Assembly (NCBI GenBank): GCA_048940645.1 | Contig: JBHLOI010000025.1 | Location: 1 to 49,553, forward strand | Direction: 5' to 3' | Source of the DNA: Promethearchaeota archaeon | GTDB taxonomy: Archaea; Asgardarchaeota; Lokiarchaeia; Sigyniarchaeales; SOKP01 | DNA: 49,553 bases | Part shown: in pieces, positions 1 through 49,553 of the stretch | Position numbering within the stretch: position 1 is the first letter of the stretch | How the letters are laid out: every line of letters starts with the position of its first letter | Made by a program: the position numbers and the translations under genes | The notes under the pieces: generated by a model | What the model was told of the DNA's origin: nothing | Databases searched by the model: none | The model's input: the letters and a program-made list of their open reading frames with translations, nothing else

Positions 1-366
1 AGAAGATTTCTAAGGCAAAGTCAATTTGCTAAAATTTTAGAAGGATTTAGAAAGATATCTATACCTTTAAATGATATAAAGTTCATTAAAAACGATTATG
101 ATAAAGAAAAGGATGAAATTGTCGAAATAGAAATAGATGTGAACGATTTAATTACCTTACCCTACCATTATGTCATTATCTCCTTGATGACTGAAGATTC
201 AAAAATGATTAAAATTGGGCTTCTTTTTGTAATTAATTTAGAAAAGAATTACATTCTTTTGTTTTCAGATTTTAATTTTAGGGAGCAAAACCAAATTAAG
301 AAAATTTTACTTGGTAGTTTAAGACTAAGTACCAAAGGTAACCATCAAGGATATCTTTATTTATAA
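1..366 (+). CDS. Hypothetical protein, 5'-truncated by the window edge
   Basis: Frame 1 is open from base 1 (RRFLRQSQFAKILEG...) into the tracked ORF 139..366. Confidence 0.6.
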   Translation, partial: RRFLRQSQFAKILEGFRKISIPLNDIKFIKNDYDKEKDEIVEIEIDVNDLITLPYHYVIISLMTEDSKMIKIGLLFVINLEKNYILLFSDFNFREQNQIKKILLGSLRLSTKGNHQGYLYL

Positions 367-434
367 TAATATTTTAAAGATTAAATAGCGGTTTTATTTT
401 TAAGAGTTTTTTTCCCATTTCAATATTTCCTTAA

Positions 435-1883
435 GTGATAAATTTGAGTGTTGACTTACTCACAAAATTTTTAGAATTAATGTCAAAAAAAGTTACTGAA
501 TCTGATTTAGAATTAATTCAACTTGGGAAATCATTAGGTTTAGATTTAGTTTCATTTGCAGATTTAAGAGCTTCTCAAGAAGATGAATTTGTTGATGAAG
601 TAAGAGAGAAAGCATTATATAGAATGCAGGAAGAAAAGGATAATTATCTTCAATACAACGATTACTTTTATGCCGGAAGTATTGATTTCATGGTTTCAAA
701 TGAACCTGAGGGAAAAAGATTTTTTCTTTTAGAAACAAATGGAGGATCACATCGAGGACTTTCAATCCTATCAAAAAAACAACAAAAAATTCTGTATAAT
801 GGGTATCTTGAGGCTATTTCTCAAGCTATTATAAACAATAAGAGAGAAGATAATAAGATATTCGTATTGGTTGGAGTACCTATTAATGATAGTTTAATAC
901 ATGAAAAGATAATAATGGTTGAATATTTAAGAAAGAATTTAAAGGAAAAACAACACGCTGTCAAAATTTTTAATGCTGATAATTTTGATGGGACTTTTGA
1001 AGCAGAAGTTATTTTTCTAATTGCCGATTATAGACAATTAACTACCTATCTCACGTTTTCCCAGAATTGGGTTATATATAATGGAGAAAAAGTGGATGTG
1101 TTAATAGGAGATGGAATAGCAAGACGCCTTAATAATCATAAATTTATTAATTTAATAAAGAAAAATATTCGGAAGCTAAATACAATTATTGTAAATCCTA
1201 TTTTTTTAATTACAGATGATAAATCATTAACATATTTAGCGAGTTACTATAATAAAAAAAAACTTACTAAATATAATTTAAAGTATCTTTTATTTACAAA
1301 AGCTTACAATGAAGAAGATCTCATAAATAAAATTGAATTTCTTTTGAAGGAATATAAACAATCTTTTATAATTAAACCTAGTGGTGGATCTGGTGGAGCT
1401 GGGGTTATGCCAATATCTGAATTTGAGAAACCTTCTGATATAAGAAAAATCATAAAGGAGAGTAAAAATGAATTTTATACCAAATTTATGAAGACTCGCA
1501 ATCCATTTCCTTATACTATACAAGAAAAAGCTGATTTTTCGTTAATAGATTGGAAAGGTGGAAAACATACATATGATTTACGTATATATTTAGCTCAAAA
1601 TAATAAAAAAATCATTCCAATTGGGGGATTGGTAAGAATTTCGAGGGACAGTTTTATAAGTGGTTTAAATAAGCAAGAGTTTGTAGTTAATCTTTCTGGA
1701 TATAATGGCCAAATAGAAGTCGAGAGAGGAATTGGATTTTCAAAAAGAACATGTGAAATATTAAATTTAACATCAGAAGATTTTATCAATATGTTTTGTA
1801 TCGGATGCGTTTTATTTAAGGGGATGGTTCAAAATTATAAAAAAATCGTTAAATTTTCAAATTGGGATAAAATTTTGGTTTAA
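435..1883 (+). CDS. Circularly permuted ATP-grasp amide/peptide ligase
   Basis: N-terminal IDFM...FFLLETNG (ExN) motif precedes IIKPSGGSGGAG, YTIQE and YDLRIY; start may be ATG at 480. Confidence 0.7.
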   Translation: MINLSVDLLTKFLELMSKKVTESDLELIQLGKSLGLDLVSFADLRASQEDEFVDEVREKALYRMQEEKDNYLQYNDYFYAGSIDFMVSNEPEGKRFFLLETNGGSHRGLSILSKKQQKILYNGYLEAISQAIINNKREDNKIFVLVGVPINDSLIHEKIIMVEYLRKNLKEKQHAVKIFNADNFDGTFEAEVIFLIADYRQLTTYLTFSQNWVIYNGEKVDVLIGDGIARRLNNHKFINLIKKNIRKLNTIIVNPIFLITDDKSLTYLASYYNKKKLTKYNLKYLLFTKAYNEEDLINKIEFLLKEYKQSFIIKPSGGSGGAGVMPISEFEKPSDIRKIIKESKNEFYTKFMKTRNPFPYTIQEKADFSLIDWKGGKHTYDLRIYLAQNNKKIIPIGGLVRISRDSFISGLNKQEFVVNLSGYNGQIEVERGIGFSKRTCEILNLTSEDFINMFCIGCVLFKGMVQNYKKIVKFSNWDKILV

Positions 1884-1889
1884 ACGAGA

Positions 1890-3053
1890 ATGGATATTTT
1901 AGAATTGAAAAATTTAATGGATCTACCTAAAAGAAAACAGCTTTTTCTTGAAATATTGAAAAAATTTAAATTATTCAATAATATAAAAAATATTTATTAC
2001 AAAGCATATGAGATTCCAGAGGGATTAATCCCTGTCTTATTTATTTCTACTTCTCTTGATAGTAGAACGGTAAAATATGTTAAAGTTTTTATTGCAGCTC
2101 AACATAACGAGTATAATGGGCTTTTTGGAATATTAAAATTTTTACATGATGTCAAGGAAAATGTAACTGATATTGAAAATATTCTACTTAAAAACCAAAC
2201 TATTATATTTTTTCCATTAATGAATCCATATGGTTTTTTGAATCCTAGAAATGACAATAAGTCGGGATATTTTTTAAAAAATGGAGGTAATCTTAACAGA
2301 TTCTGGAGAGTAACATTCGTTCCAGAATATAATGAGCTAAAAATGCCTTTAAATAATTATGAACTACCATTACAAACGCGAATTATTAAAAAGGTTCTCA
2401 AAAATTATTGGAAAAATGAACAAATTGGTATTTATATAATGGATTTTCATGAAACCTCATTAATGGATCGCTTTATAACCCAATTAAGTTTAAATTTAAA
2501 TCAAGAATCATATACTTTTAAATTTACTCATTGGCTTCAAGAAAAAATTATTCTAAATATAATAGAATTATATAATCTTATAAATCGTCCTCAGAATTTA
2601 TTTTTTAAGTGTAAAGCTTCTGCAAATCATAGACATCTAAACTTAACTATGAAGGAAATTAATTTGATTTATGAGAAACTTTTAGATTATATTACACGAA
2701 ACAATAGAAAATTACCATTTTATTTTTGTTATAATAATAAAAGTAAGGATTATTGTGAAAAATTAGCAGAAATCGTATATCAGAAACTGGAGGAAATATT
2801 GTGGGAAACTAGATTTCCAGCTTTTCCACATGATTTTCATGATTATGGATGTTTTGTAAATATGAATAAAGTTACAAAACGGCAAAAATTATATGCTATT
2901 GAATTAGAATCAAGGAAGCAATTTTTTGATATCTTTATAGAACTTGAAAAATTAAAATCTAATCCAGATTATCTTGAAAAGAAAGTAAATTCTATTAATA
3001 AAAGTATTCTATTAGTAAATGAAACTATAAAAGAAATGATAAAACTCTTTTAA
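1890..3053 (+). CDS. M14-like zinc carboxypeptidase / succinylglutamate desuccinylase-like protein
   Basis: Motifs AQHNE, MNPYG, NLNRFW, DFHE; starts 6 bp after the ATP-grasp gene. Confidence 0.6.
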   Translation: MDILELKNLMDLPKRKQLFLEILKKFKLFNNIKNIYYKAYEIPEGLIPVLFISTSLDSRTVKYVKVFIAAQHNEYNGLFGILKFLHDVKENVTDIENILLKNQTIIFFPLMNPYGFLNPRNDNKSGYFLKNGGNLNRFWRVTFVPEYNELKMPLNNYELPLQTRIIKKVLKNYWKNEQIGIYIMDFHETSLMDRFITQLSLNLNQESYTFKFTHWLQEKIILNIIELYNLINRPQNLFFKCKASANHRHLNLTMKEINLIYEKLLDYITRNNRKLPFYFCYNNKSKDYCEKLAEIVYQKLEEILWETRFPAFPHDFHDYGCFVNMNKVTKRQKLYAIELESRKQFFDIFIELEKLKSNPDYLEKKVNSINKSILLVNETIKEMIKLF

Positions 3054-3074
3054 TCTTCAAAAGAATGAAAAAAG

Positions 3075-3257
3075 TTATATTATCTGCGAGGTAACTTTGC
3101 TTTCTTTACTTACATCATTAATTAAGCAATCTTTGTGGTAAAAAAGTACCTTTTCACCATAAAATTTTCCATTTATTATATTTCCTAATGTAATTTGAAA
3201 TGATTTATGTAAATCTTGAATTTTAATATCTCTTTTACATAAATAACAATTTACCAT
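3075..3257 (-). CDS. Small zinc-finger protein (Cx2C-x33-Hx2C, PARP-type/LIM-half-like)
   Basis: CYLC...FYHKDCL in a 60-aa ORF. Confidence 0.55.
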   Translation of the reverse strand: MVNCYLCKRDIKIQDLHKSFQITLGNIINGKFYGEKVLFYHKDCLINDVSKESKVTSQII

Positions 3258-3335
3258 TTGAAGAAGAATTAAAATTTTTATCTAATTATTAAAATTAGGA
3301 TATTTAAAGTGAAATGATAATCTCAATATTAACAT

Positions 3336-4340
3336 CTAAGAGTTAAAAAATCGTAAAGATATTCCTACCAAGGCTAATTCATCCTTTTTGTTAGTATGTC
3401 CACCTTTTCTTAATATTAAGGTATTTTCTTCCGAAAGGTTTAATAAATTGCTATTTTCTTCGAAATTCCTTAATTTTATTATTTTATCATTTCTGCAATG
3501 AATTATTAAAACTCTTTTAGATAAGATTTTCCATTCTTCTTTTGTTAAGGTTTGTTTAATATTTTTCATAACTATAAATGGAGATACTTTTTCATTCTCT
3601 TCATCAGTAGGGAAAAGTTTAACGCCTTTAAAAAAATACCTTAATAAAATGATGGGATTAAACCTTGGTAAGTTTTGTTTATAATCTGATATTGATGATA
3701 TTGCGATTAATTTTTCAATTTCAATATTAGGAAAACCTCCACATAAAATTGTTAATGCCCCTATACTGAAGCCTACTGAACATATTTTCTTTTTTTTTAA
3801 ATCATCTCTTTCTTTAATCCATTTGATTACAGTTTTATAATCTTCAATACGTTTATAGAATTGGTTTCTTCTACCTACTTTTCTTGATTCGCCAGTTCCT
3901 CGAGCATCATATGCCAATATCGTAAATCCTTGCATTGCTAATGGTAAATAATAGAATTGGAGGGTTTCTTTTTTGTCAGAAAAACCATGGCATACAACGA
4001 TCACCGTATTTTTTGATCTAATATGATTCTCATTATTCGATGTAATTATCAATGCAGCTAATGCTCTGCTTTTTTTCTTTTTTCCATTTTCTACTTTTAT
4101 TTTTACCTTTTTTAGGTTTAAATCTTCTAAATGAAATTGAATCCATCTATCAAACCAGAGATTTCGAAAGCTAAAGTAAATTTCAAAAGGAGTATAAATT
4201 ATTAAAAAAGTTGTAGTTGATAAAATAAAACACGGCCAAAAGGGATTACCAAAAATATTTTGATTTACATTCCAAATGAGCGTACTAATGAGGATACCAA
4301 AATAAACTACTACAATTCTTTTTATATTCTTAGATACCAA
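3336..4340 (-). CDS. Membrane-anchored alpha/beta hydrolase
   Basis: Two N-terminal hydrophobic segments; HGF, YDARGTGES, GFSIG nucleophile elbow, ND and GGH. Confidence 0.8.
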   Translation of the reverse strand: MVSKNIKRIVVVYFGILISTLIWNVNQNIFGNPFWPCFILSTTTFLIIYTPFEIYFSFRNLWFDRWIQFHLEDLNLKKVKIKVENGKKKKSRALAALIITSNNENHIRSKNTVIVVCHGFSDKKETLQFYYLPLAMQGFTILAYDARGTGESRKVGRRNQFYKRIEDYKTVIKWIKERDDLKKKKICSVGFSIGALTILCGGFPNIEIEKLIAISSISDYKQNLPRFNPIILLRYFFKGVKLFPTDEENEKVSPFIVMKNIKQTLTKEEWKILSKRVLIIHCRNDKIIKLRNFEENSNLLNLSEENTLILRKGGHTNKKDELALVGISLRFFNS

Positions 4341-4432
4341 AAACTATTCCCCAATTATTATATAACTAATCTAGATAAGAAAAAAAATAAAGATAAAAAA
4401 TGAAAGATTTCTGAAAACAAATTCATAGTAAT

Positions 4433-4762
4433 TTATTTTTTTGCTTTATCAGGAGGACATCCAAAATCATCACGTGTTTTACATTCACTTTTACTTGAAC
4501 TTCCTGGGCATGGTTCGCATTTTATTCTTCTTAACATTGCTTCTACTTCACTTACCTCATATCCAAACTCCTCGTCTTCAGATTCATCAGCTAGCATATC
4601 ATCCTTAATTTGACTCAAATCATAATCTAAATCTTCCTCTAAATTATCTTTTTCGTCGTATAAATCAATGATTTCATCCCCATCTTCATCTGTTTTCCCC
4701 TCAGGGACTTCATCAATTTCAGGTTGTTCGACAACTTTCTTCTTTTTTGCCATTGATCTCAC
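4433..4762 (-). CDS. Acidic hypothetical protein with C-terminal 4-Cys cluster
   Basis: D/E-rich body followed by CEPC...C...C. Confidence 0.6.
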   Translation of the reverse strand: MRSMAKKKKVVEQPEIDEVPEGKTDEDGDEIIDLYDEKDNLEEDLDYDLSQIKDDMLADESEDEEFGYEVSEVEAMLRRIKCEPCPGSSSKSECKTRDDFGCPPDKAKK

Positions 4763-4879
4763 AACTGATTTTTTTAAAGTTTTGATTTTTAATGAAATTA
4801 CATATAAAAATTTGATACAATTGAATATAGATTTTTTTGTTTTTATTTTTCTATTAAGTATTAAATCTATATAGATTTT

Positions 4880-6883
4880 TTAACTCAAAAGTAATTTTTG
4901 AAATTGCCAAATCTGTTCTAAAATTTTTTTATTTGTGCTCAAATCATTATAAATATTAAGAATTAAATTAAAGATTGATTCAGCTTCTTGTTTTCGATAA
5001 ATAACATATTTTGGGAGATTATATCCCGGAACAAAATATTTTAATTGAATATTAGGTAGACAATTTACATAATCAATTATGTTTTCCAATTCTTTAGAAT
5101 CTGTTTCTTTTAGATATATGCCATTTACAAGAGAATTTGAAAATTTTTTATAAAAACGAATCATTTTCCCCAAAAATGAAATTTCAATCCCCCTAGGAGG
5201 ATCAAATTGATCTCTTTCTATAAAATCAGATTTAAATTGGAATAGAAATTGGAGTATCTTTCCTAAGCGAGAAATTAAAGTTGGAAATTTTTCAGGTAGG
5301 GGTAATCTTTTAATAAAGCTTCCGTTGATTCTTAAGTAACCACCTGCCATATGTAATGAGCTAAATAATGTTTTAAAGACTAGATTTATCAAATCTGAAT
5401 TCAAAATTAATAGTAAACTAAATAGGTTATCTGTGTTATAGGAAGGAATCTGAATAAAATATAGTCCCGTGATATTAGTAAATATGCCAGGATCATAAGT
5501 AAATGTGAGATCTTTTGCAATTTCTCTGAAAATTAGTTTCTCGATACTGACTTTCTTCCAAATATTCTCAAAATTTTTATGATAATTAAAATATGATACA
5601 TTCAATTTATGTTTGGCAATCCTAATTGGTTTTTCAAAATTTATATGGAAATTTCCTACATTTCCAGTTCCAATTAATAATAAATCTTTATCTGAAAGCT
5701 TTTTTTTGGACACATATTTGAAGTTTTGAGCCCATTTAATAAATCCATAAGGGCGATAAATTATATTAAGATCTGCTATCACTTCTGACATTGGTTTATA
5801 TTTTGTATATAACATTTTTACTAAATGTAAATTCTTGGAGATTGGAATTACTTTTGCAGGGAAGAGTTTGATAGTTTCTTGAGGAATTTCATTCACTAGA
5901 ATTGATTTGGATTTTTTTAACAGGTTTAAATCAACAGCTTTTTTTACCATTATTTTTGAGTTCTGGGGTACTTTTTTCTTCAAAGATATAATTATTGGAT
6001 AAGCAGCTATTCCATGAAATACTGGTAAAGAAGAAATATCTATAATTCCTTTAATTTCCACCTCATTTATGAGGAGTTCTCTGAGCTTTTCTCCATAATC
6101 CGCCGATAAAAATTTATTTATTGTTAAAAATGAGAGTATACCCTCATTTTCTTTTAATAATTCTAATGATTTTTCAATAAATAATATTGATAGGTCATAC
6201 AATCGATAAGCAGAATAAAATGTTTTTGTAAGTTTTTGTTTATAGACTTTGTCAAGGATTTTTTTATTTTCTATATATGGAGGATTACCGATAATAAAAT
6301 CAAAATTATTAATATTAAATTCTAAAAGAAAATCTTTAACAAATAGATTAAATTTAAGGTCAATCTTTTTTGAAATATGATTAACATTTTCAATTTTTAA
6401 GCTTGAATTATCTGACAAATCAGATAATAACCATTTAACTAGTCTTAATTTTGAGATTTTTATTGCTGAATAATCTATGTCAATTCCAAATAGGTTTTCT
6501 TCAATAATTCTTTTTTTAATATCATAATCAGGTAAGTGTAAACCTAGGTTTTTATAAATTTGAAACAAAATTTTTGCCATTGAGATTAAAAATCTTCCAG
6601 AACCACAGGCAGGGTCTAAAATTTTTAAATTTAGGACAATTTTAAACCATTTTTTTTCAAATCTATAATTTTTAGAAAAAATCTCATTATTCTCATTAAA
6701 ATCAAAATTATTTTTAAAATATAATTTAAAACTTTCTGTAACCATAAAATCTGCTATATTTTGCGGTGTATAAATAATACCTAGATCTTTTTTTATTTTC
6801 TTTTGTTCTTTTTTATTACTTTCAAATTCAATAATATGTTCTTCAAGCGAAACTAAGATCTTTTTTAATTCTTGTGTTACCAT
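4880..6883 (-). CDS. N6-adenine DNA methyltransferase (TaqI/Eco57I-like, gamma class) with C-terminal target-recognition region
   Basis: YTP, LDPACGSG, GIDID, IGNPPY motifs. Confidence 0.85.
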   Translation of the reverse strand: MVTQELKKILVSLEEHIIEFESNKKEQKKIKKDLGIIYTPQNIADFMVTESFKLYFKNNFDFNENNEIFSKNYRFEKKWFKIVLNLKILDPACGSGRFLISMAKILFQIYKNLGLHLPDYDIKKRIIEENLFGIDIDYSAIKISKLRLVKWLLSDLSDNSSLKIENVNHISKKIDLKFNLFVKDFLLEFNINNFDFIIGNPPYIENKKILDKVYKQKLTKTFYSAYRLYDLSILFIEKSLELLKENEGILSFLTINKFLSADYGEKLRELLINEVEIKGIIDISSLPVFHGIAAYPIIISLKKKVPQNSKIMVKKAVDLNLLKKSKSILVNEIPQETIKLFPAKVIPISKNLHLVKMLYTKYKPMSEVIADLNIIYRPYGFIKWAQNFKYVSKKKLSDKDLLLIGTGNVGNFHINFEKPIRIAKHKLNVSYFNYHKNFENIWKKVSIEKLIFREIAKDLTFTYDPGIFTNITGLYFIQIPSYNTDNLFSLLLILNSDLINLVFKTLFSSLHMAGGYLRINGSFIKRLPLPEKFPTLISRLGKILQFLFQFKSDFIERDQFDPPRGIEISFLGKMIRFYKKFSNSLVNGIYLKETDSKELENIIDYVNCLPNIQLKYFVPGYNLPKYVIYRKQEAESIFNLILNIYNDLSTNKKILEQIWQFQKLLLS

Positions 6884-7044
6884 ATTTATTTAGGTTATCT
6901 ATTTAGTATTTCTAATACTTTTAGCAGATATTTTAAATTACTTATTCTTCTAGTTTATATTTATAACACTTTTATTTTAGAATAAAAAGATAGAACATTT
7001 ATATAAGAAAAATATGCTAGTATTATTTTTTCAAGCAAAGAATA

Positions 7045-7947
7045 ATGATTGAGAAATCCTATCTAAAAGATTTAATAAAAAAGCCAAAATTAATATCAGA
7101 ATTGAAATTTGAAGAACTTTCAAATATTTTTCAAGAAGTAAAGGCGCATTTTAAAGAGGAAAATTTACTATTAGAATTTAGGCTGGATGGAAAGGAGGAA
7201 GAGGCTTATATTATTGGAGACATTCATGGAAATTTACAAAGTATATTGAAAATAATAGAAATCATAGAAAAAAAAAATCCTAAATTAGTAATTTTTTTAG
7301 GTGATATAGTGGATAGAGGTTCATACCAACTTGAATGTTTAATATTAGTATTTGCACTAAAAATAATTGAACCTACTAGATACTTTCTTTTAAAAGGCAA
7401 TCATGAAACGTTGGAAATGAACCAATATTATGGTTTTTTCCAGGATTTTATATCAAAGTTTAAAGATCAATCCAAATTTAATGAAATTTTATCTATTTAC
7501 GACGTTTTGCCTATTTGTGCTGTGATTAATGACAATATATTATGTTTGCATGGTGGAATTCCAGAAGATTTTGATATTTTAAAAAAATTAAAGAATAAAA
7601 AACATGAAGATTTTGATAAAACTACTATTAAATTAATTAATCCAGCCATATTTCAGATTCTATGGAATGACCCAAAAGAAGTTGAAACTTTAAATTTTTC
7701 AAATAGTTTTAGAGGTACAGGAATAAAGTTTTTTGGAAAAAAAGCTTTTGATGCTTTTATGGAAATAAATAATTTACAATTACTAATAAGAGCTCATGAA
7801 TGTTTTCCTGAAGGTTATAGATGGTTTTTCAATAAAAAGTTATTATCAATTTTTTCTTCTGCTAATTACAGGGGATATTTTTCACCTAATCCCGGTTCAT
7901 ATGCTATAATAAGAGATAATAATCTAATTCCAATGTTAATTCATTGA
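7045..7947 (+). CDS. PPP-family Ser/Thr protein phosphatase
   Basis: GDIHG, GDIVDRG, GNHE, HGG, LWNDP, RAHE, FSSANY. Confidence 0.93.
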   Translation: MIEKSYLKDLIKKPKLISELKFEELSNIFQEVKAHFKEENLLLEFRLDGKEEEAYIIGDIHGNLQSILKIIEIIEKKNPKLVIFLGDIVDRGSYQLECLILVFALKIIEPTRYFLLKGNHETLEMNQYYGFFQDFISKFKDQSKFNEILSIYDVLPICAVINDNILCLHGGIPEDFDILKKLKNKKHEDFDKTTIKLINPAIFQILWNDPKEVETLNFSNSFRGTGIKFFGKKAFDAFMEINNLQLLIRAHECFPEGYRWFFNKKLLSIFSSANYRGYFSPNPGSYAIIRDNNLIPMLIH

Positions 7948-8391
7948 TTAAAGAATTAATTCTGGAAATTTTTCTATAATCTCGGAATCCTTTTTTATTT
8001 CTTCCTTCCATCTATCCTTTTCATCCAAATTAACAGATAACTTGTATTTTGTAATTAATTGGTCTGTAGGTAAATATATATAGGCTTGAATTTTTTCATT
8101 ATTTTTGAGATGCACTTCAATAATTTCCCGTTTAAAATAATTTTCTGAAACGCCCTCATAAAAATCTAAATATCTCAATTCTTCTTTCGTGACATCAAAT
8201 TTCAATGCATAGAATGAGGATCTTTCTGATGGTAAAACACATGGATACCAAAATCCTTCAGGATAAATCCGAATATAACCTTCAATTAAGCAAACTTCAA
8301 CATTCCTTTTAGTTCTCCAAATTCCACGGGAAATGAATGTTCCGTATCCAATTACAGAAACAAGGTTATAGGAAGGGTTAAATTCTCTCAA
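7948..8391 (-). CDS. Gamma-glutamylcyclotransferase (GGCT/AIG2-like) family protein
   Basis: GYGT, LDFYEG, AYIY motifs. Confidence 0.75.
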   Translation of the reverse strand: MREFNPSYNLVSVIGYGTFISRGIWRTKRNVEVCLIEGYIRIYPEGFWYPCVLPSERSSFYALKFDVTKEELRYLDFYEGVSENYFKREIIEVHLKNNEKIQAYIYLPTDQLITKYKLSVNLDEKDRWKEEIKKDSEIIEKFPELIL

Positions 8392-8396
8392 CTTCT

Positions 8397-8663
8397 CTAC
8401 ATAATTTGAGATGCATCTGGCTTTATGAAGAGAAGATTATTACCTCGTATAAAAATCTCGTTATATTTAGCTACAGGAGTCCCCTCTAAGAGTTCCGTGG
8501 CATCATATAGAATTAGATTCATGTATGCATCAATTTCTTTTAATAACCCTCTATATTCAGTACCATCTTTTAATCTTAATAAAATTTGGCTATTCTGTGA
8601 TGCCATAAGAATGGATAGTGGATTTTTAGATTTAGAACTAGAATTATTATTTTTACTTGACAT
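8397..8663 (-). CDS. Sm/LSm RNA-binding protein
   Basis: Sm1 motif LKDGTEYRGLLKEIDAYMNLIL and Sm2 motif IFIRGNN. Confidence 0.95.
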   Translation of the reverse strand: MSSKNNNSSSKSKNPLSILMASQNSQILLRLKDGTEYRGLLKEIDAYMNLILYDATELLEGTPVAKYNEIFIRGNNLLFIKPDASQIM

Positions 8664-8791
8664 ATTTCTACCTTTGTTGAAATAATTACTATATTTATAG
8701 AAAAGATAATTTAAAGAAAAACTTTTTTGAATTAAAACCTTTTTATCGGGTATTAATCCCTTAAATAATTATTATACTTTGGTAATCATAA

Positions 8792-9391
8792 TTGCGAATT
8801 TTTAAAGGGAATTATAACAAGAAAAAGGAAATAATAAGGAAATATAACTCAACTGCAAATTTTTATGATAAAAGATATAGCAAAATCCAAGAAGAAAAAT
8901 ATAGGATAATACTCAGCAACTTTCTGTTAGAAAAAAATAAAATAATACTAGATGCTGGTTGTGGTTCTGGTCTTCTTTTAGAATTTATTGTAAAAAATAA
9001 GATTAACAAAATTAAATTTTTTAATTATATCGGTATTGAGATTTCTTTGAACATGCTAAAAAGGTTTGCCGATAAATGTAGAAATTTGAGTATTAATCTT
9101 AATATAAATTTAATTTTAAGTGATATTGAGCATTTACCTTTTAGAGAAAACAGAATTGATTCAATTTTTTCAATTACATCATTACAAAATCTACCTAATA
9201 TTTCTAAAGGTATAATAGAAATTTTAAGAGTGGGTAAACATATGGCTAATTTAGAAATTTCGATATTAAAAAAAAATCTAGATTTAGATTTATTAATTTC
9301 CTTGTTAAATTCAAAATTAATAGATATTAAAATTAAAAATATTCAATCTATTGAAGATGTAATAATTCAAGGAAAATTGATAAAGAATTGA
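8792..9391 (+). CDS. Class I SAM-dependent methyltransferase
   Basis: ILDAGCGSG, DIEHLPF motifs. Confidence 0.85.
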   Translation: MRIFKGNYNKKKEIIRKYNSTANFYDKRYSKIQEEKYRIILSNFLLEKNKIILDAGCGSGLLLEFIVKNKINKIKFFNYIGIEISLNMLKRFADKCRNLSINLNINLILSDIEHLPFRENRIDSIFSITSLQNLPNISKGIIEILRVGKHMANLEISILKKNLDLDLLISLLNSKLIDIKIKNIQSIEDVIIQGKLIKN

Positions 9392-9407
9392 GAGATTTGC
9401 ACTAATT

Positions 9408-10283
9408 TTAATAAAATTTAGCAACAATTTCATCAGGATTACTAATTACATTAAACTTTTTTCTAAAGTAATTACAAACATTTTCAATATCTCTTTCTAA
9501 TAGAGATTGAGCATTTGGATGTTCTTTCGGAACCCACTGCAGCCAATCTATTATAAGGATATTTCCTTTCTCGTCTAAAATAATATTAAATTCCCCCAAA
9601 TCACCATGAATCATACCTGCTTTTTTATATATTACTTTTATCTGTTTTATTATCGTGTTAAAAATTTTATCTGGATTTTTAATACTTTGGTAATATACTA
9701 GTTCTTTACCTCTTAAGTATGACATTACAATAGCATGCCTATTAAATGCAATTGGTTTAGGAGTATTTAATTTAAGTAAATAAATTTTATTTAATGCATG
9801 ATACTCCTTTTTTGCTGCCAACCTGTTTATGTATAACCATGAAAGGTGTGATCTCTTCCCTATAAAACTTCGATACTTCTTAATATTTTTAAAGCTTGTT
9901 CTTCCCATTCGGTAAATTTTAATTGCATATATATTTTCATTATCATCCCTACAACTATAAACATCTGACTCTTTTCCTTTTCCAATTAGAGGTCCTAATT
10001 CACTGATGATGTTTTTTTCAACTAAAGCATGTAAAGCTAATACGTCATATCCATAGGAATTTAATGTATAGGAGATTTCATATTCTGAGGAGTTCCTTAT
10101 AATCAAATCGTTTTTATGCACTTTTTTAAGTCGAAATAGCGTTTCTTCAATTGGATATCGAGCATAAAATCTTATATCACTAATTTTTACATACTCAGAT
10201 CTTTTCATTCCAAGTTCAATTGCCATTAATATCCTCAAATCTTCTTTTTCAAGATTGGGAAGAAGTTTGGCAGCTTCAGCCAT
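9408..10283 (-). CDS. rio2: RIO2 atypical Ser/Thr kinase
   Basis: N-terminal wHTH (GYDVLAL), GKGKESDVY, GRTSF, IHGDLGEFN, IDWLQ. Confidence 0.93.
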   Translation of the reverse strand: MAEAAKLLPNLEKEDLRILMAIELGMKRSEYVKISDIRFYARYPIEETLFRLKKVHKNDLIIRNSSEYEISYTLNSYGYDVLALHALVEKNIISELGPLIGKGKESDVYSCRDDNENIYAIKIYRMGRTSFKNIKKYRSFIGKRSHLSWLYINRLAAKKEYHALNKIYLLKLNTPKPIAFNRHAIVMSYLRGKELVYYQSIKNPDKIFNTIIKQIKVIYKKAGMIHGDLGEFNIILDEKGNILIIDWLQWVPKEHPNAQSLLERDIENVCNYFRKKFNVISNPDEIVAKFY

Positions 10284-10359
10284 ATTATTAAATTTGAATT
10301 TATTTATTTATAATTTTTATTTAATCAAATGATTATAAATAAATATGTAATGTATAGAA

Positions 10360-11154
10360 TTAAAAAATATATTTTCTGTAAGTTCTTATGAAAGATATTA
10401 ATTTGAGCAAATTAGGTAATTCAAAAATGATAATTGCAGAAAATATAATTATATAAAACAGGGTAATATCTTGTATTTTAATTATATATAAAGTAGTAGT
10501 TGATCCCTCCTGAAATAGAAACAAATAAATTCCTTGTTGGAGATATAATAAGATTCCACTACAAATTATCAGACCTATTAAAGAAAATATAATAACTTGA
10601 GCTTCCATTTCATAAAATCCAATTATCATATTAAAGATAAACATTATTAGAGAAATTATTAATAGGACTTTTGGATAAAACAACCAACTTTGATATATTA
10701 CAGCAGAAACAATATAATTACCATTTGAAACAGGCCAAAATAAATAATTGAATAGTATTAAAAGAGAAAATATTGGAAAAGTAATTGATATTATTAAAAA
10801 CACTGAATAAAGTCTAATAGTTGTGAATTTCGCAAATTTATATTTACTAATTTCTTTTTGCTTTTTAGCTGCAATTAACATTTTATCAAGTCTTTCTTTA
10901 ACAAAATCCGGGATATATTTAGCTAATACATTAATTTGAAATTTTAGTTGCAGATCCTTTGAAATTAATTCACTTAGTAATTGATATCCCTTTTTATACC
11001 TCGCTTTAGTACTCTTAGGTCCTCTCCATAGATAAATGATTTTATTATCTTCATCAAGAAAGGCACATAAATCATGATAAAATAAATATTCATCCTCTTC
11101 AATCCAATTATTTTTAATTTCATTGAAAATAAAACTTCTCAGCATAAGGATCAA
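10360..11154 (-). CDS. Gelsolin-like domain fused to a four-transmembrane membrane domain
   Basis: DLCAFLDEDNKIIYLWRGPKS resembles the gelsolin-repeat core; four hydrophobic segments follow. Confidence 0.6.
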   Translation of the reverse strand: MILMLRSFIFNEIKNNWIEEDEYLFYHDLCAFLDEDNKIIYLWRGPKSTKARYKKGYQLLSELISKDLQLKFQINVLAKYIPDFVKERLDKMLIAAKKQKEISKYKFAKFTTIRLYSVFLIISITFPIFSLLILFNYLFWPVSNGNYIVSAVIYQSWLFYPKVLLIISLIMFIFNMIIGFYEMEAQVIIFSLIGLIICSGILLYLQQGIYLFLFQEGSTTTLYIIKIQDITLFYIIIFSAIIIFELPNLLKLISFIRTYRKYIF

Positions 11155-11258
11155 TTAATTTTAAAATCATGATATTTTTAATTTTTATCTATTTATTTCG
11201 ATAAATGTCGTAAAAATTTTAGCGAAAATAAAAAGGATAAATATATATAATAAAAATG

Positions 11259-12158
11259 TTAAATTTCTGTTAATCTCTTTTCAATTTCATTCCATAAATC
11301 ATGGATATATCTTTTATGGTTTTCAATTTCTCCTTTTGAGATTTTTCTGAATCTTTTTTGGGAATTAAAATACTCTTCTATGGGTTTTCTTTTTGAAGCG
11401 TCTAGAAATCTTCTACTATCTTTAGAAAGGATAAATTTACCTTCAATTATTTCGTATAAAGGCCAAAATCCTGTTTGTACGGCTAATCTACCTATCTTAA
11501 TTGAGTCTTTTGGTTCGTATCCCCAACCTGGGGGGCAAGGAGCTAAAATATGCAAATATTTTGGACCAGCTATAGCTTTAGCTCTCTGAAATTTTTCATA
11601 TAGATCGAGCGGGTAAGATGATATAGCGGTAGCAACATATGGTATTCCGTGAGCTTCCAAAATTTTTGCCATATTTTTCTTATAACCCGTTTTTCCTTCG
11701 GGTGTTGTAGTACTAAATGCTCCTGGAGGAGTACTTCCGCTTCTTTGGACACCTGTGTTCATATAAGCCTCATTATCATAACAAGCAAAAATAAAATTTG
11801 TACCTCTTTCTACAGCTCCACTTAAACTCTGAATACCAATATCAACAGTTCCACCATCTCCAGCAAATGCCAATACATTGATATCTTCTGATAAACCTTT
11901 ATCATCTAAAGATGCAACTATACCTGATGCTGCAGCTCCTGTGGTAGCGAACGGGGTGTGATATACAGATACTTTAGTTGTACAAAAACCCTGCATCCCA
12001 TGTAATACAGTTAAGCATGAAGCAGGTACGGTTATTATCGTATTTGGGCCTAAAGCCTTAAGAGCGATCCTATATATTAAAGCCATTGAACACCCAGCGC
12101 ATGCTCTGGTTCCTGGATAAATAAATTCTTCTTCGGGAATGTCCATTACTTTTACCAT
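11259..12158 (-). CDS. porB: Pyruvate/2-oxoacid:ferredoxin oxidoreductase beta subunit
   Basis: ACAGC, GDGG...DNEAYMNTG (TPP-binding), PCPPGW. Confidence 0.93.
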   Translation of the reverse strand: MVKVMDIPEEEFIYPGTRACAGCSMALIYRIALKALGPNTIITVPASCLTVLHGMQGFCTTKVSVYHTPFATTGAAASGIVASLDDKGLSEDINVLAFAGDGGTVDIGIQSLSGAVERGTNFIFACYDNEAYMNTGVQRSGSTPPGAFSTTTPEGKTGYKKNMAKILEAHGIPYVATAISSYPLDLYEKFQRAKAIAGPKYLHILAPCPPGWGYEPKDSIKIGRLAVQTGFWPLYEIIEGKFILSKDSRRFLDASKRKPIEEYFNSQKRFRKISKGEIENHKRYIHDLWNEIEKRLTEI

Positions 12159-13459
12159 TATTTTTTTACCTCCTCAAAAAAAGTTGATTCATCATAATTA
12201 TTGAGTTCATTTAGTTTTAGCCCTAAAAATTCGGTTGTCTGAGATATCTCTCCAGTTTTAGCTTGGTTTATGGTTCTATTAACTCCATCAATAATGTGTT
12301 CATTTGTTACATCCCTTCCACCTAAACCAACTATAAATCCTTTAATGAAAGGTGGTTTCTTCAATCCATATAAAGCGGATTTTAATTCATAGCATAGTAC
12401 CCCTTCATAACCGTATCCAATATCTCTATCAAAAACTACAATTGTTTCCTTCTCCTTCAATAACTCTTTCAAATATTTCGCAGGATAAGGTCGAAAAAGT
12501 TTTAAACTAACCAAACCTACTTTTAAACCTTCTTGCCTTAATTTTTTTAATACAATTTTTGATTGAGATGCAACTGATCCCATAGCGAGGATAATTAGAT
12601 CAGCATCTTCTAGTTGTTCAGTCTTAAATAAACCATTTCCATAGGATCTACCAAATTTTTGTGCAAATTCATCGTGAACTTGTTGTATAATATCGATAGA
12701 ATTTTCAAGGGCTTTTTGTAAAGCATATCGATATTCATAATATCCAGGAGCAGTACCTTCTTTCCCTCTATTTCTAATGTGAGGAGTTGTAACAGGATCA
12801 ACTCCTTTTATTTGAGAAATATCTGATAGATTGATATGGTGTTTGAGTGGAGGGAGAAAAGCATCAATATCTTGTTGATTTTCTAAAGTAACAGGCATCA
12901 TTGTATGACTTAATATGTATCCATCATAGGCTACAATTGATGGTAAAAAAACTCGAGGATCTTCTGCAATTTTAAAAGCTTGAATATTTGTATCATAAAT
13001 TTCTTGATTACTTTCACACATAAACTGAATCCACCCCACATCCCTTATGGTTATAAAGTCTGAATGATCTGTCCAGACACTCCACGGCGCTCCAAGTGAT
13101 CTAGTGGCTAAATTTACGATTATTGGTAATCTATTACCTGCTGCCCAAGGAAGCATCTCGTACATTAGCTCAAGTCCGTGAGCAGAGGTTGCTGTAGCTA
13201 CCCTAGAACCTGTTGCAGAAGCTGCGCAACATACAGCTAATGCTGAATGTTCTGATTCAACTTTTACAAATTTAGCATCCAATTTTCCTTTAGATATGAA
13301 TTCAGCTATTTTTTCGACCACGGGGCTTTGCGGAGTAATTGGATAAGCTGAAATCACACCAACCTTCGCTTGTCTAATTGCATGAGCGGCAGCATGATTA
13401 CCGGTTAATATTTTTGTTTTTTGTCCGAATGTTTTAATTTTTGGCTCTATAATATTCAA
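12158..13459 (-). CDS. porA: Pyruvate/2-oxoacid:ferredoxin oxidoreductase alpha subunit
   Basis: AYPITPQ, VESEHSA, GLGGRD; start revised to TTG at 13459, overlapping the porD stop and preceded by GGAGGT. Confidence 0.92.
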   Translation of the reverse strand: MNIIEPKIKTFGQKTKILTGNHAAAHAIRQAKVGVISAYPITPQSPVVEKIAEFISKGKLDAKFVKVESEHSALAVCCAASATGSRVATATSAHGLELMYEMLPWAAGNRLPIIVNLATRSLGAPWSVWTDHSDFITIRDVGWIQFMCESNQEIYDTNIQAFKIAEDPRVFLPSIVAYDGYILSHTMMPVTLENQQDIDAFLPPLKHHINLSDISQIKGVDPVTTPHIRNRGKEGTAPGYYEYRYALQKALENSIDIIQQVHDEFAQKFGRSYGNGLFKTEQLEDADLIILAMGSVASQSKIVLKKLRQEGLKVGLVSLKLFRPYPAKYLKELLKEKETIVVFDRDIGYGYEGVLCYELKSALYGLKKPPFIKGFIVGLGGRDVTNEHIIDGVNRTINQAKTGEISQTTEFLGLKLNELNNYDESTFFEEVKK

Positions 13460-13764
13460 TCTGTTTTTACCTCCTCCATAGTTATTGCTTTCACAGGACA
13501 TTCCTCCATACATATACCACATCCTTTACAATATTCTAAATCTATTCTTGGCGGGATTGTTCTTGAAACTACAGCTTCTGGGCAAAAAAGCCAACAATTA
13601 AAGCAGCTAGCTTTTCCTGATTTAACTGGAATACATTTCTCCAAATCAATAACTGGCTTTTTAGAGCTCCACGTTCCTGTTTTTCCTGCCTCACCTTTTA
13701 CTGGTTTTTGTACAGAGCCGAGTATTTTTTGGTAATCCTTTTTAATATCAGTCATAGGTATCAC
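13456..13764 (-). CDS. porD: Pyruvate/2-oxoacid:ferredoxin oxidoreductase delta subunit (2x[4Fe-4S])
   Basis: KTGTW, CFNCWLFCPE, YCKGCGICMEECP. Confidence 0.92.
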   Translation of the reverse strand: MIPMTDIKKDYQKILGSVQKPVKGEAGKTGTWSSKKPVIDLEKCIPVKSGKASCFNCWLFCPEAVVSRTIPPRIDLEYCKGCGICMEECPVKAITMEEVKTD

Positions 13765-14032
13765 ACATAATATTGAATTGAATTTAATATAAAAATTAAT
13801 AAGTATTGAAATAAAATTCTTGCTATTAAATTCGATAAGATTTACGGGTTAAGTTAATTAAAAAAATAATCTTTTTTCATAAATTCATATAAAGTAGAAA
13901 CATAAACCCCCAAAATAGAATAAACTTAGATTATTAACGTTGATAAAGGATAAACATAAATAATTATAATTTAATAATCTTTTTAGAGAAGTTTCTAATA
14001 GAGAATAGTTACCATACACTTAGGTTGTTAAA

Positions 14033-16276
14033 ATGGATTATAATAAAGAGGAAATAAGAGAAAAATTTAAAGATCTTTTTGAACATTCCTTAGATTTAAT
14101 TTATGTCAATGATTTAAATGGAAATTTTCTGGATGCGAATGAAATAACATTATTTACCATTGGCTATGAAAGAGACGATATTCCTAATGTTTCTTTTATA
14201 AATTTATTAGATAAAGAAAATCTAATGAAAGCGTATAAAGTAACGAAGGAAATAAAAAAAACTGGTAAACAATCAAAAAGAAGTGAATATAAAATTAAAA
14301 CTAAGGATGGAAATTATGTATATATTGAAACTTATGGTATACCCCTAAAAAAAGATGGAAATGTCTATGCAGTTTTAGGAATTGGTAAAAATGTAACAGA
14401 TCGTAAAAAGGCAGAACAGAATTTAAAAAAATCTGGAGAAATGTTTAAAGCTATATATAAGGAGGGACCAATTCCTGCTTATACTTGGCAAAAATATGAT
14501 GATGATTTTGTATTAATAGATTTTAATAACGCTGCTACAAAAATAACAAAAGGAACAGTTAATGATTTCTTAGGATATAAAGCTTCTGAATTGTATAAAG
14601 ATCGGAAAGATATTTTAGAAGATTTAAAACTTTGTATGAATAAAAAATTCCAAATTACAAGAGAAATGAAATACAAATTTCAGTTTTCGGGTGAAGAAAA
14701 GGATCTTTTTGTAAATTATGGATATGTTAGTCCTGACTTGATTATAGTGCATACAGAAGATATAACTGAAAGAAAAAGAGCAGAAGAGAATTTAAAAGAA
14801 TCAGAAAAAAAATATCGTAATTTAATTGAAAATTTAGATGTAGGTTTTTATCAAGTTAAATTAGATGGAGAAATGTTAAACCATAATAGTGCACATAATG
14901 TTATTTTAGGATATAATCCTTCAGAGAGTTTAATAGGGAAAAATGTTTCAGAATTTTGGCAAAATCCTGAAGATCGTGGGAAATATTTAGAAGTTCTCGC
15001 TAAGGATGAAAAAGTAAGAGGTTATATTTGCCATGTTAAAACTAAAACAGGTAGAAAGATTACTCTAGAATTAAATTCGCACTTAATTAAAGATAAAGAT
15101 GGATGGCCTATTCAAATTGATGGAACTATTACTGATGTTACAGAAAAATTCAATTTAGAAAGAAAATTGAGAGAATCTGAAGAAAAGTTCAGAAGCCTTT
15201 ATGAAAATACCCCTTTTTCTATAGTATTATTAGATTCTAAAGGAGTTATTGTTGATATTAATCCAAGATCGGCAGAAGTTTTTGGATATAAAAAAGAAGA
15301 ATTAGTTGGGAAAAAATTTAAAGATGTTCCAGTTCTTCATCCAAATTATTTACCAAAAATAATTGATTTGTTCAAAAAATTCATCAAAGGAGAAGTTGTT
15401 CATCGCATTGACTTACAAGCTTACAGAAAGAATGGCAGTCTAATCTGGGTTAACTTACAGGCTGGATTGATTGATATAGGCGGGGAAACCTACGTTCAAG
15501 CAATTTTTAATGACATTACGCTACAAAAAGAAGCGGAGATTTTAATTAAAGAAGAAATTAAAAAATTAAAAGAATTAGATACAATTAGAAAAAATTTAAT
15601 CTCACGCGTTTCTCATGAATTGAAAACTCCTCTTGTTTCAATAAGCGGGGGGAGTGAACTTTTATTAACTCTATATAAAGATAAATTTGGAGCAGAACAA
15701 CTTGAAATAATTGAACTTATAGAAAAGGGAGGTAAACGATTAAGACATTTAGTTGACAATTTAATTGATATTTCTCGTGTTGATTATAATAAACTCCAAC
15801 TTACTAAAAAATCAACCAATTTAAGTAAAATTATAAAGGATTGTGTTAAAGAATTAGATTATTGGATAAAGGAAAGGAAGCTTAATTTGAGTATATCAGT
15901 TCCCGAAAATCTCGTGTTAATGTTAGATCAAATCAGAATTGAGCAAGTAATTATTAATTTATTATCAAACGCGATAAAAAATACACCTCCCGATGGGCAA
16001 ATAAGGCTAAATCTTAGTAAAACGGGAAATTGGGCAGAATTTAGAATAAATGATACAGGCATCGGTCTAACAAGGGAGGAGATGTATATGTTATTTACTA
16101 GATTTGGCAAAATCGAGCGATATGGTCCCGGTTATGAATATATAGATATTCAAGGTACTGGTTTGGGTTTATTCATTTCAAAAGAGATTATTGATTTACA
16201 TGAAGGTGAAATTAGAGCTGAATCAGCCGGCAGAAACAAAGGAAGTACATTTATTGTAAAACTACCCATCAATTAA
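14033..16276 (+). CDS. Cytoplasmic multi-PAS sensor histidine kinase
   Basis: About four PAS/PAC repeats (DITERK-type ends), SHELKTPL H-box, NLLSNAIK, DTGIG, GTGLGL. Confidence 0.93.
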   Translation: MDYNKEEIREKFKDLFEHSLDLIYVNDLNGNFLDANEITLFTIGYERDDIPNVSFINLLDKENLMKAYKVTKEIKKTGKQSKRSEYKIKTKDGNYVYIETYGIPLKKDGNVYAVLGIGKNVTDRKKAEQNLKKSGEMFKAIYKEGPIPAYTWQKYDDDFVLIDFNNAATKITKGTVNDFLGYKASELYKDRKDILEDLKLCMNKKFQITREMKYKFQFSGEEKDLFVNYGYVSPDLIIVHTEDITERKRAEENLKESEKKYRNLIENLDVGFYQVKLDGEMLNHNSAHNVILGYNPSESLIGKNVSEFWQNPEDRGKYLEVLAKDEKVRGYICHVKTKTGRKITLELNSHLIKDKDGWPIQIDGTITDVTEKFNLERKLRESEEKFRSLYENTPFSIVLLDSKGVIVDINPRSAEVFGYKKEELVGKKFKDVPVLHPNYLPKIIDLFKKFIKGEVVHRIDLQAYRKNGSLIWVNLQAGLIDIGGETYVQAIFNDITLQKEAEILIKEEIKKLKELDTIRKNLISRVSHELKTPLVSISGGSELLLTLYKDKFGAEQLEIIELIEKGGKRLRHLVDNLIDISRVDYNKLQLTKKSTNLSKIIKDCVKELDYWIKERKLNLSISVPENLVLMLDQIRIEQVIINLLSNAIKNTPPDGQIRLNLSKTGNWAEFRINDTGIGLTREEMYMLFTRFGKIERYGPGYEYIDIQGTGLGLFISKEIIDLHEGEIRAESAGRNKGSTFIVKLPIN

Positions 16277-16292
16277 GAAGAATTCATAAACT

Positions 16293-16892
16293 TTATAGTA
16301 TTTTAGCTAGTTTATATCCTTGCTCTATTAATTCAAAATTAAGTTTTCCAACTTTTTCGCCCATTTTGTTAAAGACTACCTCTTTTAGATTCTTTAATGT
16401 TAAATCTGGTAATCCTTTTGATAATAATCCTAAAATAGGAGTATTAATAACTGGGTTTCCGTCTATAGTCAAATGTTTTTCCAATGCTAAATTACTAATA
16501 TCAGCGACTATAATTTTTACCTCTTTACTAAAATTAAACTGATTTACAAAGAATTCTGGCTCTTTATCTGAATTAATAATAAAAGTGCCATTAGTTTTTA
16601 GAGAAGATACAACTTCATAATCTAAAACGGTTTCATCAAATACAATTAAAATATCCGGGTGTTCAATTTGGGCACGATCCCATATTTTTTCAGTTCTGGA
16701 TAGTTTGGCATAAGCTTGAACTGGAGCGCCTCTCCTTTCAGCACCAAATGAAGGGTACGCGTGGACATCTTTAAAATTTCCACTTAAATATGCTGCTTCT
16801 GCAAGAATTTCACATGCAGTAACTGCTCCTTGGCCACCTCTGCCTAGTATAATTAAACTTATAATTTCATCATTATTATCTGAAGCATTCAT
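16293..16892 (-). CDS. porG: Pyruvate/2-oxoacid:ferredoxin oxidoreductase gamma subunit
   Basis: GRGGQGAVT, PSFGAERRGAPV. Confidence 0.93.
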   Translation of the reverse strand: MNASDNNDEIISLIILGRGGQGAVTACEILAEAAYLSGNFKDVHAYPSFGAERRGAPVQAYAKLSRTEKIWDRAQIEHPDILIVFDETVLDYEVVSSLKTNGTFIINSDKEPEFFVNQFNFSKEVKIIVADISNLALEKHLTIDGNPVINTPILGLLSKGLPDLTLKNLKEVVFNKMGEKVGKLNFELIEQGYKLAKIL

Positions 16893-17090
16893 TGAAATAG
16901 CCTATGAAGGTAAAATGTTGATATAAAAATAATACTATTTTATAAGAAGTTTACTGATTAATATAAAGGTTTGTCAAATTAGCATTTCTCTTTAAAAAAC
17001 TTTTCAAAAGCAATAAAAATTTAAAAAAATCGAAATTAATAGTCATATCAAATCGATTTTGGTCGAAATTTAATCCAAATGTGAATAAAT

Positions 17091-17918
17091 GTGATAAATA
17101 AATCTGGATATTTCAAAGGAAGGGAGAATAAAACACTATTCTATCAATATTGGTTGCCTGATTCCAAAGATATAAAAGCTTATATAATTGCCATTCATGG
17201 ATGGGGTACTCATTCTGATAGAATGAAGATTCCTGCTGAATTCTTCACAAAAAAAGGCTATGCTATTTACACATTCGATTTACGAGGACACTGGAGAAAT
17301 GCTGAAATTCAAGGACACATTGATAGTATGGATCATATCCAAAAAGATATTGTTTTATTCATGGATCTTGTAAAAAAACAGGTCGGAAGTAAAAAAGTAT
17401 TTTTAATGGGTCATGCCTTTGGTGGTTTGATCAGTTTAATTTACGCTATTAACCATCCTGGTTTAAAGGGAGTTATAGTATCTTCTCCACAATTAGGGTT
17501 AGCAACTGGTAAAATGGCAAAAAAGCTGAAAGGGGCGATCTCGAAACTTTCACCTACTAAGACGGTATCAATGATTATTGATCAGAACCAATTGACTAGC
17601 GATTTAAAAATCTTAAGACAGCATATTGCTGATGATAAAAAGTTAGAAATAATAACAGTCAAATCAGTAGTAGAAATGGAAAATTCCATGAGATGGATTA
17701 TGGAAAATGCTATTAATTTAATTTGTCCAGTATTGATATTACAGGCGGGAAATGATAATATTGTTAAGAAAAACAAAACTAAAGAGTTTTTTAAAAATGT
17801 AAAGAGCCTAGATAAAACATATCGAGAATATGATGGATTCCTTCATGAGTTATGGAATGAGAAAAGTCGCGCTTTAGTGTATCGAGATATGTATGTATGG
17901 CTTGAAAAACATATTTAA
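17091..17918 (+). CDS. Lysophospholipase/monoacylglycerol-lipase-like alpha/beta hydrolase with nucleophile Ser replaced by Ala
   Basis: HGWGTHS, FDLRGH, GHAFGG, HELWNE. Confidence 0.85.
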   Translation: MINKSGYFKGRENKTLFYQYWLPDSKDIKAYIIAIHGWGTHSDRMKIPAEFFTKKGYAIYTFDLRGHWRNAEIQGHIDSMDHIQKDIVLFMDLVKKQVGSKKVFLMGHAFGGLISLIYAINHPGLKGVIVSSPQLGLATGKMAKKLKGAISKLSPTKTVSMIIDQNQLTSDLKILRQHIADDKKLEIITVKSVVEMENSMRWIMENAINLICPVLILQAGNDNIVKKNKTKEFFKNVKSLDKTYREYDGFLHELWNEKSRALVYRDMYVWLEKHI

Positions 17919-17981
17919 AAAAATTAAAAATTAATAAATAAAAAAAATCCATTATTAAATACTAATTTTAACAAAATCATA

Positions 17982-20759
17982 TTGATAATTATGTCTACAA
18001 ATAAACAAAAAATCTCAAAAATTTTGATCATAGGCTTAATTGCATTAATTATATCTAACATTTCTGTGTTTCTATTAATAAAACCAGCGTTTGCTCAATC
18101 AAGTACGAGTAAAAATATTTTAGTAATTAGTAAAGGAAATGATGATTTATTTATTCAGAGCCTTGGGATTGACCAAGAAAATTTTAATATCTCAATACAG
18201 TCTGATTCTGAAACATTAACCTCAATAGGTCCATGGATTGATGTTGTTTTGCTATTTGATCCTCAGTTAAATGCTTTAGAACAAGGATTAATTTCCTCTT
18301 TTGTTGATAATGGTGGAGGAGTTATCGTTTTTATGGGGCAAAATTTACACGATAATGCTACACTTTTAGAGGAATTAGAATTGATTGATAATACATTATT
18401 TGTAGCAGGTAAGAAAAAAAATCAAGAATCTATGCTGTTTATAATAAATAACCCAAATCATCCAATCAGCAATAATATTGACTGGAATTCTGCTCCAGAT
18501 ATTAAGATTAATAATATGACCATTATTCCTCTTAATAGCTTAAATTCATCTGTAGAAAGAATTGTAGATGTCTATCCTATTTCAAAAAATTTGGAAATTG
18601 AAGCAAATCGAGAAGTAATTATAATTGAAAGGGCTAAGGGAAGCGGAAATGTTATTTTATTTTCAGGCTGGATAGAAACAAACGCTAATCTAGATTTCAA
18701 AGTATGGCCTTATTTCAATTATCTTTTATACGCGCTAACTTTTGAGAGTTTAAATCTATCTTTTCAAACTTACGCCTCGTGGCCTTATTCACCAGTTCCT
18801 CACTCTTTTGAACAAATTATAATTGGAATAATTATTATTATTCTCGCGATTTTAGCAATTGCTTTATTCATTGTTGTTAAAAGGAAATCAAGAGGCGCCA
18901 TCGACCAAAAGGTAATAGAAACATTAAAATCAAGAGCAGAAGAGGAAGAAATGAAAAAAGCGGAAGAAATTGAAGCAATAGAAAAAAAGTTAGAGGAACA
19001 TGTGGATTTAAAAAATGATTGGGAAGTTATAGGGGTTCATCGCCAACTTGGTGGATTTCTTTTCACATTGTTCATAGGCTTGATTCTCGTTTTACCACAG
19101 TTACTAATCTCGAATTTTATTATGCCCCAAATCATACAACCATACCCACAAGCTGCTGGTTGGTATAATTATGCCTATAATTTCTTTCAAATAATATGGA
19201 TTTTGTTCGATTTCGGAACTAGTTTTGCTTTGGCTAAATTTTTTGCCCAATATCGAGTAAAAAATCCAGAGAAATCAATACATTACATTCAAATTTATGT
19301 ATGGTGGCAAATAATTACTGGTATTATTCAAATTTCATTAATAGCATTTATGGGATCATTTATTTTTCCATATACTAATCTTGCTCATATGAGTTGGATT
19401 TTTATAATATATTCGTTCGTTCAATACCCTGGCGTATTCTTAGTATTTATGTATTCTTTTCAAGGAATGCAACGTTCGGATTTTTATCTAATATTATATA
19501 TTTTCTGGGAAATTATATTTTTATTGGTTGGACAAGTGATTTTTTGTTACCTTGGACGCATGTGGGGTGCTGCTAATCCCATCTTTGGTGAAGCTTTAGG
19601 AGCAGGTATAGGATATGCGATTGCGAGATGTTTTGATTATTGGATGACGTTCTTTATTTCAATTATAATCTTCAAAAAACAAGGATTTTCACCTAAAACT
19701 TGTTTTAGAATTGATTTTTCTAGAAAGGAAGTTAAAGAATCACTACGTTATGGGTCACGGCTAGGTGTTGGAGAAGGCTTTGTGCAAATAGGATGGTTTA
19801 TTCAGGTTGTTATAACCTCTATTTTTGTAGCAAATTATTCCAATAATTTAGGTTGGTTTAATTTAACATGGACATTAGGTCAAATTGTAATGATTGTTAG
19901 TCTATATTCGAACACTCTTTTAGGGGCATATAGTGAATCAAGTTCTCATAATAAGCATACATTAACAAAATTATATATCTATCAAGCTTTTAGATGGGGG
20001 AATTATTTTGCATTTTTCTTAATATCTGTTCTTTTTGCCACAGGAGCGAAGTTTTTAGTAGGAGCTGCTGGTGAAGAATATGGTGGTCCTGCTGTTAAAT
20101 TTTTAGTTCCTTTATTACTTTTTCATACTGGTGGTATCTATTCTTGGCTTGTTGATTCTGTATTCCAAGGCACGGGACATACTGGTTATTTGATGATGGT
20201 ATGGATCATTGAACAGACTAGTAGAGCATTACTTATGTTTCTTTTAGTTTTCTTTTTAAGGGATATGGTCTACGTAATTATAGCTTATATTCCTGCGGTA
20301 CTTCTTAAAGATATTATTGGTTGGTTAATTGTACGGAAAAAAATCATTAAATATAAAATCTATCCCTTTAAAACTTTTGTAACTCCAGCAATCTCAGCAA
20401 TTATTAATTTTATTGTCTTATATTTTACAAGTGAACTAATTTGGGCACTTCCTTTGGGAGATAAAATCCTCAATACTGCAATCTTATTCTTATTAGGGAT
20501 TTTTGTGTTCATATTTTTCTATGCATTCTTAGACGGTTTCTTAGGTGGTTATGATGATAATACGTTACAAGAATTTAATAGAGCAGCATTAATGGTTACC
20601 ACTCCAGTTCTTGGTTTCTTTCCAAAAACATTAAGTAAAGTAGCTAAATTCGGTAGTAAGATAAGTCCACTTCACAATAAATTTAAAATTGATATCTATG
20701 AGGAAGCCATGAAAGAGGCTTATGATTTAACATTAGAAAAGAAAATTTTACAAATTTAG
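17982..20759 (+). CDS. Large membrane protein: extracellular N-terminal domain plus MOP/MATE flippase-like multi-TM domain
   Basis: Signal peptide ending AFA-Q, soluble domain, TM, charged coiled linker, then about 14 hydrophobic segments with DFGTSFALAKFFA. Confidence 0.6.
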   Translation: MIIMSTNKQKISKILIIGLIALIISNISVFLLIKPAFAQSSTSKNILVISKGNDDLFIQSLGIDQENFNISIQSDSETLTSIGPWIDVVLLFDPQLNALEQGLISSFVDNGGGVIVFMGQNLHDNATLLEELELIDNTLFVAGKKKNQESMLFIINNPNHPISNNIDWNSAPDIKINNMTIIPLNSLNSSVERIVDVYPISKNLEIEANREVIIIERAKGSGNVILFSGWIETNANLDFKVWPYFNYLLYALTFESLNLSFQTYASWPYSPVPHSFEQIIIGIIIIILAILAIALFIVVKRKSRGAIDQKVIETLKSRAEEEEMKKAEEIEAIEKKLEEHVDLKNDWEVIGVHRQLGGFLFTLFIGLILVLPQLLISNFIMPQIIQPYPQAAGWYNYAYNFFQIIWILFDFGTSFALAKFFAQYRVKNPEKSIHYIQIYVWWQIITGIIQISLIAFMGSFIFPYTNLAHMSWIFIIYSFVQYPGVFLVFMYSFQGMQRSDFYLILYIFWEIIFLLVGQVIFCYLGRMWGAANPIFGEALGAGIGYAIARCFDYWMTFFISIIIFKKQGFSPKTCFRIDFSRKEVKESLRYGSRLGVGEGFVQIGWFIQVVITSIFVANYSNNLGWFNLTWTLGQIVMIVSLYSNTLLGAYSESSSHNKHTLTKLYIYQAFRWGNYFAFFLISVLFATGAKFLVGAAGEEYGGPAVKFLVPLLLFHTGGIYSWLVDSVFQGTGHTGYLMMVWIIEQTSRALLMFLLVFFLRDMVYVIIAYIPAVLLKDIIGWLIVRKKIIKYKIYPFKTFVTPAISAIINFIVLYFTSELIWALPLGDKILNTAILFLLGIFVFIFFYAFLDGFLGGYDDNTLQEFNRAALMVTTPVLGFFPKTLSKVAKFGSKISPLHNKFKIDIYEEAMKEAYDLTLEKKILQI

Positions 20760-20966
20760 ATTTACCTTTTTTTTTTTATTAAAAAGCGGGAATTGCTATT
20801 CGAAGAAAATATTCAATTTACCTAAGCTTTGGATTAAAATCTTGGACATGACTCCTTGGATTTAGACAAAAGAGCTTTTATTATTAAATCTATAATAAAT
20901 ATTATAAATTTCTACTGAAAATTAATAGTCTTGTAAGATTTATTTCTTAAAGTTGAATTTTTTCTT

Positions 20967-23885
20967 ATGATGAAGGATAAAGTCTCAATAGAGGAACTTA
21001 ATCTGAGAGATCTAACTCCAATGATGAAACACTGGTACAGTGTTAAGGAACAATACAAAAAAAAATATCCTGATCATATTTTAGCTTATAGAATGGGAGA
21101 TTTTTATGAATTTTTCTATGATGACGCCGTGAGAGTTTCTAATCTATTAGGCATTACTTTAACTAAGAGAAAGTTTGGAGATGATTCCTATCCTCTCGCG
21201 GGTATCCCTCATCATGCAGGTAATTATTTAAAAAACTTAGTAAATTTAGGACAAACTGTGGTTTTGGTTGATCAGTTAGAGGATCCGTCTACAGTGAAAG
21301 GAAGAATTGTAAAAAGAGGAGTTGTAAGAATACTTTCTCCAGGTACAATTATCGAGTCAGATATGTTAAAATCTAATGAAAATAATTATATTTGTTCGAT
21401 AATTAGACAAAGAACTGGTTTTGGGATTGCTTTTGCGGATCTATCCACTGGTGAATTTATGACAGCAGAATTTTCTATGAATGAAAAAGATCCTCTGGAA
21501 AAACTTTTAAGTATTTTTGCACAATACGATCCAGTTGAAGTTATTGTCCCTTCAGAGTTGAAAAAGGATGAAAGACTATTTTTGTTAATAACTGATTTAA
21601 ACGATGCTTTAATTAAACCATATGATGATTCTATTTTTAATCACGATGATGCCTATTCTTTAATAACTCGACATTTCAAAGTTTCAAATCTTAAAGGATT
21701 CGATTTGGAAGAAAAACCACTAGCTATTCAAGCAGCTGGTGGTTTATTAGCATTTTTAAAAGAAACCCAAAGAGATATACTACCGAATATTTTTAAAATA
21801 AATATAATCCAAGAAAAACAAATTTTACATCTAGATTATATTACTCAAAGAAATTTAGAATTAATTACATCATTATGGGAAAAAGGGAGAGATACAACAT
21901 TATATTCCATCTTTAGTCACACTTATACTCCAATGGGAGCTCGTTTATTAAAAAAGATAATCTTACAACCGCTTACAAATATTAATGAAATAAATCAGCG
22001 TCTGAATATTGTCCAGAAATTTAAAGATGATATTTTCCTAAGAACGGAGTTAAGGGAAGAATTAAGAATCATTGGAGATCTTGAGAGATATATCAATAAA
22101 ATTAATTATTCTAGATCTTCAAATGCAAGAGATTTAGTAAATATTAAAAATTCATTAGAAAAAATCCCTATAATCAAAACAATACTAGCAAAGTCGAAAA
22201 TTCCCGAAATATCTAGATTTCTTGAAAAAATTAATGATTTTAGAGAAATTAGGAGTTTGATTGAAGCGTCAATTAAAGACGAACCACCTATCACTATAAG
22301 AGAGGGAAATATTATAAATTACGGCTTTAATGAAAGAATAGATGATTTAAGAGACATCCTTAATAACGGAAAATCCTATATTCTTGAATACGAAAAAGAA
22401 CAAAAATTAAGATGGAGATTAAATTCTGGTTTTAAAGTGGGTCATAATAATATTCTAGGATATTATATTCAAATTACACTAAATACCCTAAAATCTATTC
22501 CAAAATTACCTGAAGAATATATAGAAAGGCAGACTCTTAAAAATGCGAAACGATTTACCACAGCAAAGTTAAAGCAACTTGAAGAAAAAATAATAAAAGC
22601 AGAAGAACAGATAAACGATTTAGAATATGAAATTTATTGTACGATACGAGAAAAAGTATTACAAGAAACAGTAAATATTTTAGAAACAGCAAAAAATATT
22701 GCATTCATAGATGTAATGGCATCTTTTGCTGAGATTGCTGAACAATATAATTATTGTCGCCCGGTGATTAACAATGAAGATAAGATAATTATAAAGGATG
22801 GAAGGCATGCTGTTGTGGAACAAATAAATTTGTCTGATAAATTTATACCTAATGATTGTTATTTGGACACCGAGAAAGACCAAATATTAGTAATAACTGG
22901 TCCAAATATGGCAGGTAAAAGTACTTTTCTGAGACAAGTTGCTTTAATTTGCATAATTGCTCAGATGGGATGTTTTGTTCCTGCAAAATCGGCGACAATA
23001 GGAATTATTGATCAAATTTTTACGCGAATAGGAGCCTCAGATGATTTAGCGAGAAGATTGAGTACCTTTATGATTGAAATGACAGAAACTGCGAAGATTT
23101 TGCATTATGCTACTCCCAGAAGCCTTATTATTATTGATGAACTTGGTAGAGGAACCAGTACCAGTGATGGTCAGAGCATTGCTATGGCTACTCTAGAAAA
23201 GCTCCATGAATTAAAGGCTAAAACTCTTTTTAGTACTCATTATCATCAATTAACAGAGATAAATCTACCACGAATTAAGAATTATCATCTTGATATTATA
23301 GAAAATGAGGATGGTAGTATTAATTTTGTAAGAAAGTTAAAATCAGGGAGTACTGATAAGTCTTATGGAATAAATGTGGCGAAATTAGCGGGAATACCTG
23401 ATGATGTAATTATAAGAGCTTTTGAAATTTTAGATCAAATAGAGGAAAAAGACCCATTTAGAGCGATGGTTAAGGAAAATGGCAATGGAGTACGTTCTGG
23501 AAAACATTATGATAAGCTTGCTGGCGAAAAGCTAAAAGAGTTAGAGAAATTAAACTTCGAACTCGAAACAAAACACCAGGAATTAGGTATCTGCGAAGAA
23601 GAAATTTCCAAAAAAGAAAAAGAATTAGGTAAAAAAACTTATGAAATTGAGAAATTAAAATCTGAAATTAGTAGTATTAAAAAAGAGTCTAAATCAAAAA
23701 AAGCGAAAAAATATGTACAAACTTCTTTATTTAAACCAATAAATATTAATAAAAACTTGCTTGATGAAGAAGTTATTAAAATAGTTAAATTACTAAAGGA
23801 TATTGACATCAATTCTTTAACTCCATTAGAAGCAATGAAAAAATTGATAGAAATTAAGGAAGGATTAAAAAATTTTAAAAATTAA
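20967..23885 (+). CDS. mutS: DNA mismatch repair protein MutS (MutS1)
   Basis: TPMM, GDFYEFF (FxE), TGPNMAGKST, STFM, IIDELGRGT, STHYH. Confidence 0.97.
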   Translation: MMKDKVSIEELNLRDLTPMMKHWYSVKEQYKKKYPDHILAYRMGDFYEFFYDDAVRVSNLLGITLTKRKFGDDSYPLAGIPHHAGNYLKNLVNLGQTVVLVDQLEDPSTVKGRIVKRGVVRILSPGTIIESDMLKSNENNYICSIIRQRTGFGIAFADLSTGEFMTAEFSMNEKDPLEKLLSIFAQYDPVEVIVPSELKKDERLFLLITDLNDALIKPYDDSIFNHDDAYSLITRHFKVSNLKGFDLEEKPLAIQAAGGLLAFLKETQRDILPNIFKINIIQEKQILHLDYITQRNLELITSLWEKGRDTTLYSIFSHTYTPMGARLLKKIILQPLTNINEINQRLNIVQKFKDDIFLRTELREELRIIGDLERYINKINYSRSSNARDLVNIKNSLEKIPIIKTILAKSKIPEISRFLEKINDFREIRSLIEASIKDEPPITIREGNIINYGFNERIDDLRDILNNGKSYILEYEKEQKLRWRLNSGFKVGHNNILGYYIQITLNTLKSIPKLPEEYIERQTLKNAKRFTTAKLKQLEEKIIKAEEQINDLEYEIYCTIREKVLQETVNILETAKNIAFIDVMASFAEIAEQYNYCRPVINNEDKIIIKDGRHAVVEQINLSDKFIPNDCYLDTEKDQILVITGPNMAGKSTFLRQVALICIIAQMGCFVPAKSATIGIIDQIFTRIGASDDLARRLSTFMIEMTETAKILHYATPRSLIIIDELGRGTSTSDGQSIAMATLEKLHELKAKTLFSTHYHQLTEINLPRIKNYHLDIIENEDGSINFVRKLKSGSTDKSYGINVAKLAGIPDDVIIRAFEILDQIEEKDPFRAMVKENGNGVRSGKHYDKLAGEKLKELEKLNFELETKHQELGICEEEISKKEKELGKKTYEIEKLKSEISSIKKESKSKKAKKYVQTSLFKPININKNLLDEEVIKIVKLLKDIDINSLTPLEAMKKLIEIKEGLKNFKN

Positions 23886-24631
23886 AGAAGAGAAGAAGAA
23901 TATTTATCTAAAAAGCAGATTACTCGAGGATGTCTTTTCAATATTGATGCTGGATTCTCAGGACTAATTTTAGCTTTGTCAGACAAGCAATTCCGAACGG
24001 CTTCTGCTTTTCTTTTATCAGGACAAGTACAAATAATATTTTTAGCTCTCATTATCTCATTAATTGACATTGTAATTGCTTTTTTTGGCACTCCCTCAAT
24101 AGATTTAAACCATCCTTCATTAAGTTGCTGTATTCGGCTTTTAACATCTAAATTTACAATAATATAAGGTTCTTTTGTTTTGAAATCCGCTGGAGGATCA
24201 TTAAAAGCAAGATGCCCATTTTCCCCTATACCCACTAAAGCTAAATCAATAGTTCTTCTAGAAATAAGATCACTAATTCGTTTGCACTCATAGATTGGCT
24301 TTGCGGCATCTCCTTGAATAAAAAAAACTTTCCCAGGTTTTACTTTATCTATTATTCGCTTTTTTAGATAGTATCTGAAGCTAGCGGGATGATTTTCTGA
24401 CAAGCCTATATATTCATCTAAATGAAACATTTCTGTCTTTTTCCAGTTAATTTCATTATGGTTGCATAGAGCATCCAATAATTCAAATTGAGAAGTTCCT
24501 GTTGCTGCAACAAAACAACTCTTTTTTTTTGATTTGATAACTTTTTGTAAAATCTCAGCAGCTTTTTGTGCTGCAGCTTCTCCCATTTCTAGCTTATTTT
24601 GGAATATTTTTATAAAAACCAAAAAAATCAA
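23882..24631 (-). CDS. nagB: Glucosamine-6-phosphate deaminase family protein
   Basis: ATGTS, FHLDEY, GIGENGHLAFNDP, PASIL. Confidence 0.88.
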   Translation of the reverse strand: MIFLVFIKIFQNKLEMGEAAAQKAAEILQKVIKSKKKSCFVAATGTSQFELLDALCNHNEINWKKTEMFHLDEYIGLSENHPASFRYYLKKRIIDKVKPGKVFFIQGDAAKPIYECKRISDLISRRTIDLALVGIGENGHLAFNDPPADFKTKEPYIIVNLDVKSRIQQLNEGWFKSIEGVPKKAITMSINEIMRAKNIICTCPDKRKAEAVRNCLSDKAKISPENPASILKRHPRVICFLDKYSSSLL

Positions 24632-24751
24632 CTCTAATTTAAAATTATTTAAATCTTAATAGAGTATTTTTTTAAATTTGTTGGTAATGTGAAATATATT
24701 AATCTATTTAAATTATAAATTTTTGAGTATAAAATAAAATTTTGAGACAAA

Positions 24752-26647
24752 TTGAAAAGATCTAAGATTCAAAAGATACTTGACGCTGAAAAAATTGCTG
24801 CAGGAGAAGTTGTTGAGAGACCTGCTAATGTAGTTAAAGAGTTAATAGAAAATAGTATTGATGCAAGAGCAAATGAGATACGTGTTATTGTTAAAAAAGC
24901 CGGAAAATCCTTAATACAAATTGTAGATGATGGAATAGGGATTCCTCCAGATGAGATTGAAGTTGCTTTTGATAGGCACACCAGTAGCAAAATAACAAGA
25001 ATAGAGGATTTAGATAATTTAAGATCTTTAGGGTTTAGGGGAGAAGCACTCGCAAGTATCGCAGCAGTTAGTCAAGTTGAAATAGTTTCAAGAATTAAAG
25101 AAAACGACTTGGGAGTAAAATTACGTATTGAAGGAGGGAAAGTTATTCAGAAGGAAGAAATTTCTTGCCCTGTTGGTACCAATATTAGAGTAAGAAATCT
25201 GTTTTATAATGTTCCTGCTAGGAAAAAATTTTTAAAAAAAGATAATACTGAACTTGGGCATATAACTGATATTATGCAAAGATATTCATTAGCATTCCCG
25301 CAACTTCATTTTATCTACATCCATAATGGACTAACTATCCTTAATTGTCCAGCTCAAAATGATTTAAAAACAACGGTTTTTCATATTTATGGGAAAAAGA
25401 TCGCTAAAAATATGGAATCAATTGACTATAAAGAAGGAGATTTTGGATTACATGGATTAGTTGGACATAGTGATATATCTAAGAAAAGTAGAACTTATTC
25501 CAGTCTATATATCAATAATCGTTATGTTATTAGTGATTTATTATTCAGAGCTGTTCAAGAAGCATATAAAGATATTTTAATGATCGGAAAGTATGCTTTT
25601 TTTATTCTATTTTTAGATATTAATCCTGGTATTGTAGACTTTAATATCCATCCGAAAAAATTGCATATTAGGTTTGAAGATGAGGATTTCATTTATAATA
25701 AGGTATATAATATTATCAGAGATTTTATAGAGGAAAAATTTATTAAAAAGCAAGATAAATATCTTGAAACTGAACTTAGTCAATTTAGCTCATATAAAGA
25801 TGAAGAATTAAAGATGGATTCAAGGATGGAATCTGAAAATTTACTTGAATCCATTGAAATTAGTCAAACAACTTCAAATAATGTCAATGAAAATGAATTA
25901 TCTATTGGGGCCCAACTAGATGACAATGCTCAAAAATCTATACAACTAAATCTAACAGATCAAATTGTAGATAAGATTTCAGAAAAAGAACAAGTACCTG
26001 AAACGTATCTAAGGGAAAAATATATAATTTCAGAGAATTTCCCTAAAATTCGATTAATTTCTAAAACTGGACAGCTGAGCAATAAGATTTATATTTTACT
26101 AGAAGGTATTAATGAAAATGGAGAGGCGGGAATGTATATCTTGGATCAGCATGCTGCTTCTGAACGAATTAATAAAGAATATTTCCAAAGATTATATCAG
26201 ACAAGAAAGAAAGATATACAAAGACTTATATCTCCTCTTAAAATTGATGTATCTCCAAGCGAACGGTTCTTTTTATTATCAAATTTATATGAAATCAACA
26301 AACTTGGTTTTAAATTTGAACATTTTGGGGGAAATACCTTTATTCTTAGGGATTTGCCTACAATCATTGAAAAATTACCAAAAGCAGAAATAATAAATGA
26401 AATTATTAGTGATCTTACTGATATTGGTAAAGATAAGAGTTTTTCAGAAATTAAAGACCAAGTTATTAATTATTTAGCTTGCCATAAAAGCATTCGGGGG
26501 GGAGAAGATTTATCAATAATTAGTATAAGAAAACTTTTATCCGACTTAGCTAAATGTAAAGATCCTTTTCACTGTGCACACGGAAGACCAACATTAAAGT
26601 TTATATCAATTAAAGAGTTAGATAAATTATTCAAACGTGTTGTATAA
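24752..26647 (+). CDS. mutL: DNA mismatch repair endonuclease MutL
   Basis: IAAGEVVERP, GFRGEAL, DQHAASERINKE, ACHKS, CAHGRP. Confidence 0.97.
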   Translation: MKRSKIQKILDAEKIAAGEVVERPANVVKELIENSIDARANEIRVIVKKAGKSLIQIVDDGIGIPPDEIEVAFDRHTSSKITRIEDLDNLRSLGFRGEALASIAAVSQVEIVSRIKENDLGVKLRIEGGKVIQKEEISCPVGTNIRVRNLFYNVPARKKFLKKDNTELGHITDIMQRYSLAFPQLHFIYIHNGLTILNCPAQNDLKTTVFHIYGKKIAKNMESIDYKEGDFGLHGLVGHSDISKKSRTYSSLYINNRYVISDLLFRAVQEAYKDILMIGKYAFFILFLDINPGIVDFNIHPKKLHIRFEDEDFIYNKVYNIIRDFIEEKFIKKQDKYLETELSQFSSYKDEELKMDSRMESENLLESIEISQTTSNNVNENELSIGAQLDDNAQKSIQLNLTDQIVDKISEKEQVPETYLREKYIISENFPKIRLISKTGQLSNKIYILLEGINENGEAGMYILDQHAASERINKEYFQRLYQTRKKDIQRLISPLKIDVSPSERFFLLSNLYEINKLGFKFEHFGGNTFILRDLPTIIEKLPKAEIINEIISDLTDIGKDKSFSEIKDQVINYLACHKSIRGGEDLSIISIRKLLSDLAKCKDPFHCAHGRPTLKFISIKELDKLFKRVV

Positions 26648-26774
26648 AATCATTTTGAAGTTTCCTCCTTATTTTTTCAAGCCTTTCTAAAAATTAAGAT
26701 ATAAATATTAAAATTAAGATTTTTTATATGGAATATTTTGGAATTTAGTAGAAATAAATCATACAAATATTAAA

Positions 26775-27272
26775 ATGAAAAAGATATTAAAGAAAAAAAC
26801 CATAAAGGAAAAAGAGATAAAAAGTGAAGGAGAAAAAATTGCAATTAGAAACCCTAAGTTTGATGCCCTATCAGATATTGATGATATGAAGATTTTGGAA
26901 GAAAATTGTTTATTAAATGCTAATTATGAGGAAGCTATTAATTATGCTGAAAAAGTCATTAGATTGGCAATAAAAAATGAAATGGATTCATATGTCCATG
27001 AGCAAGAAGAATTTATGAGAAAAGTAGCAGAAAAAGTACAAGGCTTATACTTCTCTGCTGAAATTGGAGAATCTGCTAGGATGATTAAAAAAATTTATGA
27101 TATCTTGATTAAATCGGGTAAAAATTATGAAGCGCATGAAATATTTGAAAGTTTTAAAAAACATCACCAAAATAATCCAAGCTTTTACTATATTCCCTTA
27201 ATTAAAGAACTCATTAAAAAGGATAAGACTGAATGGTTAAAATATCAAATCTTACATCAGGATGAAAATTAA
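26775..27272 (+). CDS. Hypothetical helical protein
   Basis: 165-aa ORF with TPR-like helix pattern (YEEAINYAEKVIRLA). Confidence 0.6.
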   Translation: MKKILKKKTIKEKEIKSEGEKIAIRNPKFDALSDIDDMKILEENCLLNANYEEAINYAEKVIRLAIKNEMDSYVHEQEEFMRKVAEKVQGLYFSAEIGESARMIKKIYDILIKSGKNYEAHEIFESFKKHHQNNPSFYYIPLIKELIKKDKTEWLKYQILHQDEN

Positions 27273-27309
27273 AAATTAAAATGTTAATGAAAATAAATTT
27301 TAGTTTTTT

Positions 27310-27576
27310 CTATGCTTTTGAAAAAGCAATACCTTCTATTCCTTGTATCCCTTCAACTTGACCTAATATTTCTTCAACTTTATCTGTACCTCCCCATTCT
27401 TCGGGATATCTCACGCGAAGCCTTGCTTTTTTAAGACCAAAAGCTACAGGTATGATTTCATAATGGTCAATGCTACAATTTTCAGGAAGCACATCCTTTA
27501 ATTTATTCACAAATCCTTGAAATTCAACATCAGTATCCTCTGGAACTACATCAATTAAAGCTACAAAATCTCCCAT
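27310..27576 (-). CDS. ef1b: Archaeal translation elongation factor 1-beta
   Basis: VVPEDTDV, PVAFGLKK, GGTDKVEE; start revised to ATG at 27576. Confidence 0.92.
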   Translation of the reverse strand: MGDFVALIDVVPEDTDVEFQGFVNKLKDVLPENCSIDHYEIIPVAFGLKKARLRVRYPEEWGGTDKVEEILGQVEGIQGIEGIAFSKA

Positions 27577-27607
27577 ATTAATCAAGAAACTTTTTTTATT
27601 AGAATGC

Positions 27608-27784
27608 TTATGGCCCCTCAAACTCACATTTAAGACATCGATATGTGTTTCCCATAGTTCTACAGCGTTCACATCTCCAAATAGTTACATCTCCACATTG
27701 TGGACAAGGAAAATGTACTGCTCCTTCATAAGGCGCGATTGGCCGTCCACATGAAAAACACATGTTCTTCTTAAAACTCGACAT
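27608..27784 (-). CDS. Zn-ribbon RNA-binding protein (DUF1610/COG2888 type), missing from the ORF track
   Basis: Manual translation MSSFKKNMCFSCGRPIAPYEGAVHFPCPQCGDVTIWRCERCRTMGNTYRCLKCEFEGP; four CxxC motifs; usual archaeal position upstream of aEF-1beta. Confidence 0.92.
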   Translation of the reverse strand: MSSFKKNMCFSCGRPIAPYEGAVHFPCPQCGDVTIWRCERCRTMGNTYRCLKCEFEGP

Positions 27785-27959
27785 TACTATTTATGAACCA
27801 TATAAACTTTAATGGGTTATAAAATAACCTATAACTTTAATTATTTTCGCTTTTAAAAAGTATAATCTAAAAAAGCTTAAGTTAATTAAAATTTATATTA
27901 ATAAACAACATATTTTACTTATAAATTATCTAATTTTTAAATATAAATCGGATATTATT

Positions 27960-28496
27960 ATGCCAGAAAATAAGGTAAAAAAGTATTTTTCCCTAATTGA
28001 AGCATGGGGATGGTGTGATATTTGCCAAGATATGGTAGCGCTAAGACTTGATAAAAAGGAAATTATAAATGGTCTTAAAATGGGGATTTATACAAAAGAG
28101 TTTAAACATCGAAATCTTTATCCTGATCCTGATGAAATCGATGATGTCTCTGGGCAAGAACATACTATCTATGTGTATATAAATGAGAATTATGATATTA
28201 CTGGTGTAAGATCCTTCTTTGGTGAAACTCCGAGTATGGCCGAGATGGGAGCCCAAACTATAGAAGCGGGTGGTGAGGTAAGAATTCCTGTAGTTATAAA
28301 AGAAGTCACTCCTCTTAGTGTCCAGTTGGGAATGCTTTCTATGAATGAGTATAAAGTTCTAAAAGTGTGTGATGGGAGGAATACTCTAGAACAAGTTGCC
28401 CAGATAAATCAGAAACCCGTGGAAGAGATTGAAAAATTAATGGAAAAGCTTCATAAAAAAGGATTAGTAGATGTTATTAAGCGATCTGCGGCTTAA
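27960..28496 (+). CDS. Hypothetical protein with N-terminal CxxC/His domain and C-terminal winged HTH
   Basis: WCDIC...H...H; CDGRNTLEQVAQ...LEKLHKKGLV-type wHTH tail. Confidence 0.65.
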   Translation: MPENKVKKYFSLIEAWGWCDICQDMVALRLDKKEIINGLKMGIYTKEFKHRNLYPDPDEIDDVSGQEHTIYVYINENYDITGVRSFFGETPSMAEMGAQTIEAGGEVRIPVVIKEVTPLSVQLGMLSMNEYKVLKVCDGRNTLEQVAQINQKPVEEIEKLMEKLHKKGLVDVIKRSAA

Positions 28497-28576
28497 TTTT
28501 ATTTTTAATCACTAATTAATTAGTATAATTAATTACAAAAATTTAATAAGAAGAAAATTTAACTGTTGTATTCATT

Positions 28577-29263
28577 TTATACAGCACTTGTTAATAAAAT
28601 CATTATATAATCCGCAACACTTTCAATTGCATCTGAAATAGCCTCAATTATATCAAAAACATTGCCTGCTGTGAAAGCTGTAAAATAATTTACATCATAC
28701 TTTGTTTCTTGTAGACTTTTTCTCAGCTTAATATTCAAAAGATCTACCTTATGTTCATATTGATTTATCTGCCGAGCATATTCTTTTATATTTTTTCTTT
28801 CCTCTAATAAATCTATAACGATTTTATCTAAAAAACTGGAGCATTCTACGGTAGATTTCATCATTTCAGTAACTATACTTATAGTTTCTGCGTTACTTTG
28901 TTCCCAAAATTTTAAAGGTATTGTATTTATTCTCCGAGCTACACCAGTGCAACAATTTGCGACATCATCCATTCTCTTAATTAAATGAGATAGATTTTGT
29001 CTTACACTTGGATCTAATTCTCCTTTAGAGACATCTCTTTGAATCTCTCTTCTTAATTTATCAGCATCCCCTTCGAGAAGATCGACTTTATGTAAATTCT
29101 CATGAGCTTTTTGAAGATCTTTTTCATTAAGTAAAATATTTAATCCAATTTCTAATTCCTTAACACATTCTTGTACAATTTGAGCATGTTTGATAGATTT
29201 TTCTAAAACATTTAATGTGGTTTTTCTTTTCAAAAACTCAATCAATGATCCCATTTTAATCAA
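28577..29263 (-). CDS. DUF47 / PhoU-like phosphate transport regulator
   Basis: LEGDADKLRR, YEHKVD, ISDAIESVADYI; downstream of pit. Confidence 0.85.
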   Translation of the reverse strand: MIKMGSLIEFLKRKTTLNVLEKSIKHAQIVQECVKELEIGLNILLNEKDLQKAHENLHKVDLLEGDADKLRREIQRDVSKGELDPSVRQNLSHLIKRMDDVANCCTGVARRINTIPLKFWEQSNAETISIVTEMMKSTVECSSFLDKIVIDLLEERKNIKEYARQINQYEHKVDLLNIKLRKSLQETKYDVNYFTAFTAGNVFDIIEAISDAIESVADYIMILLTSAV

Positions 29264-29316
29264 TCAAATTTTCTTTCTTAATGTTCATTATATTACTATA
29301 TGCTATATATATTTTA

Positions 29317-30348
29317 TTAGACTAATCCAATTAGATTTAATCCAAAATAAATAAGTCCAGCCATAATACCTGCTATTGGGAAAGTTAATACCCAATATAT
29401 CGCCATTTTTCCTAAATTTTTGAGATCGATTTCTTTTTTCTGTGCTTTATTCATACCAACTATACAAAAAACGATAACGTGACTATGAGAAATTGGTAAA
29501 CCAAACAATGTAGCGATCATTAAAATTATTGAGGAACTTGATTGAGTAATAAGCCCTTCACTTGGACGAGCATTAGTCATTTGAGAAGCTAAATTCCTTA
29601 TTACATATCTTGCTGCTATAAAAATTCCAAAAAATGCAAATATCCCGCATAATATTGCAAAGAAAAAGTACTGTCCTAAATTTAATGAACCATTATTCAG
29701 TAGACCATAAAGAATGCCTAACGCTTCCCCTGAGTTTGCTCCTACCCAAATCTCTGCAAATGAAACACTCGCAAGCAAAAACCATTTAAAATATCTTTCC
29801 GATTTTTCAATTTGATTTAATCCTCTTAATTTTGATAAGTATGTTTTTGCTAAAATTTTGAATAAAAGATAAGTAATTATCAAACCGAATAAGGGAGATA
29901 AGAACCAACTAAGAATTATATTGCCGAGTTTATCCCAATTTAATGCTGTTTCAGGATTTACTCCCCCTTGAGAGATTGCATATACAATTAAAACACCGAC
30001 TACACTACCAAGTAAAGAATGCGTACTGCTTAAAGGAATCCCTGCAAAACTCCCAATTATTAACCAGATAATGCTACTTATTAAAACGGTTAATAGCATA
30101 AATGTTGTATAGGTGATTCCTTCGCCCAGGATATCTGAACCAACTGTTTTTGCTACAAACCCAGAACTAAAAGCGATCATACCACCTCCAATAGCTACTC
30201 CACCTATTATTAAGGCAATTTTAAATTTTACAACTCCTGCACCTACTAAAGTGGATAAGGTTTCATCATTTGCTCCTATAGAAAATGCAAGGCCAACAGC
30301 CAATATAATTAGAACTATAATTATGACTAGTGTTAAATCGTCAGCCAT
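29317..30348 (-). CDS. pit: PiT-family inorganic phosphate transporter
   Basis: GAND, GIPLSSTHS, SWFLSP, GLPISHSH; multi-TM. Confidence 0.9.
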   Translation of the reverse strand: MADDLTLVIIIVLIILAVGLAFSIGANDETLSTLVGAGVVKFKIALIIGGVAIGGGMIAFSSGFVAKTVGSDILGEGITYTTFMLLTVLISSIIWLIIGSFAGIPLSSTHSLLGSVVGVLIVYAISQGGVNPETALNWDKLGNIILSWFLSPLFGLIITYLLFKILAKTYLSKLRGLNQIEKSERYFKWFLLASVSFAEIWVGANSGEALGILYGLLNNGSLNLGQYFFFAILCGIFAFFGIFIAARYVIRNLASQMTNARPSEGLITQSSSSIILMIATLFGLPISHSHVIVFCIVGMNKAQKKEIDLKNLGKMAIYWVLTFPIAGIMAGLIYFGLNLIGLV

Positions 30349-30370
30349 ATCGAATCATAATTTTTAGTTT

Positions 30371-31036
30371 TTATTCGAAAATTAAATATTTTGTTGCAAG
30401 AAATTGAATATATTCTGAAAAGCTTTTGATGTGATCAGCCAACATCATAATATCTTCAACAAGTTCTTTAAGATATAAAAAAGTCCTTGATAAATAATCC
30501 ATATCATAGTTATAAAGTTTATCTAACAATCGCCATTCCGCTTTTCTCATCTTACGTCTTTCTTCTTTTATATCTTCACAGACATCATGCGCTTTACTTA
30601 GATCAGACCCAATTAATTTAACAGCATCTGATAAAAAATTAGAAATGATCCTCAATGATTTGAGAATGTTTTGAATTTGAAGTTTAAATTCCTCATCAGG
30701 GAAGACAACCCTATAAAGAAGTAGTTTATTAGCCATGAATTCCCCAATATTTTTAATCTCATTAATTTTAGTAAATAATTTCAATCGATCTGCCTTTGAA
30801 AACATTAATTTGGACTTAAAAATTTTAGACTCAAATTTCTTTTTAATTGAGACCTCTGTATTAGTTTTAATAACATAGCTTAGATTTTGCTTAAATTCTT
30901 TGAAGTTCTCGTCTACAAGATATTCTATCCCTTTAATTAATCTGAAGTTTTGTTCATTAATAGTATCCATGAATAAGTGTGTTAATTCATCAATGCTCAT
31001 TTTACTAAGCTTCTTATCATCTATTTCCTCTTCCAT
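30371..31036 (-). CDS. Divergent DUF47/PhoU-like protein
   Basis: Helical-bundle pattern (ADRLKL, LADHIKSFSEYI); upstream of pit; start revised to ATG at 31036. Confidence 0.65.
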   Translation of the reverse strand: MEEEIDDKKLSKMSIDELTHLFMDTINEQNFRLIKGIEYLVDENFKEFKQNLSYVIKTNTEVSIKKKFESKIFKSKLMFSKADRLKLFTKINEIKNIGEFMANKLLLYRVVFPDEEFKLQIQNILKSLRIISNFLSDAVKLIGSDLSKAHDVCEDIKEERRKMRKAEWRLLDKLYNYDMDYLSRTFLYLKELVEDIMMLADHIKSFSEYIQFLATKYLIFE

Positions 31037-31248
31037 TTTTATCATCTTATAAATTTTTAGTTGAATAGCTAAGAAATAATTGAGATTCTTATTTAAGAAT
31101 AAATTTAATTGCATATAAGATTTAATTTTTTTTTTTGATTATTAATAGTAAAATAAAGAACATAATCAGCTATTTATTTTTTTATAGAGCCACATTTTTA
31201 CTTGAACTTCCCTCTTTTAAAACATAATGTCAAATCTGAACCTCATTT

Positions 31249-31290
31249 TACTCTATATATTATTATATAGAATATATAGAGTATATATAG
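31249..31290. promoter_or_regulatory. 13-bp perfect inverted repeat with TATATAG direct repeats in the divergent pit/ABC promoter region
   Basis: TACTCTATATATT (31249-31261), N9, AATATATAGAGTA (31271-31283); TATATAG at 31264, 31273, 31284. Confidence 0.5.
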
Positions 31291-31407
31291 TAATATTAAT
31301 GAATTATGGACTAATTTACATTATATATTCAATCAATTTTCATGATATATTGATAGATCAAGTTATTTCTACAAATATATGAAATAAAATACGAGGAGAA
31401 CTATTAT

Positions 31408-31506
31408 ATGTCTAGAAAAAGCATATATATTTTAATCTTTATTTTGGGAATTGGAGGAGGAATACTCTTTACTCTTATTGATTATTTTATTAGATCTTTT
31501 ATATAA
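31408..31506 (+). CDS. 32-aa single-TM peptide resembling the signal anchor of the downstream binding protein
   Basis: MSRKSIYILIFILGIGGGILFTLIDYFIRSFI, preceded by GAGGAG; similar to IVVIFILGFLTGALFTNI. Confidence 0.45.
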   Translation: MSRKSIYILIFILGIGGGILFTLIDYFIRSFI

Positions 31507-31526
31507 CGAAATAATATTTTTTTGTT

Positions 31527-32651
31527 ATGAAAAGTAAACACAAGGTTAAAAGAAGCAGTAAAGGAAATATTGTTGTAATATTCATTTTAGGTTTTTTAAC
31601 TGGAGCTCTCTTTACTAATATTGTGATTATTGGAAGGGAAGATGTGGTCCATATTACTATAATATATAGTTCTGAAAAAGCGAGTTGGATGACAATTGCT
31701 TATACAGATTTCATGTATGATTGGAGAAATACCCATCCAAGCGAAGAAATAAGAATTGATATGCATCCGTATGGCTCATCAGATTCAATTATTAGTATTC
31801 TTAATGGAGAGATATTTCCCACGATATGGAGCCCAGCAAGTTCTATCTGGATGACATTTTTAAACACTAAATGGGCAGAATACACTGGAGATCTTGAACC
31901 GATAGTTAACATTTCTGCTGCAGTAAAAATAATTTATTCCCCTATTGTCATTGCCACATGGGAGAGTTTTAATAACACATATGGAATAAATGGCTTTTCT
32001 GATCTCCATGCTTTAAATTTAAATCCGAGTGTGAACGTAAAAATGGCTCATACGGATCCTCGCTTGTCAAACTCTGGATATATGAGCACTATTATGGCGA
32101 TAGCTGCTGCATCGGGAGTAGATTCAAAAGATTTATTGATGAGTGATCTAACAGACCCAGCAAATCAGCAATGGCTTACCGAGTTTGAGTCCAGCGCGGT
32201 GATGTATGGAAAATCAACGGGTTTTTTAAGTCGTTATATGAAAAATAAAGGCCCTAACGGCTTAAACGTTGCTTTCCTTTATGAAAATTTAATAAGAGAT
32301 ATTTCTAACGAAGCAACAGGAGGTAAAATCATTGCAGTATATCCAGAAGAAGGTACCCTTTATAGTGATCACCCATTTTGTATTTTAAATGCCAATTGGA
32401 TCACATCAGAGCAGCGAATGGTTGCTAAAGCATTTCTAGAATTTCTTAATAAAAATGATACGGTTATTTCGGCAATGGAATATGGCTTTCGTCCAATTGA
32501 TACTTCAATTCCCTTAGATTCGGCAGTGTTTAATTATGCAACAAATGGAATTGCTTTTAATATTACAGTTCCTGAATTAAGCACGCCAAATGATGGTGAA
32601 GTTCTACTAAAAATTCCAGATCTATGGTTATTATGTAAGGCAACAGCATAA
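31527..32651 (+). CDS. ABC transporter substrate-binding protein (type usually associated with vWA domains)
   Basis: N-terminal TM anchor; SSEK, WSPASS, SPIVIA, TDPRLSNSG, YEN, YPEEGTLYSDHP. Confidence 0.8.
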   Translation: MKSKHKVKRSSKGNIVVIFILGFLTGALFTNIVIIGREDVVHITIIYSSEKASWMTIAYTDFMYDWRNTHPSEEIRIDMHPYGSSDSIISILNGEIFPTIWSPASSIWMTFLNTKWAEYTGDLEPIVNISAAVKIIYSPIVIATWESFNNTYGINGFSDLHALNLNPSVNVKMAHTDPRLSNSGYMSTIMAIAAASGVDSKDLLMSDLTDPANQQWLTEFESSAVMYGKSTGFLSRYMKNKGPNGLNVAFLYENLIRDISNEATGGKIIAVYPEEGTLYSDHPFCILNANWITSEQRMVAKAFLEFLNKNDTVISAMEYGFRPIDTSIPLDSAVFNYATNGIAFNITVPELSTPNDGEVLLKIPDLWLLCKATA

Positions 32652-32674
32652 AGGTTATTTATGATGGTGAAACT

Positions 32675-34333
32675 TTGAGGAGAAAAAATTTGAATGAGGA
32701 ATTTAAGGGAGAAATGATACATCTTCCATTAAGTTTAAAAATAGAAAGATTTTTTTCCAAACCTATCTATAGAAAGAGTCTTGATTCTATTACATTAGCC
32801 TTTTTTGCATTAGTTATTATTGGTCCTATTATTAACATATTTTCTACTATTTTTTTGAATATACCCTCCATTGGCGAAGATGTTTTTAATGATGCTCTAA
32901 TAGGAAATCTTCAATGGTTAAATATTCTAAATTCTCTTGGAGTTTCCTTTTCAATTGCTTCAATCGCAGTAGCTGTAGACTTAATAATTGCATTTCCAAT
33001 TTCTATAATATTAACCCGATATAATTTTAGAGGAAAAAAGATTTTAGATGCCTTAGTTGATTTACCCATGGCTGTACCTACTAGCGCATTAGGGTTCTCT
33101 GTTTTACTTTACTGGGGTATTTTTGGGGTTGAACCCGGTTATACTTTAATCATTTTAGGGCATATTCTTTTTACTTTTCCTTATATTGTTCGAAATATGA
33201 AAATTGTACTAGAAAAAGCGGATGTTTTATATGAAGATGCCGCTCGAACGCTTGGAGCTCCAGGAATAACTGTTTTTCGAACAATTACTTTGCCAATGAT
33301 GAAGGAAGGAGTTATTGCTGGTGCTATTCTTGCTTTTACGAGAAGTTTGGGAGAAACTGGAGCTACAATAATTATGTCAGGTTTAGTTGAAACTGCTCCA
33401 ATTTTGATCGTTGGCTTCCGCAGACAATTAGAATTACCTTCAGCTTCATTTTTAGCTGGAATATTAATATCAATTTCATTGATTCTTCTCTTTTCCATTA
33501 AATTTTTTACGAGAAAAGTCGGTTTTCCAGTTAAAAGGGTATGGCCTAATATTGAACGTTTTTTTAGCAATAAGTACTTTCGTTATTTTAGAGACGTTCT
33601 AATGATGATCATTCTTATATCTATATTTCTTATTCCGTCATTCTTCATTCTCAGTCAAATTTTCGAAGGAGATTTGATTGGAGAGTTATTCTTAAGTCAA
33701 GATTATAAATGGGCTTATCTATATGCAAGCTTTTTGAGTTCAATTGAAATAGGTGCATTAGCAGTAGTTATCAATCTTATTTTTGGGTTACCCTTTGCTT
33801 TTATAATTACTAAACGAAAATGGGGAAAAGTTATCACTTTTCTTGACACTATCCTCGATATACCAATAGCTATTCCTTCAGCAGCACTAGGGTTTGCTAT
33901 TTTCCTGTTTTGGGGTCCCGCAGGATTAGGTTTATTTCAGCCAGGATTTTTTATGATATTATTCGTTCATGTATCGTTTTCATTTCCATATATGGTTAGG
34001 CCAATTATTGGAGTGTTAGAAAGTGCAAATGTAGGAGTTGAAGAAGCCGCTCGAACTTTAGGAGCATCTAATTTAACTGTATTTAGAAAAATAACGCTCC
34101 CTAATATAAAGCAAGGAATTATCGCAGGCAGTATAATGGTTTTTACTCGTTCACTTGGAGAAACTGGTGCAACTATTGTAGTTATGGGAAGTATCAGAAC
34201 AATTCCCGTATTAATTGTAGATTGGGTTGAAGCAAATGCCTTTCCAAGCGCTATATTTGCTAGCACACTCGTTATCATATTTAGTGCTATTTTAATTTTC
34301 GCATTGAGAGTTGTAAGAAAAAGAAAGAGGTGA
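32675..34333 (+). CDS. ABC transporter permease with two fused TMDs (CysT/CysW/ModB/FbpB-like)
   Basis: Two EAA loops (YEDAARTLGA, VEEAARTLGA); duplicated DLPMAVP/DIPIAIP and FTRSLGETGAT. Confidence 0.92.
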   Translation: MRRKNLNEEFKGEMIHLPLSLKIERFFSKPIYRKSLDSITLAFFALVIIGPIINIFSTIFLNIPSIGEDVFNDALIGNLQWLNILNSLGVSFSIASIAVAVDLIIAFPISIILTRYNFRGKKILDALVDLPMAVPTSALGFSVLLYWGIFGVEPGYTLIILGHILFTFPYIVRNMKIVLEKADVLYEDAARTLGAPGITVFRTITLPMMKEGVIAGAILAFTRSLGETGATIIMSGLVETAPILIVGFRRQLELPSASFLAGILISISLILLFSIKFFTRKVGFPVKRVWPNIERFFSNKYFRYFRDVLMMIILISIFLIPSFFILSQIFEGDLIGELFLSQDYKWAYLYASFLSSIEIGALAVVINLIFGLPFAFIITKRKWGKVITFLDTILDIPIAIPSAALGFAIFLFWGPAGLGLFQPGFFMILFVHVSFSFPYMVRPIIGVLESANVGVEEAARTLGASNLTVFRKITLPNIKQGIIAGSIMVFTRSLGETGATIVVMGSIRTIPVLIVDWVEANAFPSAIFASTLVIIFSAILIFALRVVRKRKR

Positions 34334-35484
34334 GAAATTTACCTAAAATAGAATTATTTGATGTTACAAAAACCTTTAATGAGGGAAAAATTCTTGCAGT
34401 AGATAATATTTCTTTAAAAATTGAAGATGGCGATTATGTTTTTTTACTTGGACCAACTGGATGTGGCAAAACAACCACTTTAAGAATGATTGCCGGACTT
34501 GAAAAACCGACAAAAGGAACGATTTTAATTAATGGTAAGGATGTCGAGGAAATTCCTCCTGAAGATAGAGATATGGGATTTATATTTCAACATTTTGAAA
34601 TTTTTGATCATTTAACGGTTTGGGAAAATGTAACCTTTGGGTTAGAGATGCGTGGTTATAAAGAAAATTATATCATTGAAAAGGCAGAAAATGCTTTAAG
34701 AATTGTTGAACTATTAGATTATGCTGATGAATTCCCTTCGATATTTGGTAATCCAGGAATGCAAAAATTAGGAATTGCTAGAGCAATAGCAACAGGAGCA
34801 AAAATATTAATTATGGATGAACCCCTAGGTTCTCTCGATCCTAAAGTATCAAAAGTCTTTCGTCATGAATTAAGAAATCTGATTAAGGATTTAGGTCTTA
34901 CTGCTATACATGTTACCCATAATCAGGAAGAGGCAATGGCTATTGCAGACAAAATTATAATTATGAGATCGGGAAAAATTCTTCAAATGGGTACGCCATA
35001 TGAACTATATGAAAATCCAAATAGCATATTTGTTGCAAATTTCTTGGGTGAAACTAATTTTCTTCAAGGATTTGTGTTAAAAGTACTTGATAATGAAAAA
35101 ATGTCAATTTGGATTCGCCTAGGCGGACCAAAATTTAATTGTAATAATTTTGGTAATAATTTTAATTTGGATGACCATATTGTAATATCTTTTCGTTTTG
35201 AAGATGTCTATTTATTTCCTAAAGATTATGAATTTGAAAGCAGTCCTTATGATTGGTCTAAAATTCAATTTTTTATTGCCAAATTAGAAACTTCAAGATT
35301 TATTGGAGCCACTAAGAGATTTTATTTAACTCTGGATAACGGGGATAAGTTTTTGTCAATTAAACCAGGAACTTTTGAAGAGAATTTCACTGCAGGGGAG
35401 GAATTAATTATAGGCGTTCATCAAGATGATATTCATGTATTCAAAGCACCAAAAAATCTAATGAATGAATTATCTTTAACATAA
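34330..35484 (+). CDS. ABC ATP-binding subunit (PotA/CysA-like) with degenerate signature motif
   Basis: GPTGCGKT, ILIMDEP, HVTHN; FGNPG in place of LSGGQ. Confidence 0.92.
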   Translation: MRNLPKIELFDVTKTFNEGKILAVDNISLKIEDGDYVFLLGPTGCGKTTTLRMIAGLEKPTKGTILINGKDVEEIPPEDRDMGFIFQHFEIFDHLTVWENVTFGLEMRGYKENYIIEKAENALRIVELLDYADEFPSIFGNPGMQKLGIARAIATGAKILIMDEPLGSLDPKVSKVFRHELRNLIKDLGLTAIHVTHNQEEAMAIADKIIIMRSGKILQMGTPYELYENPNSIFVANFLGETNFLQGFVLKVLDNEKMSIWIRLGGPKFNCNNFGNNFNLDDHIVISFRFEDVYLFPKDYEFESSPYDWSKIQFFIAKLETSRFIGATKRFYLTLDNGDKFLSIKPGTFEENFTAGEELIIGVHQDDIHVFKAPKNLMNELSLT

Positions 35485-35502
35485 TTAAGAGGTCTTGAAT
35501 TA

Positions 35503-36726
35503 ATGGTTAATATTAGATTATATAATGTGTCGAAATCTTATAGGAAATTCAATGCACTTGATCAAATTTCACTTGAAATCAAAGATAAAGAATATTTTAT
35601 TATTTTAGGTCCGACAGGAACAGGCAAAACAACTTTATTAAAAATTATTGCTGGTTTAATTAAACCTGATTCAGGAAAAGTATTGTTTGATAATAAAGAT
35701 GTTACAAATAACGCCTCGGGAGAAAGAAATTTAGGATTTATGTTTGAAAATTATGCATTATTTCCCCATATGAATATTGTTGAAAATATATCATATAGCG
35801 GGCGTGTACATGCTAGAGATACTAAAAATACAAAAACCCTTGTTGATCAAGTATTAATGATGACATTACTCACAGGGAGAGATGATGCAATGCCAGAAGA
35901 GTTAAGTGGTGGTATGAAACAACGTGTTGCTCTTTGTAGAGCTCTTTTAAATTTAGAGCAAACAAAACTGCTCATCTTAGATGAACCACTTAAAGCACTT
36001 GATGCAGGTCTAAGAATGAGTTTAAGAAGAGAATTATTATTAATGGCAAAGTCAAAAGAATTAGAGTTAACTGTGGTTCATGTTACTAATGAACAAGAGG
36101 AGGCAATGATGGTTGCAGACAGAATAGCTATAATTAATCAAGGAAAATTGATACAAGTTGGAACCCCTCATGAGATCTATTATCATCCAAAAAATCTATT
36201 CGTTGCTAATTTTATGAGTGAAATAAATTATTTTGATGGTATTTGTAAAAAAGAAGAAATTCCCTCATGGGATATTTTAAAAGAATCAAAAAGAGGCGAT
36301 AAACTCTATGCAGAAATCCACAGAGATTCAATTCCTATACCAGTTGATATAGGTCTAGATAATCTCTTCGCCGCTTATTTACTAAAAGATAGAATTGGTG
36401 AGATTCAACGGGGGGATAAAGTTTTATTGGTAATTAGATCAAATCATATGAAAATTCGATTAGGTAATCGTGTACAACAAAAACGTAATGCGATTCTAGG
36501 AAGAATACATAGGCGTAAATTTATGGGTGTTTTTTATAGATTTGAAGTTAAATTAAATATAAAAAAACAAGAAAAAATAATCATTGTTACTATACCAGCA
36601 ACATCGGAGATTCACAATAATTTTTTAGAGGATTTAGAGGTTACAGTATATTTTCCGAAAGAATTAGGCATCTTATTTAAACATCCTGGTGAAAAGGTTA
36701 TAAAAGAAGTATTAAAATTAGAATAA
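35503..36726 (+). CDS. ABC ATP-binding subunit (PotA/CysA-like) with altered Q-loop and H-switch
   Basis: GPTGTGKT, MFENY, LSGGMKQR, LILDEP, HVTNE. Confidence 0.92.
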   Translation: MVNIRLYNVSKSYRKFNALDQISLEIKDKEYFIILGPTGTGKTTLLKIIAGLIKPDSGKVLFDNKDVTNNASGERNLGFMFENYALFPHMNIVENISYSGRVHARDTKNTKTLVDQVLMMTLLTGRDDAMPEELSGGMKQRVALCRALLNLEQTKLLILDEPLKALDAGLRMSLRRELLLMAKSKELELTVVHVTNEQEEAMMVADRIAIINQGKLIQVGTPHEIYYHPKNLFVANFMSEINYFDGICKKEEIPSWDILKESKRGDKLYAEIHRDSIPIPVDIGLDNLFAAYLLKDRIGEIQRGDKVLLVIRSNHMKIRLGNRVQQKRNAILGRIHRRKFMGVFYRFEVKLNIKKQEKIIIVTIPATSEIHNNFLEDLEVTVYFPKELGILFKHPGEKVIKEVLKLE

Positions 36727-36770
36727 AAATAAAAATTTAGTAAAATATTACGAATTAGGGAGGTTTTGAT

Positions 36771-37454
36771 ATGAGTGCATTATTTGAATGGTTTAAGTCT
36801 CGAAATGAAGAAAGTGCTATAAATAAGACTTTAGTTCATATGCAAAAGGTTCTTGAGTGTGTAGTTGAATATGAAAAAGCAATTTCATTTTTGGTTGAGG
36901 AAAAAAATATTGATCTTGCATTAAAAGTTCTTTTTCGTGTAAATGAATTGGAAGATGAAGCTGATGGAATTAGGCGAGATATACACAAGATGCTTTCAAA
37001 AGCCGAACTTACATCTATTATTCGTGAAAATCTAATCCATCTAGCTGATAGAATTGATAATATAGCAAATGCCACAAATGCAAGTGCAAGAATTCTTATT
37101 TATATGAATCATACTGATTTTTTGAAGCTTGATAAACAGATTCATAAAAACGTTTTAGAAATGGCAAGGATATCTGTAGAAGCTGTTAAAAAACTAAATT
37201 TTATGGTAAATAAATTACTTTCTGCTGAAGAAGCTGCGATACAGAAATTGGGAGAAGAAGTTAATACTCTCGAGCATCAATGCGATGAATTGCGTTTTGC
37301 TATAAATAGAATATTAGTTTCAAACAGGCTTGATATTAATCCATTTAGTGCTATAGAAATACATAGTTGTATTTCTGCACTTGAATCTATTAGCGATAAC
37401 GCTGAAGATGTAGCTGATTATATCATCATGTTAACAGTAGCCAAAAAGTCTTGA
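36771..37454 (+). CDS. DUF47 / PhoU-like phosphate transport regulator
   Basis: LEDEADGIRR, LEHQCD, ISDNAEDVADYI; GGAGG upstream. Confidence 0.88.
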   Translation: MSALFEWFKSRNEESAINKTLVHMQKVLECVVEYEKAISFLVEEKNIDLALKVLFRVNELEDEADGIRRDIHKMLSKAELTSIIRENLIHLADRIDNIANATNASARILIYMNHTDFLKLDKQIHKNVLEMARISVEAVKKLNFMVNKLLSAEEAAIQKLGEEVNTLEHQCDELRFAINRILVSNRLDINPFSAIEIHSCISALESISDNAEDVADYIIMLTVAKKS

Positions 37455-37677
37455 AGTTCAAAAGAATTATAATTAAGGCCCATCTCTTAGATAATATTTA
37501 AATTAGAAAAATAATTTAGAAAATGGAATTATTAATCCTACTTTTTTTAAGATTCTATTAGATAGGTATATTAAAAAATTTAATTTTCTAAAAATTTTAT
37601 TAAATATTTATAATTTGGATTTATCTTTTAAGAATTTTAAGTTAAAGGACGATTTATAATGGATATAAAAAATACAA

Positions 37678-37703
37678 TTTAGTTAAACCTAAAAATTTAA
37701 ATA
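37678..37703 (+). promoter_or_regulatory. DtxR/MntR-like metal-repressor operator next to the feoAB TATA box
   Basis: Near-palindrome TTTAGTTAAACCTAAA (37678-37693) followed by TTTAAATA (37696-37703). Confidence 0.55.
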
Positions 37704-37798
37704 ATTCAATTTATTAAGTAATATTAGATAAAAATTCATTTTTTTATCGATTTGTTTATTAAATTTTACCTCAGAATATTCTTTTTTAAAGAATTCAT

Positions 37799-38038
37799 AT
37801 GATGTTTTCATTTTTAAAACGTTTAACTGATTGTTTACAAGGGAAGGAATATATTATATCACATGTACGAGCAGGATATACGGCAAAAAGAAGACTTGCT
37901 AATTTAGGAATTATTCCTGGAGAAAAGATAATAAAAAGCAGAGCTGCTCCATTTCATGGTCCAATAGAAGTAATTATAAAAGGAACAAAACTTGTTCTAG
38001 GAAGAGGATTAGCAACAAAGATAATAGTGAGAGAATAA
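37799..38038 (+). CDS. feoA: Ferrous iron transport protein A
   Basis: RRLANLGIIPG, APFHGP, LVLGRGLA. Confidence 0.93.
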   Translation: MMFSFLKRLTDCLQGKEYIISHVRAGYTAKRRLANLGIIPGEKIIKSRAAPFHGPIEVIIKGTKLVLGRGLATKIIVRE

Positions 38039-38084
38039 AAATCATTATTTAGTTTAAAATTAATTAAGTCATTTTATACTGATT

Positions 38085-40223
38085 ATGAGAATAACTTGTC
38101 ATAAATCTAGTAAAAATAAAATTAAAAAAAGTAAGAAGTATAAGGGCGTCATTAATATAGCATTAGCAGGTAATGCAAACGTTGGAAAATCTGTAATATT
38201 TAATCAGCTTACAGGACTTTCACAAACGATTGGAAACTGGCCTGGAAAAACTGTGGAAAGAATGGAAGGGCATTTGGAATTTTTAGGCTATCGGTTTGAT
38301 ATTATTGATTTACCAGGTATTTATTCCTTATCAACATATTCATTAGAAGAAATTGTAAGTAGAGAATATATTGTATCAGATGAGGTGGATGTTATAATTA
38401 ATGTAATTGACGCCACAAACCTGGAACGTAATTTATTTCTTACTTTCCAATTATTGGAATTAAAAGTTCCTATAATATTGGCTATAAACCAAATGGATAT
38501 TTTAAAAAAGAGAAATATTGATATAGACTTTAAAAAGTTTGAGAGCATTTTAGAATTACCGGTAATTCCATTAGTAGCGGTTCACGGAATGGGAGTACAT
38601 CAATTACTTGAAGAAGCTATTGAATTAGCTGTTTATCATCACACTCATGAACATTACATCAAGGATGGGAAAATAAAACATGAAACTTTATCTCATACAA
38701 ACAAAATATCAATGCAAAATAAAATTTCAATAAAAAAATTATTCCAATTTCCAGATTTAAAACCCCTTCTTTCTTATGGAAAAGAAGTAGAAGATAAATT
38801 AGATGCTATAGAAGCCGAATTAAAAGGATTTGAAGAATATATTTCGCAATTTAACTATCCCAGTCGATTTATAGCAATAAAAATATTAGAAAATGATGAA
38901 GAAATCATAAAACTTTTTGAAAAAAATGAAGTTAAAAAAAGAATACTTCAATTAGCTGAAAAATATCGGAGAAGTTTAGAGAAATATCACGGTGAAGATA
39001 TTAATACCATAATTTCATCTGAAATTTATAATAATATTCGAAAAATTATTGAAGAAGTTTTAACAGTCAAATCTAAGGGAAAAATAAAAACCTCATTTGC
39101 GGAAAAACTCGATCATATAACTGCTCATTCTTTCTGGGGATATATAATACTTGCTTTGATTCTTATTGGTATATATTATTTCACTTTTCTGATAGGAGGT
39201 TTTTTAGGAGAACTTATTGATAATGTTTTTGGTATTTGGAGTGAAATAATCTATAATAGTTATGGAAGTACCAATATATTAGTGTTTATTATATGGGATG
39301 GAGCAATGGGCGGATTATTTGGTGCGGTGGGTGGTGTTTTGGTTTATGTCATACCGTTCTTTTTAATAATTGAAATCTTGCAAGATTCAGGATATTTGCC
39401 CAGAGCCGCATTTCTTATGGATAGATTTATGCACTTTCTAGGAGTTCATGGAAAAACTATAATTCCAATGATATTAGGTTTTGGTTGCAATGTTCCTGCT
39501 TGTACAGGTTGTAGAATTATGGAAACTCAGCGTGAAAAAAAGATATCTATAGCTTTAACTTCATTGATTCCTTGTGCTGCTGTGATGGTTGTAGTTTTAG
39601 GGTTAGTTGGAAGATATCTAGGTCCTGGTTGGGTTATAATATTATTTATTATTAATTTTTTAGTAATAATAATTGTAGGGAGATTGTTAAATAAAATCTT
39701 ACCCGGTGAATGTACAGAATTAATAATGGAAATGCATGAATACAGGGTTCCAAACTATAATGTGATTCTTAAGCAGACATGGATAAGAACAAAAGAATTT
39801 GTATATAAATCCATGCCAATAATTATCGGTATTGGGATATTAATGGAGATCATGTTTATCTTTCGATTATTAGATCCTATTAACTTTATTATGAGTCCAA
39901 TAACAAGATTTTGGTTAGGTTTACCATTCATTACCGGGATATTTTTAATTTACGGAATTTTAAGAAAGGAATTAACTCTAATCCTTTTGCAAGTGCTTGC
40001 AAATTCTATGGGGTTAACAATTTTACAATTATTGTCTCCTATCCAGATTATTGTTTTTAGCTTGGTTACTATGCTCTATATTCCTTGCTTCGCTACAATA
40101 ATTATTATCGCTCGTGAAACAAATTGGAGATATGCATTTAAAATATCGATTTTAGAAATATCATTAGCTTTAATAATTGGTGGTATCATAAATTGGAGTT
40201 ACATTTTTGTTTCTAGTTTTTAA
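38085..40223 (+). CDS. feoB: Ferrous iron transport protein B
   Basis: GNANVGKS, NWPGKTVE, DLPGIYSL, DSGYLPR, GFGCNVP, LYIPC. Confidence 0.96.
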   Translation: MRITCHKSSKNKIKKSKKYKGVINIALAGNANVGKSVIFNQLTGLSQTIGNWPGKTVERMEGHLEFLGYRFDIIDLPGIYSLSTYSLEEIVSREYIVSDEVDVIINVIDATNLERNLFLTFQLLELKVPIILAINQMDILKKRNIDIDFKKFESILELPVIPLVAVHGMGVHQLLEEAIELAVYHHTHEHYIKDGKIKHETLSHTNKISMQNKISIKKLFQFPDLKPLLSYGKEVEDKLDAIEAELKGFEEYISQFNYPSRFIAIKILENDEEIIKLFEKNEVKKRILQLAEKYRRSLEKYHGEDINTIISSEIYNNIRKIIEEVLTVKSKGKIKTSFAEKLDHITAHSFWGYIILALILIGIYYFTFLIGGFLGELIDNVFGIWSEIIYNSYGSTNILVFIIWDGAMGGLFGAVGGVLVYVIPFFLIIEILQDSGYLPRAAFLMDRFMHFLGVHGKTIIPMILGFGCNVPACTGCRIMETQREKKISIALTSLIPCAAVMVVVLGLVGRYLGPGWVIILFIINFLVIIIVGRLLNKILPGECTELIMEMHEYRVPNYNVILKQTWIRTKEFVYKSMPIIIGIGILMEIMFIFRLLDPINFIMSPITRFWLGLPFITGIFLIYGILRKELTLILLQVLANSMGLTILQLLSPIQIIVFSLVTMLYIPCFATIIIIARETNWRYAFKISILEISLALIIGGIINWSYIFVSSF

Positions 40224-40492
40224 TTAATTTTCGATATTCTTGAAGAATAATTATTTTCGACAAAAGACGATATGTTCCATAGGAGATTCTAATCCATATT
40301 TTCGAATAAGCTCTTTATTTTTTTCAATATAATAGATTTTAATAAGTTAAAAGGAGAAAAAAAATTACGTTATTAGTTTAGTAAAATACAGAAGTATTTG
40401 TTCTTTTTTCCCGAAATAGCAATAAAACTCTAAAATTATAAAAAATAAAAGCAAGAAAGTAGTTATTATAATAACTTAAAATAATTTTTAGA

Positions 40493-42133
40493 ATGATTAT
40501 GTCTGATCAAAAAATCTATTATAAGGATTGGCCTAAGGATGTTCCAAAAACAATTGAAATTCCAAATAAAACTTTAATCGATTTTCTTGAAGATTCTGTA
40601 AAAAAATACCCGAATAATATTGTTACCAATTTTATGGGATTTCAATTAACCTATACCCAGTTGCAAGATATTGCATATCGTACAGCTACCAAATTATCAG
40701 AATTAGATGTAAAAAAAGGGGAAACCGTTGCACTTCAATTTACTAATAATCCTGCGTACATTTCTTATTATTACGGTGTTCTTAAAATGGGAGGAGTTGT
40801 CACAAACTTATCACCTCTATTTAAAAGCTTAGAGGTTAAAAGGCAACTGAATGATAGTGATGCAAAAATATATATTGGATGGGAAGGGTTTAATGGGATA
40901 GTAGATCCTATTATTAATGAAACAGGAGTTAAACATAAATTTTATAGTAATCTCGGACCATATTTATCACCAGATCCAATGGCACCACCCGAATTTCCTA
41001 TGGGGGGGGAACCTACCTTTGAAGATATTATTAGGAAAACAAAACCAAATCCTCCTATTATTGATATTGATCCAGAAGATTTAGCGATGCTTCAATATAC
41101 AGGTGGTACTACCGGATTCCCAAAGGGTGCAATGTTAACTCATCACAGTATTGTAGCAAATGTGTATCAAATTAAAACTTGGTTGCCTAGTATTGCGGAG
41201 GCTGAAGACAATTTTTTAGCAGTTTTACCATTTTATCATATCTATATGTGTTTTGTGATGAACGCAGTAATCCATCTGGGAGATACGCTTACTTGCGTTT
41301 TCAATCCACGAGAGACACATGAAATTATTGAGGCAGTAGAAACCACAAAAGTCACTATCTTTCCAGGTATTGCTCCCTTATATAATAATATAAATAATTA
41401 TGAGGGTATAGAAAAACATGATTTATCGAGTATTCGATATTGCTTTAGCGGAGCTGCACCTTTACCAGATGATGTAAGAAAGAAGTTTGAAAAATTATCA
41501 GGAGCTAAAGTTAGAGAAGTTTATGGTTTAACTGAAATGTCTCCTGCTGTAACTGCAAATACATTTGATGATAACTTCAAATCAGGAACAGCGGGGATGC
41601 CTTTGCCAAATACAGAAGTTAAAATAGTTAGTGAAGATGGTAAAGTTCTTGGTATAAATGAAGTTGGGGAGTTGTGGGTTAAGGGTCCACAAATGATGAA
41701 AGGATACTATAAGAGACCTGAAGAAACAAAAAACACAATTATTGATGGATGGTTAAGAACAGGGGATATGGCATTAATGAATGATAATGGCCGAATACTG
41801 ATAAAGGAACGATTAAAAGATATGATTAAATATAAGGGACATTCAGTTTATCCTACAGAAGTTGAAGATCTACTATTTTATAATGATACCATTGAAGATT
41901 GTGCTGTTGTTGGAATTGTTGACAAAGAAGGAAATGAGAACATAAAAGCATTTATCGTGTTAAAAGATGAATTTAAGGGGAAGGTCTCAGAACAGGATAT
42001 TATTGATTGGTCAAAGAAAAACATGGGATTTGAGAAATACCCCCGATTCGTGGAATTTATTGATGAAATTCCTAAAACTATCATTGGAAAAATACTTCAC
42101 CGGGAATTAAGAGAAAAAGAAGCAAAAAAGTAA
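40493..42133 (+). CDS. Long-chain fatty-acid--CoA ligase
   Basis: YTGGTTGFPKG, YGLTE, GWLRTGD, PKTIIGK. Confidence 0.92.
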   Translation: MIMSDQKIYYKDWPKDVPKTIEIPNKTLIDFLEDSVKKYPNNIVTNFMGFQLTYTQLQDIAYRTATKLSELDVKKGETVALQFTNNPAYISYYYGVLKMGGVVTNLSPLFKSLEVKRQLNDSDAKIYIGWEGFNGIVDPIINETGVKHKFYSNLGPYLSPDPMAPPEFPMGGEPTFEDIIRKTKPNPPIIDIDPEDLAMLQYTGGTTGFPKGAMLTHHSIVANVYQIKTWLPSIAEAEDNFLAVLPFYHIYMCFVMNAVIHLGDTLTCVFNPRETHEIIEAVETTKVTIFPGIAPLYNNINNYEGIEKHDLSSIRYCFSGAAPLPDDVRKKFEKLSGAKVREVYGLTEMSPAVTANTFDDNFKSGTAGMPLPNTEVKIVSEDGKVLGINEVGELWVKGPQMMKGYYKRPEETKNTIIDGWLRTGDMALMNDNGRILIKERLKDMIKYKGHSVYPTEVEDLLFYNDTIEDCAVVGIVDKEGNENIKAFIVLKDEFKGKVSEQDIIDWSKKNMGFEKYPRFVEFIDEIPKTIIGKILHRELREKEAKK

Positions 42134-42286
42134 TCTATGTTTGCACTATTTTTTTACTACAAATTTTTTATTAAACATTTTGATTTTCGGTTATATCATT
42201 TAGAATTATTAGTAAATCTTTTGTTTAGTTTATGAGAAATTATCAATACTCTTTTATGTTTACTTTTTCTTATTTATTTTAGAAAA

Positions 42287-42742
42287 ATGGAAAAAGCTAC
42301 ATTTGGTGCGGGTTGCTTCTGGGGTGTAGAAGCAAGATTTAGGAAGGTTAAGGGTGTAATCGGTGCTGTTGTTGGGTATAGTGGAGGTAAAACAAAAAAT
42401 CCGACGTATAAAGATGTTTGTACGGATAAAACGGGTCATGCTGAGGTTGTTCAAGTCACATATGATCCTTCAATTGTATCTTATGAGGAATTGTTAGAAA
42501 TCTTTTGGAATATACATAATCCTACGACTCTTAATCGTCAAGGTTGGGATATTGGTACTCAGTATCGATCTGTGGTGTTTTATAATAGTGAAGAACAAAA
42601 AGAAAAAGCTTTAAAATTAAAAGAAAAGCTCGATCAGTCAGGTAGATATAAAAAACCCATCGTAACTGAGATAACACCTGCTTCAGAATTTTATAAAGCT
42701 GAAGAATACCATCAACGCTATTATGAGAAAAATAAGAAGTAA
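42287..42742 (+). CDS. msrA: Peptide-methionine (S)-S-oxide reductase
   Basis: GCFWG, TGHAEVV, GTQYRS, AEEYHQ. Confidence 0.96.
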
Positions 42743-42854
42743 TTAGGTTTTTTTCTAATTCTAAATTTTCCTTTACTAATTTTTATAATTCTTAGACGGT
42801 TTTCATAACCAATTAATAAAACTACTTATTTTATTGGTGATATAATTATAAACT

Positions 42855-44042
42855 ATGTTAAACCATCGATTAATTGATCCTTCACCTGAGCCTGAAAAGT
42901 TTGTTCGGACTGCTGTAAAATTTCTTCAGAAATATACCAAGAATAAAAAGGTATTTTGTGCGCTTTCTGGTGGGGTTGATAGTTCCTGTGTATATCTTCT
43001 GTTAAAGGAAGCTAGAGTCGATACACTTCCTGTATTTATTGACCACGGCCTTATGAGAATAATTAGAGGCAAAGAAGAACGAGAATATCTAAAAAAATTG
43101 TTTCCAGAACTCATTATTGTTGATATTCGCGAAAAATTTTTACCAAAGATTTTTGGAGAGGGTGATGCTGAAAATAAGCGGAAGTTATTCAAAAATGCAT
43201 ATTCAGATACAATCAGTAAGGTGATTAAGGAGGAAAAGTGTGATCTACTTGCTGACGGAACCATCTTACCCGATATTGAAGAAAGTTTTGGTGTTAAAAT
43301 CTCAGATTTAAAAGAAACCATGTCACTTGAGGAGGAATTAAATTTAAAAAAAAAAAATATCCAAGGATTTGTAAAAAGCCAACATAATGTAGAAATTGAA
43401 TATAAGGTAAAGGCGACGATTCAGCCAGTAGCAAGCCTTACCAAATACGAGATTAGGAATATTCTTAAATATTTAAATATGCCCCCAGAATTAGTATATA
43501 GAAAGGCTTTTCCAGGCCCAGCATTATCAGCAAGAATTATAGGACCTCTATCAAATAAAAATTTAGCTTTTGAAAAAAAAGTGCATGACATCATCGAGAG
43601 TAATATAGATGATTACTATATCGAGAAATACAATAAACCAATGATAATAAACCAAAAAGGAGAACAAGAACCATTTCAAGTATTTGCGGCTATAAGTGAT
43701 GACATTCTTAACAGAAAAGTTACTGGAATAGTTAATGGAAAAAGAACTTATGAAGTGCCCTTATGTGTTAGAGGAAAATGGGATTATGCAAAGCTTGTTG
43801 GTTTAGCGTCTCAATTAAAAGGCTATTCTAGATTACTTTATGAGCTTAAAACTGATAAAAAAGGCACATATGATGTAATAATAAGATCTGTAAATAGTAA
43901 AGATGCAAGAACAGCAACTATTACAAATCTACCATTTGAATTTATAGAAAAATTGAAAGTATTGCTAAAAGAAATTCCCGAAACTAAAAATGTTTACATC
44001 GATATTACTCCAAAACCACCTGCTACCATTGAATACGTATAA
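42855..44042 (+). CDS. guaAB: GMP synthase ATP-pyrophosphatase subunit (archaeal split type)
   Basis: LSGGVDSS, DHGLMR, KSQHNV, FPGPAL, DITPKPPATIEY; no GATase domain. Confidence 0.88.
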   Translation: MLNHRLIDPSPEPEKFVRTAVKFLQKYTKNKKVFCALSGGVDSSCVYLLLKEARVDTLPVFIDHGLMRIIRGKEEREYLKKLFPELIIVDIREKFLPKIFGEGDAENKRKLFKNAYSDTISKVIKEEKCDLLADGTILPDIEESFGVKISDLKETMSLEEELNLKKKNIQGFVKSQHNVEIEYKVKATIQPVASLTKYEIRNILKYLNMPPELVYRKAFPGPALSARIIGPLSNKNLAFEKKVHDIIESNIDDYYIEKYNKPMIINQKGEQEPFQVFAAISDDILNRKVTGIVNGKRTYEVPLCVRGKWDYAKLVGLASQLKGYSRLLYELKTDKKGTYDVIIRSVNSKDARTATITNLPFEFIEKLKVLLKEIPETKNVYIDITPKPPATIEYV

Positions 44043-44197
44043 GTTCGATATTCGAAACTATTATAAGGAATTTTTAATCTTTATGTATATTCATTGCCCT
44101 TCATTAATTTTACGGCGATTTTTATAATTAAATTGCATAAAAATTCTTGCAACAAATATGATTAGATTTGTTAAAAATTCAGAAGCTTCTTTTTTAT

Positions 44198-44497
44198 TTT
44201 CGATCATAAACTGATTCACTCTTTCACTTTTCCTATTTTTATTAGATTTCAATCATAAACTAATTTTGAGTGATAGAAAGAATTAATCTTTTTAAAATAA
44301 TTTTTGTTTTTCATAAATAATGATCAGATTTTATCACTCTTCTTAATAATTATTTAAAATTTGATGAATCAATATCTCGTTTTTTTATTATTATTCTATA
44401 TCTGATTGTCTTTTCTGATTGTTTTTGTGATCGCTTTTATTCTAATTATTATGGGACTTCGATCACATAATTGCCAGATTTGATCACTATTTAAATA
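44198..44497 (+). promoter_or_regulatory. GATC-rich promoter region A
   Basis: GATC at 44202, 44322, 44429, 44461, 44482; TGATCA-N3-TTTAAATA. Confidence 0.55.
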
Positions 44498-44534
44498 GGT
44501 TCATTACTTATTTTTATTTAGGTGATTAAAAAAA

Positions 44535-44819
44535 ATGGGATACACAAATTTTACAGATAAAATGGTTGATAGAGCGGAAGAGAATTTTAAAAAGATTAAA
44601 GAATCAATCAAAGGCCTTTATGATCTCCTCAATATTTGCCTCCCAGATGACCAGGTATATCTAGAGGCGGGTCAAGAGAACATAGAAGGTTTATATCAAA
44701 ACATCATAGAGTTAATATTAAATGATTACGGATTAAGAAAAATAGTAAAGAAAATAAAATCCGCTGAATTAGATGTTAATATTACTCTAGATGAATTAAT
44801 GATTGAAGAAGGACTATAA
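44535..44819 (+). CDS. Hypothetical 94-aa helical protein
   Basis: TATA box and GGTGA upstream; poly-T tract downstream. Confidence 0.75.
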   Translation: MGYTNFTDKMVDRAEENFKKIKESIKGLYDLLNICLPDDQVYLEAGQENIEGLYQNIIELILNDYGLRKIVKKIKSAELDVNITLDELMIEEGL

Positions 44820-44821
44820 AA

Positions 44822-44845
44822 TATTTTTTTTCTTTCTTTTTTTAT
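44822..44845 (+). terminator. Oligo-T archaeal-type terminator
   Basis: T-rich run immediately after the stop codon at 44819. Confidence 0.45.
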
Positions 44846-45478
44846 TAAACTATTACTTTTTCATTTTTAATGCAAAATCTTTGCAGTAAATTTCAATTTC
44901 CGTAATTTATTTTGATAATCCGGACAAATTTTATAATCAGGAAAATTGCATAAGGTTTGGGATTTAGGAAGGCTACATGAGTAAGAAAATGGACAAGTTA
45001 ATAAACTGCTTTCAAGATCAAAATCTGAGTCAATTATTATAATTCATCACGCCTTTCATCATTTTATTGGTAATCTATATGATTTAATAATCAAATTATT
45101 GCTTAAGTGAATTTAAAAAGAAGTGAGTATAGAAAATTTTTAATTTTTGTTTTGTTATTTTGTAGTTCTCAATTAGCTGATAAAAACTAGTTACTTCTAA
45201 AAAAGTCTTTAATAGGTAAAATGAGAGGAAATATGGGAAATACCCCATATTCCCTAAGGTTAAAATCCAATGAAACCAAAAAGTGTAGTTTTAGGTTGAA
45301 AATTTGTGATTGCTATAATTCATTATAAAATTATTTAAAGTCCAATAAAATCGTTTAATTTGAAATTAGTAATCCAATTTCTCTTGTTTTAAATACTCGA
45401 ATAATAAAAGAATGTTCTTTTAATCAATTTATTTTATAATTTTTAAACTCAATAAAATGAACAATATTATTTGATTAA

Positions 45479-45823
45479 TTTCGATCATAAATCAATTTAT
45501 TTTTTCCTTTTAATTATTTTAATTAGATTTCAATTAGATTACTTTTAATATTTAAAATTTTTGATCCCTTCTGATCTTTTTTTTTAAAAGAAATGTGATT
45601 TTTTTATTTGGTTTTATGCAAAATGTAGAATTAGCAACATTATAGGTTATTTTTTCGTTATCATAAGTGATTTAGATCATATATATATTGACTTTTATTC
45701 ATAATGATGAATTAGTGATCTCTATAATATCGTTTTTCGATTTATTGCCATATATTGATCACATATTCAAACGGAAATGGTTAAAATGATCAACATTTAA
45801 ATACTAGTTTATCTAATATGATC
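45479..45823 (+). promoter_or_regulatory. GATC-rich promoter region B, paralogous to region A
   Basis: GATC at 45483, 45563, 45573, 45675, 45717, 45757, 45788, 45820; TGATCA-N3-TTTAAATA. Confidence 0.55.
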
Positions 45824-45881
45824 ATTAGTGAAAAAAAAATTTTTTCACATTTTAAAACATACTAATAAGAAGTGAAGAAGT

Positions 45882-46082
45882 TTGTGTAATTCATGCAAGT
45901 GTGATAATTATTATCAATGCTCAATAGTAGGATATATAAATTCTCCAGGATTTTGTTGCTCTAAATGTGAAGGGTACAATGAGGAACTAACTTGCTTAAA
46001 AGCAAGATTCAATTATGAAATGATAGTGCCAAAAACCGTGATAAAACACCCAGATAAAACTATAATAATTCCAAATGAATAA
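45882..46082 (+). CDS. Small 8-Cys protein, paralog 1
   Basis: CxxCxCxxxxxCSIVG...GFCCSxC...YNEExTCLK, shared with the next ORF. Confidence 0.75.
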   Translation: MCNSCKCDNYYQCSIVGYINSPGFCCSKCEGYNEELTCLKARFNYEMIVPKTVIKHPDKTIIIPNE

Positions 46083-46380
46083 AATAGTGCGAAAAATTAT
46101 GTGTAATAATTGCAATTGCGACAATTATGATAAATGTTCGATAGTAGGATTTATGCCTATTGGGTTTTGTTGTTCCAATTGTGATCTCTATAACGAGGAA
46201 CATACCTGCTTAAAAACAAAAACAAAACATCTAGCCCACCATGAATTGAGTGGAAAAGAATCAGGAGAGGAAATAAAACCAATAAGTTCTTCAATTGAGG
46301 ATGGACTTTTAAAGGTAATAATTAAGAAGAAAGATGAGAAGATACCTATATACATTGATCTCCAAAAGCATTTAGAATAA
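46075..46380 (+). CDS. Small 8-Cys protein, paralog 2, with C-terminal extension
   Basis: Same Cys pattern as the upstream ORF; the two overlap or abut. Confidence 0.8.
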   Translation: MNKIVRKIMCNNCNCDNYDKCSIVGFMPIGFCCSNCDLYNEEHTCLKTKTKHLAHHELSGKESGEEIKPISSSIEDGLLKVIIKKKDEKIPIYIDLQKHLE

Positions 46381-46590
46381 TGTTTACTAATATTTTCAAT
46401 TCTGTTAATGTAATTCGGGATCAATGTAGAATTTCAAATATTTTTTTTGTTATCGTGTTAGGCAGTAAAAATAATATTGGAAATTTATGGAGAAAAGTTA
46501 TAAAAGTTATTTATAAAATTTATATAAGTTATATAATTTACAAACCTAAAGAGATTAACAAAACTAAAAAGATTAAAATGGGATATTGAC

Positions 46591-47088
46591 ATGAGTGTCA
46601 TAAATTTTGAGTTTAGAAATGAGGTCCTTAAACATAATGCCTCTTTAAGTTATTGTTATCAATGTTCAACTTGTTCTGGTGGATGTCCTGTTGCTTTGAT
46701 CACAAATGGTACATATAATCCAAGAAAAATCATTGAAGAAGCCATATTAGGACTTCAAGATAAATTGGTAGTTAGTCAAGATCCTAATCCATGGCTCTGT
46801 TCCACATGCCAGAAATGTGTGGAATTATGTCCCCAGAAAGTCGAATTAACAGAGATTTTTACTTTAATAAAAAATAAATGTTTTGAAATAGGTAAAATTC
46901 CTGAAGCTTTTATTGCTCAAGGAAAGGCAGTCTTAGAACATGGAGTAGCCATTCCATATTCCAAAGCAATATTAACAAGGCGTGAAAAACTTGGTCTTCC
47001 GAAAGTAAGAACAGCTCCTGTAGATGAAATCAAAAAAATACTTAATGAAACTAATTTTGATAAATACATATTGAGAGAGGGTGGATAG
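46591..47088 (+). CDS. hdrC: Heterodisulfide reductase subunit C
   Basis: CYQCSTCSGGCP and WLCSTCQKCVELCPQ. Confidence 0.93.
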   Translation: MSVINFEFRNEVLKHNASLSYCYQCSTCSGGCPVALITNGTYNPRKIIEEAILGLQDKLVVSQDPNPWLCSTCQKCVELCPQKVELTEIFTLIKNKCFEIGKIPEAFIAQGKAVLEHGVAIPYSKAILTRREKLGLPKVRTAPVDEIKKILNETNFDKYILREGG

Positions 47089-47091
47089 TAA

Positions 47092-47967
47092 ATGAGTTAT
47101 GACTTGTTTTTAGGATGTGTAATTCCTGCAAGATTACCTTATTTAGAAGTATCCTCGAGGAAAATTTTTGAAAAACTTGGTATAGAACTACGGGATGTCG
47201 ATGGATTTAGTTGCTGTCCAGATCCAACAGGAATAGAGCTAATAGACCACAATACGTGGTTAACTTTAGGTGCGAGAAATTTAAGTTTATGTAATAATAA
47301 TGGAGCAGTAATATCATTCTGCTCTGGATGTGTTGAAACCTTAAAAGGCGTAAACTACTTCATTAATAAGGATCTGACCGTAAAGAAAGAAGTTAATAGA
47401 AATTTGCAAAAGATTGGAAAGGTTTATGAAGGAAAAACTGAAGTTAAACATTTTGCTCAAGTTCTTTATGAAAACTTGGAAAAAGTTAAAGAAAATGTTG
47501 AAAAGCCATTGGAAGGTTTCAAAGTTGCCATACATTATGGTTGTCATTATTTAAGACCCTCTGAAATTATTGATTGGGACGATCCTTTCGAACCAGTAAC
47601 TATTGATGAAATTGTAAAAACTCTTGGAGCTGAATCTGTAGAATATGCCTCAAAAATGGAGTGTTGTGGAAATCCAGTTGAAAAATCTGATAAAGATTTA
47701 TCGCTTTTAATGATTGAAAGTAAGTTTAAAGATATCTATGATGCAGGAGCTAATTGCGTTGTTGTAGTCTGTCCTGCTTGTTATCAACAATATGAGTTTA
47801 ATCAGAGAGAAATTAACAAGAAAAACAATACAGAATATAGTTTACCAATTTTTTATCTCTCAGAGTTAGTTGCATTAGCATTTGGGTTTAAACCTGAAGA
47901 GTTGGGTTTTAACTTTCACCGAGCGAAACCAGATGCATTATTTGAGACTGTTGGATTTAATTTTTAA
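47092..47967 (+). CDS. hdrB: Heterodisulfide reductase subunit B
   Basis: FLGC, SCCP, CSGC, HYGCH, CCG, CPAC (CCG domains). Confidence 0.95.
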   Translation: MSYDLFLGCVIPARLPYLEVSSRKIFEKLGIELRDVDGFSCCPDPTGIELIDHNTWLTLGARNLSLCNNNGAVISFCSGCVETLKGVNYFINKDLTVKKEVNRNLQKIGKVYEGKTEVKHFAQVLYENLEKVKENVEKPLEGFKVAIHYGCHYLRPSEIIDWDDPFEPVTIDEIVKTLGAESVEYASKMECCGNPVEKSDKDLSLLMIESKFKDIYDAGANCVVVVCPACYQQYEFNQREINKKNNTEYSLPIFYLSELVALAFGFKPEELGFNFHRAKPDALFETVGFNF

Positions 47968-48005
47968 ATTTTTATAAATTAAGAACATAAAGAATAAAAA
48001 ATAGT

Positions 48006-49322
48006 GTGAAGAAGTTGGAAAAATCTTCAAAAAGTGCTTTAGTAATAGGTAGTGGGATAGCGGGAATTCAAGCTGCTTTAGATTTAGCGGATATGGGAAT
48101 CCATGTTGATATAGTTGAGAAGAAACCTTGTATTGGGGGAAGGATGGCGCAATTGGATAAAACATTCCCAACTAATGATTGTTCTATTTGTATCTTGGCT
48201 CCTAAATTATCGGAATGTTATAGACATCCAAATATTACCCTTTATTCCTATTCAGAAGTTCAGAAAGTAGAGGGTGAAGTTGGAAATTTTTCAGTTGAAA
48301 TTTTAAAACATGCCCGTTATGTAAAGGAAGATGAGTGTATAAATTGTGGACTTTGTGCCGAAAAGTGTCCAATGAGGGTTGAAGACGAATTTGATCGCCA
48401 ATTAAGGAAAAGAAGAGCAATTTATATGTACTATCTGCAAGGAGTTCCTGCGATTATGACAATAGATAAGAAAAATTGTTTATGGTTTACAAAAAACGCA
48501 TGTAGAATATGTGAAAAAACGTGTGAAAGAGATGCGATTGATTTTGAGCAAGAAGATCAATTAGTTAAATTACATAATATTGGTTCGATTATTGTAGCCA
48601 CTGGATATAACTTGATTGAAGATGTAGATAATGAAGTATTAAGATTTTATGGGTATAAAAATCATAGAAATGTCGTCACTGCTCTAGAGTTTGAAAGAAT
48701 GTTAAGCGCCTCAGGTCCTCTTGGTGGCCATGTGAAGAGGGTATCTGATAATGAAGAACCAAAAAAAATTGCTTATCTTCAATGTATTGGTTCTCGTACA
48801 GATAGAGCTAACCAATACTGTTCATCTATTTGTTGTATGTATACAACAAAAGAGGCAATGATTGCATATGAACATAATAATGATTTAGAATCTTTTGTAT
48901 TTTATATAGATATGAGAGCGGGAGGGAAAGGTTTTCAATCATTTCTCCGAAGAGGCGAAGAAGATTATAATATTAAATATGTTAAAAGTAAAATTGCTCA
49001 AATTTCAGTTGATGAAAAAGAAAATCCAATTATTTTGTATGAAGATTTGAATACGGGGGAAATAAGACAATTAAAAGTAGATTTAGTTATTTTAGCTACT
49101 TGTATTATCCCTCCTAATGATATTGAAAATTTAGCTGAAATTTTAGGAATTGAATTAAATGAATATAAGTTTATTAAGACCCAGCCATTTGTCCCCGTAG
49201 AAACAAGCCGAGCTGGTATATTCACATGTGGTTGTGTACATGAACCAATGGACATTCCACGCTCTGTTGCTGAGGCAAGTGGTGCTGCTGCACGTGCGGC
49301 AGAAGTGATTAGGGGGGGTTAA
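48006..49322 (+). CDS. hdrA: Heterodisulfide reductase subunit A-like protein lacking the N-terminal domain
   Basis: IGSGIAG, LDKTFPTNDCSIC, CINCGLCAEKCP, QCIGSR, YCSSICCM, PMDIPRSV. Confidence 0.92.
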   Translation: MKKLEKSSKSALVIGSGIAGIQAALDLADMGIHVDIVEKKPCIGGRMAQLDKTFPTNDCSICILAPKLSECYRHPNITLYSYSEVQKVEGEVGNFSVEILKHARYVKEDECINCGLCAEKCPMRVEDEFDRQLRKRRAIYMYYLQGVPAIMTIDKKNCLWFTKNACRICEKTCERDAIDFEQEDQLVKLHNIGSIIVATGYNLIEDVDNEVLRFYGYKNHRNVVTALEFERMLSASGPLGGHVKRVSDNEEPKKIAYLQCIGSRTDRANQYCSSICCMYTTKEAMIAYEHNNDLESFVFYIDMRAGGKGFQSFLRRGEEDYNIKYVKSKIAQISVDEKENPIILYEDLNTGEIRQLKVDLVILATCIIPPNDIENLAEILGIELNEYKFIKTQPFVPVETSRAGIFTCGCVHEPMDIPRSVAEASGAAARAAEVIRGG

Positions 49323-49326
49323 AAAA

Positions 49327-49553
49327 GTGCCAGAAAATGAATCAAAACAAGGTGTAAGAGTAGGAGTATTTGTCTGTCATTGTGGTTCCAATATTGGAGG
49401 AGTAATCGATTGTAAAGCATTAGCGGATTATTCTAAAACATTAAACAACGTTGTATATGCTGAAGATAACCTTTATACATGCTCTGAAACTGGATTAGCA
49501 AGTATTAAGAAAGCGATAAAGGAACATAATTTAAATAGAGTTGTTGTAGCTTC
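49327..49553 (+). CDS. hdrA: Second HdrA-family protein, N-terminus only (3'-truncated by the window edge)
   Basis: Manual translation from GTG 49327: MPENESKQGVRVGVFVCHCGSNIGGVIDC...LYTCSETG...LNRVVVA. Confidence 0.9.
   Translation, partial: MPENESKQGVRVGVFVCHCGSNIGGVIDCKALADYSKTLNNVVYAEDNLYTCSETGLASIKKAIKEHNLNRVVVA

Follow-up and report, generated by a model that had tools for sequence, protein, structure and literature searches.

We found that a single gelsolin repeat is joined to four membrane helices in a protein (gelsolin-4TM) encoded on the minus strand of the window, which denotes here the whole stretch of 49,553 nucleotides that was analysed. The architecture is real and has no prior description in the searchable literature. 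The gelsolin fold and the membrane topology are kept in the family, and the residues at the presumed actin contacts of the Asgard gelsolin ProGel are lost. This combination suggests that the protein is a membrane adaptor whose fold may dock other partners or anionic inositol lipids and not the canonical actin cleft, a reading for and against which we see roughly equal weight.

A gelsolin fold joined to four membrane helices

The minus strand at 10360-11154 holds a single open reading frame in this region. A TTG at 11154 would add three residues, which the homologues lack; since relatives at 44-92% identity are 260-261 amino acids long and align from the ATG at 11145, this ATG is the probable start codon. 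Residues are counted from it, i.e. the numbering of the earlier note minus 3. Homologue searches returned 150 sequences at 90% clustering and 70 at 50% clustering, with identities down to 21%. Nearly all full-length homologues carry both the gelsolin and the membrane part, and most differences between the window gene and its close relatives fall on third codon positions; the open reading frame is thus a real gene.

The gelsolin-like nature of the N-terminal part, as claimed in the earlier note, was borne out, and both sequence motifs quoted for it are present. Conserved positions are W14, E16, L21, H24, D25, D31, Y38, W40, G42, P79 and L90, and the core motif is nearly invariant among 96 family representatives (D25 in 94, G42 in 95, Trp or Tyr at position 40 in 93). 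The Pfam model PF00626 (Gelsolin) scores below its gathering cut-off of 21 bits, both on the window protein (E 0.019, 15.3 bits) and on the best-scoring member (20.7 bits), and matches 42 of 66 homologues at E values up to 0.5. A profile of the family retrieved ProGel (7C2F) as top match (E 0.001), followed by villin, gelsolin, CapG and adseverin. In the AlphaFold2 model (pLDDT 89), residues 1-90 follow the gelsolin order of strands and helices, with a long helix on one side of a mixed beta sheet and a short helix on the other. Foldseek matched this model to 7C2F (E 9.9e-6, probability 1.0), the best 50 rows being all gelsolin-family chains, and VIA aligned 85 of 88 residues with 7C2F (Z 10.2, rmsd 2.6 Å, about 20% identity). 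As far as a predicted model allows, a true gelsolin fold is therefore established for this domain.

The proposed arrangement of four transmembrane segments without a signal peptide was likewise supported: the segments exceed a KD19 value of 1.6 in 93-100% of the 96 representatives, and the N-terminus is hydrophilic. Lys and Arg are more frequent inside than outside in all 96 representatives, which by the positive-inside rule places both termini inside and the gelsolin domain in the cytoplasm, as the earlier note had proposed. Modelled alone (pLDDT 96, pTM 0.88), the membrane part is a plain helix bundle, and each of its two outer loops contains short strands. Its highest conservation within the clade of the window protein lies in outer loop 2. 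We found no named family for it in Pfam, NCBIfam, the ESM Atlas, Foldseek or VIA; Foldseek gave no match under E 1, and VIA returned generic up-down bundles only. In some members (P0121, P0130), the cytoplasmic tail is rich in Lys and Glu and extends over 50-120 residues. All features are listed in Table 1.

Table 1. Positions in the window of the gelsolin-4TM gene, its predicted domains and its neighbours
Feature	Position	Strand	Remark
Gelsolin-4TM protein gene, 261 aa	10360..11145	-	ATG at 11145
Cytoplasmic gelsolin-fold domain, residues 1-90	10876..11145	-	Profile, AlphaFold2 model, Foldseek, VIA
Basic cluster K-x4-R-x-K-K, residues 44-52	10990..11016	-	Resembles gelsolin phosphoinositide-binding signature; putative function
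Long helix, residues 47-63	10957..11007	-	K47, K51, K52, Q55 at ProGel hydrophobic/conserved actin-facing positions
Basic helical linker and juxtamembrane segment, residues 91-111 (R/K106, T109, R111 conserved)	10813..10875	-	
TM1, residues 112-133	10747..10812	-	
Outer loop 1, residues 134-159 (W137, short beta hairpin, helix into TM2)	10669..10746	-	
TM2, residues 160-178	10612..10668	-	
TM3, residues 184-203 (G197, Y201 conserved), after 5-residue acidic inner loop	10537..10596	-	
Outer loop 2, residues 204-226 (G205, L208, F209, F211, Y220, I222 conserved)	10468..10536	-	
TM4, residues 227-247	10405..10467	-	
Short basic cytoplasmic C-terminus, residues 248-261; longer tail in other clades	10363..10404	-	
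Rio2 kinase, downstream neighbour	9408..10283	-	Context kept in window genome's family only
2-oxoacid:ferredoxin oxidoreductase beta subunit, upstream neighbour	11259..12158	-	Context kept in window genome's family only

Loss of the presumed actin-contact motif in the long helix

ProGel occupies the gelsolin/cofilin site on actin, with its main helix shifted by one turn compared to G1 (PMC7444086). Counting helix positions from the conserved Trp (W+n), we compared the 96 family representatives with 33 soluble single-domain Asgard gelsolins, a set that was retrieved with the host ProGel and is biased to its motif, yet spans the phylum. The one-turn shift presumably puts the W+11/W+12 pair where G1 has I103/F104, and on this basis W+7, W+11 and W+12 are probably the cleft contacts of ProGel, as deduced from the alignment and not from coordinates.

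These positions are hydrophobic in 94%, 97% and 91% of the soluble proteins, respectively (W+11/W+12 pair in 30/33), and are Leu, Leu and Met in the solved ProGel. In the gelsolin-4TM family the corresponding values are only 4%, 8% and 19%, with the pair in a single representative and all three positions in none; the window protein has K47, K51 and K52. The small-residue pattern of G1/D1 at W+11/W+12 was found in 1/96 and the G2/D2 helix pattern in 0/96, whereas 51 of the 96 helices resemble those of repeat 3 (G3). At W+9, where G1/2DGel-D1 has the calcium-site Glu, Lys or Arg is present in 53 of 57 members of the window clade, R49 replacing the type II calcium-site Glu in the window helix. 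One other clade has the type II pair of Asp25 and acidic W+9 in 12 of 18 members. The exposed helix face is charged, differs between clades in both its residues and its charge, and shows the lowest conservation anywhere in the domain (0.27 compared to 0.56 for the core strands); selection therefore keeps the fold and not that surface.

Hence, of the cytoplasmic actin-binding module postulated earlier, the cytoplasmic gelsolin fold stands, and the contact patterns of ProGel, G1/D1 and G2/D2 (0, 1 and 0 of 96) do not; similarly, the long helix is the gelsolin helix by position and lacks the residues for actin contact. Three soluble gelsolins of the host (L131, L133, L136, on contigs C19, C88 and C103 of G000) also depart from the ProGel helix motif, so that its erosion is not confined to the membrane family.

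Distribution and origin

Within one Lokiarchaeia order, about 130 of 154 genomes carry the fusion; the other 246 Asgard genomes do not. Mostly as a single copy per genome, the membrane-domain profile found the gene in 111 of 134 genomes of the window's family and in 1/1 and 13/14 genomes of two sister families, and it had no match in the 246 genomes outside the order; the paralogue profile described below added 3 of 4 genomes of a fourth family. Some genera are without the gene, including near-complete genomes (e.g. genus g6, 0/4). The gelsolin-4TM tree broadly tracks taxonomy, which suggests a single origin of the fusion in the ancestor of the order. Fusion proteins of greater length were looked for and not found, which is a weak negative.

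Several apparent exceptions were rejected. The only strong match beyond the order, in G058, a genome of another class (E 1e-16; L187:646-1935, minus strand), is a fragment in a chimeric open reading frame and probably reflects contamination or misassembly. The weak matches from the remaining Asgard groups represent soluble gelsolins, as none of them is recovered with the membrane-domain profile. The NCBI labels Odin-, Thor- and Hodarchaeota on some matches were also dismissed, these sequences nesting in this clade with its gene order.

The cultured species have orthologues, NEF87_002464 (UYP46179.1) in Ca. L. ossiferum and DSAG12_00505 (QEE14692.1) in P. syntrophicum, both named 'hypothetical'. 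Published work reports eight or nine gelsolin-like proteins in L. ossiferum, and the domain may already be one of them. The asCOG entry cog.006527 'Gelsolin domain' (PMC9834061 supplement) may correspond to the gelsolin-4TM family; its position beside TFIIB in the list carries no weight, because the list is not in gene order.

Gene context and a paralogue clade at an inositol-lipid locus

The context of the gelsolin-4TM gene is stable and not cytoskeletal. Here the gene lies between an oxidoreductase operon and Rio2, and in the cultured species TFIIB and a methylase adjoin the orthologue. Promoter scans gave results at chance level only.

We found a paralogue clade in 33 of 161 genomes. Of its 35 loci, 34 lie near an archaetidylinositol-phosphate-synthase-like gene, with the paralogue 12-37 bp upstream of it and co-directional in 25. 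This clade keeps half of the ProGel motif, with a basic residue at W+8 in 28 of 30 members. The window genome has no paralogue at the synthase locus. At this locus, P. syntrophicum carries a 233-aa membrane form of the paralogue (L218:3863-4561), and the Ca. L. ossiferum paralogue is shortened to a gelsolin domain of 92 aa, which leaves no space for a membrane domain (L219:4391-4666, minus strand). In family f4, a ubiquitin-conjugating E2-like gene and a soluble gelsolin-domain protein of 422-799 aa adjoin the gene (L105:4811-8126, L106:246-4829).

Gelsolins are regulated by phosphoinositides. The basic cluster of the window protein resembles the gelsolin phosphoinositide-binding signature as quoted in PMC2148220; a K-x4-K/R-x-K-K run is present at this position in 24 of 57 members of the window clade (f1) and in 0 of 39 others, counts in which kinship makes the sequences non-independent. 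The net charge of the helix is +3.8 in the window clade and +4.4 in the paralogue clade, and near-neutral in the clades of the cultured orthologues.

Expression and Lokiactin co-immunoprecipitation

In the tables of Radler et al., GNAMCCOK_02486 (54.82 kDa) corresponds to the peptidase three genes off, and the identical locus-tag offset follows from the three tRNAs that separate the gene from the mapped profilin/2DGel2 pair. On the basis of this agreement, we map the L. ossiferum orthologue to GNAMCCOK_02483. It was detected in 16 of 16 published proteomes, with a mean log2 value of 15.9 compared to 21.7 for Lokiactin. In the available part of the Lokiactin co-IP sheet it is absent among proteins with ratios above -1.06 (PMC13716822); this absence counts little, because the authors themselves warn that membrane proteins are under-represented in that experiment. 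Lokiarchaeal cells crawl and shape protrusions with Lokiactin (PMC13716822), and the host of the window encodes Lokiactin, which has an acidic N-terminus, as well as about ten other gelsolin-domain proteins.

Comparison with known systems

The closest relative by structure is Thorarchaeota ProGel (7C2F; Akil et al. 2020, PMC7444086), which likewise is a minimal single gelsolin fold with the D...WxG core and, as in the window clade, is missing the type II calcium Glu. Unlike gelsolin-4TM, which has Lys-Lys and a four-helix membrane domain, ProGel is soluble and uses a hydrophobic pair for actin. The same two departures, in solubility and in the hydrophobic triad, separate the family from 1DGelX and other one-domain gelsolins with C-terminal extensions (PMC7444086; Radler et al., 10.1101/2025.11.30.690169, PMC13716822). 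These also combine an N-terminal gelsolin domain with an unrelated C-terminal domain, but their extensions are soluble (KD19 maxima 0.5-1.6), most of them retain the helix motif, and five co-precipitate with Lokiactin. With Asgard 2DGel and the eukaryotic gelsolin/villin repeats (PMC9433394), the family shares the fold, the repeat-3-like helix and, in the one clade mentioned above, the calcium-site pair. In contrast to these, it is a single repeat and integral to the membrane and lacks the LKxV inter-domain motif as well as any G1/D1 or G2/D2 pattern; the window protein has neither the small W+11/W+12 residues nor the W+9 Glu of the G1/2DGel-D1 capping domains. The gelsolin-like domain of Sec23/Sec24 provides a functional precedent for such a fold beneath a membrane, Sec23a having a gelsolin fold without demonstrated actin binding (PMC7444086). 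Sec23/Sec24 is nevertheless absent from the best 50 Foldseek rows, and gelsolin-4TM is anchored by its own helices and has no other COPII domains.

The characterised Asgard gelsolins are soluble. No paper on the gelsolin-4TM architecture or its accessions was found in the searchable literature, nor any description of a membrane-integral gelsolin, in line with the earlier note, whose author was aware of no characterisation of it. The literature examined names no integral membrane partner of Lokiactin filaments. To our knowledge, the joining of a gelsolin repeat to membrane helices has no precedent in other organisms.

Proposed function and alternatives

In the adaptor reading, a single-domain Asgard gelsolin would have been fused once, in the ancestor of the order, to a plain four-helix bundle, which holds the fold as a docking module directly beneath the membrane. 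Such a protein would probably not cap, sever or sequester actin in the way of ProGel or G1. The strongly basic helix and linker of the window and paralogue clades may attach to something acidic, with the head groups of inositol phospholipids or an acidic protein as the most plausible candidates. The conserved outer loop probably contacts either a partner on the outside or a second protein of the membrane; each of these partners is putative. Lokiactin, if involved at all, would be reached indirectly or through weak electrostatic attraction. We favour this reading because the fold and topology are kept and the actin-contact motif is lost, because the orthologue is not among the enriched proteins of the available Lokiactin co-IP sheet in spite of its presence in every proteome, and because of the basic helix and the proximity of paralogue and synthase; Sec23a lends support by analogy. 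Against it speaks that parts of the family lack the basic helix and the lipid-type signature. Moreover, the synthase linkage is that of the paralogue, within a housekeeping gene cluster and among related, non-independent genomes.

A more direct link to the cytoskeleton would arise if the basic helix or another face of the domain bound the side of Lokiactin filaments weakly, with its density in the membrane giving avidity. The C-terminal helix-linker-LRD tail of the Promethearchaeaceae proteins may provide a further, WH2-like site. This tethering is possible but rather doubtful. It draws on the fact that the structurally studied Asgard gelsolin domains all sit in actin regulators (PMC7444086, PMC9433394), and on ProGel, which is weak (Kd about 337 µM) yet bundles filaments. 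The G3-type helices, the partly retained ProGel motif of the paralogue clade and the acidic N-terminus of Lokiactin point in the same direction, G3 being known to touch actin. Ten representatives have a tail of the pattern hydrophobic-acid-x-hydrophobic-R-x7-L-R/Q-D, which we take to recall long-linker WH2 motifs. The helix face, however, varies between clades, and the tail has no Pfam WH2 match, ends in charge where WH2 has Thr/Val, and is missing from the window protein. The lack of enrichment in the available co-IP data weighs weakly against tethering. Also against it are the loss of the gene in genus g6 and its absence from other Asgard groups, which also have actin-filled protrusions. We are similarly hesitant about a fuller version, in which the family is a dedicated integral-membrane Lokiactin anchor with a non-canonical surface, a WH2-like tail in the cultured species and an outer loop reaching an outside partner. 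By comparison, the strict mechanism of the earlier note, with the long helix in the actin cleft like that of ProGel or G1 and filaments capped or anchored at the membrane, is very improbable: its nearest solved structure is indeed actin-bound ProGel, and the host has Lokiactin and its set of gelsolin-domain proteins, but Lys-Lys occupies the cleft positions, and the ProGel triad and the G1-like small residues are practically absent from the family.

The synthase locus raises the alternative that the ancestral gene served inositol ether-lipid synthesis, sensing or presenting the product of the archaetidylinositol-phosphate synthase at the inner membrane face. The paralogue adjoins the synthase in three families of genomes, in one of them operon-like, and the only copy found in family f4 sits there; the phosphoinositide regulation of gelsolins and the quoted signature would fit as well. 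We nonetheless consider this accessory role unlikely, given that the main clade, including the window gene, adjoins Rio2 and the oxidoreductase or TFIIB and the methylase, that the paralogue is often lost with the synthase kept, and that the orientation is divergent in family f3. Four helices and two outer loops with beta strands, together with a weak Claudin_2 match of one member (E 0.014), could further hint at a subunit of a connexin-, claudin- or TARP-like channel, junction or receptor that is gated by the gelsolin fold. Such a subunit is the hardest to believe: connexin and TARP rows reach TM-scores of 0.2-0.33 at E above 1, generic up-down bundles match best, and both conserved charged pore residues and Cys pairs are absent.

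The family is a concrete candidate for a membrane partner of Lokiactin, with named orthologues in cultured species and expression in L. ossiferum. If it were a true actin tether, it would fill a gap in Asgard cell biology. Conversely, a non-binder would imply that counts of gelsolin domains overstate actin regulation and that Asgard archaea reused the gelsolin fold under membranes, like eukaryotic Sec23/24. The restriction to one order means that the family gives no evidence about the eukaryotic ancestor and, together with the doubtful actin link, lessens its interest.

Additional observations

In the cultured orthologues, the C-terminal tail is cytoplasmic and conserved and consists of a helix, a 7-residue linker, L-R-D and an L-K-E-I-like end (L109:7517-8365 and L110:8427-9284, both minus strand). 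In the host genome, Lokiactin is split over contigs C50 and C10, and a second actin, 83% identical to it, is encoded on contig C57 of G000 (L122:1498-2631, minus strand). A copy like this second actin was seen in one congeneric genome (L150) and in none of four others searched.

The window also contains a conserved run at 3336-10283 with Rio2, a methyltransferase, Lsm, a PPP-type phosphatase, an Eco57I/N6 methylase, a small acidic protein and a hydrolase, of which the methylase and the hydrolase also adjoin the gelsolin-4TM gene of the distantly related cultured species. Nothing unusual attaches to MutS and MutL, which lie near each other, or to a FeoB transporter (20967-26647 and 38085-40223). 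A multi-PAS histidine kinase on the opposite strand (13456-16892) separates the gamma gene of the 2-oxoacid:ferredoxin oxidoreductase operon from the delta gene, and a kinase at this site recurs in about 60 related loci.

Follow-up and report, generated by a model that had tools for sequence, protein, structure and literature searches.

The 49,553-nt window analyzed here, a stretch of DNA from a Promethearchaeota archaeon, contains an operon that we read with moderate confidence as a conserved archaeal ABC importer of a small tetrahedral oxyanion, governed as part of a Pho-type regulon. Its cargo is most likely phosphate (Pi) or a very close phosphorus oxyanion, and the DUF47 protein encoded at the end of the operon would be an analogue of PhoU. 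All genes of the DUF47/PiT/ABC island described in the original prediction were present, as follows.

28577 to 29263, minus strand: DUF47a (PhoU_div; PF01865, 91.7 bits), last gene of the PiT cassette
29317 to 30348, minus strand: PiT/PHO4-family secondary transporter (PF01384, 166.5 bits)
30371 to 31045, minus strand: third, degenerate DUF47 paralogue, from the conserved start M24 in an open reading frame that extends to 31114 (30371 to 31114)
31264 to 31287, no strand assigned: tandem TATATAG repeats (TATATAGAATATATAGAGTATATA) in the promoter region between the two divergent operons, 121 nt before the start codon of the peptide gene
31408 to 31506, plus strand: 32-aa single-pass membrane microprotein with one TM helix, first gene of the ABC operon
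31527 to 32651, plus strand: binding protein (SBP; PF13531, 52.5 bits)
32675 to 34333, plus strand: fused double permease (PF00528 in two stretches, two BPD_transp_1 domains)
34330 to 35484, plus strand: ATPase 1 (PF00005 and TOBE_2, a C-terminal TOBE-like domain)
35503 to 36726, plus strand: ATPase 2 (consensus LSGG signature; Q-loop Q to E, H-loop H to N)
36771 to 37454, plus strand: DUF47b, PhoU-like, last gene of the operon (PF01865, 83.1 bits; weak PhoU match, 23.1 bits)

The DUF47a-PiT part of the minus-strand cassette is a classical pair, as DUF47 proteins are established partners of Pit phosphate transporters, for example in B. subtilis YkaA-Pit and S. aureus PhoU2/PitR-PitA (PMC7326077, PMC9239043). 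The PiT protein scored far below the cut-offs of both the PitA and the CysP models of NCBIfam. DUF47a retains acidic ExxxD-type motifs and is 34% identical to DUF47b. The paralogue ahead of PiT, whose start was placed from conservation of the upstream DNA, had no direct Pfam match and at most aligned positions has no counterpart of the acidic residues shared by every operon-linked DUF47 protein of the set. Its homologues, 77 to 93% identical across Asgard archaea, are annotated as DUF47, and comparison of its family profile with the DUF47 profile gave an hhalign probability of 95.7% (E = 9e-9). The island differs from known DUF47-Pit pairs in this second, degenerate paralogue and in the pairing of a DUF47 paralogue with an ABC importer rather than a Pit carrier. 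FeoAB lies directly 3' of the island in the window.

The SBP-permease-ATPase-ATPase-DUF47 operon was found at 79 genome loci, spread over Loki/Promethearchaeota, Thor, Odin, Hermod, Hod, Heimdall, Borr, Sigyn, Asgardarchaeum and Bathyarchaeia. We counted DUF47 adjacency at those 62 Asgard and Bathyarchaeia loci where 800 bp or more of DNA follows the last ATPase gene. A DUF47 gene was adjacent in 62 of 62, which excludes a chance arrangement of genes, and it was the last co-oriented gene of the operon in 57. The linkage of ABC system and DUF47, whose conservation had been proposed as a check, held down to about 35% SBP identity. In a 17-row alignment the invariant residues of DUF47b were E61/D65, D96, E168/D172 and E205/D209/E212. 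The gene for the 32-aa peptide is preceded by AGGAG, and protein-level conservation of the peptide, with the C-terminus D-x-[YF]-I-[RKN]-S-F-I, extends over 53 related loci, that of Ca. Lokiarchaeum ossiferum among them.

The tandem TATATAG repeats are a candidate operator of a Pho-type regulon. The 16-mer TATATAGAATATATAG occurs at exactly two sites in the 3.83-Mb genome, the second of them 108 nt upstream of the gene for the regulator AbrB-PhoU on C96. The core TATAGAAT[AC]TATA is found between genes at three sites, of which the third precedes a gene for a PHP phosphoesterase. The element is conserved across orthologous intergenic regions. Among related loci we found the motif in 42 of 127 target regions (those that precede the SBP operon or the genes for AbrB-PhoU, the degenerate DUF47 or DUF47a) versus 3 of 475 other intergenic regions, counts that overstate independence because the genomes are related. 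The core also lay upstream of five of five true pstS genes of relatives and upstream of neither of two TupA-like genes. Within 9 kb on either side of 78 loci, Phosphodiest genes were found at 22, AbrB-PhoU at 22, PiT at 23 and the degenerate DUF47 at 24, and at three loci a canonical PhoU-PstB-PstCA set adjoins the system. The operon's neighborhood and promoter element thus bear out the proposed tie to phosphate genes. A constant PhoU-like partner, together with a promoter element common to phosphate genes, leads us to infer that phosphate or a close relative is probably imported.

In outline, the system resembles PstSCAB-PhoU of the PhoT family. The order is binding protein, two permease domains, ATPase(s) and finally a PhoU-fold gene; the upstream element is common to the relatives' true pstS and the AbrB-PhoU gene; and PiT and PhoU-type genes adjoin. 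However, none of the four transporter parts belongs to the Pst family (PstC, 65.1 bits versus a cut-off of 196; PstA, 57.6 versus 193; PstB, about 125 versus 343). The system differs further in its fused permease, in an asymmetric ATPase heterodimer whose subunits carry TOBE-like tails, in having a DUF47 protein in place of PhoU as regulator, and in an additional 32-aa membrane peptide. PstS, PstC, PstB and PhnD were not found in this genome (89.6% complete), where the sole PBP_like_2 match is TupA beside moaAC, and PstC was not found in the closest relative (99% complete), where the ABC system is present. Among 151 Asgard genomes, 36 carried the system and 48 carried neither it nor PstC; 13 of the 36 had PstC as well, including the cultured Ca. 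Lokiarchaeum ossiferum. The original prediction of a non-Pst ABC system, possibly replacing Pst in this lineage, therefore holds for its first part, but the 13 genomes with both argue against replacement across the lineage. The high affinity and the DUF47 control that it also proposed are putative. Coexistence with Pst would suit a cargo other than Pi.

The SBP has an N-terminal helix (residues 12 to 36) that forms a membrane anchor. It belongs to PF13531 and not to PBP_like_2, and both fold and profile comparisons place it nearest to sulfate-binding proteins, so the earlier statement that it is not PstS-like was correct. The structure model (pLDDT 90.8) predicts a class II fold whose anion site resembles that of Sbp. 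Its closest fold match was 1sbp (Z 28.5, rmsd 2.9 over 289 residues), which was also matched by profile (E = 1.6e-6); the only significant profile matches in the PDB were sulfate-binding proteins, hhalign against E. coli Sbp gave 79.7%, and the nearest characterized relatives are the sulfate binders 1sbp, 5um2 and 6ddn. Seven Sbp ligand positions (D11, S45, S130, G131, G132, A173 and W192) align with S48, S84, S181, N182, S183, G228 and Y252 of the SBP, and within the family all of these except S48 show little or no variation. Phosphate-binding sites are marked by a hydrogen-bond acceptor. The next-closest sequence relatives, at 29 to 39% identity, are bacterial SBP_bac_11-vWA fusions (annotated "substrate-binding and VWA domain-containing" or "Ca-activated chloride channel family"), which, unlike the SBP here, have a C-terminal vWA domain. 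Neither of the two contexts examined has permease, ATPase or phosphate genes around them, and they offer no functional lead.

The matches of the SBP to sulfate-binding proteins could also reflect a divergent SulT-type importer of sulfate or thiosulfate, feeding PAPS synthesis for sulfated surface glycans, with phosphate co-regulation being incidental. The permease halves resemble CysT/CysW most, and the permease barely reached the cut-off of TIGR00969 (sulfate permease; 240.7 bits versus 240, summed over two domains). ATP sulfurylase and APS kinase are encoded in this genome, within a glycan cluster, so that a sulfate source is needed, and ATP sulfurylase was found somewhat more often where the system is present (23 of 36 genomes) than where it is absent (51 of 115). 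We nevertheless consider sulfate quite unlikely. Thirteen of the 36 system-bearing genomes, one of them 100% complete, lacked ATP sulfurylase, and PAPS reductase was not found in this genome. No ATP sulfurylase or APS kinase gene was found within 9 kb on either side of about 88 loci, whereas the PhoU-like protein is an invariant partner and the candidate operator is common to pstS and AbrB-PhoU. The equivalog cut-offs of CysT, CysW and CysA were not reached, and SBP-Sbp identity is just 14 to 18%, with W192 replaced by Tyr, G131/G132 by Asn/Ser and D11 by Ser.

Other top NCBIfam matches of the permease were ModB (216.1 bits versus a cut-off of 182.6, again summed over two domains) and CysT (195.7 bits). 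The best matches of the ATPases were PotA, PhnT2 and CysA, every score falling below the equivalog cut-off. The resemblances originally proposed, of the permease to CysT/W-ModB and of the ATPases to PotA/CysA, are the ones we recovered. In alignments, ATPase 1 has consensus Walker A/B, Q-loop and H-loop motifs and a degenerate signature motif (FGNPG). Set beside the altered Q- and H-loops of ATPase 2, this implies that one ATP site is consensus and the other degenerate, an asymmetry kept in Loki, Heimdall and Bathyarchaeia orthologues. An importer of some cargo without phosphorus, such as molybdate, tungstate or Fe3+, placed among phosphate genes by a coincidence of island structure, would fit the ModB score, a WtpB score of 198 bits, the TOBE-like tails on both ATPases, the adjacency of FeoAB, and the Fe3+-binding proteins in the SBP fold list (Z 21 to 23). 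We regard this as highly improbable, as TupABC is already encoded in this genome, next to moaAC, FeoAB adjacency was not seen at other annotated loci, and the WtpB, WtpC and ModC cut-offs were not reached. In the 9-kb flanks of the roughly 88 loci, TupA homologues were absent and a single weak radical-SAM (MoaA-like) match was found, and the TATATAG motif and DUF47 linkage indicate phosphate.

The phosphorus species could instead be organic. An importer of a phosphodiester, phosphomonoester or phosphonate, whose cargo is hydrolyzed in the cytoplasm by an alkaline phosphatase (AP)-superfamily phosphodiesterase, would be comparable to ugpBAEC-ugpQ or phnSTUV in a Pho regulon. At 22 of 78 loci a Phosphodiest gene (PF01663) lies directly upstream and co-oriented, and the orthologue in this genome begins at the catalytic domain without a signal peptide, which suits hydrolysis inside the cell. 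The 2-aminoethylphosphonate ATPase PhnT2 was the top match of ATPase 2 and the second of ATPase 1, just behind PotA; PhnS (4r6y, Z 25.2) and the sugar-phosphate binders AfuA and VcA0625 are among the SBP fold matches; and the presence of Pst alongside the system suits a different cargo. The genes phnWX have been reported from Asgardarchaeota (PMC12106651). Against this, the PhnT2 scores were 280 to 285 versus a cut-off of 457.7 and the PhnU2 score 113.6 versus 593, and the phosphonatase PhnX was not found in this genome. The phosphodiesterase genes are unlinked to the operon here (C102, C114) and missing from the flanks of Heimdall and Bathyarchaeia loci, whereas DUF47 is constant, and by position the SBP aligns best with the small-anion site of Sbp. 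An organophosphorus cargo is thus possible but unlikely.

We therefore favor import of Pi or a very close phosphorus oxyanion. The anion would be captured outside the cell by the membrane-anchored, Sbp-like SBP and would cross the membrane through the fused CysTW/ModB-like double permease, powered by a heterodimer of the two ATPases in which one ATP site is catalytic and the other degenerate. The terminal DUF47 protein may act as PhoU does for PstSCAB, throttling or reporting transport at the ATPases, and the 32-aa microprotein would be a sixth, accessory subunit. Transcription would be governed by the tandem TATATAG operator, which the AbrB-PhoU gene and the PiT cassette would share, as would pstS in relatives; AbrB-PhoU may be the protein that binds it.

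The operon thus represents a conserved and previously unstudied six-gene ABC importer built of sulfate/molybdate-type parts. Because the species seems to have neither Pst nor PhnCDE, this system would be its only ABC route for phosphorus, with the neighboring PiT cassette as the low-affinity route.

All of the genes that the original prediction had claimed for this region proved to be real and correctly placed. They form two divergent operons on either side of an AT-rich spacer.

Features of the island and its downstream neighbor (positions in the window; Pfam scores with cut-offs)
28577-29263, minus strand: DUF47a (PF01865, 91.7 bits, cut-off 24.4)
29317-30348, minus strand: PiT/PHO4 carrier (PF01384, 166.5 bits, cut-off 33.7)
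30371-31045 from start M24, minus strand: divergent DUF47 (247-aa ORF), Pfam match absent
31046-31407: AT-rich 360-bp spacer between the divergent operons
31408-31506, plus strand: 32-aa single-TM peptide heading the ABC operon
31527-32651, plus strand: binding protein, SBP (PF13531)
32675-34333, plus strand: fused double permease (two domains)
34330-35484, plus strand: ATPase 1
35503-36726, plus strand: ATPase 2
36771-37454, plus strand: DUF47b (PF01865, 83.1 bits, cut-off 24.4)
37799-40223, plus strand: FeoA-FeoB ferrous iron transporter, directly downstream of DUF47b

On specificity models the PiT protein scored 59.8 for PitA and 64 for CysP, both far under their cut-offs, leaving phosphate and sulfate unsplit. 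Because FeoAB was not seen next to the operon in any of the related loci annotated, FeoA-FeoB and the ABC system probably have nothing to do with each other. The 32-aa microprotein is conserved across 53 related loci, and its C-terminal tail, D-x-[YF]-I-[RKN]-S-F-I, is fixed; it was mostly overlooked by gene callers, or placed on the wrong strand.

The importer had been proposed to be distinct from Pst, and its SBP, permease and ATPases all failed the Pst family tests. The SBP matched PF13531 as its only Pfam family, with neither PF12849 (PBP_like_2) nor the PstS model TIGR02136, in agreement with the claim that it is not PstS-like. The permease scored 65.1 against PstC (TIGR02138, cut-off 196.45) and 57.6 against PstA (TIGR00974, cut-off 193.45), while the ATPases scored about 125-126 against PstB (TIGR00972, cut-off 343.2). 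The system thus resembles pstSCAB-phoU in layout and apparent regulon membership but fails every Pst family test. In Asgard relatives the canonical PstC and PstA are themselves fused into one frame of 640-740 aa, a parallel to the fused permease described here (related genomes G138:C106:13179-15050 and G147:C2:239060-240952; related locus L041:17205-19121).

The permease had been likened to CysT/W and ModB and the ATPases to PotA and CysA, and both likenesses held. The best NCBIfam scores of the permease, all sums over two fused domains, were for the broad sulfate-permease subfamily TIGR00969 (240.7, cut-off 240, the only SulT model reached), ModB (216.1, cut-off 182.6), WtpB (198, cut-off 340) and CysT (195.7, cut-off 246.1); CysW gave 172.1 against 329.1. 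The ATPases matched PotA, PhnT2 (280.4 and 285.1, cut-off 457.7) and CysA (235.1 and 227, cut-off 502) best, though always under the equivalog cut-off. Scores for WtpC (218.8 and 248.1, cut-off 440), ModC (131.4, cut-off 285) and PhnU2 (113.6, cut-off 593.25) also fell short. The likeness to SulT and MolT transporters lies in the component parts; the system falls short of the equivalog cut-offs of these families and lacks the genomic associations typical of them.

We examined the SBP by structure and by family profile. The protein has an N-terminal membrane anchor, and its model (pLDDT 90.8) had the sulfate-binding proteins 5um2 and 1sbp as top Foldseek folds. VIA aligned 289 residues to 1sbp with a Z of 28.5 and an rmsd of 2.9, and further cluster-D proteins came close behind, namely thiamin-binding TbpA (27.7), SubI (26.5) and PhnS (25.2). 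The SBP family profile gave significant E-values in the PDB only for sulfate-binding proteins (1sbp, 1.6e-6), while phmmer with the single sequence found nothing meaningful among PDB sequences, and no NCBIfam model was matched. Aligned to E. coli Sbp by hhalign (79.7%), the SBP is just 14-18% identical, with the ligand positions aligned. The sulfate contacts of Sbp (1SBP), which we take to be D11, S45, S130, G131, G132, A173 and W192, correspond in order to S48, S84, S181, N182, S183, G228 and Y252, and six of the seven, S48 being the exception, are invariant or nearly so across the SBP family. From its fold and profile kin and these aligned contacts we therefore predict that the receptor takes a small oxyanion, though sequence alone does not tell which. 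Bacterial relatives of the SBP at related loci L127-L129 (proteins P0143 and P0145) carry a C-terminal vWA domain, and some bacterial SBP-vWA fusions have extra SBP_bac_3 or OpuAC domains. The contexts at L127-L129 consist of small unannotated genes, in which permease and ATPase genes were not found and which give no ligand clue.

The sulfate-binding relatives of the SBP, together with the permease scores, speak for reading the system as a sulfate or thiosulfate importer. So do the genes for ATP sulfurylase and APS kinase in the source genome, which belong to a glycan cluster with a PEP mutase. ATP sulfurylase is, however, missing from 13 of the 36 genomes with the system, and PAPS reductase was not found in the source genome; within 9 kb on either side of the operon, about 88 loci yielded no ATP sulfurylase, APS kinase or TupA homologue. 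The presence of ATP sulfurylase in 23/36 genomes with the system versus 51/115 without it is a mild, phylogenetically confounded difference that deserves little weight. Taken together, we consider a sulfate cargo quite unlikely.

The glycan cluster just mentioned (locus L115, C64:22000-36000 of the source genome) is of a surface-glycan type. Its PEP mutase is fused to a nucleotidyltransferase and would serve phosphonate synthesis; besides the APS kinase and ATP sulfurylase, the cluster encodes a glycerophosphotransferase, three GT2 glycosyltransferases and a second Phosphodiest protein. Such a gene content suggests that this Asgard archaeon decorates glycans with phosphonate and sulfate.

The two ATPases differ in their catalytic motifs. 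ATPase 1 keeps Walker A and B, the Q-loop glutamine and the H-loop histidine, with FGNPG replacing LSGGQ; ATPase 2 keeps LSGG, with the Q-loop glutamine changed to glutamate and the H-loop histidine to asparagine. The pair would thus have one consensus and one degenerate ATP site, an arrangement that is unusual among binding-protein-dependent importers. The asymmetry is kept in Lokiarchaeum, Heimdall and Bathyarchaeia orthologues.

To describe the distribution of the system, we scanned one genome per species. Homologues of the SBP at 66-95% identity number more than 100 in Asgard archaea, and the scan gave 79 loci from Loki/Promethearchaeota, Thor, Odin, Hermod, Hod, Heimdall, Borr, Sigyn, Asgardarchaeum and Bathyarchaeia, with the cultured Ca. 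Lokiarchaeum ossiferum among them. We then mapped the window proteins onto these loci, of which 62 had at least 800 bp past the last ATPase. DUF47 was the next co-oriented gene in 57 of the 62 and adjacent on the other side or strand in the remaining 5, so that the proposed linkage of DUF47 to the ABC operon is conserved in 62/62. It is still present on a metagenome contig with a single ATPase, at 35% SBP identity. DUF47 is known as a partner of Pit (PMC7326077, PMC9239043). Here, in contrast to those pairs, it is linked to an ABC importer.

DUF47a and DUF47b pass the PF01865 gathering score and have the acidic helix-bundle motifs. The invariant acidic residues of the operon-linked set are E61/D65, D96, E168/D172 and E205/D209/E212. 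The 247-aa ORF, whose M24 start was set by conservation of the upstream DNA, appears to be a degenerate DUF47 paralogue, because in the hhalign alignment it lacks most of E61, D65, D96, E168, D172, E205 and E212. BLASTP against DUF47a and DUF47b was not significant, and the family was reached only by profile-profile comparison (hhalign, 206 columns, probability 95.7%). Homologues of the ORF in other Asgard lineages, at 77-93% identity, bear the name DUF47, many with a precomputed PF01865 match. A co-complex prediction of ATPase 1, ATPase 2 and DUF47b scored 0.44, and a control with ATPase 2 swapped scored 0.50, so that the prediction speaks neither for nor against binding.

The strongest evidence for placing the operon in one regulon with pstS is a shared promoter element. 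The spacer holds CTCTATATA-N4-TATATAGAATATATAGAGTATATATAG, which is kept in orthologous spacers. The whole 3.83 Mb genome has just two copies of the 16-mer TATATAGAATATATAG, one of them 121 nt ahead of the peptide start and the other 108 nt ahead of AbrB-PhoU, a regulator gene on contig C96 (C96:11925-12923). In related loci, 127 intergenic regions precede the SBP operon, AbrB-PhoU, the degenerate DUF47 or DUF47a, and 42 of these contain the tandem motif, versus only 3 of the 475 other intergenic regions; the counts come from kin genomes and are not independent. In five relatives the core lies ~115 nt upstream of true pstS (position judged by eye); it was not found before two TupA-like genes in relatives. 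Genome-wide, the core TATAGAAT[AC]TATA has five sites, three of them intergenic, and the third precedes a PHP-domain phosphoesterase. Of six matches to the relaxed motif in the genome, three fell within genes and were discarded. The third intergenic core (C54:69313-69326; L125:2514-2527) has an alpha/beta hydrolase gene on one side and, on the other, a pair formed by the PHP-domain phosphoesterase and DUF5714; the genes flanking it are candidate further regulon members.

Phosphate-related genes were also frequent around the operon. Within 9 kb on either side (n = 78 loci) we found the degenerate DUF47 at 24 loci, PiT at 23, and AP-superfamily Phosphodiest and AbrB-PhoU at 22 each; L041-L043 directly adjoin a canonical PhoU-PstB-fused PstCA operon. 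The often-adjoining phosphodiesterase, which lacks a signal peptide, and the coexistence of the system with Pst would fit an importer of organophosphates. We regard this as unlikely: the phosphodiesterase is unlinked in the source genome and missing from the Heimdall and Bathyarchaeia flanks, and PhnX was not found above cut-off in the source genome. The unlinked orthologue is closely preceded by a tRNA-like sequence (C102:14150-14290) that seems to be interrupted by an insert, perhaps an intron.

Molybdate, tungstate or another non-phosphorus cargo is very improbable, despite the ModB score, since the source genome has a separate TupABC-moaAC locus and about 88 related loci gave no TupA homologue and a single weak MoaA-like match near the operon. 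Some further cargo takes up what little likelihood is left. On balance, the cargo is slightly more likely than not to be phosphate or a close phosphorus oxyanion, because of the invariant PhoU-like partner, the phosphate neighbors and the pstS-type operator, because no other ABC phosphorus route was found in the source genome, and because sulfate or Mo/W linkage is absent.

We also asked whether Pst is present. In the source genome (89.6%-complete), PstS, PstC and PstB were not found at cut-off; TIGR02136 gave no match, PhnD was not found, and the only PF12849 protein above cut-off was TupA on contig C111, beside tupBC-moaAC. PstC was likewise not found in the closest relative, G099 (99% complete, SBP 93% identical). 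The system may therefore be the sole ABC phosphorus route in the source species. Of 151 Asgard genomes, 80 contained PstC and 36 contained the new SBP; 13 had both, 23 the new system only, 67 Pst only and 48 neither. Since Pst coexists with the system in 13 of 36 genomes, including that of Ca. Lokiarchaeum ossiferum, the suggestion that it replaces Pst in this lineage does not stand; we see in the system an accessory importer with a patchy distribution. Co-occurrence with Pst (13/36 with the system versus 67/115 without) is a mild, phylogenetically confounded trend of little weight.

We place the system among ABC importers that have a PhoU-like regulator. The literature searched on DUF47 and ABC transporters, Asgard phosphate transport, SBP-vWA proteins and archaeal AbrB-PhoU contained no description of it, of a DUF47-linked ABC importer or of the SBP family, in keeping with its proposal as an undescribed uptake system. 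As a whole we offer, tentatively, a broader model. A new non-Pst phosphate ABC family would have been built from sulfate/molybdate-type permease and ATPase parts with an Sbp-like receptor retuned for phosphate; its ATPase heterodimer would be obligatorily asymmetric, the DUF47 protein would act as a PhoU-like brake, and the 32-aa peptide would be a dedicated membrane subunit. A newly defined archaeal Pho operator of tandem TATATAG repeats (31264-31287), bound by AbrB-PhoU, would govern the importer, and many Asgard archaea and Bathyarchaeia without Pst would rely chiefly on it for high-affinity phosphorus uptake.

Prokaryotic phosphate uptake is taught as Pst plus Pit. If the model is true, there would be a second ABC route, unrelated to these and equipped with a PhoU-like partner, and phosphorus acquisition would have to be annotated differently in sediment archaea, including the Asgard lineages nearest eukaryotes, many of which, the source genome included, show no Pst. 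DUF47 would also gain its first defined non-Pit partner, archaea would gain a candidate Pho operator with its regulon, and a lead to the ligand would be at hand for SBP_bac_11/vWA proteins, a large and uncharacterised family. Because the system is carried by the cultured Ca. Lokiarchaeum ossiferum, it is testable.
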